Positions 1 to 64,000 of a stretch of 64,000 nt of DNA are shown here, piece by piece (within the stretch, counting starts at the first letter, position 1; every line of letters starts with the position of its first letter). The notes beneath the pieces were generated by a model. That model was not told where the DNA came from, ran no database searches, and saw nothing but the letters and a program-made list of their open reading frames with translations. A program made the translations under genes and the position numbers. The DNA lies in assembly GCA_047495785.1 (NCBI GenBank), contig JBLDXI010000007.1:1302001-1366000 (forward strand). Reading direction: 5' to 3'. Source of the stretch: Lepidodermella squamata. Lineage: Eukaryota > Animalia > Gastrotricha.

Positions 1-40
1 TATTATCAATTGAATATTGCGAATTTCCGTCGAATTTTCA

Positions 41-1502
41 ATGGAGATCACTTTTGATATTGGCGACCTGGGCCTCGGTGCTCTCGCTGACGGCTCCGTG
101 GAAGTGAAAGAGCGCGAAGAATCCGATCCAATTCGACTTCTCGAACGAGAACTTGATGCTGATATCGAAGAAGAAGAATCCGATGAAGAGGGTGATACGT
201 CGGAGTTCATTCAAGAAGTCGAAAATTTCGTGGCTGGTTTTGAAGCAAACGGCACAGCTCAGAAAACCAAGCAGCACTGGAGCCGATTTGTCGCATTTGT
301 CGAGCAGCGATTCCACATTTCGGAGCAACTATTAGTTGAACTTACGGTCAAGGATATGGATCTCTATGTCGCTCTTTTTCTCAAGCAGTTGACGAAGACT
401 GATGGTAGCGCGATGGAGCCGACGACGATTCGAGGCATTTATTCCTCCATCATTCGCCATCTCCGCGATGTGACGAAGAACGAAATCAACTTCACCATGG
501 CGAGAGTCGATTTCTTCTATAGCATGAAAATGCTGAAATCCAAGTTTGTCGAATCTAAGCGTGCTGGAAAGGGAAATAAAGCCCGAGCATCTGAATGCCT
601 AGAACGAGAAGATATTGATAAAATGCGTGAGGCGAAAACGCTGATTGATGACACGCCAATCGGTTTGATCACGATGCTGTGGCTGGTTTTCACCGTGTAT
701 TTCGGTCTTCGTGGCCGTGATGAACATCTACAAATGAAGTAGGTTGTTGGATTGCCATTGAAAAATTGTTAAATTGGCCGTTTTCAGGTTTGGTGATGTC
801 CAGCTAAAAACCGAATCTGGAGGTCGCAGGTATCTCGAATTCAACGAGCGACAGACTAAAACCAGGAATGGCGAATCAACCCACTCAAAACTGGCACCAC
901 GAGCATACGAGAACGGTGGCTTTTTCTGCCCGGTTCGATTGTTCCTTATTTTTTGTGCAAAACGACCGGGAAAGTTTTCGCGCCCGAGTGACCCAATGTA
1001 TGTTGGTTGCCTGACCCGATTTCGACCCGACGGCCTCTTCTACAAATGCCAAAATTTGGGCAAGAACCCCCTTGGATCGCTCCTCAAGGACGCCGCTGTC
1101 GGTGCTGGTATTACCAAACGAATCACGAACCACTCGGCTCGAAAGTTTCTCGTCTCAACCCTCTCTGAACTCGGTGTCGATTCTCGAAAGATCATCCAGA
1201 TTACTGGTCATGCATCGGTCGATTCTCTGAACAGTTACCACAAACTCAACACCTCTGAACGACGAAGTATCAGCGACAAACTGGCTGTCGGTTTCGGTGA
1301 TGGACAATCAGCTGCAGTTTCGGGTGTGTCTGCACAAGAGATCAAGCCAACCGAAGGATTGGTGGTGGCCGAGTCGCATTTCTCGCAAACGCTGCTGCTT
1401 CGAAACGTCGAAAATGACCCGCGCGATGAGCCACCCGTAAAGCAAGCTAAACCCATGCCGATCTTCAATTTCTCGAATTGCTCCGTCGTTATTAACAATT
1501 AA
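41..1502 (+). mobile_element. Crypton-type DNA transposon tyrosine recombinase (DUF3504/ZMYM-KCTD1-like), 2 exons (41-738, 788-1502)
   Basis: ORFs 17..742 and 774..1502 join in frame via a 49-nt GT-AG intron 739-787 (AA|gtag...ttttcag|G gives LQMKFGDV). YR catalytic set present: R in GLRGRDEH, K in TKTRNG, HSAR, TGH, SY. Element ends not identified. Confidence 0.85.
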
Positions 1503-2719
1503 TCCGGCCCAAACACTTGTTTTAAAGTTTAAACATTCTAATAAAGGTTATTCACTTGTTCACTCGTTTGGTCAGAGTCTGAAGGTTGTAGTAAAGGGAC
1601 TGGGAACGGAAATTGAAGTTGTGCAACATTATTTCAGGTGAGAGGTTTTCCCGAATTTTCGAGAGCATCAATTGATTTTCGAAAATAAAAAATCCACCCT
1701 AATCGTTTGAGCGGGCAGGAACAGCGGGCAGAAACATCGGGCAGAATCACTTTTTCCGTCTAGGCAAAAAATAACCAACTGGGCAGGAACACTACTTCTG
1801 AATCGTATTTTAGCCTCAATCATAGGAGAAACACTTTTCCTATATCGTTGACTCATGCCCGCATTGTTATAACAATGAAAAAAAGCCATAACCGTATTAG
1901 GCAATTCAAAGGTTATTTCCAACTGAACTGCTGTCCTAACGCTTTTTGCTGTTAATTAAGCCAATTTCTTGTATTTTTAATACGATTTTACGCTCTCAAA
2001 GCCAGGTTGGTTGAACCAATTCTTTACGTAGACCTGGTGTTGCAGAGCTATGCAAAGTCTCGCCGACCTGCATCATCGACTCAGACATGTCTAAGATTTT
2101 CAGTTTAAGACGCGTCATGCGCCTCGACTACTGCGAAAGAGTTATTTTCGCTTCTCTTCCCGGAATGCTGAAAGATATTATGTCACTCTTTCTTACTCTA
2201 AACTTGATAGAACTAATCAAGACCGAACTCAAGATCTTACCCCTAATTTTGATGAGTCTGGGGCGAACACAGTGAACACAGAGTCTGTGTTGAAGGCATG
2301 CAAAATAATGAAATTTTTCAATGCACCTGAATTAGCGAAACTACGCATCAAAAACGATATTTACAGAGAATTTCAAGAAACTTGAGAATACTATTTTGAA
2401 GAATCCCCTTGAAATTCCTTAGCGCAGCCACTTTTGCCCGAAGCAGAGAAAAATTTCCCGTCGGTTGAACTCAGCGACGTGGTGAGAAGAAACATTTTGA
2501 CAACATTTTATTTCCTTAAAAAAATAGGCTACGTTACATTTTCGCAGTCTCGGTGAAAATTAGCTTTGCTTGTCAGGATTTCAGACATCAGACATGCTCG
2601 AAATTCGATGATTCCATGATATAGCCGATACGTTGCCTGGATGATCATCTGCTTCATTCAACTTTCAACTCTCTTCACCTTTCTTGAATTTGTTAGCATT
2701 TGGTCATGGTAGAGAGAAT

Positions 2720-5131
2720 TCACGGGATTTGTCTTGAAAATAAGCACTTCACGAATGGGTAACAGGTAGTCAAGCTTAAACCCAGGGAATAGATCAGAAC
2801 TGATACAGCAACAATAACTTGTCTGAGCACTCCAGGTGTTACGATGGAAACAGCGCCGAAAGCACATCCGTAGAGAGAAGCTGCAAAAACAATAGCTCCT
2901 TGAAAATAACGCAATTCGTGCATAGATTTTGCTCGATTGTTGTGGCGCAGTTTCAATACACATACGATGCCTAGGATCAACGGAATAGCATTCAAGCCGA
3001 ATAAAGCAGCCGCCCACAGTTCACCCTCATAGCCGCTAGCCCCGCTTTCGCAGATTGTGACTACGTACGTCGAGTAAGTATCACTCAATTCATCGTATAC
3101 CTGGCTGCCAATTTGGACCTCGACAGCTTTTAAGGGGTCAGATATCAACCACGCCATTAAGATGCTCAAATTTACAACCAGGAAGCATATTGAAGGTATA
3201 AGTACCTCACGGTTGTTAGTTTGGATTAGATGACGAGCAATAGGCATCACATTTGATACTGACGAATATCTCTTAGAAGTAGCTGAAGCTTTCGGGGTTA
3301 CAACTGAAACACTTCCGACTGGATTTTTAGCCATGGTTTGTAGTTGTTGAGCCAATCCTTGTGACGATCCACGTTGAAACGAACTGACGCTGTGATTGCC
3401 TAGCAAAGACCTCTTGTGAAGATTCCAATAAACACGAAAAAGGACCATGCTCATGCATCCATGGAGTAGTGATATTCCAATAACAAGCGTAACAGCTCTG
3501 GTGACGCAAGATCCGTCAGGAGAAGCGAGATTATTCGGAAAAATAAACGCAAAAGCCGCCCCGTTCAAAACTACGGCTGAGATCAGAACAGTCAAACTGA
3601 CGGCTGCGATTGGTTTTTCACGGTCATTAGTATCTTTTATAGAGATTTTAAAGATGATGGATACCTGAAATATTGTGATTACAATTGTCAATCCTGATAC
3701 TACGCCGAAAACTTGCCACGATACATCAATGTAGAACGTTTGTTTCAACGCATTATCCCGTGGGAAATTCCACGGATATCTATTTTCGATGGGTCTAATT
3801 TCCTAAGAGTCTGCCTGGTCCGCAGAAGCATTTTCGCGGCAGGAAACTTTGCCAAGTAGTTGGAAACCAGCTTCGGGAGACCAGGAAGCGATTATCTGGG
3901 GCTCACCGTCATATTCCAGTCGCTTTGAATAGCGGAAACGACCATGTCGAAGGTTCCAGAAGTCGATATCAGCCGCACTTTTATTCGTTGCCATCATCAC
4001 CTCCCGAGGGAACTGCCGATAGTCTCGCAGAGAAAGATTTTGCTTCGCCAACAATTTCTCTGCTCCATCGAGAATCAAAGCTCCCTGGAGAGCTCTATCG
4101 TAGCACATATGACGAAAGTCGTAGTCAGGGGATCGGAAGCCATTGGTATATTTGTCAAACAGAGCTTCAAACTCTCGAACAGTGTGGCCCAAAATCGTTC
4201 GGTCGGTGCTGTTTTCACGCCCTGTGGCTTCATTTGCTATCCCTATGTATAAAGCTCGCCTGGATTGTTCGAAAACCATTTCTTTCGTACAACCAGCAGG
4301 TAATGCTTCCGCCACAATGGTATCGGGCTGCACGTAAGAAGTATACTGAAATAGAAAGAAGTACTTGGGACCCCTGATCCCAGCCCGGTAGGTTTGACAA
4401 AGGAATCTGAGCCCTGAGCCTCCTTCGGCAGCTTCGTGGGTGAAAATTCTGACGTCCAGCTTTTTTATTTGAGCCATAACTTCGTCGTTGAAATCAGGAC
4501 TGGCCTCGAACGAAACAACTTCAAAACCTTCATTCGTTGCAATTCTGTGGAATATCAGGGCAGTGTCGTAGTTGTGAGGATTGCCATTGAGGTTCATAGT
4601 CACAGCGATTCTACGCCAATGGGTCATTTTCTTGATAAAATGCATTCTCGCATACAGTGACAACTCTGCAGAGCATCTGGGCCTATACATGTTCGGATAC
4701 AGCGAACGCTTAGCCACAAGAAAGGGTGCAGTACACGATGCAACAAGGCCTACCATGTTGAAGTGTTGCGGCATCGTTCCCCAGCTTTTGCACCCGCCGG
4801 CGAAGAGTGGGCCCAGATGTAATGGAGCCGCAAGCAAACTTTGATCTGAAACTTCTTCCATTCGTCGGATAAATTCTATAGCAGCTTTCGGAACGAAAGT
4901 GCCACCCGGACCTTCATTAGCAAAGTCGAGCTCGAGTCTGTAGTCGGGTAGCAGGTCCGTTCTGTTGTTGATTATTTCGATTGTCATCTCTTGAGCGGCC
5001 TTGCACAGCATGTTGTCCCGAGGCTCGAAACCGGTGAAAGCGTTTATGGAAAGCATGGACATGCGGTAAGGCTTCACAACCGACTGAGCTTCAGTAAGTT
5101 TTAGATTAATTAGAAAAAGAAGTTGCAGCAT
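2720..5131 (-). CDS. Intronless class C GPCR, GABA-B receptor-like (Venus flytrap + 7TM, no Cys-rich domain), interrupted by one in-frame TAG at 3803-3805 (possible pseudogene)
   Basis: Signal peptide MLQLLFL.. (ATG 5131); ANF-receptor motifs (INNRTDLLPDYRLEL, YPNMYR, DVRIF, LCQTYRAGIRGPKY); ORF 2720..3748 is in the same frame and has 7 hydrophobic helices and the W-ISDPL motif. Confidence 0.8.
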
Positions 5132-5466
5132 CCTATGTCGATTAAAGTCTAGTGTGGATCTCTCTTTCAAAAGCTCTTGTGAAAATTATGATATGTGAAA
5201 ATGAATTGATTTGTTTAAGGACGAAAATCGATACCTTGCAGATTTTGAAAACTATTTCTGCGCACTATCATTCGCAATATGAAACTCTAATGTGGCTTTT
5301 TTACATTTTGTGCGGGAGAAATAGGTGGTTTGAACCTTTGCCAGACATCTCATTGGACTGCCTTCCGTCTTAGAGATGCTCTCGATGAACTATCATCAGA
5401 CCTATGCGACTTCCGGTGAGGAAAACTACGCAAATTCTCATCATTCGAACCGAAGGATTTTTTACT

Positions 5467-6820
5467 TTAGAAATTTGATTGACAAAGGGCTCCTTCTGTT
5501 TGAATATTACAAGGCAACTGGTCGAATATAGATTTGGTCACAGATCGAAGGCATGTTTCGCCAAGGTAAGAACTGGATGCACAGCCGATGTTGCTAGGGA
5601 ATGAAACTAGATTTCGAGTTTCGTGGAAGATCCAAGTAACTAAACTGAGGTCAGCTTTAGTTCCGGATAGAACCCATCGATAATCTTCGAAGTTGCCAGT
5701 ATAGGATTTGGCTCCGAGCCAGTAACCACCGACTCTTTCGCAGGATTGCCAATCCCCAGGGTCGTGATACCAAAGATCGAGTGATGACTGGACAACATCT
5801 ATCAGTCGAAAATTATTCAGAATTTGGAAAAGAAAATCCACCTTAAATAATTACCGGAGCTTGAAAAGGCGTAAATTATCTCGAGAAATGAATTGAACTC
5901 AGCCAATCTTCCGCCTTTTGCCGAGCAATTATTCTGAGCTTCCCTCCAATTCATCCATCCAAGCACCGTAAAGTATCTAAGCCCCGGAACTAGTGGCAAA
6001 AAATTAGGATTTTACGGGGAAAATCTGTACGCAAACCTGGTGGAAATCGGCTCGTAGTACCTAAATATTTTTAAGATGTTTATAATATTATTTCCCCCGG
6101 AAATTAATGTTTACCCAACGGATTTGAAGTAGTAAAAGAAGTGGTACACGATAAAGATTCACATATAACACCGTCGAGCTTAGCGTTGCAGTTGACAACG
6201 TTCCATAACTTTGTCTGGCTGTTGATTTTCACGCAAACAGTTCCGAACGGATCGAAAGCTCCAGCACATTCGAGAGCTGGCGAGCTGATAACATCGTTGG
6301 TTTGATTAAGGTATAAAAACGCGAGTTCAGAGCCGTCGTCGTGCCGGAAGGTAACATTAACCACACTGGCTGTTCCACTTATCCAATAGCCGCCGCACGA
6401 CGACGAAGGGTCACTCCAAGTCTGACCTAGAAAAACAATAAATTATTGCTCATAAAGTAGGTCAAATGATTAATCACGAATTAACGGCGCGACAAGGATT
6501 AAATCGTCGGTATTGATAAATCTGGCTAGACGTCCTCTCCGATCCTGGCATTTTTGGTCAGCTTCAGCTCTTGTAATTCGACTTTTGAACTGAATCCTAA
6601 AATACCGATTACATGAATCGTTCGTTCTTTCGAAAATTTCTAAAAAATTACAAAATTATCGGTAAATTCCCTAATAGAAGTTTCTGTTTGATTACAAACC
6701 ATCCGGAATTAAGGTGTCGGAGGTTGGCTGCAGCTTGAGAACTGTTACAACTGTTACAATTGTCGGGATAACCAGTGGGAATAACGGCCACAATGGCCCG
6801 GCTAGCAAGACGGGCAACAT
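5467..6820 (-). CDS. Multi-exon C-type lectin domain protein (two CTL domains)
   Basis: CTL motifs across small exons: MNWREAQNNCSAKGGRLAEF, GYWLGA, YWISG, WNVVNCNAKLDGVICE, LPCNIQTEGALCQ; hydrophobic N-terminus from ATG 6820. Exon boundaries approximate. Confidence 0.7.
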
Positions 6821-7193
6821 CGCACTGGTTCGCGCATTTATTTTATTGATGATGAATGATGACGAGTTGGAACTCTCATAAACATCATTTTATAAAAGCC
6901 ATCATAAAGCTTTTTCCTATAGCGTGTTTGCTCAGTCGCTCCTTAATAGATGGGATGGATGCTACCACTTCAGCCCTATCTCACTTCAAGAAAACAACAA
7001 TTGGTGTACCCGTTGAAAGCGTGAATTGCGGTCATTTTATTCTGGGATAGCCATATAATATTTCAAGAGAGAGATACCGATTTATTGGTGGTCTGCGTTA
7101 CATAATTCTTAGTAACATTGCCTTTAAGACACAGAGATATGAATTAATTAACTTCAGTATAGGTGATATTTCTTAATAATAAGTATTGGTTAT

Positions 7194-7400
7194 TTATCGT
7201 TGGTTGGAATATAGATGGTGGTGAAGAATTCGAATACTGTCTTTGAGGGCCTGTGAAGCGATATCGATGGCTGTGCCGGCGTTGATTCCATAATCGCGCA
7301 GAAGTTTTACGGCTTCTGTTGTCAGGGATCCGCGGGCACCAATGTATAGTCCATGTACTTCTAAATGTAAATTCTCAATAAAGGACGGTAGGTTAAAACG
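7194..7400 (-). mobile_element. 5'-truncated 3' end of an RLE-type non-LTR retrotransposon (R2/NeSL-like)
   Basis: EVHGLYIGARG...LRDYGI...ALKDSIRILHHH resembles the C-terminal tail of restriction-like endonuclease ORFs; begins abruptly next to an AT-rich tract. Confidence 0.6.
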
Positions 7401-7600
7401 GGTTAAATGTAGCATTTTTATTTATAATCATTATAAATTAGTGATAGTATAAATAATAATAGTAATAAGTATTATTTATAATTTATTAATTTTATTTATT
7501 TATAGTGGAATCAAATCAATTAATATATTAATATATTATATATTAATTTTTATATTTTTATTATTATAATATATTAATCAATTAATAAATAAGCGGATCA
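7400..7600. repeat. AT-rich low-complexity tract
   Basis: Almost exclusively A/T sequence. Confidence 0.7.
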
Positions 7601-7748
7601 TCTAAATTTGCTTTGAAAATTATTATATTCTTTCTAAATCGTTTTTAACTTCAACAACGTCGGCGATGAAGTGTTCAAGAGAAATCCTTATTGGGTTTTT
7701 TTGCGTTTGATTTATAAATTTGGTTCCACTACAAAATGCTAAAATTAA

Positions 7749-8207
7749 TTAACCTTTTGGTCTATTTTGTCTACGTTTTTTTCGCCTATTGCCCAAAAGG
7801 GTTTTTTTGCCGTAGAGTAAAGCTCGCATATCGGCGATTTCCATAACGATAAGATAGGGTCTATCGTAATCCACCGCATAGCCATTGATATTAATATGTT
7901 GCTGTTCTAGGAAGTAGTAATTCTCGTAAATCATCACGTGCCACATTGTGTCAGGATATTTCTTCTTGAAAATGTCGGCCAAATTTCTAGCCATTGGGTT
8001 GCCTCGCGGCCCGTAATCGCCGGTTGATGCGGTGTACGCTGAATAATAGGCATTTTTCGCTTCTCGAACCATCAAATCATCCATGTTATCGTCCACCTCA
8101 ACGATTCGAACGTCCTCCGAAAAAGCGCCGTACTGGTAAGGTTGGCAACTAATTGAAGCTGTAGAAATAACCGTTAGCAAACTGACGATTAGTAAGTATT
8201 TAGTCAT
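7749..8207 (-). CDS. Secreted protein with dynein light chain (LC8)-like domain
   Basis: Signal peptide MTKYLLIVSLL..; MARNLADIFKKKYPDTMWHVMIY resembles LC8 [22 protein letters not shown]; basic C-terminal tail. Confidence 0.55.
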   Translation of the reverse strand: MTKYLLIVSLLTVISTASISCQPYQYGAFSEDVRIVEVDDNMDDLMVREAKNAYYSAYTASTGDYGPRGNPMARNLADIFKKKYPDTMWHVMIYENYYFLEQQHININGYAVDYDRPYLIVMEIADMRALLYGKKTLLGNRRKKRRQNRPKG

Positions 8208-8842
8208 TGCAGACAAATATCGAATGCTTAGTATGGCGTATGTTTCTTTGACTCACAATAAGAATCGGAATTTCCGAAGAAATTATGCACTATTGCATCA
8301 TGCGCGAAATTGCATCGGCAAATGAAGATGTTGGCACGAGGAGCGAAGTTAGGATGACTAATAAAACGCGCACGTGTGTGAAAATGAAAAATATTACAGG
8401 ATGAATAAGTGCGCATGCGTGTTGTTTTGAGATAATGAAACATATTATTACGGCGCGATTTTGAAGATGAATATACTCCCGAATTGGCCCAATTCATGAC
8501 AACTGTTCGTAATTTCTGATTCATATTTATTATCGAAAACTCATAAAAGGTACATGCTTGATTTTTGTCGAATAACGGATTCCCATTATGAATAAAATAA
8601 ATATTATTATTATAATTATTCGGCGGTAATAAAAATTCCATTGGCAATTGAAACTAATCCTGTTTTGCGCGCACTAAAGTGAAATCTACTGGAACCAAAA
8701 TTAGACGCGCAGTGAAAAATGTAAAAAAAACCCCGACAGTACCTAGAAGATTCGTGGATAAATTGAATATTCGAAAACCTGAAATTTCCGATCATTAAGT
8801 TTTATTCCAGTTCTCCCTTGGTTGCGGTATATCGTTAGCGAC

Positions 8843-9015
8843 GTTGAATAACTCGGATTTAGACTTTTTTACTTCCATTTCAAGTTGATAGGTGACAGTG
8901 ACAGGTAAAAAAGTCTTTTGTTTTTGCCTCTTCATTCACGTTAAAAAGCCGCCTTTTTACTTGTCACCCGCGCCCTTCAACCGGATATAAAAAGCCTAAA
9001 TCCGAGTTATACAAC
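8843..9015. mobile_element. MITE-like element
   Basis: Inverted ends gttgaataactcggatttagacttttt / aaaaagcctaaatccgagttatacaac. Confidence 0.55.
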
Positions 9016-9224
9016 TAAGGATATTATTTTGAATTCTTTCCCATGCCATGTCCATTTATTTCCGAAAATTGTTGTACAAATTTAAGGTAAGGCGTTCGGT
9101 TAAAATAATTTATTCTCTCCTCTTCATCACTGGTAAAAAAAATGAGGAATAAAGATCAAGACACCGGTACGTAAAACAATGAAAGTCAATTCAACAAAAT
9201 AGTAAAATTTTGAAAGGCGCCGGG

Positions 9225-9641
9225 TTAGGATTTCGCCACGTCTTGTCGGAAAACAAGCGCCATGTAATCGCCGATTAGCATAGAAATCATGTATGGGTTC
9301 CGATGCGAGTATGACGCGCCGTTCGGAATTTTGAACTCGTAGACAAACGCCTGCCAGTTGCCGCTCGGGAACATGCGTTGCAGATCAGTTGTTATTTGCC
9401 GCGCAATCGTATTGCCCTGCATTCCGAACTGAGCATAGGCGTTGGTGAAGGAATTCAACGCCGCAACTTCCATATCGCCCGGAAAATTCGCATCTGCGCT
9501 CCATTTGATCGCCTTTTGTGGTGATGCTGCTTCGGGTGCCTGCAGCTCAACATCATCCTGCTCGGGGATGGGCCCGCTTAGAACGAGTGAAGAAGAAATG
9601 ACCAAAACGGTCAAGGTTAAAACTAGCGTAAAAGCAGTCAT
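9225..9641 (-). CDS. Secreted protein with LC8-like domain (paralogue of 7749-8207)
   Basis: Signal peptide, acidic linker, then DMEVAALNSFTNAY...IARQITTDLQRMFPSGNWQAFV...IGDYMALVFR; shares PY-I-M-I-D--AL with the neighbouring gene. Confidence 0.6.
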   Translation of the reverse strand: MTAFTLVLTLTVLVISSSLVLSGPIPEQDDVELQAPEAASPQKAIKWSADANFPGDMEVAALNSFTNAYAQFGMQGNTIARQITTDLQRMFPSGNWQAFVYEFKIPNGASYSHRNPYMISMLIGDYMALVFRQDVAKS

Positions 9642-10022
9642 TATTGTTTGTTTTTAATTTGCAAAGGAATGCCGGAAATGTGGCTTCTTAAATACTCGCA
9701 GACGTTAAATGTTGGGAAATTATTCATACTACACATGCTCGCACCACTGCAGACGGGTAGGTGTGGAGACGATTCATTGTTTTAGCGATAAGAAAGTGCG
9801 TCAATTTAGTTTTTTTTAATTAATTTGGTGCGCACTTGGCACAGATGAAGGCCGGAAGTTATTACCGATAAAATGTGTTTTCCTAAGAAAAGTTTTGTAC
9901 CATAGCAAAGGTCAGCCAAAAAATCCGTTAATAGCAGCTATTAATAAAAACGATTGCTGTTATAAGCATTTTTAAGGTGCATTTTTTTATTTTTATCGCT
10001 AAATTGAAAAAATAGACGTTTT

Positions 10023-10865
10023 TTACGCATGTGTAATAGCTGTTGTTCTAGTTAGAGGATCCATCTCATAGAAGTCGTTCGGTGTATCGTCCTTCGAAGG
10101 ATTTCGCCGCCGCGCCGGCTTACTCGCCGGCACTTCCTCCATCAACCTATGGCCACTTGAATGTTGGACGAAATCAGCTTGCATGCAAAAAATCCTTCTA
10201 ACAACTTGCCGGAAAGCTTGGTGTTGCCTATAGGAATGAGTCGCGAAATACGCCATAACGCCTAGGACTAGTAAGACCAAGCAAATAATGCCGGCGACAA
10301 CTCCTTTCATCAACAGTTTGCCAGAGCTGTCGGTCGATGTTTTGACGGCCTGGGCGAATAAAGTGCTTTCTAGGTCAGAACTTGGGATGTCGCAACGCTC
10401 GCCAGTGAAAAGTGGGTCACACGCGCACATTATGACCCGTTCGTTATGACCGTTGCCCCTTATTGCTAGCACGTAGCAATGGCCGTGATCGCAGTCTCTT
10501 TTCTTTGTTTCATACGCCGAGCACGTGTCTTTGAAGACCTGGGCTTGAGTGCTAGGTAGCGACGTGATGTTATCCCAGAAGGTTGATGATTCATTCTGCG
10601 TCTCGTCGATCAACGTCGTTGTCGCTATCGGCGGCGCGGCGGATGTGGTTTCAGGCAAATCTCTGATGTCGACCGTGAACGGCCAAGCATTTTCAGGCGG
10701 CATTAACGGGGCGAAAAAACTCGACCCGCCATTTGCGGTGTTGTCAATCATTCGGTAATGAACAGCTTGCCGCGAGAAAAGGTTTTGAAAGCAGAAATCT
10801 GACAAAAATGACGCATTTGTCGAGGCAATGATTGCCAATAGGATTTGAGCTAAAAAAGGTGACAT
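10023..10865 (-). CDS. Single-EGF type I membrane protein, EGFR-ligand-like (TGF-alpha/spitz-like)
   Basis: Signal peptide MSPFLAQILLAIIASTNA, Thr-rich stalk, EGF C-X9-C-X4-C-X16-C-X-C-X8-C ending FTGERC, TM GVVAGIICLVLLVLGVMAYF, cytoplasmic tail. Confidence 0.75.
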   Translation of the reverse strand: MSPFLAQILLAIIASTNASFLSDFCFQNLFSRQAVHYRMIDNTANGGSSFFAPLMPPENAWPFTVDIRDLPETTSAAPPIATTTLIDETQNESSTFWDNITSLPSTQAQVFKDTCSAYETKKRDCDHGHCYVLAIRGNGHNERVIMCACDPLFTGERCDIPSSDLESTLFAQAVKTSTDSSGKLLMKGVVAGIICLVLLVLGVMAYFATHSYRQHQAFRQVVRRIFCMQADFVQHSSGHRLMEEVPASKPARRRNPSKDDTPNDFYEMDPLTRTTAITHA

Positions 10866-11624
10866 TTTGAGATCTATGAACGACATTGAGCTGGGGATTT
10901 CAGCGAGTTGTGTTATGGCTTTTATATCTGAATGTGGGTATGAAGTTTTATCAGCGACGTAGGTGGTGTGTCGTAGGAAGGAGCAGTGAATTCTACTCGG
11001 CACGCACACAGTTTACTGTAAAACTGAGCGCGATAAGATATTCAGCAGGGAAATAGCCCCCATAGCGATAATAAAGGCTATATGTTGGCTACTTGTGCTA
11101 CTAGAGACCCTGGGCTGGTCAGCGTTTTGTATCGTTATCTTGTGGTATAGAGTTTTAATTGATAGAGAAAACAAGGTTTCTTGTTTGAATCATGAAATGC
11201 AAATGAACAAGGGCAGCTATATAGGTAAAATAGGAAATAAATAGACAACTAAAAAGTGAAACATAGTATTCAAGGCATTTCAGGACACAGCAACACTTTA
11301 ATTGACAAAATGAGGCGGGAATTTTTTTGCATTTGGCACGTGACTCGAGACTCATTTTTTCCTAAATTTTTCTATTTTTTGGCGATTCACCTACGAAACT
11401 GCGAAAAAGAGCATTTTTGCATGCAAATGGGAAGAATTTTTAGTAAATCTGTCAACACAGGCTCGAACTTAGCTTGTCGGACTTTTCGAACTATACCAGA
11501 CTTTTTTCCAAAGCTTTAATGGGTTTTAATTTGCGTCAGTTTTCCTCGATTCATAACGCCTTATCAACTAAAACAAAAAACACTCCTAAAATATTAAAAA
11601 TGAGTCACGAGCTATAGCGATAAC

Positions 11625-12558
11625 GGCTGTACGGCTTTTCAGCAGTGACATTTCAGCAGTGATTTGTGATAATTTTTCCTAAATTCTCCGTGACATTTGC
11701 GCAGTGACATTTCAGCGGAGACATTTCATCAACAGAATTTCAGCCGTATTCAGCAGGAGGGCTATGCGCTGCATTGAAGTTGAGCTCAAAAAGTGCAAGT
11801 TCAATGCCCGAGATAAATGAATACAAATTGATGAAGTGTCACCGCTCACTTGTCTGCAGGAATTATTTAAATTAATACAAATATTTGATTTTTATTGATT
11901 TTTTGCTGACAAGGTGTCACTAATGAAAAGTCACTGCTGATTTGACCCTCATTTGTTGAAGTGTCACTGCTGAAAAGTCTGACCACGAGCGATAACAATA
12001 AGAAAACACCCAAAGAATCCAGAGTTTTTTCCAACTCAACTTGACCTATATGACCGGACCAGGATTTCCTCGTAAAACCCACCCCATACCGGCCGGTAAA
12101 AACCGGAAATACCTCTTTTTACCTTTTTTGAATCGTGGTCAGACTTTTCAGCAGTGCCACTTCAGCAAATGAGGGTCAAATCAGCAGTGACTTTTCATCA
12201 GTGACAAATGAGCAAGTGACATTTCGTCAATTTTTATTTATTAATCTTGGGCATTGACCTTGCAATTTTTGAGCTCGACTTCAATGTAGCGCATAGTCCC
12301 CCTGCTTAGGGTGGCTAAAATTCTCCTGATAAAATGTCTCCGCTGAAATGTCACTGCGCAAATGTCATTGAGATAAAAATAATAAATTTGAAAAAATATA
12401 GGAAAAATTAACAAAAATCGCTGCTGACTTGTCACTGATGATTTGTCACTGCGCAAATGTCGCAGCTCAAATGTCACTGCTCATTTGTCACTGATGAAAA
12501 GTCACTGCTCATTTGACCCTCATTTGCTGAATTGTCACTGCTAAAAAGTCGTACAACC
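11625..12558. mobile_element. Foldback/MITE-like palindrome: two inverted arms (11625-11988, 12133-12558) built from CAGCAGTGAC subrepeats
   Basis: Outer ends ggctgtacggcttttcagcagtgac / gtcactgctaaaaagtcgtacaacc; inner ends ...aaaagtctgaccacga / tcgtggtcagactttt...; internal segment gggctatgcgctgcattgaagttgagctc recurs as its reverse complement. Confidence 0.75.
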
Positions 12559-13412
12559 TTTTGAATAACTGCATATAATACACAAGAATAAAAATGAATA
12601 TTAGTGCGAATAATTTATATTCCTACAAAGCTGCTTCTCCGTGCTCCCGGTGCCATTGTCAATGCAAGCGGCATTTTTATTACACGGAACTCTTTCGCTT
12701 TGTAGTACGATTTCCTGGTAAACCGCGGTCATTTTTCTCTAACCGGACCTGGCCCATATCGGTAACCTGTTATTCTACCGGCCGGTTTGCACAACATGTT
12801 TCCTCTCTGGAGTAATCTGGAATGTCGCCTAATTCACTAATATTTCCAGGCTAAAAAAGAAGATGTTCAGGTCAAGAAATTTGAACGGAAAAAATTCCCC
12901 AGGTTCTGGTATTTTAAAGAACAATACCTACCTGACCGAGGCTCTTCAAATTCATCTTCTACCGAAGAATTCAAACCTTTCGTAAATAATTTGCCGTTTA
13001 CGTGGAATTAGCTCTTTCTTCTTAGAATCGCGTCTTCACCTTCTCTTCCTATCTTACCTCGATCATTAACTAGGCCAGATAATTAAAGGTATGAAAAGGC
13101 ATATTATTTTTTCTGTCACAAAAATAAGTCCTAATCCACAGAGAAAAAAATGAGATGTTTCTCTATGGCTGCATAATATTTTGAATATTCATGAGCTAAA
13201 AGGTGAACACGTCTTTTTGTCAGCCGGCGTGCCTGAGAGAGGCGTCCTATCTACGTCACACGGTTTAATCTTCCTTACAGTGAAAGTCAGTTGTTTCCAG
13301 CTAATTGAGTCGCGGCATTGATAAGAAACTTTCGCAAGCTTTGTGGCAACATAGCTGTTCCGTTAGAATAATCAAATAAAATTATTTCACGAATATTGAT
13401 AGCTCTCATCTG

Positions 13413-14048
13413 ATGTCTGCAACGAATTCAGCGCAAGCTAATCGCTACGGTTCAACGAACTTTCTTTATCAATCACACACCGATCAGCGAAAACAAATAT
13501 ACTTGAAATGGCGGGAAGAAATGGAAGAGACGGCTGATAAATGGGAAAAAAAATCTAATTCCAAGGATGGCCATGTCCGCAGGCTAAAACTCGCCATCTA
13601 TATTCTAACTGGCTTTTTGGTGGCAAATGAAATAGGAGCTGTTGCGTTGTCTGGAATTCTATTACAGGATGTAGAGGATGGCCACGAGATGTTGGAGATT
13701 TTGAACTTTGTTTTCGACATTGTTTCACTTTTCCACTGTGTTCTTATTCCGTTTGTCTATTTTATGATGACGCTTTCGCAAATGGAATGTGACCATTTCG
13801 CTAACTGTGTTCACATTGCTAGAGGATATCAGTACGAAATAGAAAAACGGTGGAGAGAGCAGCTAACAAATACTGAGGAACATTTCGCGGAAATTACTCA
13901 ATTGTACAAGGAATATACTATAGACATCATCAGCGCTGCCAAGAAGAATGAGAGAAGCATCCCATTAAGATTTATTCGCCACAATCGTAACCAACTCATT
14001 CAAAATCGGGATGATGAAGTTCACATTATTGATGGAGAAGGTATGTAA
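13413..14048 (+). CDS. Intronless 211-aa two-TM protein, SLATT-like
   Basis: Open 211 codons; N-terminal helix, two hydrophobic segments (LAIYILTGFLV.., ILNFVFDIVSLFHCVLIPFVYF), helical C-terminus ending in SIPLRFI. Family assignment is inference. Confidence 0.55.
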   Translation: MSATNSAQANRYGSTNFLYQSHTDQRKQIYLKWREEMEETADKWEKKSNSKDGHVRRLKLAIYILTGFLVANEIGAVALSGILLQDVEDGHEMLEILNFVFDIVSLFHCVLIPFVYFMMTLSQMECDHFANCVHIARGYQYEIEKRWREQLTNTEEHFAEITQLYKEYTIDIISAAKKNERSIPLRFIRHNRNQLIQNRDDEVHIIDGEGM

Positions 14049-14431
14049 TTCGATTAGTTGTAACTATTCCACAAGAAAATGACAATCATGAGGAGTTATT
14101 TATTTTATTCAATGTGTGTGTCTGTTAAAGATTATATGATTATAATTTATTAAAATGAAGATAAACGTTGCCGCCATGCTGTTTTACATGCTTGCCGACG
14201 TCGTATAGGGTATGTGGAAATAGGATTACCCTTACCCTATGGCTTTCCTTGGAAAAATACTATTTCCCCCTCTCATCGATTCATTTGGCTGCGCCAAACG
14301 AGCTCGGGGTTCCAGATCGGGGAAAGGGGGATTATAGGATTTCTCTATGGCTAACCAAAGAGTATTCCCTTAATGTCAATATGGATACGACAGAATTACC
14401 CGAGATTTTGCGAGGGTCCTGTTAATAAATA

Positions 14432-14704
14432 CCGTACTGCCCGAAATGTAGGGCTTGTCCCCTTTGTTTTTTTCAAAACAAGTCGAAACCCCGTCTTATA
14501 TTTGAGACCGCCTTTTTTTGAGGCGTGACCTCTATCATTTCGAACCCTCTTCAAATTATCACATTTCGCAAATCATGTTACACGCGTGGGCGACCTGACC
14601 ATTATTTGAGGCCTGACCTTTGTTATTTCGAATGACCCTTGGACCGCGTCTTATATTTGAGGCCGACTTTTATACGAGGCTGACTAACTTTTCGGGCAGT
14701 ATGG
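14432..14704. mobile_element. Tc1/mariner-pogo-type MITE
   Basis: TA|ccgtactgcccgaaa ... tttcgggcagtatgg|TA; internal ttatatttgagg repeats; partial second copy at ~23324-23411. Confidence 0.75.
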
Positions 14705-14988
14705 TATATTGCTCAACAACTTCGTTCAAAACATCTGAACCCACGTGAGTGACTGGATTGAACAGCGATTTTCCAATATTACATCGATTCGAACATGATG
14801 CCATCATTTCGATATAGAAGTGCGTCATGGTTTTAATTAAATCCTCTATAAAATCAGCTTTGAAAGGTTCCACAAGATCACTCTTAGTTTCATTCGAACA
14901 TTAAAGATCTCACCGATACATTGTGAGCGATCTAGTTGTTTCATTGTGATTTTCAATAATTTTAATTGCTTTCAGGTTCTGCCGAAAC

Positions 14989-15372
14989 ATGCAAGCCTTA
15001 GCATTGATTCTGCTCGTCGCCTTACCTGCCGTCTTCACACGCGACCTCAGTGAAGCCTACGATCAGGTTTCGTCAGGGTCTGTATCAGAACAATCGGTCC
15101 AAAACAGTCAATCTGCTGGTGGCTCCCGTGATCTGGACGAATCAACAAAAGACCGGCTGATGAAAGGGCTCGAAGAAACAAGTGATCGAAGCCTTGTGTG
15201 GACGCCATTCGGCGCTACCGAACGGCCCAACTTCCACTGCACCTACCTGAACAACATGCCTGGAACTAGCGTCTGCTGCACGTTCACCTCGCTGTACCTT
15301 GTTCAATGCTACACGCCATCGAATTTCGTCCTACCTTGGTCTCCAGCTGCTGGCGTCGCTTTCGGCAAATAA
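14989..15372 (+). CDS. Small secreted prepropeptide, Cys pattern C-CC-C, C-terminal amidation signal (FGK)
   Basis: Signal peptide MQALALILLVALPAVFT, acidic/Ser-rich pro-region ending at DR, Cys-containing mature part; tttcag acceptor just upstream of the ATG. Confidence 0.7.
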   Translation: MQALALILLVALPAVFTRDLSEAYDQVSSGSVSEQSVQNSQSAGGSRDLDESTKDRLMKGLEETSDRSLVWTPFGATERPNFHCTYLNNMPGTSVCCTFTSLYLVQCYTPSNFVLPWSPAAGVAFGK

Positions 15373-16410
15373 AAGCGATGAAAAATCGGAATTTAAAACA
15401 AAACAGCCGTCTCACACTTGTTCTTTCATCCTCGTGCTTGTTCTATCCATTTTTATACATAATTTCAGTGCATAATGACCAGTTTGTAGCTCAAGGAGAA
15501 TAAAAATAATCAAGTCAATGACCTCCAAGAACCAATTATTTATTCAACTTCGAGAATAGCGTGATAAAAAGAAGACCATTTATAAGTGTCACAGGCTTCC
15601 GAAACGCCACTGTAAGTGTCATCCTTGAATCGAAGAAACTATAAACGAACTAACATTATTGAACCAAGAAAACACGCCGATATCTTCAGCAATTAATTTC
15701 GAAATTTGCAAGGGATAAATCAGTTGGCGTTCAAGCCTCTGAACAACGTTTGAAATTTTGAAATTCGTCATGCCGAATCGAGATTTGGCGAAATTTGACC
15801 TCAATTATGATAAGTGACGCACACAAAAAAGTCAGTCACGTGTCTCATAAATTGTGCGCGATTTATTTTATAATTTTTTTTCCAAACTACCTTCCTCCGT
15901 TAACGATCATCAATTTAAAAATAAATCTACGAGGAAAATCCGCGATTTCACTCATGAATTACGGTAATTTTCGGTAATTTTTGCAATTTTATCCTGGTGC
16001 GCTCCAGAATTTCTCCGGATTTTTTCATTCCGTTTAGTTTTATAATTAATAGTTAATATCAATACATCAATAATTTATCCTGGCCTTGAAATAGGACATT
16101 CCTAATTTGTTATCCTTTTTCTACGAATTTCCTTGGATTTATTAGACATTTATTTATATATTTTAGTGAATTCGTTACTATTCAGCCGAATGATATAGGT
16201 AAAATTGCTAGAAATTATTGATGATGCGAATTTCAAATTAAGAGCTGAAGACAACTTGTTCATTGTTCATTTAGACCACAGAAAAAATAATTCAAATTTC
16301 AGCCTAAATATAATAGTGCGATTTTTCAATTTTAATTGTTTTATAAAACACAAGCTGGATCATTGATTGATCCGAAAATATATCTGGGTGAATTTAAGAG
16401 TTTTGATTAA

Positions 16411-19400
16411 TTAATTTTTCGTTGAAGTTTGAGATGTCGCATCGGCCGGAGCGCGTTCTAGCAGCGCGATAATTTCAACGCGCTTTTTGCGGTTCTCATT
16501 ATTGACCGCCGCATTCTCAGCCATGCGAATCGACGGCCGTTGCGCCAACACGTCACTATTCACAGACAACACACTGCTATTCGGAATATCAATCGCATCG
16601 CCTGTTATCGTAGCCGCATCCGCAGGGTCCATATCGCCTACCAACTCATCGTCCTCGGCCAACAAATTTTTCGCAAGATCCAACGGCGTTATGCCTCGCC
16701 ACTCCTTCGCCATCGTATTCGCGCCATTAGCGATCAAACTTTCAACACTGGCTGGTCTATTGAAATCAACAGCTCGATGAAGCGGAGTTTCCTTGTCGTT
16801 ATCAGTCGCGTTGACCTTCGCGCCCAGCTTAATTAGGAGTTCAATAATATTTCGATCGCCGCTTTCGGCAGCTGCGTGAAGTGGCGTGAGGCCATACGCA
16901 GCCTTTTCATTGACATTTGCCCCATTTTCGACTAGCAATTTGATAATTGCCTCGTGTCGGAACCAGCAAGCGTCGAACAGCGGTGTCGCCTCGGCCTCGT
17001 CGTCTCGTAATTTCAGAATTTGCTTCCCGCCCCGCTCGATGAAGATTCGAGCCACCTCGGTTTGGCCGGCTTCGCATGCCCAGTGAAGCGGGGTTCGGCC
17101 GGATTTTGTTCGGGCTTCCATATCGGCGCCTGATTCGATGAGAAGTTCGACGAGGTGCTTGCTGCCAAGCCCGGCGGCGACGTGAAGCAAAGAACATTCA
17201 CGGTTGTCGTCAACACTCGTTACTTTGACATTAGCGCCTCGTTCTAGGAGCAGCCGACACGCTTCGACTTGGGCCTGAATAATAGGAAAATATTAAAAAA
17301 TAAATCATTGAAATTGCATAAATCAAGGAAATGCAGCTGAGGATTATTATCATGCTTTTATCAAGGTTTGAAAGCTAGAACAGGACTAATTGAATACCTT
17401 CAAGCTTGCCCAGAAAAGTGGCGTTCGTCCATTGATGTCAGGTGCTTCGATACTGGAAGAAAATAAAATAATCAAAAATCGAAATTTAATTAACCGTGGA
17501 CAGAAAGAAAATAAGGAGTTAAGATTGTCCTTTCGAGCCAAGATTGAGTATTCCTTCAAATTGCGAAGAAGGAATCTCCTTCCGATTTTCATCAAGCTTG
17601 CGGCTATTCTCAACATCAGGTTCGATAGTTTTTCACTGAATTTTCAAGTAAATATAGCGGGAGCCAAAATATATTTTTCCATTTTCTGCCGAATTCTCAC
17701 CCTAAATCTGAGGGTCCAGCATTAGACTTTCCCAGCACAACATTTTCCAAGTTTATAGCACTAAAAATCTACTTTTGTTTGTTCGCTGTTAACCAATAAA
17801 CTCCTATTTGGCATTTTTTGCGCTATCGGCGTCCAGTTTGTGAGTTATACTTCAGCCTGCAGAGCCGATATCGATTTCAAGTATCGATTTTACAAATCAG
17901 TGATTTTGCCAATATCAGCAGTCTTGGAAACAATTTTTTATTTGCCTGAAGGTTCCAGATAGTTCAATAAAAATTCCAGGGTCATCGGCTTTATCAATCA
18001 AGCAATAAAAAACTTGAAATCGCTAGAAATCGGGAAATTCAGGACTAAAGTAATTAAATTTAGTGCTGGAACCTTGGAACCTCTTGCAACCTTTAGTATA
18101 TAGATCCCCCTATTTTGAGCTCTGACTAATGCTATGAAATGCAAACATGTTCTCATGTTCTAAATATTTTAATTGTTCAATAATGATATTAAATCGGGAT
18201 TAAGCTTGGCCAAAAAGTCATGATCCGGCCTTATACTGAAAATCAAGCAGAATTTTATGGTAATTTTGTATTTGGATTTTTTCAGAATCAATCATTAAAT
18301 TCCCAAATTGTTTGAAAATGCATTCATGGCGAACAAATTATTTAAAATTTGCTTCAAAGTGAAACAGGCATATTAGCATAATAAAATTTGGATTCACAGG
18401 ATCTATGACTTGAAAGGATGGCTAATTGAATGATAGCAGGAAAGTAAAATTTAGCGCTGAATTTCCAAGTTTCATAAATGTTTCCATCAAACCCCAATTT
18501 TCTATGTTGTAAACAGACCTAAATTTATCTGAATTATTTGTGAAACTTACTTTGCACCACGGTCCAGCAGCAGGCGTATCATGTTAAGGTGGCCCATCGA
18601 CGCCGCAATGTGAAGCGCCGTCTCGCCCCAAGCATCCATCGACTCGCGGTCCCGCTCCACCTTCGCATCAACAATCGCCCCGTGATCGAGCAACAACAAC
18701 GCCACCACATCATTATTATTCTCCGCCGCCCAATGCAGCGGCGTTTTCCCGCTTTTCGTCCTCGAATTAACATTAGCCCCAGATTGTATCAACAACTTGG
18801 CCACATCAACCCGGTCAAAAGCAGCGGCTCGGTGCAACGGCGTCGCGCCATTTCGGTCATCCTTCGCGTTCAACTCGGCGCCATTTTCAATCAAAATACG
18901 AGCCGCGTCAATATCGCCGTACTTTGCCGCGATATGCAACGGCGTTTGGCCCAATTTATTGCGGCCGTTGCAGTTGGCCTTGGCGACTTGAAGCAGGTAT
19001 CGAACTATGACAACGTGGCCCAGTGTAACAGCGGCTGTCAACGGCGTGCTCAATTCCTCATTCTCCGCGCCCTCAACACTCACCTCGACGTTAGCACCTC
19101 TTTCTACGAGTAGTTGTAACATGCCTAATTGACAACTATGACAGGCTCGGTATAACGGCGTTTCTTTCGATGACGACGTAGTCGCCTCTAAATTCGCCCC
19201 GCAGTCGATGAGGCAGGCGGCTAGATCGACCCGGCCTGATTCGGCAACTCGGTGAAGTGCCGTCATTTTTTGACCCGGTTCCGCCTCCGGTACCAACTCG
19301 GAACCTATTGCCTCCTCAAGATCGACCCCCTGCGATTTTAAAACCTCGCGTAATCTGGCGAGATCCCCATTTTCTAGGGCTTTAGCTAAATCCCCAGGCT

Positions 19401-22262
19401 GGTATTTCGGGATGACAGGTTTAGGTGGAGCTGGCGGGTTGATTTTACTCGCGACTGGTTTTCCAATAGGGGCTTTGGCCTGGCCGTTCAGGGGTTTCGC
19501 AGCTGGCGCCGGGGCCGCTTTACCAGGCGGTGGTCGCGCCCCAGGTTTCGCCCCGGCTGTTTTCGGGGGTGGGCCTGGCTTAGCTGGGCCCGAGGCGGCT
19601 GGTGGTGGTGGGGCTGGTTCCGGCTCGGGAGGGGTTGGTAGATTCGACTGCTCGCTATCGATTTCGAAAATCGGCTTTTCGATCGCGATTGAAAATTTGT
19701 TCGAATAGCTACTCGATGGCCTGTTCAGCGATCTGCTATCCTCAGCCTCGATAGATAAGGACGGGGTTGATCTTCCAGCAGAACCGGCATCTTCTTCGCG
19801 CCTAATTTTCTGGAAAGAGGAAAAAACGAAATTAAGATCGAGATTAAGAAGGAAAATTAAATTAAATTCTAAAATTATAGAAAGGTTAGACTTTCAAAGA
19901 GGGCTGATCTTTTCCCCCATCGAACCTCGCGCAGGAATTTAGAAAATAATTTGAAACGATATACAGCGAGTCCCAGAAGTTGCGTAACAATTTTTAATTT
20001 GACAACTTTCTTTAGGAAATTTACCTAATGTTTTAAAAATTAAACCTAGCACAAGAATATTATGTATTTAATCTTTTATCCGACATCTGAACGAAGAAAA
20101 TAAAAACTTTACCGGAGAAAACCCGGAAAATCCCGATGGTAACTGGTTCGGTAATTTTCGGTATTTTACCCGGAAGGACCAAATTTCCCCGGACTTTTCA
20201 CTCCAATTGACAAATGACATAAGGATATATTTTCGTGATTTTTTCAATTCTTCTAAACATTTTTCGCCATGAGAAGGGTCTTCGTCTATCAATTTAGAGT
20301 TTCTGAACCCTTTTCCGAGTATTTTCTTTGCTAGCGTTATTAATGGGACACGCTGTAAATATTTGAGCAGAATTGTAATAAAATCACGGTTATGCTTGGA
20401 TGAGAAAATATTCTTCAAATCACTCGTTAGAGATTCAAAAGTTTTGGAAATTTTAGGAAAAAATATAAGAAGAAAAATACAGCCTTTCGATAGACAGTTC
20501 TGAATTTCATAGCTCACCATTAACAAGACCATTAGTCTAACTTTTTTCCTGTTCCGCTAAAATTTAGCGATATTTATCAATCGGTCGGGGGGAAATTAGG
20601 ACTCACCTTTCCTTTGTCAATGCTCATCGCTTTCGGTCGTTGTATCACGGCGATTTTCAAGGCTAGCATAGGGTGCTCGCTCAACTGAAGCGCGGTTGGT
20701 CTATCCCCAGGATTTTTACTCAGCATCATCCTAACCAGGTTTCGTAAGTCCTCGCTATAGGAATTTTCGTTGATAGGCGTTGGGTCGCCGTTTGTGATCA
20801 AGTCTCCGATATTTCCGAAGCATAATTCAATATCGCCGAATGCGAACTCCATTCTGGTGCATAAATGATGGATTAGACACCCTAGCGCCCAGATGTCGCT
20901 TTCAGACGAAAATTGGCCGGTTGGGACAGGTAAGGGCTGCATTGATTCCGCCTTGGGCTCAGCCCCAGCCGATGCTTCAGCTGAATCTGGGTTGGTCTCT
21001 TCGTTAATATCTGGCAGTGTTGTTGGGGCTCGAACTGCGATTGATCGCCACAGTTCCGGGGCCATGTAGATTGAACTGGGCGATATCGGGCTGGGTGGCA
21101 GCATGGTTCTAGCCGAGCAAAGGCCGATGCTCCCAAGGCGAACAGACAGGGTGTTATCACTAACCTGACCAATAAATAAGGTATATACATTTTTTGCACA
21201 CTAAAATTGAGGTTCCAGCAATAAATAAATTATTAAAATTCAGTGTCTAGATTTTTCCTGTTTACTGCAAATTCAATTTTTTTCTTGATTGATAACAATG
21301 CCCCCAGATTTTTAATTTAGCTACCTGGTAAAATGAGAAAAAAATAAAATTCAGCATCCAATACTGCTGATATCGAAAAAATCACTGATTTTTAAAATCG
21401 ATACTTGAAATCGATATCGGCTCTGAACGCTGAAGTAAAACTGGTAAAATTATCGCAAATAGCGGAAATTACACGTAATAGTGAGATTTATTGGTTGGGC
21501 AAGATTATAAAAGAATAAGATTCTGAAAAACATGAAAAATATCAAAAATCATATATCGAAAAAATCAAGGAGTGGAGCTTCAAATTTATTGCTGGAACCT
21601 TAAATTCAGGATGTCCACTACTTGGCATATCCCAATAATCAAATAATTATGATTTTAATTTAAATATGATACCTCTAAATTTCTCCCGCCGCCTGAAGTG
21701 TGGCGAACTAGGACATTTTCGACGCAAAGTTCGCCGTGGTAAAGAGCTCGCTCGTGATGAATATATTTCAAAGCTAGAACGAGCTGGCCGAAAATATCGA
21801 GAACTTTCTCCTCGCTCAGCTGCTCTTTAGCTGGAAGATCTTTCAACGTCCCGCCATCGCAATAATCCTCCACCACACAAATTCGACCATCATCTAATAA
21901 AATAACCAGTAAATTACTGAAAAATAAAAAAATTACCGTGACTCACCTTCAAAAGCATCGAGAACTTTAACGCACTGGGGATGCTTGATCGTTCGAACAA
22001 TATCGATCTGAAAATTATTTTTTAATGAATTTTTGAGACGGAAAATTTGTCAACTTACAAAAGCCTGCCGTTCTTGTTCACCAACTCCGCTGGAATTGAC
22101 GCCTTTAAGGACAACAAGCCGTTTGTTCCGAGTTTGTTTATTCCGCACCAAAGATCGACGTTCGTCCAAGGCCTGGGGTTCGGATAAAATGAAATGACCC
22201 AATTATATTTAATTTAATAAAAAAAAGCCCACCTTAACGAGCTCAAATCTGTCGATTGTCAT
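16411..22262 (-). CDS. NEK-like pseudokinase + Pro-rich linker + multiple ankyrin repeats (8 exons)
   Basis: Exons ~22262-22233, 22172-22059, ~22007-21947, ~21893-21673, ~21164-20607, 19810-18551, ~17452-17398, ~17274-16411 splice in frame; kinase motifs VVLK, IKHPQCV, EDYCDGG, YMAPE, SDIWALG, RPTA; ankyrin TPLH repeats in ORFs 18547..19296 and 16411..17190. Confidence 0.8.
17711..18074. mobile_element. Intronic MITE, copy 1
   Basis: Ends agggtccagca / tgctggaacct; core gagccgatatcgatttcaagtatcgatttt matches the reverse complement of 21210-21600. Confidence 0.6.
19964..20355. mobile_element. Tc1/mariner-type MITE in intron
   Basis: TA|cagcgagtccca ... tgggacacgctg|TA. Confidence 0.6.
21210..21600. 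mobile_element. Intronic MITE, copy 2 (inverted relative to copy 1)
   Basis: TIRs aggttccagcaataaat / atttattgctggaacct. Confidence 0.65.
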
Positions 22263-23323
22263 CTTGATGCGTTTACGCCTATTATATCCACGCAAAATAT
22301 AACATTTTGTCGGTGAATTAACGCGGTAGGATAACAAGCTGCGCCTAATAGTCGGCGGCATTATTTGTTCGAAAGTATTAGGAATAAAAAAGTGAAAAAG
22401 GTGAGGAAACATTTTTTTCAGCGGCGAAATTTTATCAATATTGGGCACCCTGCTGTGATGAAAGAAAAATGTGAAATTTTCAAGGACGTAATTTATGGTG
22501 CGTTAGTATGCCGCTGCTGACCAACCGCCTTATGCCCTAATTGCGGAATGGACTTGCGAATTTCGCGATGATATAAGTGCATGAGAAAAATCGTCATTAT
22601 ATAGGAAATCAATCGCTCACGATGTTGCGTTGGCTTGAAGCGAAATAAGGCGTGCGTGATGTGAATTATTGATGCCTTGCGCTAGGCCACCCGCGCCGTA
22701 ACCAAGGACGCGAGTCTCTTAGCAAAAAGAATAGCGTGTCTTACTCGGCCTGCTGGCCTAATTGCCTGTTTATCATGTGACTTTTGATAGAAGTTCAACG
22801 ATAATAATATGCGATTCTAGGGGTATATCTATAGGGAATAAATGTCCGATAATCGAAAGAAATCACCTTAGTCCAGGCACGCAATCACGTGTACAATTCA
22901 ATATAGGTTTCCTTGGCGTTGTTTACCGCAAATATCAATTCCTGAGAGATTATAGCTGCTGCCACATAATAATTTCTCTTCTAAATCGAACTGCTCTTTA
23001 CGTGGGCATTTATCGCCACAGTTGACCGGAAAAAGACAAAATAAAATAAAAAATAGCGGGGCCGAATTGAGTGTTGTGACAGGCTACCTACCGCAGCTAC
23101 TGGGCAAAAGACATAAGACTCATCGCATCATCGCAGATGATAACCGGATGAAAATGTCCAATTAATCCTAGAATTCGTTATTAGGATCTTCAATACAATG
23201 TAGTATGACACTTGAAATACAAAATAAAACATAAGAAGGTCTAACCGAGTGAAATACCGAAAACCGAAAACTACCAAACCATTTATTATCGGGCTTTTCC
23301 GTTTCCCATTAATTAATTAAGGA

Positions 23324-23411
23324 CTGACCTTTATTATTTCGAATGACCCTTGGACCCCGTCTTATATTTGAGGCCGACTTTTATACGAGGCTGGCTAAAT
23401 TTTCGGGCAGT
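23324..23411. repeat. Partial copy of the 14432-14704 MITE
   Basis: Near-identical ctgaccttt..atttcgaatgacccttggacc..cgtcttatatttgaggccgacttttatacgaggctg..tttcgggcagt. Confidence 0.7.
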
Positions 23412-24610
23412 TTGAAGAAACAATATTGCAAAATAGAAGCTAGCCTAAAAGGTCCAGTCTCAGAATTTACATTTGGCCGTGGGCTTCAAGGTCATCATCA
23501 GAACCTTCTACGTCTTAATTAATGAATTTGTTTTATTTTGCGAATAATTTTTAATCGGAACCAGATCTGCATCTTGCGGAACCTAATTCTACATGAGCCA
23601 AAGGTCGCTTTTCGAATATTTCTACGAAATTCAGGCAATCCTCAGGAATGAGTCCTACACAGAATTTTACGCTTAGCTGAAAGATATTTCATTTTAAATT
23701 GTGCCGATCAATCATGACCTCTATGGAGTGCGTTTAGGCCAATTGAAAATTCCAAAATTTTTAATTGTTAATTACAGTGCCGTTCTGCCCGATTGTCGTC
23801 GGCTGAAATGCCTCTGCACTTGTGTTTATTTTTTGACCTGCTTCAATTTTGGCATTGCTGGCAATTATCACAGACAAATTTACATTTTTTTACCGTAATT
23901 TTCACGCTCCTCAACCTCAATTATTGTCACTTTCCATTTAGCCTTTAGTCTACCTGCATTTGTCTTAGCATTTATCGGTCATTCATTTATCTCTGATCTT
24001 ATAAGTGAACCTTCAGTTGCTTGAATTGAAAGAAATATAACTTCCGGATTTTGAACTAAGCTTTTATGGCTCATTTTTAGGTCAGATTTCTGTCTTTTTC
24101 CCAGTGCAGATGTGCACTTTGTTCCAACTTTTACTAATTACCTAGCGGAATACGAAATATGCAATGAGTCGGTATAATAGGGATTTCAGCTTCTGGATAA
24201 TATTGAAAGTTCTCGCTCATTTCCTGTGTGAATATTCATATTTTTTTCAGCGAGGACCGGCTTTCAGACTCAAAACCGCGAGACATCATGCTGAGCAAAA
24301 AAACCGCACACAGCAAAAAATGCGCGCGCGCACCTTAGGTACTGTGGCATATAAAAAACTCACGCCGTGCATTCTGCTTATCTGCTGCTGCAATAGTAAT
24401 AATAATAATAATACATCAATACCCAGTGCTATAATATGGGCAGTACGCCAAACGCGCGGCAGAGCACTCAGATATACGATCTATATATAAAATATACTAA
24501 AAACATTCTGCACTTAAAAATCATATAATATATTATACTATATAGGCCTCTCTCTGTATATTTTAGGCAGACGAGGCTTCTATTTTATTTTTGTATCACT
24601 ATATATCGCC

Positions 24611-26053
24611 ATGACTGTAGCATGCTCGTCGATAACCAGCAACAAAAACTGCCCATGGTTAGCCACCGACAAAATCTGCAGCGTCGTCGAAGAAATTCTA
24701 CCTCACCTCGGCGTTAATTTTACCGAAGCTAGAATAACCGGAAAAAATATGTCAAAAATCGTCAAAGGAAACCAACCGTACCGAGAGGACGCCCCGCGAC
24801 TAGCCACGCAATTCTCCCTACCCGGCGGCCATTCTTCAGCTGTTACCGTGGAGCTAGCCGGGCTGGATCCTGAGAGCTACAACAAATTATTAGCCCTAGA
24901 TTCTGCTGGTTTGTTAAGCAAAGTTTCGTCGATTTTGTTGACCGAAGTTTCAGACGCCTACTCGCCAGCTGTTCACCTCCTGCTATCCTGCTGCACGCAT
25001 CTCGGTGATACCAAAGTTATCAGTTACGTTCTCGATAAAATCGGCGGTCTAGTGCCGAAATGCGCCCTGCAATCGCTGCTATGGCGATCGATAGCTAGCT
25101 GTTGCGCCGAGTCAGTGTCCGCCTTCCTGAACCACGGTGCTCAAGTTACGGACGTCGCGTCGTGCAAAGCCCTGGAAAAGACCGTCATCGCCAACTTCAT
25201 CGCCTGTAAACAAAGCCTCATGTTACGGACCATGCGTGACGGGCAATGGAACGCGTTTTCCGCGTCAAATCGCCTCAAAATCTGCGACGTCCTGCGAATG
25301 CTAGTTCAAGAGCCGAGGTACACGCTCCGCCGGCCGGCTAATGTTTTCCGGTTGAACGACGAGCTGCTCGGCAATATCTGCCAGTTGTCCTTCTTCGGCC
25401 CGGATGCGGTTAACCCGGTTCTTAACGCAGATCGAGCTTTCCTAAACTACCGAGAATCGACGCTACAGTCAATTCTCACCGGTGAAACTTCCTGCCGTAG
25501 CTCGTACTCGAATTTTTTAGTCGATTTCGAGCGTTTTAGCAAGTCTTTACTCGCAAATCATCGTGTAGATAATAGTACGTTTCAAAGTCAAGTTATCGGG
25601 CGGTTCCTAGTTTTTGGCATGTTGCCATTGTTACGCTCCGGTGCGGTTGTCGACGCGAAAAGCCTCAGTGACTGGCACTTGAAATTCGATTTCGGCAACA
25701 TGGGCTGTGAGATGAATGCGCGCCTATGGGGCCGTAATTTAATTCACATCGACATGCTGTTATCGTCAATTAGCTATGACATGGCCCGGTGTGTCCGGCT
25801 ACCTACGCTGCGCAGCGACGATAGTGAGGTGTTTCGCAGGGTGATTGCGGCGAAATTTCCGTTTTCGCTGCAGGTCACCGCGAGACGGGCGATTCTGGCG
25901 AGACTGCCGCTCGGCCTCGCGGCTCGTCGCCATGCAATCGGCGACTTGCCACTACCCGGTGTTTTGAAAAACTATCTAGATTTTTGTGAATTTGAGCCGC
26001 TAATCAATACCAGTGATTTTCTACTACGCGACTCGCCCGAATCACCTTCTTGA
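24611..26053 (+). CDS. Intronless SOCS-box protein with degenerate ankyrin-like repeats (ASB-like)
   Basis: C-terminal PFSLQVTARRAILARL...IGDLPLPGVLKNYL is a SOCS box (BC + cullin box); ESVSAFLNHGAQV and LLRSGAVVD are ankyrin-like. Confidence 0.7.
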   Translation: MTVACSSITSNKNCPWLATDKICSVVEEILPHLGVNFTEARITGKNMSKIVKGNQPYREDAPRLATQFSLPGGHSSAVTVELAGLDPESYNKLLALDSAGLLSKVSSILLTEVSDAYSPAVHLLLSCCTHLGDTKVISYVLDKIGGLVPKCALQSLLWRSIASCCAESVSAFLNHGAQVTDVASCKALEKTVIANFIACKQSLMLRTMRDGQWNAFSASNRLKICDVLRMLVQEPRYTLRRPANVFRLNDELLGNICQLSFFGPDAVNPVLNADRAFLNYRESTLQSILTGETSCRSSYSNFLVDFERFSKSLLANHRVDNSTFQSQVIGRFLVFGMLPLLRSGAVVDAKSLSDWHLKFDFGNMGCEMNARLWGRNLIHIDMLLSSISYDMARCVRLPTLRSDDSEVFRRVIAAKFPFSLQVTARRAILARLPLGLAARRHAIGDLPLPGVLKNYLDFCEFEPLINTSDFLLRDSPESPS

Positions 26054-27742
26054 CGGGCTTGAATGGATGGATGAATGAATGAAGGATCCGATGTTAATAT
26101 GCAAACCGGTTACACATTTTAATCTACATTACCTTTGATGGCGAATTAAATTATAAATTTGTTGTTTTTTATCACGATGTGTGTCCAGTTTATTATAATA
26201 CAGAGTTTTCATGCTTGGTTTCGAGGTAGTTAGGCAACACGTGACTGGGCAGACCGCTAACCTGAACATGATGCTGCCAATTTTATTAATGATGCCAACA
26301 AAAAATCAGACGAAATATCCAAAAAAGTCATTTCGTGCCGCTAAACAATAAGACTATCACGTGAGCTTATAGTCTACATGCACATTAAATTGGTAATAAT
26401 AATAATGCATCCGGTGACAGCAATCCACGGCTTAAACGGTTTCGTCGTGATATTCAACGGTTTATGGAAAGCGGTATTTTCGCATCGATGCTTTTCCTCA
26501 TCCCGAATAAATTATTACATTTCCCGATCAACGTATTTTTTTGCGCATCGATAAATTTATTCAAGCCAATTTAATTGAAAAATGCAATTTGTCCACGACG
26601 TTCCATCTCCTATATACAGATTGGCTTATATCCTTATAAAATTTTGAAACGCAATTAAAATTTGAGCTTAAAAACGTAAATGCCCAGCCCGAAGTCATCC
26701 GAAAAATAGCAAAAATCAAACAAGAGAAATAAGCAAAATTTTAGAACTCAATTTTGGTATCTCATTTTATCGAAGTATTTTTGGTAACCTGAGGTGGGAA
26801 ATCTTGCTAGATATTCAAAGATTTTGGCGTGATCAGGCTAGGGTCTCCACATGAACCTGAATCAACAAGATTTTTCTTTTCTTTTAATTTGATTTTTTTA
26901 TTTAAGGGGGACTGGAGCCTTCTGAAAATCTGAAATTTGGAATTAGAGCCTTGAATCCAAGAATGGAGCTTCTTCAAAGCCAGCGCCTTTTCGAGATATG
27001 CTGGAAATTCGCCAAGAATTCACCAAACCCTACTTTATTCTTAGTAACAGTCAAATGGTGGTTTAGTCATGCAATTATTTTTCATTATTATCATTTATTT
27101 ATTTTATTTTTTTACGAAATACCTCTTCGGTAGTTTGGCCTTGGGCATATATACGTTAATATTTTGTTTATCTCTAAATCGACCTCAATAGGCAAACAAT
27201 CATTTTTGGAAGATTATTTCATGCATTTATCGTTTGAAGGTTTCAAATCTTTTATCCAGCTTAACCTCTAAGCTGTAATATCCGCCGCAAAAAACTTGAA
27301 ATTGTTCAGAAAAGCAGATTGCCATGAAATCGGAAAATCACGTCAGATAAAAATGTAACATTGTTATACGAGTGCACGACATTGGCTTCGAAAATGGAGG
27401 CGGGTCAAAATATAAGTTTTTTTTATATTCACGAATTAAAATTTCAATTAAAGCCCTGGAAGCCGTACAAAGAGAAAATCGGATCAATGGGCACAAATGA
27501 TAAAAAATTTCGAAAAATCACTGCAGTTTCAGAACGAATATCGATATTGCAAATTTGTTGAGGTTTATTAAAATCCCTACTGCTCGATTTATTCATACAA
27601 AGGTTGCTTGAATATTTAGAACTTGGGGTGAAAAAAAAATGGAAATGACGTGTAAGGAATAATGTTTTTATCGAAAAATGATGGCTCTAACGAATACTGC
27701 ATAACTAATTAAAAGCGAGGTAAAATGAAGCCTAGTCTAAAA

Positions 27743-28756
27743 ATGAAGATTTCAGAATTATTCATCCTGTTTGCATTAGTCGAAGCTGCAAAGGCCGTAA
27801 TCGGCGCCTTTGATCCTACCAAATGCGGTTTTGGTTCAACGCTGAACAACTACCCTTATTATCCACAAGCTTTCGAAGGCAATTTCCGCCATCGAAGCGG
27901 GTTTGATTATCGAAAACAACGTAATCACGCTGCCGCGAGGATTGTCAACGGCGCAGCGGCGGCTCCAGGCGAATTTCCGTTTCAAGTCCTATTAATCGTG
28001 GAAGGTTATCATACCCAAAAGGCTATGAGATTGGCGAAACGATGCGGAGCTGCATTGATAGACCTGCACTGGGTTCTGACTGCTGAGCATTGCTTTGAAT
28101 ACATGAACCCTCTGGACAGGGTTGTGCTCGCATTCGGAGGCACTTCGATGTCACCTGGGAACTTTATGGAATTACGCGTAATGAAGCCGGGCGTTGACCT
28201 TCTTTACTTCATGCAGCCTGATTACCCCTTCAAAACCTATTCCTACGACCTTGCGCTGATAAAAATCAACCGTAACTAATTATTCCCCATTTTTTTCAGG
28301 GATTCAATTCTTATTATAGCTCCTTTGCCGAACTACTCACATCTTTTCAATCCTATTTGCTTGCCGACAATTCAATCAAGGATCTACCACGGTCAATCGT
28401 TGATGATAGCTGGCTGGGGTAAAAACGAACTGGGCGATTTTCCTAACAATCTCCAGAAAATCACGCGAACTTTGATGCCGGGCCAATTTTGCATAGATCA
28501 TCATTATCCCCAGTTCGACAGTAACATTCAATTGTGCGCGACTAATGGCACGCTGGATGGCGATTCTGGCGGTGCTTGGGCGATCATAGATCAGCCATTT
28601 GGTCCTGTTGTTGGCCGCAAATGGACCATTGTTGGCATTACTAGCTTGGCATTCCATTACAGCCTCACTGGGAGGCTGGCTGAGATTCAAGCCGGAGCTG
28701 CGATCGCTCCCGAAGTTTTAAATTGGATCAGGGACATTACCGGTACAATCTGGTAA
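27743..28756 (+). CDS. Secreted S1 (chymotrypsin-family) serine protease, copy 1; intron 28272-28319
   Basis: Signal peptide, CG pro-region, R|IVNG activation site, TAEHC, YDLAL, GDSGG. Alternative ATG at 27725. Confidence 0.85.
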
Positions 28757-29108
28757 TCTACTGGTCAAAATCTTCTTCACAGAATTATAGAATATTTGAG
28801 GCAATTATCGTTATCATAGTCCAATTAAACTTGACTTGGAAAAATCCTTCACCTCATATATTTTTTTACTTCTATTCTCCGAAGCGTGATTGTGAACAGT
28901 ATTAGTTTTTGCTTGAAAGTGAGCTTTTTCTGGTGGAATCGGACCTTGTAGGCTTGGGACGTCGAAATGAAAGGTTACAATGATATTGTAGTATGTTTAG
29001 TGGCTTAATGTTAAAAGTGCCAAGTAGCCATAAACGAAGTGATGACGTATTAATTGGATCAATTTTGAAAGTTTCACGGGTTCCATCAAAAATGAATGCT
29101 TCACATTC

Positions 29109-29990
29109 TTATTTCCTTGCTGCAGACCATGCATTCGCGGCCCAGGAAGCGGATGGCTCCGAACCCTGATTGCCAGCCCAAGCTGAAGCTCCATCGCTCC
29201 ATGCATTAGCAGCCCAGGAAGCTGATCGCTCGGACCTTTGGTTACCCGCCCAAGCTGAAGCAACATCGCTCCATGAACCAGCAGCCCAGCTCAATGGACT
29301 GGCAGCCCAAGCAGCAGATCGCTCCGAATCCTGATTGCCAGCCCAAGCTGAAGCTCCATCGCTCCATGCATTAGCAGCCCAGGAAGCTGATCGCTCGGAC
29401 CTTTGGTTACCCGCCCAAGCTGAAGCAACATCGCTCCATGAACCAGCAGCCCAGCTCAATGGACTGGCAGCCCAAGCAGCAGATCGCTCCGAATCCTGAT
29501 TGCCAGCCCAAGCTGAAGCTCCATCGCTCCATGCGTTAGCAGCCCAGGAAACTGATCGCTCGGACCTTTGGTTACCTGCCCAAGCTGAAGCACCATCGCT
29601 CCATGAACCAGCAGCCCAGCTCAATGGACTGGCAGCCCAAGCAGCAGATCGCTCCGAATCCTGATTGCCAGCCCAAGCTGAAGCTCCATCGCTCCATGCG
29701 TTAGCAGCCCAGGAAACTGATCGCTCGGACCTTTGGTTACCTGCCCAAGCTGAAGCACCATCGCTCCATGAACCAGCAGCCAAGCTCAATGGACTGGCAG
29801 CCCAAGCAGCAGATCGCTCCGAATCCTGATTGCCAGCCCAAGCTGAAGCTCCATCGCTCCATGCGTTAGCAGCCCAGGAAGCTGATCGCTCGGACCTTTG
29901 GTTACCCGCCCAAGTTGCAACACCTGCACTCCATGAATCGGCGGATACTGACACGGCCAATGTCACCAAGACGAAATTTGCTGCGAACAT
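29109..29990 (-). CDS. Secreted Trp/Ala/Ser-rich tandem-repeat protein (55-aa/165-bp unit, ~4.7 copies)
   Basis: Signal peptide MFAANFVLVTLAVSVSA; repeat period 165 bp (29221, 29386, 29551, 29716, 29881). Confidence 0.8.
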   Translation of the reverse strand: MFAANFVLVTLAVSVSADSWSAGVATWAGNQRSERSASWAANAWSDGASAWAGNQDSERSAAWAASPLSLAAGSWSDGASAWAGNQRSERSVSWAANAWSDGASAWAGNQDSERSAAWAASPLSWAAGSWSDGASAWAGNQRSERSVSWAANAWSDGASAWAGNQDSERSAAWAASPLSWAAGSWSDVASAWAGNQRSERSASWAANAWSDGASAWAGNQDSERSAAWAASPLSWAAGSWSDVASAWAGNQRSERSASWAANAWSDGASAWAGNQGSEPSASWAANAWSAARK

Positions 29991-30773
29991 GTTTAGAGCT
30001 TGGAATTTAAGCTGGAAATCTCAAATCCAGTGTATTATTTGCTGAAACTGCGCGGAAAAAGTTCTGGAAACGGGTTTAAATAGGATGTCGAGCCCGGCGC
30101 ATGAGCCGGCTTCTGGAAGTTTCTGTGCGTGATCAGGAAGTCCTCGAGGGTGTTAGACCGACTTCTTGAACCCTCGGCATAATCTGGTAATTTCAAGTCA
30201 AAATGCCGCCACTAGAATGAAACATTGACGCAATTAATTGCCTGACTGCCAAATTTAGAACCGCGCCAGAAAATGTCGCGATTCCGAGCTATTTTTAGAA
30301 TGTCTTCGGTGAATTCTTGGCAAAAGCTCGTGAGAAATGACCTGAAAGCTCGACGATGCTCGAATACTAGTTACAGTGTCTCGCCGAGTATTAATGAAAA
30401 CTCCAGCCGAGTGATTTCCGTGATCAGTTCGCAATTTCAACTTTGCGTGATTCGCATGTGAATGAGGTTCTAGATATTCGGCAGTCTCAACCGCAAGTGT
30501 TATCAGCCTGTCGTCGAAGAAAAAAAGATTAAAAAGTTGAACACTAAACCACAAGAGACAAACCACCAGGTTAAACCAACAATTGATTACAAATGAAGTT
30601 TAATTGAACATCATAATTGATGACATTAAATGACGATTGAACAGAAAAAGCGAGATCGTGACGCTAGGCGAAATCCTTGAAACCGTATTGTTGGCCGTAA
30701 TTTCAGATCAATCAACGAGGAATAGAACGAGGCCGATGAACGAGGCATGTATTCAAAAAATTTTCAGCCTAAT

Positions 30774-31237
30774 TCTTCTTTCGGCCTATCATTTTTTTCT
30801 GATCTGACCCATGTAGCAAGACAATAGAGCCTTGCCAGCGGCTCATCGCCCACGCCGTTGTTAGTTATTGTCTGAAAAACAGCATTTACAGAATTGAAGC
30901 GCCCCTCTGAATAATTGTGGATAACTTATTTTCTTGGGTGCATATTTTAAATATAGCCTTGGCTCGCGGAAAATGCGAGAAAAACTGTCTGATTAAACTT
31001 TTAAAAGGTGGTGTCACGGACGAGTAAAAAAAAATTGAAACAATTTCAGCCCAGTTCTATGACAACGCATATGATGACTCCATCATTTGAGTAAGACATA
31101 ATACACGCATGAGAACGGCGTGGGCATTTAACAGCAGGCTCTGCTGTCTTGCTACATCGGTCAGATCAAGAAAAATGATGGGATCTGTTTTGTCTTGCTA
31201 CATAGGTCAGATCAGAAATGAAATGATGCCGAAAGGG
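30774..31237. mobile_element. MITE-like element (possibly piggyBac-type) ending a few bases before the TATA box of the next gene
   Basis: Inverted repeats tctgatctgacccatgtagcaagaca / tgtcttgctacat(c/a)ggtcagatca (twice on the right); right end gaaaggg|ttag. Confidence 0.5.
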
Positions 31238-31296
31238 TTAGTATATAAATACCCAAAAGAAAACCCACAGTCTGTCTTTGATTATAAGCATTGAAG

Positions 31297-33666
31297 ATGT
31301 CAACTTTCCAAGTGTTGGTATTAGCCACCTTCGGTGCAATTGCTCTCGCGCATCCTGATTATCAGCAACTCATTCCAAATGGAAATAAGATTCCTTCACC
31401 TTGCGATCCCGAAGAAACCTGGCAAGGCTTGGGCCATGAATACGTCATGGGAACAGGTTTATAAATCCCTAGGTGATCAGCTTTTGAAGTCTAATACTTA
31501 CCTCAAATAGGTCCCCTCAACAAATTTGGCCGAGCGTTCCTCGCAAGCAAAAAAACCTGGACCAAAAGCTTTTGCCAGGCTGATTCTGACGGCGATGGGA
31601 GAACCAACGGCGAGGAGCTAGGTGATCCCAATTGCGTGTGGACAAGGGGCGCAACGCCTGAGATAACAGACCGAAGCCAGCTATCGCACCCTGGTGTTTG
31701 TGAACCTATTGGTTCAGCCAGATGCACGGACGACTTGCGTTTTCTGCGCGACATCGATTCTTGCAAAAAGAAGTTGAACGATACAAGCGACTGGTGCCCA
31801 GCCATAAAGTCGGCTGATGTGAAAACGTTGATTCTTCGCTTCGACGAGACTACGATTCCCGCTATTGAAACCAACTACTTTTGCCAAACTTTGGAAGTCC
31901 CGGCAGATCAGGATTATCATATCATTGCAGTGAGTTTGATACCTCTAAACCCCCATTAAGAGAGCCCATGCGTCACCTTGCTGCGCAGATATTCAGGTAG
32001 ATAGCGGACTTCTTGACCAATTATGCCGCGTACTCTGATGTCAGAAGTTTTAACTTTCAAATATTGTAACGGCTTTAGCTCCAAAATCAACTTCATGAAT
32101 CCGGCAATATACGAATCTATATCCGTTCGGTAGAGAATGTCGGGACCTTGGTTTTGGAGCTAAAACCGCCACAATATTCGAAAGTAACCCTTTGACATCA
32201 GAGCGCGTGGCGTTTTGACAAGTAGTTTGAACTTTCACTTTCGCTCTTATTTTGCGCATTTTTAGGGTGGAGTTTGGAAAGATATACTTGTTTATTTGCA
32301 TCTCTTTTAATAGTGGGAGCCGATAATCGATAACCCTCAGGTCATGCATCATCTCATCCTGTTCATCTGCGACTCGCCAGCAATGGAAGCCGAGATCAAT
32401 AAGACTGGCAATTACTCAGTTCCAACCGAATGCGGAATAGAGCCTTATGAATGCAGGAACCAAAACATCGCCTGGGCTTTCGGAATTAAAGGCCGTTGCT
32501 TCCCACCTGAGGCTGGCCTGGTGATGGGCAAGAGTTCGTATCGAAAAGTTATCCTGCAGATACATTACAACAACCCTATTCTTAAATCTGGCCTGCGAGA
32601 TACCTCCGGGTTGAAAATCTACTACACCACTCAACTACGAAAGAACAGCATGACGATGATCAGACCCGGCCAAGGCGACATAGCCATCCCGCCCAACTCG
32701 AAGATGTACTCGGTTGTAACTCGGACCTTTCAGTCGACGAGTTGCAGCCAACAAACTCTGGGCGTTAATTCAACGTCTTTCAAAATCATCAGTTTGCTTA
32801 TGCATATGCATACTTTGGGAAGACGGGCTAAGCTTATCTTGGAGAAGGCGAACGGCACGAAAATCGTCGTGTTCAGTGAGCCCTACTTCTACGACAGACC
32901 AACAATCATCGATTGGCACCCGGAGGATGCTCTGGAAGTCGAGCCTGGCGATAACTTTATCCTTGAATGCATCTATTCTTCTAGTGATCGCGACAAATGG
33001 ACCTTCGTGGGCAAGAACACAGCAGATGAGATGTGTCTGGTCATGCTTGAGGTAATTTTCACGGGAATATTCGATTCGAAGTAAATTTTTCACTTTCCTC
33101 CAGGTTTTTCCACGGCCGAATGGGCGAAACTTTATTGAAGGCCATACCGCAGGCAAATCAGACCAATGTGACATGCCTCGATTGTTTAAGAAAGACGGTG
33201 GAATGTGTCTGAAATCGACTCTTAACACAATAGTCAACTCAATGCGTAACGATTCGAGATTGTTAGACGTTTGCAACGACCCGTTGACTTCAAACTCGAA
33301 GAAGTGCTGCGAGTAAGTCTTTATATATGAATATCTATATCATTTGATTATCATGTTAACATTTTCAGGTTTTTGTCCCGCAACGAGTTCTTTAACTACA
33401 CCTGCTTGTACAGTGGCTCATTCGAACTAGTTAAGCGGCTACTTGATAACAGCACGAACTCGCAAACGATCAATAACGTTCATGCTAATATCGCGAAGTG
33501 CATCAACTCGGATATTATTGGCTCGGAATATAAGAGTGCTGCCGACGAAGATAGCCATGAGGAGGATGATAGTGTCGAGGCTGGCCACGCCAACGCTCTG
33601 GCTCTTAAATCATCTGGCAGTTCAGATCAACGTATTGTCCCGGCTATTAGTAATTCTCACGATTGA
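31297..33666 (+). CDS. Temptin-domain + copper type II ascorbate-dependent monooxygenase (DBH/TBH/MOXD1-like), 5 exons
   Basis: Exons 31297-31456, 31511-31929, 32314-33051, 33104-33312, 33369-33666; temptin motifs IPNG, GLGH, NKFG, DSDGDGRTNGEELGDPNCVW, SHPG; Cu ligands MHH, IHY, HMH, EMC; TATA tatataaa near 31243. Confidence 0.85.
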
Positions 33667-34020
33667 CAAAATGCAATTTAACAGCAATGTAAATAATACA
33701 TGATTTCCAAGTTTTTCAAGCTGTTTTCGCTCGATATTCAATTTGCTGTTATTGAGAAATTTCAAAATAAATCCTATTAATGAAAAGCGTCCAAATGTTT
33801 TTCGGAGATTAAACGTGACTATAAATCCGATGAAAATGCAGATAATGTGGCATTGAGTCTAATAATTACAATTCTGCCAAAGGAGATTCCTCTAAATGAT
33901 GAAATAATTTCTGTTCTGTTACTAAAAGGATAATGACGTGGGAGAAATAATTTTTCACCAAATGATTGTCTGCTGCATATCTAATCAAAAGCGAAGTACA
34001 CTGAAGCCTAGCCTAATAAA

Positions 34021-34335
34021 ATGAAGATTCAAGAGTTCTTCATTCTGTTTACGTTAGTCGAAATTGCTGAGGCTGATTTATTTCGATTGATTTAATCGAA
34101 ATTGCTGAGGCTGGAATCGATGCCTTCGATCCAGCAAAATGCGTTTTTTTGCTGTAAATAAAAACAGCGATTTCGGTTTTTAGCTGGATAACTACGATTA
34201 TCCTCATGACTTCAGCGGCAATTCTAGCCGGTTTGGGAAATATTATCAAAAGCAACGTAACCACGCTGCAGCGAGGATTGTCAACGGTACAGCCGCGGTA
34301 CCAGGACAGTTTCCTTACCAAGTCCTTTTCCTACT
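34021..34335 (+). pseudogene. Truncated, frameshifted fragment of the S1 protease family
   Basis: Near-identical to the 5' part of 42383.. (ctacgattatcctcatgacttc..gcaacgtaaccacgctgcagcgaggattgtcaacgg) with an internal duplication and insertions; ends abruptly before a cctaacctt-rich repeat. Confidence 0.8.
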
Positions 34336-34702
34336 GCACATTTTCCGCATGCTTTCCAAAGAAACCTTACCCTAACCTTAACCTTCCGAAGAAACCTTAT
34401 CCTTACCCTAAAGGCATAAACAAAACGATCCTTCACAAACCCTTAAAATGTTTATGTGATATGTTTCTCGATTATGTTTATTATATGAAATTATGTTGAT
34501 GCAATGCAGAAACTAACTTAACTTAACTTAGGAACTAACTTAATCAGCTGTATCTACTCTGTTGATCAAAACTATCGAGATGGTACCTTCCATGAGATAG
34601 CTACCGATTTCATATTGAATCATTGCATGACTGTAATGAATAATAAGAGTCATGTTGCAGAACTCAAAGCTCGCATCGTCCTGAAATTTGTAAAGAAATG
34701 TT

Positions 34703-37700
34703 CTAAGAACTCGTCCTCTCATCTATCAGTGACTCACTTGTCGACGGGTTGTAGCTTGTTCCCGACGAACATTCGAACGGTCGGCAGAAGCGTTCATCCG
34801 ACTCGTCGCCGCAATCGTCAATGCCGTTACAAATAGCTCGGAGACCTATGCATCGGCCGGTATTGCAACGGCGTTGACTGAACTGGTCACACCAGTTGTT
34901 GCCTCTTGGTCGCGATCCTCCCTGCCCAGGACAAGGTTTGCGAATGTCGACACAAGTATTGGTAGTGTTACACTTGTACATTCCGGAATCGCATGGACGG
35001 TAAACGCAGCCCTCTTCGTCAGACCCGTCGTCGCAATCGGGAGTTCCGTCACACATACTGTCGGACCAAATGCATTTGCCATCAGAGCACTTGAAGCTTG
35101 AAACAAAATTGACAAATTAAACGTATTACCTACAACTGATTCTAATTTTACAAGGAACAAAGAAATTCAAATTATATTCAAATATGATCAACTGACTGAA
35201 AAAATGGAAAATGAATTAGATAACAACCAGTTGTCACAGCATGGTCGATTACTGCAGCGTTGCTCATCGCTTCTGTCGGGGCAGTTGTTACTGCCGTCGC
35301 AGAACTTGTCTCCTAAAATGCAACGCCCATCACCTTGACAAGACTGCCCGCTCGGTCCGCAACCCAGACAGCGCCTCTCGTCGGTTCCATCGCCGCATTG
35401 ATCTACGCCATCGCACGCCCAGTCGCGGTAAATACAGCGCCCATTGTCGCACTTCGAACTAAACAGAAACAGATGAAATACGATTCGTTGAAAAGCCTTC
35501 TCACCAAATCTCGCAACAAGTCAGGTTGTTGCCCTGTCGACAGTTCGTCTCATCGTCAGCATCAGGACAATCGACTTTCTTATCGCAAACCTTCTGTCCG
35601 TCAATGCATTCGCCGGAAATAGGACATTTCCATTGATAATTAGCACAGCCAGTAAATCTGGGCGGCGAGATTGTTGTGGTTGATGAAGGTTCCGGGGTAT
35701 TGCGAGAGCCACATGACGACATGTCCATTAGCCAATTCATATCACTCTGGCAAATGGCAACTGCCGTCATTTCGACCGCTGCACTCGGCCATCCAGTGGT
35801 TCTCGGACACAAAAACTGAACAACTGAACCGACTTTGTTGCCATTCGACACTCTACCAACGGTGAAATTGCCGATTTGACTCAATGGTCGACATTCCGGT
35901 TGCGATTCTAACTTGACTCTGGCTTCATCAGTCTGTTTAACAAAAGCTGCGTGTTCATTGAGCGTGGAAGTTGCCAAGGCTGAATCGCCACCTGAGGCAA
36001 GGTAGTCGAAAATACACTGACGGGAAGTTCCACAAACTGCCCGTGCTTCTGCTGGAGCCGATTCGGGCCGAGCGTCGAAGTAAACAGGCTTGAAGTCTGG
36101 AAAGCGCATTGATTGAAACGACTGCCCTGAAGAATAACTGAATAGGCTCTGTTCGGGTGATCGGATCAACCATTTCATCATTTGATCATGAATTTGTTCA
36201 GCTGGTGAATTCGAAGCTAGAGTTGATCCATCCGGGCCAGTTAGATCATCGGCCAGGTTGTCATTGAAGTTCCCGTAAAGACCTGCAAACTTACCCTTGA
36301 AAACATCGCTAACTGCCGGTATCATTGTCAGCGTGCTAAAAGCTTTTTTGACAACGAGACTCATCGCCCTAGTAGCGATGGTGACGATGTGCCTATCAGG
36401 TGTAGCTGTCAGCGAGAATCCTGGCATACTAACCTGCAATGCGCTGTTCGACACCGCATTTGTTACTATTGATGTGCCGTTGATCAAAATATCCAGCCCA
36501 TTTTTCGTGGGATGTTGCTGAATTTGTATCCTTGTCGGTGAAGTGGAGCTCGGAATCTTGACAACCATCGCTGTCAGGTAGCTGGCTTGCCCCGATCCAG
36601 TCAAACGACCTTGAACAATTGGAAGCGACTTATTGACACCCTGCTTAGGTACGATCATGTTGAACTCCCCTCTCCCGTTGAATACGTAATACAGGCCGTC
36701 AAATGTGTTGAAATGAGGATCTCCAAAAACTGTTGCGGATTTCGGATCCGGACAAAGAGCGCATGCTACTTGGCAAGCGATAGCCGTGATGGGATTTAGA
36801 ATGGCGCATACAATTGGACAGAGAGCACAGAGGCATCGTTTTTGAGAACCAACATCGTAGAAATTGAAAAGATAATCTCTCGTTTCAGTGAATAGAGCGC
36901 CACTGGTCGTTTGCATCATCAAAATCCAATCGCTCATCGGCAAGCCGCAAACATCGGGCGAACTTTGAGTGTAACAATTGGAATGGCTGTCCAAGGCAGC
37001 TTGTTTCACTTGTTTGCATGACAGATTCGGGTCCAGCAGTGGCGTTGCAGCTTGTTGGAGACAGAGCCTTACGCTGTCAACCCATTGCTTACCGTCGTCG
37101 CTGAAAGAATCGTAATTTTCAGCATATTTGTTACAAAACCGCAACGCATAGGCCCTCGCATAGTCGTCTTCGCCACCACGGCAGGAAGGATGAGCCGGTT
37201 CAAGGCAGGTTTCATACCAAGAGCAGTCAATTCCTGTCGGTCGATTGCAGTTTGTTGCTTGGCGTTTTTGCCGACTCGGGTAACGATTTCTGTACGGGTT
37301 GCAAGCTTCTTCCGAGCAGATTGAAACTGATGGAGGATCCTGAGAATCTCCATCAACTGTTGCGAATCTGCAAGAACCTTTTCCGCAGAAAATTGGCCGG
37401 CTTAGCATTAAACCAATATCATTTCTTGCCAGAAGGCTCTCAACGTCCACTCCTGACCTGCCACTCCTGTAGCCAATGACCATCAGAAGCATTCCACCAA
37501 GTTCACCAGCATTGAAAGCTGGATTTGCTTTCAAATAGTACTTTTTCGACAACCTATCATTCGGAACAGCCCGAGCTAAATCTGTTAGAACGCTCCATGA
37601 ACTTGATGTGTCGCTCAAATAGATCAGGCTGACGTCGATTAGAGCCGAAGTGTCTCGAAAAGATTGGTTTGACCACTCCACTCGAAGAGCTACAATGGGC

Positions 37701-38872
37701 GAGTTGAGCTCACCGTTTCGAGCCACAAATTTGGCAGCAATTGTTGAAGATTCTTCATTATAGACTGTTTCGACAAATCCATTAAATATTGTCCCGTTCA
37801 AGCCTAGAGACAAGTTGACAGATATCCTTCCAATATCATGAAGAACCGGAACTTGGCATCGAACTGTAGGGACGCCTGCCAGCATGACGGCAGTTCCATT
37901 TACTCGGCGTGGGCCGCGCAGACTGTCCTGGAAGATGCACTGGGCAACTTCCGAATTAATGTCGAATAAAGGACCAGTTACATTGATTTCACTCCCTCCA
38001 AAAATGCTGACTCTTCTTGGACTAATCGAAACTGAATTCATTTGAGCAACGATCGAATTTGCTGTATCGGTTCTGAAGATCCACTTTCCTGGCTGGAAGA
38101 CGTTTGAAGAAGCTTCGGCTCCTCGAATTGTTCCAGTGCACGATCCCGGTACGGCGTAGAATGTCTTCCCATCGCCAGCATCAAATCCGATTTTAGCCGG
38201 CTTTCCGCTCAAACCCGTACAATACTCGCCACCACTTGCTGTACCTGTTGTCCAGGTAATTTTTTCAAAATTGAAAATAGCAAACATGCTGTTTCCGCCA
38301 TCTGTTGCTATAACTGCTTGAAATGTGTTTCGTGGGATTAAGGGACTGGAAGCGTTGTTGTTGAACATTCCGCAATTACCTGCTCCGTAATAAGTCACAT
38401 TCCACCACGTTACTATGAACAAAGCCATTGATTTGAAACTGGTCCCGTTGGATAGGCCAGCTGAATTGATTTCTCGATCAGCTTTTGCCAGCAGCCTACT
38501 CTCATTTGTCAGTCGATAGTAAACATTACCACCAAGATATCTGGTATCGACATCGGCCCAGAAAGGAGCAATCATTCGAATGCCAGCCCCATTGGCTTGA
38601 CAAAGAGGCGTGTAAGCCGAAATGCCAGCGTCGAAAGAGATGGCTCCGTTGACGTTGACGTAGAATCGGCCCTCCTTCCTGCCCAAGAATGGAAACAGCG
38701 GAGTGACATTGATGGCAGCTGATGAACTGTCATCGCCGCTTTCTAATAAGCGATCGCCATTGGTGTTACCGAAAGGAAAGAATTCACTAATTGAAACCCC
38801 AGCGGTAACGTTCGATATCCCAAATAACAGAAGTAGAAGACCACTACCGACCTGTATCGCTGCTACAAGCAT
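34703..38872 (-). CDS. Secreted NIDO + IPT-like + stanniocalcin-like + VWD + Sushi + LDLa repeat protein (SUSD2/mesh/MUC4-like), 3 exons
   Basis: NIDO ([26 protein letters not shown]), [17 protein letters not shown] module, ~5-6 LDLa repeats; exons ~38872-35505, ~35458-35228, ~35094-34703; no TM segment seen. Confidence 0.85.
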
Positions 38873-39854
38873 TATTCAAGTGTTTTTTACGATTGATTCT
38901 GTATTGACGTGTGAATGTAAAAGTTGTGTGCAGTGTTGTAAATTAAGACGCGTATCTCAGCCCAGCTTTTGTTATTTGCTGCTGTTTTTTGTCATACACC
39001 AGCAACAATTTGCCACGGCACAGTTGGCGTTTGCCGTTCTTTTTTTAGATGAACGTCGCTGTTATTTTCTTCTTCATCGTTGCACTTATCTAGGGATGCA
39101 GCTAACGAGGGCTGTTAAAGAGCTTACGATGAATCAGAAGTGCGTAGCCACGTTTTTTCTTAGTTGCTGAGGAGACGTTGTTTTTAATGGTAAGCCATAT
39201 CTAACCGAGCCCGAATTCATTTGTGTAAATGGATCCGAAAATTATTTGATAAAACAAAATGGAAATGATCTTTGGTCAACAGCGCTCATTTCGATCATCT
39301 TTTGGCATTTTGTGGCTTTGTTATGATTATCAATCCAGAAATTAATTTTGTGAAGTCTAGAATCGAGAATTTTCACGGATCAGCCATCATCAATACACTA
39401 AGCTCAGAATAAATTCGAGATTTCTGGAAATAACTACACAACTACAATCCTTTGCAAATATTGCCAGGAAATTTGTTTAACATGAACCAACATCCTTCCA
39501 TTTATGTTGCTGAATTGTTTCTCAGCCATTTGAAAAATTAATCCCTTGATTACCTATACCTGCATTACCTATACCGAGGTGGATCAGCTAAGTTTACCTA
39601 TTCATTTCATTTTGATGAAAATGCACTTCTATTGCAGTCATGTGACGTAAGTGTTAACGGAAGCAGGACTATCCCGATTTTTCGGAAGGTCGACACTGGA
39701 AGGTCACGCAACTGCTGCGCGTTGCCTTACACATATCAGCGCCTTGCGCATCTCTGAAGGGTGAAGGATGAGCACAGCGGCCGCACTTCCACCGAAGCAG
39801 GTGCAGCGCTCCTCCAGGATGCAGCCAGCCTCGCACTTTCATAGATCCAAGCAT

Positions 39855-41532
39855 CTAGTCTAGCTCTATTTTGGCAAAGGTTTTGCAGAACCCGGATAGT
39901 AGTCCAGCTTTCACAAGCGTTTCAACTCCCTGTACACCAAAGTTCTGCAACTCGAACGCGGGGACCGTTGCGGCTTTCAAAGCTAAAGAAAACTTTATTT
40001 CTGCTTCATTAAAATAGAGTTTCCTGTCAGACGAATATCGATATACTATAAATATATTTTAATTATAGCAATATAAGTTTATTCCATTGATAAGACACAA
40101 CTACAATTGTATAAGATAAGGTGCTGTTACTCACGAATGAATTTGTCAACAGTTTTTACTGACTGTTCGTTGAATTCGTCCCTGGATTTCTCCCATGAAG
40201 CTGTAATAGCCGCTTTTACAATCACATGAATGCGATCTAGCTTGCGAAGTGTTCGAACAAAGTACGGCATCGAACTTCGCCCCTCGAAGCAGATCTGCTT
40301 AGATTCAACCATTTTCAACGCCATTCTAAACCGCCTGCGAATTTGCGCCATAGGATGACAGATTCTCGCGACGTTCGCTAATAAATTGAATAAGCAGATG
40401 ATTGGTTATTTAGAAGAAATTATGCTCACGATTGAAAGCAAGGAGCATAAAAAGAATCGCGGATTCGAGAAAATTCGGCCTCCATTTTTCGAGAATCCTT
40501 CCAAGACTAGCAATTTCATTTTCCGCCTCCTAAAAACACGTGCTAATATCAAATCAAGTCAAATTAAAAACTACCAAAAACTGACATCTAGACCGGGGCA
40601 CATTTTTGTTAGTAGCTTCAGTGTTTTTGGGTTAACTTGATACTTGAAAGAATTCGACGGCATGGCGCAGAAAGCCGTGATGATGGTTAGAAAACTCGTT
40701 GATATCACTGTAGATTTCTCAATTGCACCAAAGCCAAAAGCATCTGAAACGAGTTTAGGCTTAAAACTAAACTCGAATTAAAATAGACTATGACTCCAAA
40801 CCTTGCAGGAAGCCAGCAAATTGATCCCCTATGTCGTTTATTTGAGCTATCTGCTTCACACTTAATTCTCGAACAAGACATTCGTCCAACGGTCCGTCAT
40901 ACACTTTTAAGGGTAACTGATAGAAATTATTTAGTATAGCTATCTATCTATATATCTTTGTAAAATCTTACAAATTCGAGCCCTATAAGAAGGGTGACAG
41001 CATGGGTAGATGTAAGTAGAGCCCTTTCAATCTCAGAGGCTCCATGGAATGCCGGCTCGAAGTGCAAGGAGGATGACATTGACGAACGACTATCCGACGA
41101 ATCCATTATAGCTAGTTGAAGTTCAGCTGAAGTTGAAGAGTTACGCTTAACCTCAATAGCGCCTTTGCCTGAAAAATTAACGTAGATATGGAAAATGAAT
41201 CACAAAATTAAGCTGCTATACTTAGCATTCCAGCTTCAATGCATCGCTCCAAGCGGCATCGTCCACACAAGCGGCGAATTTTCGGCTCGACTTTGCAGTC
41301 ATTAGTACCACTGATGCACGTCATGTCTTCGAGATACGCCGCATTTCGGCTGAAGAATTTCTGGCAAGCGAAGCATATTTTCGGCTGATACAACTTTCGC
41401 CGCGGCACTCTGATGCCACACACCTGAATGAAAAGTTTCCTAGTTAGATAAGTCCGCCTATAAAGCAGAACATACGCGGCAAAACTCGACTCGTCGCAGT
41501 TTGTCCTCCTCAGGGGCTGATTTACGTGGCAT
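39855..41532 (-). CDS. Divergent nuclear hormone receptor, multi-exon
   Basis: CR|VC-X14-CFACQKFFSR, CISGTNDC...CGRCRLERCIEAGM C4 zinc fingers; further small exons downstream; the 3' end and LBD extent are uncertain. Confidence 0.7.
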
Positions 41533-42382
41533 GTTAATGCTACAATAACCGAACGATGAGTGTTAGGGAACGTTGCAAAGAATGCATTAAATAGGGTTAC
41601 CTATGCATGGCAGGGCATTTTCCCAAACCTGACGGACACATTTTCTGACGCACACAGACAACTCAGACAACGTAGGATATTCTAGATCTAGAACTACTGT
41701 GTCAGTCGATCAATAATCACCGCGCTTTTGCATCATTTATAAGCTGCAGTGTCTAAATAGTTGATATGGCTTTGGCGGCTAGAAATATCAGCATGGCGTT
41801 TATAGTGATCTGGCGTGGTGAAGCTGAAGCGTGGTCAATGCACTTGGGGACATCGTGCGATACACCTAAAGACCTGCTCGCGCAGGGCGGAGGGTTCAAG
41901 CGGAATGGTTGCCGATTATTGTCAGATACCATCTGATCAGAAGCATAGCAATCCCTCTAATCACTGTACTCTGCACGCCATTCGGTTTAGCGATACTTAT
42001 AAGACGGCTTCTTTCCTGTCCTCGCTGAATCTGTCTTGCAATTATATGTTGTTTTCCCTAACATTGTATCCTGTGGCTTTAAAATAAATGAATAAAAACG
42101 CTCCGAAAAAAATGGATTCTGTGGGTCTGGCATGGGATCCAGTTATTGCACTGGGCCTGAAAAAGAGCTTATCTGTAAGCTTCTGGAGAATTTGCTGCCC
42201 TAGCGAGCTAGCGAGCTAGAATATTTAGCTATAGAATTCGGCATTTAGGACAATAATTACTGCTACGGAAAATGAAAAAAGTTCAGTTCTGTGGCTGAAG
42301 AGCAGAAAGGAAAAGACGTGCGAAGAATAATTTTAACCAAATTATGGTTCTCACGAATGTCTAATGAACCTAGTCTAATGCG

Positions 42383-43383
42383 ATGAAGGCTCAAAAACTC
42401 TTCTCCCTGTTCACGTTAGTCGAATTTGCGAAGGCCGCAATCGATGCCTTCGATCCAGCAAAATGCGGCTTTGGTTCAACGCTGGACAACTACGATTATC
42501 CTCATGACTTCGGTGGCAATTCTAGCCGGTTTGGGAAGTATTATCGAAAGCAACGTAACCACGCTGCAGCGAGGATTGTCAACGGCGCAGACGCAGTGCC
42601 AGGACAATTTCCGTACCAAGTCCTTTTCCTACTTGAAGGTTATAACACGAAAACGGCAGAGGAAGTGAGGAGACGATGCGGAGCTGCATTGATAGATTTG
42701 CACTGGGTTCTGACCGCTGAGCATTGCTTTGACGACTTGAACCCTCTAGACAAGGTTGTGCTCTTGTTCGGAGGCACTAAAGTAAAACCTGGGAATTTTG
42801 CGCAGCGACGTAGGATGAGGCCAGGTATCAATCTTGTTTACTTCAAGCAGCCTGATTACCCCTTGAAAACCCATTCCTACGACCTGGCACTGGTAAAAAT
42901 CATTCGTAAGTATAACCGTCTTCCCTATTTCCATGGAATTCATTCTCATTTTTAGCTCCTTTGCCGTACTACGATAATCTTTTCAATCCGATTTGCCTGC
43001 CGACGAGCCCGCCAAGGCTCCACACCGGAGTGGTGATAGCTGGTTGGGGTAAAAATGAACTCGGCCGCTATTCTAATGTTCTTAAAAAGATATCGCGAAC
43101 TTTGCTGCCCGGGCAAACATGCATTGATTTTCATTACCCGGAATTTGACAGTAATGTTGAAGTATGCGCGACAAGTGGATCGCTGAACGGCGATTCTGGG
43201 GGTGCGTGGGCTGCCGCTGATGAGCCGTTTGGAGCTGTTGTTGGCCGGAAATGGACGGTTTTTGGCATTACCAGCTCGGTATTCCGTTACAGCCTCACTG
43301 GGCGGCTTACTGAAATTCAAGGCGGGGCTGCGATCACTCCCGAAGTTATCAATTGGATCAGGGACATTACCAGTAGATTTTGA
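42383..43383 (+). CDS. Secreted S1 serine protease, copy 2; intron 42906-42955
   Basis: R|IVNG, TAEHC, YDLAL, GDSGG; intron at the same position as in copy 1. Confidence 0.85.
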
Positions 43384-44807
43384 GTGCTTTTCACAGAATG
43401 GGATATTCAGGGATAATAAAAATATCAACCCTTCGGAATGATTCTCCGAAACGCAACACATAGAAAAAGAAATGCGGTTTGTGGTTGATAATTGTTCTCC
43501 TCGGCGCGCGAAAATCAGGCTTCAGTTCATAGGCTGCAAAACGGCCTATGAACCCAGCAAACCATGCATTTTTACACTCTACGCAGTGCAAGGCTCATCA
43601 AACCCATCGCTGGAATGAATAATATATTGTCATGATCCCCCAAGTAGACGCATTTGGCCGTAGCTGAAAACTGATGGCATGTGAAACGTGAAATTAACTG
43701 TCCGGTATCCCAAGTCGTGAACATATTACATATCACTTGAATTACGCAAGCCCAGGTGGTGATAGCCATAAAAGCCGGCCATCCATTTCACTCCTTGACT
43801 CATTGTTATGCTGTTGATGTACAATTGTTCGGCTTCACTTTCAATTGTTAACAGGTGAGCATTGGTTTGCTGACAAATAGCCTTAGCTTCGGCGTGAAAT
43901 CTTGGCAGTTTTTATATTACGTAGCAACTTCCCCCAAATAATATTATTATTATTAATAAATTTGGCAAGTCTGACGTATACGTTTCGTCTCGGCCAAGAG
44001 ACTCATCAGAGACCTTGATTAAGAAAGTTAACTGGCCACGCAATCTAGCATGGATTCCCATTAACTATTCGAAACCTTCTAAGTAAATCAAATTTGAACT
44101 CCATTGCGTGAAACTCGAACAACTTTTTACGGTGGATGATTTAAACGCGCAAGAGCCAACATTATCTATTATATAATTGTAGTTTTTCGTATCGATGGAA
44201 TAAATTTGAACTTGTTACCATGATTAAACAATTTTAAAATATGTGAAAAACAAACATGGAGGCACAGAATATTAAGTTATGCGTGAAACTCTTCAATCTA
44301 ACTTCCCATTAGATGATTGTGGCTTATTGCGGCTGCATTGAGCCATGCGCCAACATTTCAGTCTTAATTCTGAGTGAAAAATCCCCTCATGGGCGATATT
44401 GCCCATCGACGTTTCCTGGCCACAGTTAGCCACAGTTGGCCACAGTGGCCAACTTTGCGGTTTTGAGTTATAGGTAATTAAGAGTGACAGCAGCAACCGC
44501 GTATCGCGGAACCGAAATTACATATCGCAATATCGCTCTAATCCGTTTCTTTCGCTTTAAAGTTAAAATTACCCCTCCAAAATATTGCCCGAATGTCCTG
44601 GGATGCTCTTGTCGAGAGAGATTCGATGAGAGCCGTTCAATCACTCTGCTATCATGGCTTGGTACCAAGGCGAAAAATGCAAGAAGAAAGTCTACCCGGC
44701 GGCTGGGAAAAAAAATGGGATAAGGCACATAGCTACTAACATAAAAATAACCAGTTTAGCGTCGATCCCGATTGACTTGTTATACTCATTCTGCGTTTTC
44801 CAGTCTG

Positions 44808-44925
44808 GTTAGATGGCAAAAGATGTTGGTTAGATGGATAAAGATATCAAAACTTATTTAGATGAAAAAAGACGAGAAAACCCCGTTAGATGAAAAAAGA
44901 TTTTGGTTAGATGAAAAAAGATTGA
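44808..44925. repeat. Short degenerate direct repeats (ttagatgaaaaaaga-like, 5 copies)
   Basis: Motif ttagatg(g/a).aaaga repeated five times with variable spacers. Confidence 0.55.
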
Positions 44926-44970
44926 CCCTTCTTTGTTCTATTCTTTTATTTTCATTTTTTATTTTCTTTA

Positions 44971-45850
44971 TTGGAGAAAGTTACATCTTTTAAATATTTA
45001 GGTAGCATCATCACATCAGACGGTAAAATGGACGAAGAAATCAAAGCTCGCCTAGCGAAAGCTGGCAGCTGTTTTGGTGTACTGAACAAGTTAATGTGCA
45101 ACAGAAAACATATAAGCCTAGCAAACAAATTGAAAGTTTTAAAGTGCGTGGTAATTCCTACCGTCACCTACGCCTGTGAAACCTGGAACATAACTACTAA
45201 ACAAGAACAAAGGTTAAATGTCACTTTCATGCGCTGGCTTAGAACCATTATGGGATTTTTCAGAACAGATCATATTCCTAACATCGATATTAGGTTGATC
45301 TGTGACGTTTCGGAATTAAGTAAAATAATTGAAAAGCATCGTTTGAAATATTTCGGTCACATAGTTCGCCAAGATGAGTATGACACTGAAAGTCTCACGA
45401 ATGCTATGTATTATTGGAAAGCGGTCGACCCGAGTTGGTGCTTGCCTCGCGGTAAACCGCCAACCCGCTGGGCCGATAGCTTGAAAAGGAGTCTTTTTAA
45501 AGTCGGCTTGTTTGAAATTTATGTGAAACATATTAGAAATTCAAATGAACCAGTTAAACGCGGTAGACCTCGTAAGTCAACCCTGTTAATGCGACGCACT
45601 GAAATTCACAAAATTGCGGATGTAGAATTAGCGGAAATAACTGCCAGGGATCGGGATGAATGGCAATTAGTGTGCAATAGCATCGAAAATTATGAATTTT
45701 TGGGCAAAAGCAGGTTGTTCGCGACCGATCTGTCGGCCACAGACGCCGATCGCCTGCCGTCAACCGTCCCCTAAACCCTCACGGGTAAGGCTTTCTCCTT
45801 TTTTTCTATTCAATTACCATCACAATGCCTGAAAGGAGGACGTAAAATAA
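44971..45850 (+). mobile_element. 5'-truncated RTE-like non-LTR retrotransposon (RT thumb/C-terminus + 3' UTR)
   Basis: EKVTSFKYLGSII...EEIKARLAKA...TYACETW...RLKYFGHIVR...RGKPPTRWAD...ARDRDEW; 3' tail gaaaggaggacgtaaaataaaa. Confidence 0.85.
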
Positions 45851-45934
45851 AACATATTCATTTGGTCATTTGGTCATTTTATTTTCTTTATTTTCATTTT
45901 TCTATTCATTTTTCATTTTTTTCTAACCATCAAA

Positions 45935-46810
45935 CTTTCTGTCCGCTACAGCACCCGTTTGATCAGCTGCAATGTTTTTCTCGCGTAGATGAGTCTGTCC
46001 ACGGGCTAGGCAGTGAAGTTATCAATTGCTATTATTCATATTAATGATAAATGTTAGCGAATAAGAATTTCAGCGATGCGAGCAGGGAAAATATTCTAGC
46101 GTCAAGTTCACATCTCGCAGGTTCAGCTGCCGTGTTTCGCGCCCGTTTGCCGCTAGCTTCGAAAATGTACGCCAACGCAAGCCTATAAATGTGCCTGTAG
46201 AAGCCTGTAGAAATTATTTTTTGGACTTTTAAGGTAAATTCAAGTTGATATTTGATATCACCTAAAGTCATGTTCATGAAAGTGGCACTCATCTTCACTC
46301 TACTTGTCGCTGTTGCATGCGCCCAGCGTAAGGACTTATTTCTCGTTTAGTAGTAGTATGCATCATACGCGTTTTTCTCTCAACAGAATTCAAACGCACG
46401 ACTAAAGAATGTCTAAATTCAAGGCCATCAAATCTAATCGAGTTAAAATCTGGATTTGGTGAATCCGCTTGCAGCACACGTTGCCGTTTTCTAAGCGAAT
46501 GCAGAGCCTTTAAATACAGAACTTTATCGCGCTCCTGCTATCTTTTGACTTCTTGCTCTGAATCTGGCACGGCTAACCCGTTAGATGGGGTCTACGTCAA
46601 AGTTTAACTCCGAGCGAAGTCTGCCAGTGGATATACAAAGGAGAGCAATGTGGAGAGATGAGATGAGATGAGATGAGATATGCGCATTGCAGGCTTGACC
46701 AACTACAAAATAAAATAAAGCTTTTTAAACTCTAGTTTTTTTGAATACTCACCCTTAAAAATAAACGATACGGGAATTAAGCGATTAATTGCTTCATTGC
46801 CGGATCGTGT
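45935..46810 (+). repeat. Left arm of inverted segmental duplication (partner 50338-51250)
   Basis: Promoter, PAN gene and 3' flank blocks match the reverse complement of 50338-51250. Confidence 0.75.
46270..46607 (+). CDS. Small secreted PAN/apple-domain protein (exons 46270-46327, 46387-46607); not in the ORF track
   Basis: MFMKVALIFTLLVAVACAQ|QFKRTTKEC...ACSTRCRFLSECRAFKY....SCYLLTSC; TATA cctataaa ~46182. Confidence 0.75.
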
Positions 46811-47690
46811 AGCGTATTTGGATTTATGCGCACCTACTTGCTCAGCTAATAGACTATCTCGAATAATACTCTGTCTACTGTAATGCTGATTATAGCAAAC
46901 AAAAAGCGACAAACACCTGTCTAGAATTTTATCTTATGAAATCATGCCGCAAGTTGTAATTGTGGCTGAAAAAGGCTTCAAGAAAGGCAAACATTCGATT
47001 CATCGATAATTGACCAACTTCGATGTGTAAATAGGCCTGATAATACAACATAACCGTCGTGTGTGCGGCAAAAAATCTCCAAGAGAATTAAAAGAGATAA
47101 ATCGAAAAAGCAAGGGCTTTATTTAAGGATTTTCAGTCAAAGCTGTTATCGAGGCCATAATTAGGGGCAACTGAAAAGGGGCGGGCCATTTCGACCGGCG
47201 ACGCATCATTATCGCGCTAGTTTCACTTTTTTTGCTGATAGGACTTTTTGGTGGATTTTTTATTTATTGCTCCTGTTTGTCCAAGGTTGTTGTTCGAGTC
47301 ATCACCATTTTTTTCGTGATTGAAAATTGTTCTTTCATATCACTTTTGATGCCTTGCGCCATGAAGATAGCACTTTCCTGTTTGGAAAAATGAACACGAC
47401 AAAATCAACCAAAATGGAGATCAACCAATATGTTCCATGGCGAATTTTGAGGTTTTCAGATGATTGACCTCAATTTCGATAGTTTTCTTGCCCCACAGCC
47501 AACGTATTCGTATTGAAATTAAAAAATTTAATTAAATTTAATTCTTAATTAAAATTAAACACGGTCACAGCTAATCACCAAGCCTGTTTTTTGTCTCAAA
47601 TTTTAAATTTTTACCATAGTACCTATACCAAATGCTGTGATAGAGCTTTAATAACTAAATGTCGACTCGAACACTGTTGCAACAACTTGT

Positions 47691-47706
47691 GGCCCTGAAA
47701 AGGGCC
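47691..47706 (-). promoter_or_regulatory. Histone 3' stem-loop (H3)
   Basis: GGCCCTTTTCAGGGCC followed by ACAA on the minus strand, downstream of the H3 stop. Confidence 0.9.
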
Positions 47707-47761
47707 GGTCGGTACGCCTAAATGATGACGGTTCAGGCGATTTATTCAGAGCGCAAGGCAA

Positions 47762-48193
<432 letters not shown>

Positions 48194-48347
48194 TTACGAA
48201 TTAAAACCGACAATTTCGCCTCGTTTTCACAGGGTATTTAAATCGCAGGGTGCACACGTGGCATAATTGAACGCGTGCTGCTACGCAAATATGGCGCCAA
48301 TTTTGGCGGGAAAGTTGCCTTTAAAACAACGAGATTGCGTCTCGTAA

Positions 48348-48722
<375 letters not shown>

Positions 48723-48779
48723 GAGCTGTGTTATCGATGGGACGCCTTAACACCGGTGTCGCCAAACAGCCAACTAACC

Positions 48780-48795
48780 GGCCCTTTTCAGGGCC
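48780..48795 (+). promoter_or_regulatory. Histone 3' stem-loop (H4)
   Basis: GGCCCTTTTCAGGGCC followed by ACAA. Confidence 0.9.
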
Positions 48796-48987
48796 ACAAG
48801 TTATTGCAACAGTGTTCATATTCGAAGAGGCACGCCAAAATAACCTGATTGAAATTCTTCGCCCCTAAAATTGAAAGAATTTTAAGAGGATATTTTTTGA
48901 TATTTCCAAGCTTTTTGAGAAATGAGATCGACAGAGATAAGTAATGAATAAAAAGGCGAATACCTATATTCGATCCAGGTAGCACTT

Positions 48988-49904
48988 CACTCTCATAAAA
49001 GTCCCTTTATAGCCCTATACAAAAAGAATAAAGACGCGGGAAGAACTTTGTCACTTTCTTTTGGGATAAAGGGACAAAATAACCGCGAGCAGTGATAAAA
49101 GCTGCTAAAATGTCCCTTTGTCATCGTGTAATTGTCCCTTACTTGGAACGTGACAAAGTTCTTCCCGCGTACCCATTCTTCCCTACGCAATGGAGGAGAA
49201 CAAAGACAACTATAATGTTAAATGTATCTTTGTGTCATCGTTATATTGATTGATAAAACGCAAAGGTCCCGTTATTTCGATGATTATGAGTGACGTTTAT
49301 AGTTCATCCGTCGGTTCATTCATTATTTTTATTCATTATGTTGAATTATCGATCTTCTGAATTCAGAAGTAATTCTCAACTTCAACGCTCAGGTTCTAAT
49401 ACAATCCATTACGAGGGGTGTCAAGATAGGTGTCAAAGAAGAGGTAGGAGTAAAGGTAGATAAAGGTGGTAATGGGTAGCAGATGGAGTCCAAGGTTCAA
49501 GTTGAAGTTCGACGCGAGTTGGATTTTCACCAAAAATTATTCTTTGACCCCATTCCTGAGTAATCAGCGTGTATTCCGGCCAACTTATTTGCATATGCAC
49601 AAAATTTATCAGCCTTTATGACAAAGTGACATTTTTAGTTTTACCTAAAAAATATGTCAGTTTTTGAGCATTGAAAATGTCCCTTTATCAATTGGCAAAT
49701 TTTTTCTCTGAATCGGGTTTTGTTTTGCATTTAAACTGTCCCTTTAGTCTACTAAGGGACAGTTGAGACCGATAAAGGGACAAGTGGCACGGTTTCAAAA
49801 TGTACACGTTCATTTACCCATTAAAGGACATTTATGAAAATATAAAGTGACATTTGCGTTTAGAAAGGGACCGAAAAGTGGGGTGCGGGACTTTTTTGAG
49901 AGTG
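48988..49904. mobile_element. Non-autonomous CMC/EnSpm (CACTA)-like element
   Basis: TT|CACTCTCATAAAAGTCCC ... GGGACTTTTTTGAGAGTG|TT: CACT termini, 2-bp TSD, many subterminal GTCCCTTT/AAAGGGAC motifs. Confidence 0.65.
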
Positions 49905-50337
49905 TTGAAACAATGAACACAGTGTTATTTTTGGAAATTCTAATCATTTTTGAAATGGGGAAAAATAAAAAAAAACGTCGCAAAAAATGAAATCGATAAG
50001 CGAACAAAACATGACAACTGACAATAAGACGGCGAAATTGTGTGTAACCAGGTAACTCGGATAAAACTCTATATTTCGAAGCTTCGAGCGCGCCTGGGCG
50101 AATCTTTCTGATTTTCGGATTTTCGCACGTTGCGCGCGTGCTGTCAACAACGATTCTGGATTCAATCCAACTTGTCGGAATATTCGGAATAATCCGATAA
50201 GTTTTTTACATTACAAAAATCGAAATTGCTATTCCTACACGCGCACGACATCTCTAGGCTCCCAGGTTTTGATCTAATTTTAAACGGATATCAGATATGA
50301 ATAATTTGATCGTCTTCTATATGATTGAGGCTAATAA

Positions 50338-51250
50338 ACCATCCGGGAATGAAGCAATCAATCGCCTAATTCCAGTATCGTTTATTTTGAAGGGTTGCAA
50401 TTTAACAAAAAATAGAGTTTACACTTTAAACCACTTAATTTTATTTTTTAGTATGTCAAGCCTGCAATGCATATCATCTCATCTCTCCGCATGGCTCTCT
50501 TTTGCATGTCCCCTGACAAACGTCGCTCAGATTTAAACTTTGATGTAGTTCACTTCTGTCGAGTAAGCCGGCTCAGCTTGAGAGCAAGACGATAGCAAAA
50601 AGCAGGTGTGTACTGGAACGCTGTATTTCACGGCTCTGCAGGACTTCATAGAGGCGCAACGTTGGGTGCAAGCCTGTTCAGTGTATCCAAACTGCATCTC
50701 GATAAAATTTGACATAGTAATACATCCTCTAGTCGACTTTTTGAATTCTGTTGACACAAAAGCACGTATGATAAATACAACTACTTGACGAGTAAAAGTT
50801 TCTTACGTTGGGCGCATTCAACAGCTACGAGTAGAGTGATGATGAGTGCTACTTTCGTGAACATGACTGTGGTTTGATAAGATCAAATGTGATATCAAAA
50901 ATCAACTTGAATTTAGCTTGAAAAAGTGCACAGAATAATTTCCATAGGCTTGAGGCGAACATTTATAGGCTTGCGTTGGCGTACATTTTCGAAGCTAACG
51001 TCGTAGCCAAGTTCATCTACGCGGAAAAAACAATGCAGCTGATAAAACGAGTTCTGTAGCCGGCCGAAAGTTCGATATGCGTTCAAAGAAATAAGCAATA
51101 AAATGATAGAAAAAGAAATAATTCTTTTTCGTTAACGTATATTATTAATGCGGATGAAAGCTATTGAATAATTGTTTTCCTGACGTCTACACTCATCTAC
51201 ACGGGAAAAACAATGCAGCTGATAAAACGGGTGCTGTAGCTGACGGAAAT
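50338..51250 (-). repeat. Right arm of inverted segmental duplication
   Basis: Reverse complement of 45935-46810; the upstream module (catctac..aacaatgcagctgataaaacg) occurs twice, at ~51012 and ~51192. Confidence 0.75.
50533..50864 (-). CDS. Small secreted PAN/apple-domain protein, inverted paralogue (2 exons)
   Basis: MFTKVALIITLLVAVECAQ|QFKKSTRGC...ACTQRCASMKSCRAVKY....TCFLLSSC; same intron position as 46270-46607. Confidence 0.75.
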
Positions 51251-51401
51251 TTTGACATGTGATCGGTTCATGTTATCGGAGTAAAAATAATGGCAATGTA
51301 GTCAACAGGGGCGTAGCTAGGACATTTTTTTGGGTAGTTGTCGTGGATGGGAGAGAGAAATCAAGGAATCCTTAACGGTGTTGACGGCTGAAATCGAGTT
51401 A

Positions 51402-51821
51402 CCGTATTTCATCAAATAATAGCCATGGCTACCATTTTTCCGAAACTCCGAAAATGGTCCAAAAAAAGAGGCAATTATTCGAGGGGGCTATTATTCGAGG
51501 GGGGCTACTATTTATTGGCAATTGGCAAATTTCATCATCGCAAGTCGTTTGCGCTGTTGAATTATCTGTTGTCTGACCCACGCTGCTAATTAATCCTCGA
51601 CATCCACAAATAACGGCTTACGTCCACCATCTTTAATCTGCTTAGCTGTATAAGGCGACGCTAGTATGACAGTTTTTTCCCTCCTCCAGCGCGCCACCTG
51701 CTTCGGACAAGGCATGGCGTGGCTATTATTCGAGGGGGGCTATTATTAATTTTTAAATGCTCAAAATAGCCGAAAATTTCGGGCTATTATTCGAGGGAGG
51801 CTATTAATCGATGAAATACGG
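51402..51821. mobile_element. Pogo-like MITE
   Basis: TA|ccgtatttcatc..ataatagcc ... ggctattaatcgatgaaatacgg|TA; internal ctattattcgagggg repeats. Confidence 0.8.
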
Positions 51822-52745
51822 TAATGCCCGAAACACAAGTTTAGGATCCCCCATGGTTGGTTATTTTCCAGAGAAAAACCCATTTTCCACTCGAAATCTG
51901 GGTAAAATGCCTAAACACTCTCACCCATGGTGTCTAATTGAATTAATTTTGTTGGAATAAAAAAAATCAACCTTAACAAAGCGTGTGAGAGAAGAAAGCA
52001 AACACAAGGCGAGTTCTATTATTACCACAATTTACGCTATAATATAATTATTGGGTATTTCAGTTAGTCAGTTTCTATTTTATCGTTTGGCTAATTTTTA
52101 ATTTTTGCTGAAATACTTTTTTGCGCTAAATACCGTAGTCCAGTACAGCTTTGAACAGGTAAACGTTTGAACATTTCACGCAAATCAGCTTTTCTCTGAA
52201 ACCATAGGGATCTACCGCTTGGGAATTTTACTGAATATAGGTATCGTCGTGATCGATCATTTTGCTAAGTTTCATCGCCATTGTTCCCTTAAAAATTCAA
52301 AATTCAAAAATTCAAAATTCAAAATTCCATTTGAATGATTTCTCGGAAATGTGATCTTGCCTCTTGGTAGTTTTTATTTGGCGAAGCGATGAATCAGCAG
52401 CAGATAATTAGCTGTACCAAATAATAACGTATCCGGTGATGGACGTCTGCCTGTTATACTTTCTTATATGGTGTCATTCATAAACCACGCAGACAGTCAT
52501 GCGTATCGAATCTTGCGACAAATAGCACTGTTATCGCTGGCAAATTAGCTCGCGATGAGTGGACTGCGATATTTTAAGGTGGTTTCCACGCGTAAGCACG
52601 ACACTCATAGTTAATAGTTAATACTGATTAGTTTTCCACGGACTTGGATAATATTTATTTTCTACTGTGAACAATATTTCAATCAGCTCTTGAATAATAA
52701 TTGAATCATATAGCAGTATGAGTATAGCAGCTCAAATTGTAAGCA

Positions 52746-55700
52746 CTATGTAGTTCTTGTAACTATATTTTGTGTACTTGTTGAATGCGACTGTACAACA
52801 GCTCTGCAGGTTGGACAACTGTCCTTCTCTCTCAGCCAGCGGTTGATGCAGTCCATATGGTAAACTAGAAAAACATCGAAATAAGGATGAGGTGGAGAAA
52901 TTCGAATTTACCATGCCCACAAATCAATCGTCTCGAACTGCAACCGAGTTTCACGACGTCCAAGTAGCAAATCACGCACTGAGACTTCTCATCATTTATA
53001 TTTTCTTTATCCACTTTAAGGAAGAAACAAAACATGAAAAAGTGTTCAGCAAAATGAAACCAACACTTACTATTTCCTCCAGTATGCAAGAGTTCCTTCG
53101 AAGCAGTGTATAACTTCTCAGCCAGTAAAAAGAAGTACCTCTCAGATTTATCGGATCGGGTAAAAATTTCAGCTTCGGTTTGAACAGCAAACTTGCGCAA
53201 AGCCTCCAGGTCACTGTAGCCGCCGCTTTTCACTCTTAATTCTTCTGTAAATTTATCAATAGCAGCCTGCCTAGCTTCAATGCCGAACTCTTTCTGCCAG
53301 GTTGACGCATTAGCTTGAATGGGAATGACGGTGCCAGAATGAACTCCAGGGATATTATCACTCGTTGTTTTTCGCAAAACTTTCGAGTCGAAAACAGGCT
53401 TCGACAAAAGACTCAGCATCCGAACCTCCTTACACACCGGACACTCCTCGTCCCTGCATTTCTGCCAATGTAAAATTATTTGCCGCGTTGACAAGCAGCT
53501 TTTGTCTAAAATCGATTCAGGTAATATTCGAAATTAGATACAAAACTTGAACTTACAGGTGCAAGACTTATCATCCTTGCAGCCTCTCAGGTGGTTTATC
53601 ACATCTTTCATTCGTTGACAATAAGCGACTTTACAGTCCGGAAAAGTCGGGTTAATTGCAGCGCCAGCAACACTTGTTGCTATCAACCTTGCAATAGCAT
53701 CTCGTTTTTCACACTTATGAGCATGCAAAATCAGGATCAACTGATTTTGAATCCCGATCCTTTTCTCCTCGCTTAGTCCTTGATTCCTGTTATTCTGAAA
53801 CCGCAGAAGATTGTTGAAGATTGCGCTTCTTCAGACGAAATTGAAGGCTTACCGGCGTAACGGTTGAGCTAGAAGAGACTGCTAATATTTGCTTTGGCAG
53901 AGAAGAGATCGTTGAGCTTTCAAAAGAATCGCTTTTCTTGTCACAACCTTCAAAATCGCAAATTAAATTAATTAAAAAGAATGGTTTCATGACTTACCAT
54001 TCATTTCGTTTCTTGAGCATTCAGCGGAGCATTCCAAGGCTTCTTTTACTTGATCGACTAAAATGTCGGTAGAAAGAATATGATGAGCTGACGGCCTCAA
54101 TGCAGGGTCATCATTGAGCATAGATTGGATTTGATTGCGAAGATCTGAACTGTAAATCTCAGGTATGGACCTATTCTTCCATCTGAATCATAAGAAATAT
54201 AGCATTCGTTTCAAAAATATAGATCGGGTACATGTGCTCATGCAATATTTTTTGATACAGGACTCGTAAATCGTTTATATCTGAACTCGCCGTACTCGAT
54301 TTACTCATCTCCACTCGTCTTCGACTCGTTCCGATTCGTAAATCTCGGCCGGCTCCGTTCAGATATAGACTCTTTACTCGTGCTATATAAGACAAATATG
54401 AATGTTATAGAGCATGATTCATTTTATATCTGCGAACCTTGCTATCGCCATTTCGTAAGTTTCGCCCAATTCTACTGTGAAAGCTGGGGATTTTAAGCTA
54501 GCCAATTCGAATAACGTTACTCCCAGAGACCATATGTCGGATTTTCCTGAGAAGCTCTGATTTCTAAATAGCTCCGGGGCGACGTAAACTGCTTCTTCTT
54601 TTTCGAGATTCGGAAGTGACTCCAAGCTATAGCAACATGACAAAATTAGTTACATTATTCAAGCGAAGTTTGATTCCTAACCATTTCCGTTTTGTCAGCC
54701 CAAAGTCGCCGAGTTTCAAAGTGCCATTACCAGTGATAAAAATATTCTGCAAAACATGCACGAGTTATAGCAGGGCGTACGTAAAATGATAAGATCAATT
54801 CATACCGAGGGTCGTATATCCCTGTGAACGATTCCAAGATCATGAAGAAATCTAATTGCTATCAAAAGCTGAGCCGCCCATCTCCTAATTGTATTTTCTG
54901 AGATGAGTTCTTTCGATTGAGCCAAAAAAGACGAAAGATCCGAGCCTGTGCGAAATTATAAGAGTTTATAACTGCTAGTCAGGTCACTCATCAAAAAGCG
55001 ATGTTGAAGATTTATCAGCAACTTCAGTGTCAACGTGCTCCAAATCTCAGGAATGTCTTGCTAAACGTCGTTCGGACTCGGTCAGACCCGAAAAAGATGA
55101 CACAGGACACATGTGTGATAACAATCTTTGCCCCAGAAAATAGATTCATCGCTAATCCCATTATGTTACGTTCACAAACTGCTTCGGAGATGCGTCCGAA
55201 GTTTTAGCCTCCGAAGTTGCGTAATCGCTGACCGAAGTTTTAGATTTTCGTTCACAAACGCGCGCACTTCGGACTGCGCGCCCGAAGTGAGAACAATGGG
55301 CGGCGCGCACGCACTGAACAAAGGACAAGCACAAACTTCGGTTCGGAGAGGCCCACAACTGCTCTCCGAAGCGCCTCCGAACCAAAGTTTGTGCGTGTCC
55401 GAAGTTACTACGTACGAACGCGCGCGCGGCCACTTGACCGCGCGAGGTAGGGCGACGACATAAATTAACTGTTCCTGTGGCATCTTTAATTCGTATTATT
55501 GACTATAATTGACGAAAATGACGTAGATTTCAAGTATATGAAACGCGCGCAGTAAAATCCTTGTTTTCACAAAAAAATGTCAATATTATAGAAATTATCG
55601 GGTGCCCTTAAAAATAGCTTATAGTGCGCGTTGAAAAAAATTCAATTTAATTTTTGATTTATTCTGAAAAATGGTGAATTTCGCGTCGAAATTTAGCTTT

Positions 55701-57377
55701 TTGTTATTGTCGTCGCATTTCGCATCTTATTATTTAGGAATTTTGAGAATTCAAGTGAAAGTGAAAAAATTTGTGTCTACCCTGCGGCCCCTTCTCTAGT
55801 TTGAGCGCGCTCGCACTCGTGGGCGCGCACTCGAAATCTTCGGCCCGCAAACAATAGAAACTTCGACTCTATTGTTTGCGCGCGGAAATTGCCACTGACA
55901 ACGTCACCGAAGTTTCGCTTGAGTGTTCCGAAGTTTCAAGTTCGGTCTCCGAAGTCACCCTCTCCGAAGTTAGTTTGTGGACGCACCATTACATCTTCCC
56001 CGGCATTGCCAAACCTCTGACCCCAACTCAGCCGACGACTGTGGCATAGAAAACGAAGCAAGCGAAGATCAGACCAAAGTTGTTCTAGTCATTGCTGTAG
56101 TTCGAGCTCGCCCACCTCAACGGCTACGCCGATGCTAGACGCGACCTGGGTAACCTTCGCCGCGACTCGTTGTTTGGGTCACGGCTCTCGGTCGAATGAA
56201 GGCTTCTTGTTCGCCTTGACACGCCGAAAATGAGCTCACGATTCAATAGGTTGTGAGCTTCATTTCAAAAAGCTCCAAAAGGTATGTTTGCCTTGAAATT
56301 CCCCCAACATTGGTCAGCCACGATTATCTGCAAATGAAGGCTGCGGTACCAACCAGCTCGGGGACCAAGAATCGCTCCGGAATTGCCTTGGTTGGGTCGA
56401 CGTCCATCGAAAAAGCCATTCACTTGGCGACTTTCACTAGGAAATGCCTCAACAGCCAAGCGCCAGCATTGATGTGGAACATGTTTCAGCGGCATATAGG
56501 GCAGGCACACAAGAAGACCATGTTCCGAATGCAAAGCATATAACTCCTTCGTGAGTAATTCAGGTTCGGTAACTCGCCGAAAGCACCGGTACCTAATCTT
56601 TCCGAAGCCCTCCTAATCTTTCCGAACGGCACCCAGCGATTACCCAGACTTTGGAGCACATTTTTGCCAGACCTGTGCCACGCCTCCGAGATCGTTGCTG
56701 GTTCCTGGGCTGTTTCAGCGCTGTTCGCTTTGCCGCAAGTGTGCTCTGTCGCTCGGAAAGCAGTCAATGGTAGACGACGACGAGCCGTTTTCGTCAAGGC
56801 AGAACACTCAGACGCGATGGAACCGATGAATACTGAGTAGGCGACCGGGGAAGGCTTTCGAGCTAACTCAATGCGTCAGAGCCGAAGGTGGATGAGCAAA
56901 GCCGTCAAATATTTCTTAATAGGTCTTGATTTTGAGTACATTCTTGAACACGTTGACTTTCAAGCTGCTTATCCAACATCATAAATTGTCATACTAGCCG
57001 CCTACCAATGCCGTAGCTTTCAATAACAACAGTAGTGTACGAATCTGCTGTTTTCGCTACACAGAGAACTTGAACCATGAATGGAGTAGGAGTAGATTTC
57101 AGCAGTTGATACTATGGAGATTGTAGATAATATTTTGCAAATAATACGTCACTTGCATGCAGTTCTCAGTTACCTCTCTAATCGTTTCAGCTGGTTCTTT
57201 CCCGTCATGAGCGGCAATCAAAGCTTTTTTCGTGGGTTGTGTTTCATTGCATTTGCGGCAAAACGTTTTTACAAGCTGTAGAAAACATGAACGGTGAATT
57301 GAATTGAAGGGAAAGTGCCTTCTTACATCATCCATAATGCCAGCTCGGCCGTTTTTGACAGAGCCTGAGAAATTCAT
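52746..57377 (-). CDS. Chimeric NEK-like Ser/Thr kinase - TAZ1 zinc finger - KIX - RING-H2 protein (12 exons)
   Basis: Exons 57377-57327, 57275-57174, 57111-57006, 54945-54806, 54746-~54682, ~54627-54438, 54170-53998, 53947-~53853, ~53794-53557, ~53505-53071, ~53013-52912, ~52864-52746 join with consistent phase. Motifs: HRDIRPSN, KLGDFG, YVAPE, SDIWSLG; EEKRIGIQNQLILILHAHKC..HLRGC..RQIILHWQKC..CPVC; RYFFLLAEKLYTASKEL; CVIC..CGHVYHMDC..W..CPTCR. The three 5' exons are less certain. Confidence 0.75.
55164..55988. mobile_element. MITE with 3-bp TTA TSD (PIF/Harbinger-like) in the large intron
   Basis: TTA|tgttacgttcacaaactgcttcggaga ... tctccgaagttagtttgtggacgcacca|TTA; many ccgaagt/acttcgg subrepeats. 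Confidence 0.65.
55992..56700 (+). mobile_element. Decayed CR1/L2-like LINE RT C-terminal fragment
   Basis: Remnants RDLG(V)TF and IEKAIHLATFTRKCLNSQAPALMWNMF resemble the L2/CR1 3' ORF; multiple frameshifts. Confidence 0.4.
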
Positions 57378-57812
57378 TGATTCGCAAGAATAAGATCGGT
57401 TTGAGCAGATTGCACTAGAGGCTTGGTTGTAGAGCTAAAATTAGAAAATTATAAATTCAGCGGTGATGAAAAGTAAACTTGGTAGGAAGCTTTTATAGGA
57501 AATAGTGACTAAATCTCACTTTCGGCCCACCCCCGCCTTTAGCGTAGGATAGGCGTTCAATCTCAGTTGTTCAAGATCTTAGTGCGAACAACAGCTAATA
57601 TTTTGAATCATCGCTGCATTTTTTGCATGGTGGTGATTCATAATTTCACCAAGATTCAAGATTATTTATTATCTCAAAGGTTATATATCTTTTCGCAGTA
57701 TGATTCATAAAGGGCAATTCACAAACTCGTGTTTCATGATTCATGATTCATTTTTCATTGCGCAAAATTCATCTCTTGCAAAAAACGGTCGCAGAGCCAT
57801 TTGAATCATGAA

Positions 57813-58289
57813 CGATGAACGAAACCCGCTCACAAATTATTTTTCATAATTCATAATTCAAATGACGATTTTTTGTGTGCGACTTGGACAAAATAAAAAA
57901 AACTAAGCCACCACCTGAAACTTCTGAAAAATTTTGGACTAATTAATCGGCCCAATCAGAGTGTTCTAGCTGAAGAAAAAGGTCAAATGATGTTATTTAT
58001 GGAATGGAGTTTATGGACAATAATCGAATTTGCAATGAATTTTTTTCTAATAGCTCATAAAATCTAAGTTAATAACGAGAATAGGAGATAATGACGCTAA
58101 CGCTCAAATCAACAAAAGCTCACTGGTGGCACAGTGGGTTCAACTCGAACTAGCATGCCCAGTGTCGTGGGTTCTGCGTCCTGCGGGCGCACTCATTTTT
58201 AGATCTAAATCGCGCACATAAAAAATGGCTAAACAGCTTCTTGAATCATGAATTATGAAAAATAATTTGTGAGCGGGGTTCGTTCATCG
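57813..58289. mobile_element. MITE with ~48-bp TIRs containing a tRNA-like segment (58118-58190)
   Basis: cgatgaacgaaacccgctcacaaattatttttcataattcataattcaa and its reverse complement; internal A box tggcacagtgg and degenerate B box ggttctgcgtcc. Confidence 0.6.
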
Positions 58290-60300
58290 AGTCTACCGAC
58301 CTTATCTTCCCGACGGTTGCGCAAACCGGCTACTTTTGTTTACCGACTTTTTCACTCCGTCAATTCATTATCGACAATTATTTATTCTTTAACATTTTCC
58401 AACCGACGCTTGCGCATTAACATTTCAATTAACAATACATTTTTTATTTGCGACATTTTTGAACCGACAAAATTTACCCGGCATTATCGCCCCGTCAGTC
58501 TTTTATCGACAATAGATTCCCGACGGTTGGCAAGTAAATATTCAATCAGCATTTCGACCCCGTGGCAAACCGGTGGCAAATGAAAGCAAATGAGTTGAGT
58601 AAAAGGGCCGTTAATCAGGCTGTTCGGTCATATAGTTTTTACCCACTGCCTCGGCGACCTTTCGTGGCGCCTGCATGACTGTTACTAAGGACTAGGCGGG
58701 CCGGAAACCGGCTTACGCTAGTGTCGGTTCTCGGACTAGGTTTTCTAACATTGTATCGGGTTGTACCTGGTTTGTGGATTGGTTTGCCGTTGCGACACCC
58801 GCTACTTCTGGCGTAACGATTCGAGGACTAGGTTTTCTAACATTATCCCGGGTATATTCCCGAGCCCGAAGAACAATTGCACGACAGGTATCAAATCGGG
58901 CAGCATTCACCCCCATCGAACAGCACTTAGCCACGGGCTCGGGAATATCGGACAGCTTTCGATGAAATCCGAGAGAGCTCAGGCAGCATTGGATCCCAGA
59001 AATGGCACCACGGCATCGCTTGCGACGTTGAGTAGAAGATACATCAAATCGAGCGAATTTCGAGCAAGTCCCGTCGAGTTCTTCGTCGATTTTGAATGCG
59101 CTCTTCAAACCGAGCTCTTCAAGGCCGCGTGACAGTCACATTGATAGCCATCCGAAGCCTACCGAGCAGAGCCACCTTGCGTTTTCGAGAGCCCAATTTT
59201 GAGATTCAGCAGCAGCAATTAGTTGACCATGCGAGAAATGCGGGAAATTCGATGTGAAAAACGAACCAAAAACTCGCAGAATGAAAAATGCGAGAAAAAA
59301 ATGAACAAGAAACAAATTTCAACAATTTTTTAAGTTGGATTTTTTTAATTTCAGATTAAAGCAATAGAAATTTAGCGAGAGTGTAGCATATTATATAGAG
59401 CACTCCGCCCTAAATTGGGCCGCATTTCGGGGTTTTTGAGGTTTTTCAAACTTTCCGAGTCAGATAATTTTTTTAAATTAACAGCAATAGCTATCTCCTA
59501 GAAAGGCACCTGGGCTATCGAATGCCGGTACTTGAAAATCCGGAATCCGGAAGATTTTACCTTGATTTTGGAGGAATTTCCGTGTAACTCGGTCAACCGG
59601 CCAGAATTAGGACTCCAGGTGCCCTAATTCGGGCCACCCCAGGTATCAACGCAAATACCTTATGTATATTACCGTTAGATAGGCCTCGATGAGTAGAGTA
59701 AGGAAATCACCTATATAGCTCTGAAATTTCTAATTTTATTTCAGAAGATGAAGAAAAATGATGATGAATAGCTTCAAAGTATTTTTTCGTCCGTTTCACA
59801 TTTTGTGGACTTGGCCCGTCAAAACATTGACCTCGTAAAACGACGACCTAATTGGACATGGCTTATTTGACCCTTGAGGAATTTTGAAACTGGGGTTTCT
59901 AATTATTGTGGAACACGATCTGTAGATTACGAATCCGTCAAAAAGTCTGTTTCGGCCGGGTAAGGACTCCTTTTTTCTGCACGGCCGACGAAATTACAAC
60001 CAAATTTAACATACACTCGCGGTTTTGTCAGCGATAATTCTAATTTGCTCTGTAATACAGGTCGTTTGTGGCTTGTTTGCATTAAAATTTTGGAGCAAAA
60101 TTTCATAATTTGAGAAGCTTGGATTCTTCAACTCATAGATCACTACGTTCTCTATGCTTTAACTGATCAAATTTTATTGAAGTGTTTAATTTTTTAGTCT
60201 CCAATTTATGTTTCTTTTAACCGAAAATGTACAAGCCTGAATATCATCTATTCAAGACTTTCATGTCTTTCATTTCAGATGTTGAAGAAACGCGACGAAG

Positions 60301-60996
60301 TCAGCTCTGCTTCGAAGTCGAGGCACGAAAAGGCTGAGTTGCAGTAAGCCACGCGAAGCCGGCTGGCAAGGTCCATTGAGCCCTGTTACGCGATGGTGAT
60401 AAAGCCGGCATCTGCCACGTTGATGCCGATGATGGTCCTACGAAATTCGTCCACTGAAACAAGCCAGGCGAGGGCGATGGCGTAATCCATTGACCAGCCG
60501 AAGGGGTTGCAAAAGTTTCTAACCAAGGCTTAGGAGCTGGAGTTTTGGTGTCGAATTCAGGCTGAGCCTGGCTGATGTAGTACTGCTTTATCGACGAGAG
60601 AACAGAATCTCCCCAGGTCGACCAAACCGCGCCCCAACGGGCCACATCTGGTGGAGACATTGTTCCCCATGAAACGTCTCTGAATCCTAACCAAGAATAA
60701 GGAGCAGTAGCAACTTCAGTGTTCCAGATAGATCGATAATTTGCTATCCAGGAAGCTATAGGATCCACACTGTTGGCTGGAGTCGTCAGTGAATTTTCCT
60801 TCACCCCAGTTATCACGGCCCATGGATTAGATGAGAATTGCGAATTCGAGGCCTGAGAAACTAAACCATACGACCCACTATTCCAGCTAGTTGGTCTGAA
60901 GGTCCAGTTATCTTGACCTGATTGTTCGCCGTTCAGAGTGCTCTGAGGCTCAACGCTCGCAACTAAAACAGCCGCGACAATGACGAAAAATAACAT
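60301..60996 (-). CDS. Secreted Trp/Ser/Pro-rich protein of unknown function
   Basis: Signal peptide MLFFVIVAAVLVASV; 231-aa open frame, many Trp, no Cys. Confidence 0.65.
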   Translation of the reverse strand: MLFFVIVAAVLVASVEPQSTLNGEQSGQDNWTFRPTSWNSGSYGLVSQASNSQFSSNPWAVITGVKENSLTTPANSVDPIASWIANYRSIWNTEVATAPYSWLGFRDVSWGTMSPPDVARWGAVWSTWGDSVLSSIKQYYISQAQPEFDTKTPAPKPWLETFATPSAGQWITPSPSPGLFQWTNFVGPSSASTWQMPALSPSRNRAQWTLPAGFAWLTATQPFRASTSKQS

Positions 60997-61612
60997 TTTT
61001 TCCTTAGATTAATTTTTTGCAAAAATGTTGGTAATTAACCGCGACTTCTGCAATTAAGACTGTGCGGGTTGACGCCACTCGGAAAAGGAACTTGTTGGTA
61101 CATCCGGCTTCCGGTTCGTTATTATTTTTTCGGTTTATCGATTTTAGCCACTTGTTGTTGTTTTGCTGTGATTTTTAATTTTAGAATCGCATTCAATTAT
61201 TTGATTAATTATAATTAAATTAACCTAAAAGTGGAATCCAGCGCAAAAAGACATTTTTGGAAAATTCAAGATTTTATGATTGGAAAAAATCGGCAAAATC
61301 CTGAATTCAGAATAAAACTTTTATTTTTTTATTTTCGAAATTTGCTTATATCTTTTTGATTTTCTCCTAAAAATCTGAAGGAAATAATCATTGATCGAAT
61401 AATCACTGCGCGTAATTTTCGCTTGATGAAAAAATTCATATTTTTCCGGAATGAGTGATTGAAATAGCTCGAATCCTGTTATCGAGGTTAAATTGACCTG
61501 AATTTAGCCTCAATTCAATTTTTCCACGCGCCATTTTGGGCGCGCGAAAACAGTTGCGTCATCTGGCCACGCGAATGTCGTGTCTCAAATAAGTGTAAAC
61601 TCCGCGTGTGGC

Positions 61613-61620
61613 TATAAATA
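61613..61620 (+). promoter_or_regulatory. TATA box of the Gly/Tyr precursor gene
   Basis: tataaata followed ~25 nt later by an Inr-like tcagt, ~110 nt before the ATG. Confidence 0.55.
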
Positions 61621-61724
61621 CGCCGAACTGCACCGTGCTAAATCAGTCAACTGACTCGAGCACATTCTAACCCTAAAACATCCGAGTCTCATTTTTACCA
61701 ACTCCTACTGCTCAAGATCTCATT

Positions 61725-63221
61725 ATGAAGCTCGCTATTTTCGCCGTTTTAGTAGCGGCGTCGCTTTGCGCCGCTGACAAGTCGCACCACAAGCGCCAAA
61801 TCTTCCCCGGCTACGGCGGTATTGGCTATGGCGGTCTAGGCTATGGCTACGGCGGTTTCGGCGGCTACCCGGGTTATGGTATCGGCTACGGCGCTGGTTT
61901 CTACGGCCGCAAACGTCGCGATACTGAAGATGTCGAAAGCCACGAAGAGCACAAGGAGAAGCGTCAAATCTTCCCTGGCTACGGCGCCGTTGGCTATGGC
62001 GGCCTTGGCTATGGTGGTTACGGCTACGGTTACCCGGGCGTCGTTGGCGTCGGCTACCCAGCTGTCGGTGGTTTCTACGGCCGCAAGCGTCGTGATGTCG
62101 ATGACGTGTCCGAACACATCAAGGAGAAGCGCCAGATCGGTCTCGGCTACCCAGGCTACGGCTACGGTGGTTTCGGCTATGGCGGCCTTGGTTACGGCGG
62201 TCTCGGCTACGGCGCTGTGAATACTGGTTTTGGATACCCTGCCATCTACGGCCGCAAACGCCGCGATACTGATGACGTCGAATCGCACAAGGACAAGCGC
62301 CAGGTTCTGCTCGGCGGTGTTGGCTACCCTGGTTTCGGCTACGGCGGTCTCGGCTACGTTGGTCTTGGCTACGGCTACGGCGCTGTTAACACCGGTTTCG
62401 GCTACCCGGCTATCTATGGCCGCAAGCGTCGCGATACCGATGACGTCGAACACCACGAACATGATGAGCATCACAAGGAAAAGCGTCAAATTCTGGGTAT
62501 TTATTCCCGATTTTACACGAATTTATTTTTATTTTCAATTATTTCAGCCGGTGGATTTGTTGGTGCTCCAATCGGCTATGGTTACGGCTACCCTGGCTAC
62601 GGTGTCGGTCTCGGCTACGGCGCCGTTAACACTGGCTTCGGCTACCCTGCTATCTACGGCCGCAAGCGTCGCGATGCTGAAGACCACGATCCTAAGGAAC
62701 ACAAGGAGAAGCGTCAAATCTTGGGTAAGGATTTATTGGAGCTCGAAAATCCTCAAAGATTCTTCAATCTATTTTCTAAATTTCAGCCGGTGGTTTCGTT
62801 GGTGCTGCCCCCATTGTCGGAGGTGTCGGCTACGGCTACGGCTATCCTGGCTTCGGTCTCGGCTACGGCGCTGTCAACACCGGTTTTGGCTACCCGGCTA
62901 TCTATGGCCGCAAACGCCGCGACACTGAGGACGTCGAACCCCACGATCCCAAGGACCACAAGGAAAAGCGTCAGATCATTGGTAATTTTTATTTCAAAAT
63001 TTATTAAAATAATTTCAAATTTAAATTATTTTAAATTTTAAATTCTAATTTTAATTTTAACAGCCGCTGGATACGCGCCCTTTGTCGGTGCCCCTCTCAT
63101 TGGTGCTGCCCCTATTCTCGGAGCTCCCCTTGTAGGCCCTGCCTTCGTTGGCGGCCCTGTTGTCGGTGGTCCATTCATTGGCGGTTACGGCTACGGCGTC
63201 GGCCCTGGTGTCCTGCTGTAA
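61725..63221 (+). CDS. Polyprotein precursor of seven Gly/Tyr-rich peptides (exons 61725-62496, 62548-62724, 62787-62981, 63064-63221)
   Basis: Signal peptide; repeated KR|Q...YG|RKRR units separated by D/E/H-rich spacers; three phase-1 introns with GT...cag ends give one continuous frame. Confidence 0.85.
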
Positions 63222-63464
63222 ATAATAGCGAAATAATAGCTACTTCAACCGCTGAATATTGTTGACTTGCAGTATAATGATAATTTAAACTATATAATTA
63301 GCTGCTCTGCTTCGAGTTTTATATCATGATTCGTACCTTCACTTGGTTTTATAATTCCTGATTCGGGTCAGTTTGATTCCTTTCTTACAAAGTAGCTCCA
63401 TCAAGATTTGTGAAAACTGTTCGGAATTTAGCAATTTAACACTAATAAACTGCGAACTTTTTGC

Positions 63465-63790
63465 TACGTCTGACTGTTGATACCAGGTTAAGGGGACCCC
63501 TATTTGAAAATTAAATAAAATTACCGAAAAATTCAGAAATTAATTAAAGCTAGCGGAAAGGTGGCTTGTTAATTTTTTGTAAATTATCACAATTTTCCTG
63601 ATTTTCATCAATTTAAAATACTTTGGAAGTATTATCACCGGCTTCGGATCCAGCTACGTACATTTGACTGTTGATACCTGGTTAAGAGGATCTATGAATG
63701 AAAATATTAAAACTTACGAAAAAAATTTCGAAATTAAGCGAAGCTAGTGGAAAGGCAGATTCTTATTTTCTTGTAAATTATGATAATTTC
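63465..63790. repeat. Degenerate tandem duplication (~190-bp period)
   Basis: tgactgttgatacc(a/t)ggttaag ... aagctag(c/t)ggaaagg ... ttgtaaattat occurs twice. Confidence 0.55.
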
Positions 63791-64000
63791 AATTATTGCT
63801 GGTAACGTCTTGAATCCAAGCTAAAGTTTCATCATTGATTCTGGCCCCGGCTTGGTAACCAGCAATTTGCCCAGTTCTGTTGTTATACAGTCCGTTGCTC
63901 GTCAGGGCAACTAGAGTCCATTTCCGGCCGACGGTTGGACCAAAAGGTGTGTCTATGATTGCCCAAGCCCCGCCAGAATCGCCCTCCCAAGTGCCACTCG
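63789..64000 (-). CDS. 3' end of another S1 serine protease paralogue (continues beyond window)
   Basis: SGTWEGDSGGAWAIIDTPFGPTVGRKWTLVALTS...WIQDVTSNN* matches copies 1 and 2. Confidence 0.8.
   Translation of the reverse strand, partial: SGTWEGDSGGAWAIIDTPFGPTVGRKWTLVALTSNGLYNNRTGQIAGYQAGARINDETLAWIQDVTSNN

What the first reader, a model, noticed from the sequence alone, without database searches (positions are those of the whole stretch)
52746..57377. Kinase-TAZ1-KIX-RING-H2 chimera: CBP/p300 activator-binding modules fused to a kinase and an E3 ligase
Seen: scattered short ORFs splice with consistent GT-AG phases into one frame encoding a NEK-like kinase (HRD, DFG and APE intact; N-lobe degenerate, with no GxGxxG and no clear VAIK), then a TAZ finger, a KIX-like helix bundle and a complete RING-H2. 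Known: the TAZ resembles CBP TAZ1 (EKRKLIQQQLVLLLHAHKC), the KIX resembles CBP EYYHLLAEKIYKIQKEL, they are in CBP order, and they bind transactivation domains (HIF1a/STAT2; pCREB/Myb); CBP carries bromo and HAT domains, not a kinase or RING-H2. Inference: exon shuffling made a decoy that captures CBP clients and phosphorylates or ubiquitinates them, reversing coactivator logic. I know of no described protein with this architecture.
Basis: partly seen in the sequence, partly recalled or inferred. Interest (0 to 1): 0.9.

Follow-up and report, generated by a model that had tools for sequence, protein, structure and literature searches.

The report
Pseudokinase-TAZ1-KIX-RING ubiquitin ligase gene
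An expressed gene of an unidentified invertebrate joins a degenerate protein-kinase domain and copies of the two transcription-factor docking domains of the coactivator CBP/p300 (TAZ1 and KIX) to a ubiquitin-ligase RING finger. This design is described in no paper I could find, and it would let a ligase choose targets by their activation domains.

Summary
A 12-exon minus-strand gene (57377-52746, all introns GT-AG) encodes 608 aa. In order it has a ULK/NEK-like kinase fold, a CBP-type TAZ1 finger, a KIX domain and a RING-H2. The kinase fold lacks the glycine loop and the beta3 lysine.

Contigs of an RNA-like public run carry 8 of the 11 splice joints, and loose ends fit the other 3. A DNA run shows none of these joints. 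The exons that join kinase to TAZ are among those seen spliced.

Pfam, PDB sequence searches and an AlphaFold model with Foldseek support each domain.

The TAZ-KIX-RING part belongs to a tiny unannotated family: five clusters of single-exon genes on metagenomic animal contigs, none with a kinase. No kinase-fused relative appeared among 1.84 billion representative proteins. Differences from a second, about 90% alike, expressed copy are mostly synonymous.

Most likely this is a RING E3 ligase that recruits clients through TAZ1 and KIX, with the pseudokinase as a regulatory or scaffold module. That function is inferred, not shown.

The scan noted the same family before on other DNA of this genome (s1-373954, s1-393976, s1-395126, s1-368326 and others).

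Verdict: a new variant of a known kind, interest about 0.63.

The parts
52746..57377 (-). Whole coding region, 12 exons, 608 codons plus TAG. Exons: 57377-57327, 57275-57174, 57111-57006, 54945-54806, 54746-54682, 54626-54438, 54182-53998, 53947-53853, 53794-53557, 53505-53071, 53013-52912, 52864-52746.
   Evidence: GT-AG at all 11 introns and one open frame. Splice joints and loose ends in run X1.
54071..57275 (-). Protein-kinase fold, residues about 18-255 (exons 2-7). HRD is at 54826-54818, DFG at 54707-54699 and APE at 54580-54572. Ala38 stands at the beta3-lysine position (57215-57213). There is no GxGxxG.
   Evidence: Pfam Pkinase on exon pieces. PDB phmmer best hits ULK4, ULK2, ULK1, then NEK7. 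Motif positions.
53771..54070 (-). Linker, residues 256-319, including the Ser-rich exon 8. It joins kinase to TAZ.
   Evidence: Joints 53998>53947 and 53853>53794 are present in X1 contigs. No Pfam hit.
53423..53770 (-). TAZ1-type zinc finger, residues 320-418, split by intron 9. The three HX3C..C..C sites are H335/C339/C365/C370, H379/C383/C389/C394 and H403/C407/C412/C415. It has a 13-residue insertion relative to p300 TAZ1.
   Evidence: Pfam zf-TAZ 35.6 + 16 bits. p300/CBP TAZ1 E 3e-10 with alignment. C-terminal third matches CBP TAZ1. Ligand positions.
53081..53302 (-). KIX domain, residues 459-532. Tyr523 and Lys527 lie in the columns of CBP Tyr658 and Lys662.
   Evidence: Pfam KIX_2 30.4 bits. 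AlphaFold model with block pLDDT 75-92 over KIX. The Foldseek list is led by CBP/p300 KIX, TMt 0.71-0.80, with RECQL5 KIX rows interleaved at lower TM-scores. Alignment with true CBP/p300 KIX.
52806..52978 (-). RING-H2 finger, residues 548-589, split by intron 11. Ligands are C548, C551, C567, H569, H572, C575, C586 and C589. Ile550, Trp579 and Pro587 are present, and Arg590 follows the last Cys.
   Evidence: Pfam zf-RING_2 50.1 bits and zf-rbx1 40.9 bits on the spliced 50-mer. Pattern match. The same residues are invariant in the family alignment.
57490..57497 (-). TATAAAAG box about 115 nt upstream of the ATG. An X1 contig covers the 5' UTR up to 57426 without a further joint. In-frame stops lie upstream of the ATG.
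52654..52659 (-). AATAAA signal 87 nt after the stop codon.
54946..57005 (-). Intron 3 (2060 nt), swollen by a repeat bounded by imperfect inverted repeats (55005-55040 and 56946-56981). Part of it (55085-56038) has high depth in the DNA run X2.
54183..54437 (-). Intron 6 (255 nt). It holds a MITE-like inverted repeat (54239-54286 and 54357-54404) whose summed contig depth in DNA run X2 is about 100 times that of the flanks.

Best explanation
The locus is one expressed gene for a 608-aa modular protein.

Shown:
- Its C-terminal half is a member of a small, unannotated family of TAZ1-KIX-RING-H2 proteins derived from the N-terminal docking region of CBP/p300.
- Its N-terminal half is a ULK/NEK-like kinase fold. 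That fold has lost the glycine loop and the beta3 lysine but keeps HRD, the catalytic Asn, DFG and APE.

Inferred mechanism:
- The RING-H2 binds a UBE2D-type E2~ubiquitin.
- TAZ1 and KIX act as substrate receptors for amphipathic activation domains. These would be proteins of the kind that dock on CBP/p300, possibly phospho-dependent at KIX.
- Bound transcription factors would then be ubiquitinated instead of being coupled to acetylation.
- The kinase domain most likely acts as a pseudokinase: a regulatory switch, scaffold or extra binding surface, not a conventional phosphotransferase.
- The modules are separated by flexible linkers.
For: Gene and transcript:
- 12 exons, GT-AG throughout and one frame.
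- X1 contigs carry 8 joints, and loose ends match the other 3. The two joints linking the last kinase exon, the linker exon and the TAZ exon are among those seen. DNA run X2 shows none of these intron joints.
- Of 28 changed codons listed between this copy and variant contigs, 17 are synonymous (binomial p 3e-4 against 28% expected).

Domains:
- Pfam hits.
- TAZ1 E 3e-10 with all 12 zinc ligands.
- KIX fold: block pLDDT 75-92, CBP KIX TMt up to 0.80.
- RING-H2 at 50 bits with all 8 ligands.

Ligase competence (from established RING biology):
- The E2-contact Ile, Trp and Pro and the Arg after the last Cys are present. They are invariant in the family.
- The RING of the family model matches the active E3s RNF165/Ark2C, RNF12, RNF38 and Arkadia in complex with UbcH5~Ub (TMt up to 0.81, 41% identity).

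Receptor competence:
- The KIX alpha3 motif keeps the Tyr and Lys that contact pSer133 of CREB in CBP (alignment; residue roles are from my knowledge of the KIX-pKID structure).

Family:
- Collinear alignment with five standalone clusters.
- Clade support 100/99 against CBP-type TAZ-KIX.
- dN/dS 0.31 between two standalone members.

Precedent for the logic:
- Plant BTB-TAZ proteins drive ubiquitination of transcription factors (PMC7468283, from its title and abstract as listed; the paper was not read).
- A fish p300-like protein joins TAZ and KIX to a SOCS box.

Pseudokinase reading:
- No GxGxxG, Ala38 at the beta3-Lys position, and HRDIRPSN instead of HRDLKPxN.
- The best match of the APE exon is the pseudokinase ULK4.
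Against: - No biochemical, localisation or interaction data exist. E3 activity and client binding are inferred from residues and folds.
- X1 is only guessed to be RNA by its record, although its joints argue for cDNA.
- Contigs of about 180-360 nt cannot prove one molecule from exon 1 to exon 12.
- The exon 3-4 joint is seen only through a roughly 90% alike copy. One exact-match contig runs 52 nt past the exon 3 donor into the intron.
- By the alignment and my recalled CBP numbering, the positions of Leu599 and Leu603 on KIX alpha1 are alanines, and TAZ1 carries a 13-residue insertion. Client specificity may therefore differ from CBP's.
- The kinase keeps every C-lobe catalytic residue. An atypical active kinase (lysine supplied from elsewhere, as in WNK) is not excluded.
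- The N-lobe exons give no Pfam hit on their own.
- The organism is unidentified. Whether it also has a normal CBP could not be checked.
Confidence: 0.5

Rival explanations
1. Immune decoy ligase. TAZ1 and KIX are baits that mimic CBP/p300 surfaces hijacked by viral proteins. The RING tags the captured viral protein, or signals, in the manner of TRIM-type restriction factors or plant integrated decoys. The pseudokinase transmits or gates the signal.
For: - The family is lineage-restricted and its members are strongly diverged from each other (27-39% identity between branches).
- The scan's unchecked notes report several copies in this genome.
- A stand-alone TAZ of exactly this family (58% identical to the window's TAZ, inside the family clade at 100/99) sits on an ORF-dense contig with a protein-primed B-family polymerase. 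That contig is probably a polinton-like or viral element, and it also encodes a related RING-H2.
- From my knowledge, CBP TAZ and KIX are classical targets of viral proteins.
Against: - Pairwise comparisons show purifying rather than diversifying selection.
- No virus-host pairing is known.
- The IMG/VR scan with the family profile found nothing.
- The viral nature of contig L003 rests on one polymerase hit and on gene density.
Confidence: 0.15
2. Competitive decoy without ligase function. The protein simply titrates activation domains away from CBP/p300, as a dominant-negative mini-CBP. The RING serves self-turnover or dimerisation only.
For: - Short TAZ-KIX proteins without HAT or RING exist in other animals, for example Rotaria sordida proteins of 221-508 aa (most 251-278) and an Aphidius 301-aa protein. 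Truncated docking modules are therefore viable products.
- TAZ and KIX are the best-conserved parts.
Against: - The RING ligands and all E2-contact residues are invariant across the family.
- The RING exons carry mostly synonymous change. This is unexpected for a dispensable module.
Confidence: 0.12
3. Active kinase-ligase. The kinase is catalytically competent in a non-canonical way. It phosphorylates clients docked on TAZ and KIX, for example creating or destroying a phosphodegron, before RING-mediated ubiquitination.
For: - HRD Asp129, Asn134, DFG Asp147, APE and an activation loop of normal length are intact.
- Two kinase exons pass the Pfam cut-off on their own.
- From my knowledge, kinase plus RING or PHD-type ligase in one chain has precedents (MEKK1, plant KEG).
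Against: - There is no glycine loop, Ala stands at the beta3-Lys position, and the catalytic-loop Lys is Arg.
- The protein starts only about 17 residues before the first recognisable strand. A TATA box and upstream in-frame stops argue against a missing 5' exon.
- Variant codons in the kinase part are about half non-synonymous (7 of 15), against 4 of 13 in the TAZ-KIX-RING part.
Confidence: 0.12
4. Artefact: two neighbouring genes (a kinase remnant and a TAZ-KIX-RING gene), or a decaying pseudogene, joined only on paper.
For: - Standalone family members start just before the TAZ.
- Depth over exons 1-3 in X1 is lower than over later exons.
- Contigs cannot prove a single molecule.
Against: - X1 joints connect the last kinase exon to the linker exon and the linker exon to the TAZ exon, in frame with no stop.
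- No exon in the linker region opens with a start codon in a suitable context.
- The frame is intact over 608 codons, with an excess of synonymous change.
Confidence: 0.04

Closest known systems
CBP/p300 N-terminal region (TAZ1/CH1 followed by KIX)
   Same: - Same two domains in the same order, with collinear alignment across the end of TAZ1, the linker and KIX.
- All zinc ligands are present.
- The KIX alpha3 motif is kept, with the Tyr and Lys equivalents of Tyr658 and Lys662.
- Folds match solved CBP/p300 TAZ1 and KIX.
   Different: - No bromodomain, HAT, ZZ, TAZ2 or IBiD. There is a true RING-H2 instead of CBP's atypical RING.
- A kinase fold sits at the N-terminus.
- TAZ1 has a 13-residue insertion, and the KIX alpha1-alpha2 loop is shortened.
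- It forms a separate clade from CBP-type TAZ-KIX.
Unnamed TAZ-KIX-RING-H2 family (P0001, P0002, P0006, P0050, P0051; metagenomic animal contigs)
   Same: Homologous over TAZ, KIX and RING, with the same spacing and 32-37% identity. Clade support is 100/99.
   Different: - Those genes are 242-320 aa, single-exon, and start about 25 residues before the TAZ in most members (up to about 60 in P0002).
- No kinase lies within about 4 kb upstream in L001 and L002.
- The window gene has four introns in this part and a fused kinase fold.
Plant BT proteins (BTB-BACK-TAZ), reported as CUL3 substrate adaptors
   Same: A TAZ finger is coupled to ubiquitin-ligase machinery and used against transcription factors, for example MdBT2 with MdMYB73 (PMC7468283; listing, title and abstract only).
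   Different: - The ligase is recruited through BTB rather than carried as a RING in the same chain.
- There is no KIX and no kinase.
- Plant TAZ is of independent descent.
RING-H2 E3 ligases of the Arkadia / RNF165 (Ark2C) / RNF12 / RNF38 type
   Same: C3H2C3 finger with the Ile, Trp and Pro E2 contacts and the Arg after the last Cys. These are the best structural matches of the family RING, several solved with UbcH5~Ub.
   Different: The substrate-binding parts are unrelated. The match is to the catalytic finger only.
ULK4 (pseudokinase), ULK1/2 and NEK7
   Same: These are the best solved-structure matches of the HRD and APE exons. As I recall it, ULK4 also lacks the beta3 lysine.
   Different: - Matches are short (38-54 residues, 29-35 bits), so family membership is not established.
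- The window protein keeps DFG and HRD.
Teleost 'p300-like' TAZ-KIX-SOCS box protein (Myripristis murdjan XP_029933398.1, P0007)
   Same: CBP-type TAZ and KIX are joined to a module that recruits a cullin ligase (SOCS box, 33.7 bits). This looks like an independent case of the same logic.
   Different: - Its TAZ and KIX are almost identical to true p300.
- It has three KIX-like stretches and a SOCS box rather than a RING.
- It has no kinase, and it falls on the CBP side of the tree.

Membership tests
Protein kinase superfamily (Pfam PF00069) | Profile match above the gathering score | tested here: met
   Two single exons score 32.6 and 34.5 bits against a cut-off of 31.7. Two more score 15.8 and 13 bits.
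Protein kinase superfamily (catalytically competent members) | Glycine-rich loop GxGxxG | tested here: not met
   There is no G.G..G anywhere in the kinase part, only GRAG at residues 10-13.
Protein kinase superfamily (catalytically competent members) | Beta3 lysine (VAIK) | tested here: not met
   About 92 residues before the HRD Asp, the sequence is ALIAAH with Ala38 at the lysine position. The assignment is by spacing and reading, not by a structural alignment.
Protein kinase superfamily (catalytically competent members) | HRD Asp, catalytic Asn, DFG Asp, APE | tested here: met
   HRD 127-129, Asn134, DFG 147-149 and APE 171-173. The catalytic-loop Lys is Arg (HRDIRPSN).
ULK or NEK kinase family | Best and consistent similarity over the whole domain | tested here: inconclusive
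   Only exon-sized pieces could be searched. ULK4, ULK2 and ULK1 come first and NEK7 second, at 29-35 bits. The C-terminal kinase exon has no PDB hit.
TAZ zinc finger (PF02135), TAZ1 type | Profile match, and closer to TAZ1 than to TAZ2 | tested here: met
   35.6 bits on the first exon alone (cut-off 25) plus 16 bits on the next. p300/CBP TAZ1 E 3e-10 to 2e-9 against TAZ2 5e-3 or worse.
TAZ zinc finger | Three HCCC zinc sites | tested here: met
   H335/C339/C365/C370, H379/C383/C389/C394 and H403/C407/C412/C415.
KIX domain | Profile match above the gathering score | tested here: inconclusive
   KIX_2 (PF16987) scores 30.4 against 25.6, which passes. KIX (PF02172) scores 18.1 against 27, which does not.
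KIX domain | Three-helix-bundle KIX fold | tested here: met
   AlphaFold model of the window's own exon 10, block pLDDT 75-92 over KIX. Foldseek matches (probability up to 1.00) are CBP/p300 KIX (TMt 0.71-0.80, rmsd 2.0-4.0 A), then RECQL5 and Gal11 KIX. All E-values are weak, 0.075 or above, as expected for an 80-residue domain.
KIX domain (CBP type, pKID site) | Tyr658 and Lys662 equivalents on helix alpha3 | tested here: met
   Tyr523 and Lys527 fall in those columns of the alignment with true p300-like KIX. The role of these residues is from my knowledge of the KIX-pKID structure.
RING-H2 E3 ligase | C3H2C3 ligand pattern and profile match | tested here: met
   C548, C551, C567, H569, H572, C575, C586 and C589. 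zf-RING_2 50.1 bits and zf-rbx1 40.9 bits.
RING-H2 E3 ligase | E2-contact Ile, Trp and Pro, and a basic residue after the last Cys | tested here: met
   Ile550, Trp579, Pro587 and Arg590 are present. The same residues are invariant in the family alignment. Their role is from established RING-E2 structures.
RING-H2 E3 ligase | Ubiquitin transfer with an E2 | not testable with these tools
   This needs an in vitro ubiquitination assay.
CBP/p300 acetyltransferases | Bromodomain, CBP-type RING/PHD and HAT_KAT11 core | tested here: not met
   No such hit on any exon. The protein ends 19 residues after the RING. It is not a CBP, only a derivative of CBP's docking region.
TAZ-KIX-RING family (unnamed) | Collinear homology over all three domains and common descent | tested here: met
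   tblastn 32-35% identity over residues 305-603 to four loci. Alignment. Clade support 100/99.

The most novel reading that the evidence does not exclude
The gene belongs to a lineage-specific, multi-copy family of 'activation-domain reader' ubiquitin ligases that act in a host-virus or host-mobile-element conflict. Copies of CBP's TAZ1 and KIX surfaces would serve as baits for proteins that hijack CBP, a RING would provide the output, and in this branch a pseudokinase would act as the switch. Family-type TAZ and RING genes would be traded with polinton-like elements.
Probability: 0.12. Interest if true: 0.85.

Novelty: new variant of a known kind. Interest (0 to 1): 0.63.

Why it matters
TAZ1 and KIX are the surfaces through which many transcription factors, and many viral proteins, engage CBP/p300. 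A natural protein that wires those same surfaces to a RING ligase would be an evolved degrader of activation-domain-bearing proteins. It would run counter to the coactivator, and it would be a ready-made tool or template for targeted degradation of transcription factors.

Three lines suggest that coupling CBP-type docking modules to ubiquitin ligases has arisen several times and has gone undescribed in animals:
- The family is absent from annotated proteomes.
- A fish protein joins TAZ and KIX to a SOCS box.
- Plant proteins join BTB to TAZ.

The fused pseudokinase adds a testable case of a kinase fold reused as a regulatory module of an E3.

Tried and rejected
- **First acceptor for exon 7 (54149).** I replaced it with 54182 after the X1 joint.
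- **ESM Atlas feature searches.** The 209-aa ORF gave no usable hit. The 62-aa kinase exon gave only generic kinase clusters.
- **Locus scans with profile A3.** The IMG/VR scan found no relative. The JGI metagenome scan found only six distant TAZ or TAZ-KIX loci without RING or kinase.
- **Rfam on the window.** Nothing was found.
- **Identifying the organism.** The 1123-aa NIDO-VWD ORF matched many animal phyla at only 28-48% identity. The taxon stays 'unidentified invertebrate'. Accession strings of the metagenome samples occur in no relevant paper.
- **Literature searches for the architecture.** Four searches found no description.
- **Whole-protein analyses.** I could therefore not run a whole-kinase-domain search, a whole-protein Pfam scan, a whole-protein fold or a length-matched homologue search. 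All domain evidence is per exon, plus one typed 50-mer for the RING.
- **KIX on contig L003.** I looked for a KIX next to the TAZ on L003 and found none.

Full report
**Observation and gene model**

The minus strand between 57377 and 52746 holds many short ORFs with recognisable kinase, TAZ, KIX and RING sequence. I read the sequence and assembled the pieces in a script. This gives a 12-exon model with GT-AG at all 11 introns, consistent phases and one open frame of 608 codons ending in TAG. Nine introns are 47-62 nt. Intron 6 is 255 nt and intron 3 is 2060 nt.

A TATAAAAG box lies at 57497-57490. In-frame stops precede the first ATG, and an AATAAA follows the stop codon by 87 nt.

**Transcript evidence**

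One search for public runs returned two holders, and both were laid on 52700-57450.

- **Run X1** has contigs with joints whose skipped parts end in CT..AC on the plus strand, which is GT..AG on the gene's strand. These joints lie at the model's introns 1, 2, 5, 6, 7, 8, 9 and 11.
- **Loose ends of X1 contigs** at the borders of introns 4 and 10 match the neighbouring exon 17/17 and 14/14. Those at intron 3 match the end of exon 3 at 27/30, so they come from a diverged copy.
- **Run X2** is DNA. It has none of these intron joints, and it shows very high depth over two intronic repeats.

X1's record only guesses it to be RNA, but its joints argue that it holds spliced cDNA. The two joints that tie the last kinase exon to the linker exon and the linker exon to the TAZ exon are among those seen.

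X1 also corrected my model: the acceptor of exon 7 is 54182, not 54149.

Limits of this evidence:
- Contigs of a few hundred bases cannot prove one molecule.
- The exon 3-4 joint of this exact copy was not among the joints listed.
- One exact-match contig runs 52 nt beyond the exon 3 donor.

**Second copy and selection**

X1 and X2 both hold contigs about 90% alike to the window, besides exact ones. These may be a paralogue, a diverged haplotype or another strain.

Of the differences listed, 28 changed codons fall in the coding sequence. Seventeen are synonymous and 11 are not. This is far more synonymous change than the roughly 28% expected without constraint (p 3e-4). The excess is stronger in the TAZ-KIX-RING part (9 synonymous against 4) than in the kinase part (8 against 7). 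Only 40 of 130 differences were shown, so this is a rough measure.

**Domains**

- **Kinase.** Four exons hit Pfam Pkinase (32.6, 15.8, 34.5 and 13 bits). HRD, Asn134, DFG and APE are intact. There is no GxGxxG, the beta3-lysine position judged by spacing from HRD is Ala38, and the catalytic loop reads HRDIRPSN. The N-lobe exons give no Pfam hit alone. The best solved-structure matches are ULK2 and ULK1 for the HRD exon and the pseudokinase ULK4 for the APE exon, with NEK7 next.
- **TAZ.** It scores 35.6 + 16 bits and E 3e-10 to p300/CBP TAZ1, against 5e-3 for TAZ2. It has a 13-residue insertion and all twelve ligands.
- **KIX.** KIX_2 scores 30.4 bits, which passes its cut-off. KIX scores 18.1 bits, which does not. 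An AlphaFold model of the window's own exon 10 has block pLDDT 75-92 over the KIX part. Its Foldseek matches are led by CBP and p300 KIX (TMt 0.71-0.80), with RECQL5 KIX rows interleaved at lower TM-scores and Gal11 KIX below.
- **RING-H2.** The spliced 50-mer scores 50.1 bits. It has eight ligands, the Ile/Trp/Pro E2 contacts and an Arg after the last Cys.

**Relatives**

A search of 1.84 billion representative proteins with the 209-aa ORF found 32 proteins. That ORF holds the end of TAZ, KIX and the start of the RING. None of the 20 hits scanned with Pfam contains a kinase.

The top three hits are 305-314-aa proteins with TAZ, KIX and RING-H2. A profile search of 5.8 billion clusters added only two more such clusters, plus one 97-aa TAZ. 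All are unnamed and come from metagenome or Logan contigs.

Their contigs are animal DNA, with neighbours such as ligand-gated channel fragments and a fibrinogen/PAN protein. The genes are single-exon. No kinase lies within about 4 kb upstream in L001 and L002.

The window protein aligns with them across all three domains. It groups with them at 100/99 support, apart from CBP-type TAZ-KIX proteins (midpoint root only). Two members give dN/dS 0.31.

An AlphaFold model of one member shows three folded modules separated by low-confidence linkers. Their matches are p300/CBP TAZ1 (TMt up to 0.81), CBP KIX, and the RING-H2 of RNF165, RNF12, RNF38 and Arkadia, several of them solved with UbcH5~Ub.

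**Earlier notes of the scan**

On other pieces of this same genome, the scan has notes on more kinase-TAZ-KIX-RING and TAZ-KIX-RING loci. One follow-up called transcripts untested. I could not read those loci. The diverged expressed copy seen in X1 is consistent with at least one further kinase-bearing copy.

**Interpretation**

The anatomy is that of a modular RING E3. It has a catalytically equipped RING-H2 at the C-terminus, preceded by two well-known docking domains for amphipathic activation domains. These are joined by flexible linkers, and a kinase fold at the N-terminus has lost its ATP-binding hallmarks.

The most economical mechanism is that TAZ1 and KIX recruit activation-domain-bearing proteins for ubiquitination, with the pseudokinase as a regulatory or scaffold module. 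Everything from 'recruits' onward is inference.

Two precedents exist for the logic:
- Plant BTB-TAZ proteins mediate ubiquitination of transcription factors (PMC7468283, seen by title and abstract only).
- A fish p300-like protein joins TAZ and KIX to a SOCS box.

I found no paper describing TAZ-KIX-RING or the kinase fusion.

Rival readings are a virus-directed decoy ligase, a pure competitive decoy, an atypically active kinase-ligase, and an annotation artefact. Each is weighed in its own section.

**Taxon**

The window is animal DNA. It also encodes a NIDO-VWD protein, a class C GPCR, ankyrin proteins, a PHM-like monooxygenase and a SOCS-box protein. The best matches of the NIDO-VWD ORF are only 28-48% identical and are spread over many phyla. 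The organism is therefore not close to any annotated genome in the collection.

**Verdict**

The architecture is not in the databases I could search.

This is a new variant of a known kind: a RING E3 with a new pair of substrate receptors and a fused pseudokinase.

Noticed in passing
L003:4903-5196, 7804-8697, 10138-13005 (Logan SRR24297604 contig 102942): This ORF-dense, mostly one-stranded contig carries a protein-primed B-family DNA polymerase (DNA_pol_B_2, 45 bits). It also encodes a stand-alone 97-aa TAZ finger that is 58% identical to the window's TAZ and falls inside the TAZ-KIX-RING clade (100/99), plus a RING-H2 protein related to the family RING (hhalign 96%). It is probably a polinton-like or viral element carrying family-type modules.
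   Followed up: partly
P0007 (XP_029933398.1, Myripristis murdjan 'p300-like', 550 aa): This fish protein has TAZ, three KIX-like stretches and a C-terminal SOCS box (33.7 bits, cut-off 23.5). It looks like an independent fusion of CBP docking modules to a cullin-ligase recruiting module. I found no paper on it.
   Followed up: partly
P0009 cluster (Rotaria sordida), P0022 (Aphidius gifuensis), P0010, P0011: Short 'mini-CBP' proteins with only TAZ and KIX (221-508 aa) occur in a bdelloid rotifer, a wasp and metagenomes. The named ones are annotated as histone acetyltransferases although they lack the HAT domain.
   Followed up: no
window 54239-54404 (intron 6): A MITE-like inverted repeat (48-nt arms, 71% complementary) whose summed contig depth in DNA run X2 is 10,000-18,000, against about 100-500 in the flanks. 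It is a high-copy element of this genome.
   Followed up: partly
window 55005-56981 (intron 3): An insertion of about 2 kb bounded by imperfect 36-nt inverted repeats. It has a GC-rich inner part with repeated CTTCGG-type motifs and a 26-nt hairpin (55323-55400), and depth is raised in X2 over 55085-56038. It is probably a decayed DNA transposon.
   Followed up: partly
window 52700-54950, runs X1 and X2: A second copy about 90% alike is present in both runs and is spliced at the same junctions in X1. It differs in the linker exon and in the last codons and 3' UTR (loose end at 52771). Whether it is an allele, a paralogue or another strain is not resolved.
   Followed up: partly
window 20625-20912 (-), ORFs 20068-21104: Another protein-kinase gene fragment, 36% identical to residues 180-267 of the fusion's kinase.
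   Followed up: no
window 24611-26053 (+): A 480-aa ORF whose only Pfam hit is a C-terminal SOCS box (30.6 bits). The rest is unassigned.
   Followed up: no
window 35501-38872 (-): A 1123-aa single-exon ORF with NIDO, VWD, mucin-4-type C8-3 and LDL-receptor class A domains (SUSD2/mesh-like). Its best matches, at 28-48% identity, are spread over many animal phyla.
   Followed up: partly

What the first reader, a model, noticed from the sequence alone, without database searches (positions are those of the whole stretch)
61725..63221. Seven-unit precursor of long pyroGlu, Tyr-amidated Gly/Tyr peptides with His/acidic spacers
Seen: each unit is KR|Q-(Gly/Tyr/Pro-rich, ~35-45 aa)-YG|RKRR, separated by spacers such as DTDDVEHHEHDEHHKE; the last peptide is aliphatic and not amidated. 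Known: Q after a dibasic site gives pyroglutamate, G-R/K gives an amide, and C. elegans NLP-29/caenacin antimicrobial peptides are YGG-rich with similar ends; Gly/Tyr-rich sequences also build sclerotised or adhesive materials. Inference: either a multi-copy antimicrobial peptide or a self-assembling structural/adhesive peptide kept soluble by pH- or metal-sensitive His/acidic spacers until convertase cleavage.
Basis: partly seen in the sequence, partly recalled or inferred. Interest (0 to 1): 0.8.

Follow-up and report, generated by a model that had tools for sequence, protein, structure and literature searches.

The report
Multi-copy uncharged Gly/Tyr peptide precursor
A small freshwater animal (most likely the gastrotrich Lepidodermella squamata) has a real four-exon gene for a secreted protein that looks built to be cut into six completely uncharged glycine/tyrosine peptides plus a greasy tail peptide. 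The family has not been described, and its job (building material, defence or signal) is still open.

Summary
Window 61725-63221 (+) is a clean 4-exon gene for a 433-aa secreted polyprotein. It has a signal peptide, six units of KR|Q-(36-43 aa Gly/Tyr/Pro-rich)-G|RKRR-acidic/His spacer, and a final aliphatic Gly/Pro/Val peptide with no amidation signal.

It belongs to a four-gene family in this genome. A clear relative occurs in two environmental samples. Across 23 units:
- RKRR is invariant.
- Gly precedes RKRR in 22 of 23 units.
- Gln starts the peptide in 21 of 23.
- None of the 971 peptide residues is D, E, K or R.

The nearest paralog gives dN/dS 0.16. The genome encodes proprotein convertases, a bifunctional PAM and glutaminyl cyclase. 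An exhaustive protein search found no characterised relative.

C. elegans NLP-29/caenacins match only in composition: they are basic and lack internal dibasic sites. His-rich spacers and a Tyr-amide end are specific to this gene pair, not to the family.

My best reading is that the prohormone machinery removes every charge and releases self-associating peptides for an extracellular material. Defence or signalling roles are not excluded. I obtained no RNA reads and no evidence of actual cleavage.

This scan already noted related Gly/Tyr polyproteins elsewhere in this genome (s1-384431, s1-374017).

The parts
61613..61619 (+). TATA box (TATAAAT), 112 nt upstream of the ATG
   Evidence: Sequence read directly. 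The paralog promoters are not alignable beyond a TATA-like element.
61643..61647 (+). Initiator-like TCAGT about 30 nt downstream of the TATA box; the likely transcription start (inferred)
   Evidence: No RNA data.
61725..62496 (+). Exon 1: signal peptide, pro-piece, units 1-4 and the first three residues of unit 5
   Evidence: The donor is G|GTATTT.
61725..61796 (+). Signal peptide (MKLAIFAVLVAASLCA) and short pro-piece ending HHKR
   Evidence: The signal peptide was judged by eye; no predictor was run.
61797..61964 (+). Unit 1: Q...FYG | RKRR | DTEDVESHEEHKEKR
61965..62132 (+). Unit 2: Q...FYG | RKRR | DVDDVSEHIKEKR
62133..62300 (+). Unit 3: Q...GAVNTGFGYPAIYG | RKRR | DTDDVESHKDKR
   Evidence: The C-terminal 14-mer is identical in the environmental relative.
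62301..62486 (+). Unit 4: Q...GAVNTGFGYPAIYG | RKRR | DTDDVEHHEHDEHHKEKR
62497..62547 (+). Intron 1 (51 nt, GT..AG, phase 1, 22% GC)
62487..62714 (+). Unit 5 (spans intron 1): Q...AIYG | RKRR | DAEDHDPKEHKEKR
62548..62724 (+). Exon 2 (177 nt, symmetric phase 1-1)
62725..62786 (+). Intron 2 (62 nt, GT..AG, phase 1)
62715..62971 (+). Unit 6 (spans intron 2): Q...AIYG | RKRR | DTEDVEPHDPKDHKEKR
62787..62981 (+). Exon 3 (195 nt, symmetric phase 1-1)
62982..63063 (+). Intron 3 (82 nt, GT..AG, phase 1, 7% GC)
62972..63218 (+). Unit 7 (spans intron 3): 55-aa aliphatic Gly/Pro/Val/Ala/Leu peptide ending LL, with no Gly-basic amidation signal
   Evidence: No Pfam match.
63064..63221 (+). Exon 4, including the TAA stop
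63444..63449 (+). First AATAAA after the stop codon; candidate polyadenylation signal (inferred)

Best explanation
This is a real gene for a secreted polyprotein that matures through the prohormone-type pathway. The steps below are inferred from sequence; no cleavage has been observed.
1. The signal peptide is removed.
2. Furin/PC-type convertases cut after every RKRR and every K-x-KR.
3. A carboxypeptidase trims the basic residues.
4. PAM converts each exposed C-terminal Gly into an amide.
5. The N-terminal Gln cyclises to pyroglutamate.

The products would be six 36-43-aa Gly/Tyr/Pro-rich peptides with no ionisable group except Tyr-OH, one 55-aa aliphatic elastin-like tail peptide, and six short acidic (here also His-rich) spacer peptides.

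My most likely functional reading is as follows. The charged spacers keep the precursor soluble inside the cell. Their excision releases sticky, aromatic-rich GGLGY-type peptides. These self-associate, and may be Tyr-cross-linked, into an extracellular material such as cuticle or scales, egg envelope or adhesive. On this reading they are not classical cationic antimicrobial peptides or receptor ligands.
For: The gene is real. The 4-exon model is clean and the introns are AT-rich. dN/dS is 0.156 (dS 0.195) against the paralog at C7:994 kb. There are four intact family genes in the genome plus one decayed fragment.

A relative, P0001/P0068, occurs as intron-free, mRNA-like contigs in two environmental samples. 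The two contigs start within 3 nt of each other, and an AATAAA lies near the 3' end.

The processing signals are conserved. In 23 units from 5 proteins, RKRR is found in 23 of 23, Gly before it in 22 of 23, and N-terminal Gln in 21 of 23 (His in the other two). The spacers end in (K/N/I)-(E/D/N)-K-(R/K). The rest of each spacer varies freely in sequence and in length, from 10 to 33 aa. One paralog even ends ...GLIGR-stop, so its last peptide keeps a Gly-basic signal.

The machinery is present in the genome: at least 10 convertase P-domain loci, a bifunctional PHM+PAL gene and glutaminyl cyclase.

Evidence for the material-like reading:
- 0 of 971 peptide residues is D, E, K or R, while the spacers are 62% D/E/K/R.
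- The peptides are 21-31% aromatic and 33-47% Gly.
- There are 11 GG[LIVFY]GY motifs.
- The relative P0001 passes Pfam's Lamprin threshold through its GGLGY repeats (63.8 bits against a cut-off of 34).
- AlphaFold2 finds no fold (mean pLDDT 38.7).
- Codon use is extreme: 105 of 110 Gly codons are GGC/GGT and 37 of 47 Tyr codons are TAC, against mixed usage in neighbouring genes. Together with the TATA promoter, this suggests bulk expression.
Against: There is no RNA, peptide or localisation evidence for this gene.

Cleavage, amidation and pyroGlu formation are inferred, not observed.

The 14 C-terminal residues GAVNTGFGYPAIYG are identical between species while the rest of the protein is about 50-78% identical. 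That degree of conservation looks more like a specific recognition motif, as in a ligand, than like a bulk material.

The Pfam Lamprin and Chorion matches of the window protein itself are below threshold (13.1 and 16.2 bits) and reflect a low-complexity motif, not homology.

Nothing is known about the molecular composition of gastrotrich cuticle, eggshell or adhesive, so there is no target structure to match.
Confidence: 0.45

Rival explanations
1. Secreted defence peptides. On this reading the polyprotein is a multi-copy precursor of Gly/aromatic-rich antimicrobial or antifungal peptides. It would be functionally analogous to nematode glycine-rich secreted peptides (NLP-29/CNC), which are released into the surface matrix.
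For: Gly/Tyr-rich secreted peptides starting with Gln are the hallmark of C. elegans NLP/CNC epidermal AMPs. [quoted passage not shown] Multi-copy precursors and multigene families are typical of invertebrate AMPs. The nearest non-gastrotrich match with the same in-register layout is an uncharacterised nematode protein from Pristionchus mayeri (BLASTP 2e-16). Blocked ends protect secreted peptides from exopeptidases.
Against: The peptides carry no charge at all, whereas NLP/CNC peptides are described as basic and lack internal dibasic sites. dN/dS is 0.16, and an invariant C-terminal motif is kept across species; that is not the diversifying pattern usual for AMP families. No homology to any tested AMP was found in 1.84 billion representatives.
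Confidence: 0.25
2. Signalling peptides. On this reading this is a multi-copy amidated neuro-, endocrine or pheromone peptide precursor whose active part is the conserved C-terminal ...GAVNTGFGYPAIY-amide.
For: The layout is a classical prohormone one: dibasic sites, a Gly amide donor, N-terminal Gln and variable acidic spacers. The C-terminal 14-mer is identical in four of the six units here and in the relative from another species. PAM, QC and convertases are present.
Against: The peptides are long (36-53 aa), low in complexity and variable in length by whole GGLGY units, even between alleles. Units 1-2 and the C13 paralogs lack the motif and end in FY, FI, LV or AY before Gly. One unit has Thr instead of Gly. 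The strong codon bias and the TATA promoter suggest bulk rather than neuronal expression. There is no match to any known neuropeptide family.
Confidence: 0.12
3. An intact matrix protein. On this reading the protein is not cleaved and works like lamprin or elastin: hydrophobic Gly/Tyr domains alternate with charged Lys/His/Asp linkers that serve for solubility or for cross-linking.
For: The alternation of hydrophobic GGLGY-type domains and charged linkers, plus a Gly/Pro/Val tail, resembles lamprin and elastin designs. This rests on the Pfam Lamprin hit of the relative and on my own knowledge of those proteins. His and Lys are typical partners for quinone cross-links.
Against: It does not explain why exactly RKRR and K-x-KR are invariant while everything between them drifts. 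It also does not explain why Gly always precedes RKRR and Gln always follows KR, or why the spacers lose His in the paralogs and the relative. Furin-type sites this good are rarely left uncut in secreted proteins (general knowledge).
Confidence: 0.1
4. Not a functional gene: a chance ORF in a GC-rich repeat, or a decaying pseudogene.
For: The sequence is low in complexity, and long ORFs also appear in other frames and on the opposite strand. I obtained no RNA evidence for this locus.
Against: The gene has a signal peptide, three canonical in-phase introns, purifying selection against a paralog, conserved processing sites in four genes, and a transcribed relative in another species.
Confidence: 0.02

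Closest known systems
C. elegans NLP-29-type and caenacin (CNC) peptides, i.e. nematode glycine-rich secreted peptides (GRSP)
   Same: They are secreted, rich in Gly and aromatic residues, and have Gln at the mature N-terminus. They form multigene families, and NLP-29 is delivered to the surface matrix (PMC11993903; PMC10506718).
   Different: NLP/CNC peptides are basic, come from single-peptide preproteins of about 200 aa or less, have a QWGYG motif right after the signal peptide and have no internal dibasic sites. Here there is a 433-aa seven-unit polyprotein, charge-free peptides, tetrabasic and dibasic sites and acidic spacers. No sequence relationship to any C. elegans protein was detected.
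GGLGY-repeat structural proteins: lamprin (Pfam PF06403) and silkmoth chorion (PF01723)
   Same: Both have tandem GG(L/F/Y)GY pentapeptides in a Gly/Tyr-rich, fold-less, self-associating sequence. The environmental relative passes the Lamprin threshold.
   Different: The window protein scores below both thresholds. Lamprin and chorion proteins are not polyproteins cut at convertase sites and have no pGlu or amide signals. The similarity is a low-complexity motif, not shown homology.
Multi-copy secreted peptide precursors processed by convertases (prohormones; insect multipeptide AMP precursors such as apidaecin, cited from my own knowledge)
   Same: Both have a signal peptide, repeated peptide units, basic cleavage sites, acidic spacers and Gly as the amide donor. 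The processing enzymes are encoded in the genome.
   Different: The peptides are several times longer than usual neuropeptides, low in complexity, entirely uncharged and variable in length.
Uncharacterised Pristionchus proteins (e.g. P. mayeri GMR46156.1)
   Same: The layout is in register: signal peptide..HQKR|Q, a roughly 45-aa uncharged Gly/Tyr/Pro/Ser peptide, G|KR or G|RKKR, a short acidic/His spacer, then KR|Q again.
   Different: They have only two units, more Ser and Ala, and weaker basic sites. The family is tiny and unstudied. Common descent cannot be separated from convergence.
The 708-aa Gly/Tyr polyprotein of the same genome (scan finding s1-384431, C13:3188-3190 kb)
   Same: It has uncharged Gly/Tyr/Pro peptides bounded by KKR and RKRR in a secreted polyprotein. 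My own-genome search picked it up.
   Different: Its peptides start with Ser and mostly end ...VIL before RKRR, without the Gly donor. Most of its length consists of about 27 acidic RERREI-type peptides.

Membership tests
C. elegans NLP/CNC (caenacin) antimicrobial peptides | The mature peptide is basic | tested here: not met
   0 of 971 peptide residues is K, R, D or E across 23 units. The definition is taken from PMC11993903.
C. elegans NLP/CNC (caenacin) antimicrobial peptides | A QWGYG motif lies directly after the signal-peptide cleavage site, with no internal dibasic processing sites | tested here: not met
   The first peptide starts QIFPGYG after an HHKR pro-piece, and the protein has 6 RKRR and 7 KR sites.
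C. elegans NLP/CNC (caenacin) antimicrobial peptides | Detectable sequence relationship to C. elegans members | tested here: not met
   No C. elegans protein appeared among the hits at E<=1e-3, either in the word-indexed search or in the exhaustive phmmer search. The only nematode hits were uncharacterised Pristionchus and C. auriculariae proteins.
Nematode GRSP class as operationally defined in PMC10506718 | Signal peptide and mature Gly content of 17-74% | tested here: met
   There is an N-terminal hydrophobic leader (judged by eye). Gly is 110 of 433 residues overall and 33-47% within the peptides.
Nematode GRSP class as operationally defined in PMC10506718 | Length of 200 aa or less, and a C. 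elegans GRSP among the top BLAST hits | tested here: not met
   The protein is 433 aa and there are no C. elegans hits.
Pfam Lamprin (PF06403) | Score above the gathering cut-off (34 bits) | tested here: not met
   Exon-1 protein scores 13.1 bits and the C7:994 kb paralog 16 bits. The relative P0001 scores 63.8 bits through its GGLGY repeats.
Pfam Chorion_1 (PF01723) | Score above the gathering cut-off (22.3 bits) | tested here: not met
   16.2 bits.
Convertase-processed, amidated multi-copy peptide precursors (a kind, not a homologous family) | Signal peptide; repeated peptides flanked by conserved di- or tetrabasic sites; Gly before the C-terminal site | tested here: met
Convertase-processed, amidated multi-copy peptide precursors (a kind, not a homologous family) | Processing enzymes encoded by the organism | tested here: met
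   Convertase P-domains at 10 loci. PHM+PAL gene at C20:2.594 Mb. Glutaminyl cyclase at C54:4.029 Mb.
Convertase-processed, amidated multi-copy peptide precursors (a kind, not a homologous family) | The peptides actually exist in processed, pGlu/amide form | not testable with these tools
   This needs peptidomics. The predicted masses are given.

The most novel reading that the evidence does not exclude
The prohormone machinery (convertase, carboxypeptidase, PAM, glutaminyl cyclase) is used here to manufacture a building material rather than signals. The precursor is designed so that maturation removes every single charge. It would release fully neutral Gly/Tyr peptides that condense, and perhaps become Tyr-cross-linked, into the gastrotrich's cuticular scales, egg envelope or adhesive. 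That would be a peptide-based extracellular biomaterial, with analogous but unstudied precursors in Pristionchus nematodes and marine crustaceans.
Probability: 0.3. Interest if true: 0.75.

Novelty: new variant of a known kind. Interest (0 to 1): 0.5.

Why it matters
Nothing is known at the molecular level about what gastrotrich cuticle, scales, eggshell or adhesive are made of, nor about gastrotrich immunity. This small family gives a concrete candidate that is easy to test, because the predicted masses are exact and the C-terminal epitope is conserved.

The design is unusual: every charge is stripped from long, aromatic-rich peptides by the machinery normally used for hormones. If confirmed, it would be a new route to peptide-based materials. 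It would also bear on how aggregation-prone low-complexity sequences are kept soluble until export.

The finding also shows that the popular 'NLP-29-like AMP' label for any secreted Gly/Tyr peptide does not fit here.

Tried and rejected
- **Organism identity by COX1.** There was no hit; the mitochondrial genome is apparently not in the assembly. The identity therefore rests on matching assembly statistics with PMC11660948 and on other agents' notes.
- **Metagenome scan.** A scan with the conserved motifs GAVNTGFG and YP[AV]IYGRK gave 235 pattern matches, none confirmed.
- **Structure.** AlphaFold2 on exon 1 gave no confident structure, so I did no fold search.
- **ESM Atlas.** It returned only weak arthropod cuticle-like neighbours (0.81 or less), which is below the level at which shuffled sequences also score.
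- **Pfam.** Lamprin and Chorion were below threshold, and there was no match for the last exon.
- **Nematode lead.** The Pristionchus family turned out to be tiny and unnamed.
- **Literature.** Searches for GGLGY, rotifer or gastrotrich Gly/Tyr proteins, gastrotrich cuticle and neuropeptides, and Tyr-rich pGlu/amidated polyproteins found no description of such a family.
- **Other ORFs.** I rejected the alternative-frame and opposite-strand ORFs at 61836-62489, 61843-62220 and 62230-62928 as by-products of the GC-rich repeat.
- **Bacterial promoter/terminator scan.** This is irrelevant for a eukaryote.
- **DBH-like copper monooxygenases.** These are expanded in the genome, but they are DBH-type rather than PHM-type, and I could not link them to this gene.
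- **Spliced model.** Exon 1 was searched by reference. The other exons were covered only by the own-genome search and by Pfam. The joined model was used only inside scripts for translation, unit counting and dN/dS.
Full report
**Observation.** The plain ORF from 61725 runs through the first intron and then goes out of frame. With three short GT..AG introns removed, the reading frame is continuous from the ATG at 61725 to the TAA at 63219-63221 (433 codons). The introns lie at 62497-62547, 62725-62786 and 62982-63063, are 51, 62 and 82 nt long and have 22, 31 and 7% GC, against 60% in the CDS.

All three introns are phase 1 and sit after the third residue (QIL/QII) of units 5, 6 and 7. Exons 2 and 3 (177 and 195 nt) are therefore symmetric cassettes, each carrying 'rest of peptide - RKRR - spacer - KR - QIL'. 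A TATAAAT box lies 112 nt upstream of the ATG, with a TCAGT initiator-like motif 30 nt after it. The first AATAAA follows the stop by about 220 nt.

The product is:
- a hydrophobic leader and a short pro-piece ending HHKR;
- six units of the form Q-(Gly/Tyr/Pro/Val/Leu/Phe-rich)-YG-RKRR-(acidic, His-containing spacer)-K-x-KR;
- a 55-residue Gly/Pro/Val/Ala/Leu peptide that ends LL-stop.

**Organism.** The window is contig C7:1,302,001-1,366,000 of a 121.2-Mb, 151-contig assembly. GC is about 43% along the window. The genes are animal genes: NIDO-VWD, a class C GPCR, SOCS box and trypsins. The published Lepidodermella squamata assembly is 122 Mb in 157 contigs with 43% GC (PMC11660948). Other agents of this scan reached the same identification. 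I could not confirm it with a marker gene, because COX1 was not found in the assembly. I therefore treat 'gastrotrich, probably L. squamata' as likely but not proven.

**Family.** A six-frame search of the genome with exon 1 found three further intact genes of the same design and one decayed fragment:
- C7:994 kb(-): 433 aa, seven units, 97% identical over the shared units. It has two extra N-terminal units, no aliphatic tail, and ends RKRR-HAN-stop.
- C13:3636 kb(-): 248 aa, with three RKRR-ended units plus a tail peptide.
- C13:3809 kb(+): 337 aa, with four RKRR-ended units plus a last peptide ending GLIGR-stop.
- C13:3633 kb: the decayed fragment.

A degenerate DNA pattern for G-RKRR-D/E clusters only at these loci. 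A more distant relative is the 708-aa polyprotein at C13:3188-3190 kb, already reported by this scan (s1-384431).

Outside the genome, the word-indexed search and an exhaustive phmmer search of 1.84 billion cluster representatives gave one strong hit. This is P0001 (E 4e-58), with its near-identical allele P0068, from two JGI samples. These 942-983-nt contigs hold the whole ORF without introns and start within 3 nt of each other. One ends shortly after AATAAA. They differ by three substitutions and one 15-nt GGLGY unit. They look like assembled mRNAs of a related species. That is the only indirect expression evidence I have. A scan of metagenome contigs found nothing further.

**Conservation.** I split five proteins into units. 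In 23 RKRR-terminated units:
- RKRR is invariant.
- The residue before RKRR is Gly in 22 (Thr once).
- The residue before that is Tyr, Ile, Val or Leu.
- The first peptide residue is Gln in 21 and His in 2.
- The residue after RKRR is Asp or Glu in 21.
- The spacers end KEKR, KDKR, NDKR, KNKR, IDKR or KDKK.

Between these anchors the spacers vary from 10 to 33 residues and share little sequence. The His-rich spacers are confined to the two C7 genes. The C13 genes and P0001 use Asp/Glu/Thr/Ser/Pro instead.

The peptides (35-53 aa) are 44% Gly and 18% Tyr and contain not one Asp, Glu, Lys or Arg in 971 residues, whereas the spacers are 62% charged. Between species the peptides are well conserved (78% over two units) and the C-terminal GAVNTGFGYPAIYG-RKRR is identical, while the spacers are not alignable. 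Against the C7:994 kb paralog, dS is 0.195 and dN 0.031, a ratio of 0.156 over 284 codons. This is a gene under purifying selection, with selection concentrated on the peptides and the cleavage, amidation and cyclisation signals.

**Machinery.** The genome has at least ten proprotein-convertase P-domain loci. It has a gene at C20:2.594 Mb whose pieces match the PHM domain (E 1e-19) and the PAL domain (E 4e-44) of rat/human PAM. It also has a glutaminyl cyclase at C54:4.029 Mb (E 9e-27 to solved QCs). The inferred maturation is therefore feasible in this animal, but nothing shows that it happens to this protein.

**What it most likely does.** The striking feature is that maturation would erase all charge. 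The spacers and basic residues are cut away, the new N-terminus is cyclised and the new C-terminus is amidated. What remains are 36-43-aa peptides whose only polar groups are Tyr hydroxyls and one Asn-Thr pair.

Several observations fit a self-associating material:
- The peptides carry 11 GG[LIVFY]GY motifs.
- The same pentapeptide lets the relative P0001 pass Pfam's Lamprin threshold (63.8 bits), although the window protein itself does not (13.1 bits).
- From general knowledge, GGLGY repeats in lamprin and chorion, and Gly/Tyr low-complexity segments in general, promote self-association.
- AlphaFold2 predicts no fold (pLDDT 38.7).
- Codon use is extreme compared with neighbouring genes (95% GGC/GGT, 79% TAC), and the promoter has a canonical TATA box. 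Both are typical of bulk-expressed secretory products (inference).

I therefore favour a self-assembling extracellular material whose charged spacers act as built-in solubilisers until convertase cleavage.

I hold this loosely (0.45 for the whole statement; about 0.8 for 'processed secreted multi-peptide precursor'). The invariant C-terminal motif is more specific than a bulk material needs, and there are no expression data.

**Rivals.**
- Defence peptides: the composition, the N-terminal Gln and secretion into the surface matrix parallel C. elegans NLP-29. But those peptides are basic, unprocessed single products, whereas these are neutral and slowly evolving.
- Signalling peptides: the layout and the conserved amide end fit. 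The length, the low complexity, the repeat-number polymorphism, the motif's absence from half the units and the codon bias do not.
- An uncleaved lamprin/elastin-like protein: this does not explain the anchor conservation.
- A non-gene is effectively excluded.

**Comparison and novelty.** No characterised family contains this protein. The remaining weak hits are low-complexity resemblances. Some share the design idea:
- Pristionchus proteins with an in-register KR|Q...G|KR layout. They are unnamed and form a tiny family.
- Marine metatranscriptome and krill proteins with GLGY peptides between KR and Glu/Asp-Ala/Pro spacers.

Literature searches found no description of such precursors, nor any molecular data on gastrotrich cuticle, adhesive or peptides. 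I class it as a new variant of a known kind: a convertase-processed multi-copy secreted peptide precursor that is compositionally close to nematode glycine-rich secreted peptides.

**Limits.** No reads could be laid on the locus. Signal-peptide cleavage was judged by eye. Exon 1 was searched by reference, and the joined model was used only inside scripts.

Noticed in passing
window 32344-33084 (+); G000 C13:1.99-2.36 Mb: The genome holds at least 39 hits to the copper type II monooxygenase domain, most in a dense array on contig 13 and one inside this window. The ones I checked are DBH-like rather than PHM-like (the best PDB match is dopamine beta-hydroxylase). This is a large, unexplained expansion.
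   Followed up: partly
window 63465-63595 and 63659-63789: There is a tandem duplication of a roughly 194-nt AT-rich non-coding element in the 3' flank of the gene, with about 80% identity between the copies.
   Followed up: no
window 60301-60996 (-): The divergently oriented neighbour encodes a 231-aa secreted Trp/Ser/Pro/Thr-rich protein with no Pfam match. Its ATG lies about 730 nt from the ATG of the polyprotein gene.
   Followed up: no
G000 C13:3191.6 kb and C13:3193.6 kb (L026, L038, L039): Two M28 metallopeptidase genes, by eye carboxypeptidase-Q-like with a PA domain, sit directly beside the related 708-aa Gly/Tyr polyprotein gene. A possible functional link was not examined.
   Followed up: no
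P0051, P0050, P0062, P0024, P0044 (marine metatranscriptomes; Meganyctiphanes norvegica): These secreted multi-copy precursors have GLGY-rich peptides ending Gly-Lys-Arg. The peptides are separated by Glu/Asp-Ala/Pro spacers of the kind trimmed by dipeptidyl aminopeptidases. This is an analogous and apparently unstudied design in crustacean-like sequences.
   Followed up: partly
P0057 (Caenorhabditis auriculariae CAD6193568.1): A 661-aa polyprotein has about 15 copies of TIGLAPVVA.PAVGYQPAVIG-RKKR units. It looks like a large multi-copy amidated peptide precursor.
   Followed up: no
L001 vs L044 (JGI samples 3300036412 and 3300036809): The environmental relative occurs as two alleles that differ by exactly one GGLGY pentapeptide (a 15-nt indel). 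Repeat number is therefore polymorphic in nature.
   Followed up: yes
window 27725-28279 (+), 42383-42955 (+), 35501-38872 (-): These positions hold two trypsin-like protease gene fragments and a 1123-aa single-exon NIDO-VWD-C8-LDLa mucin-4-like gene. The window is rich in secreted-protein genes.
   Followed up: no
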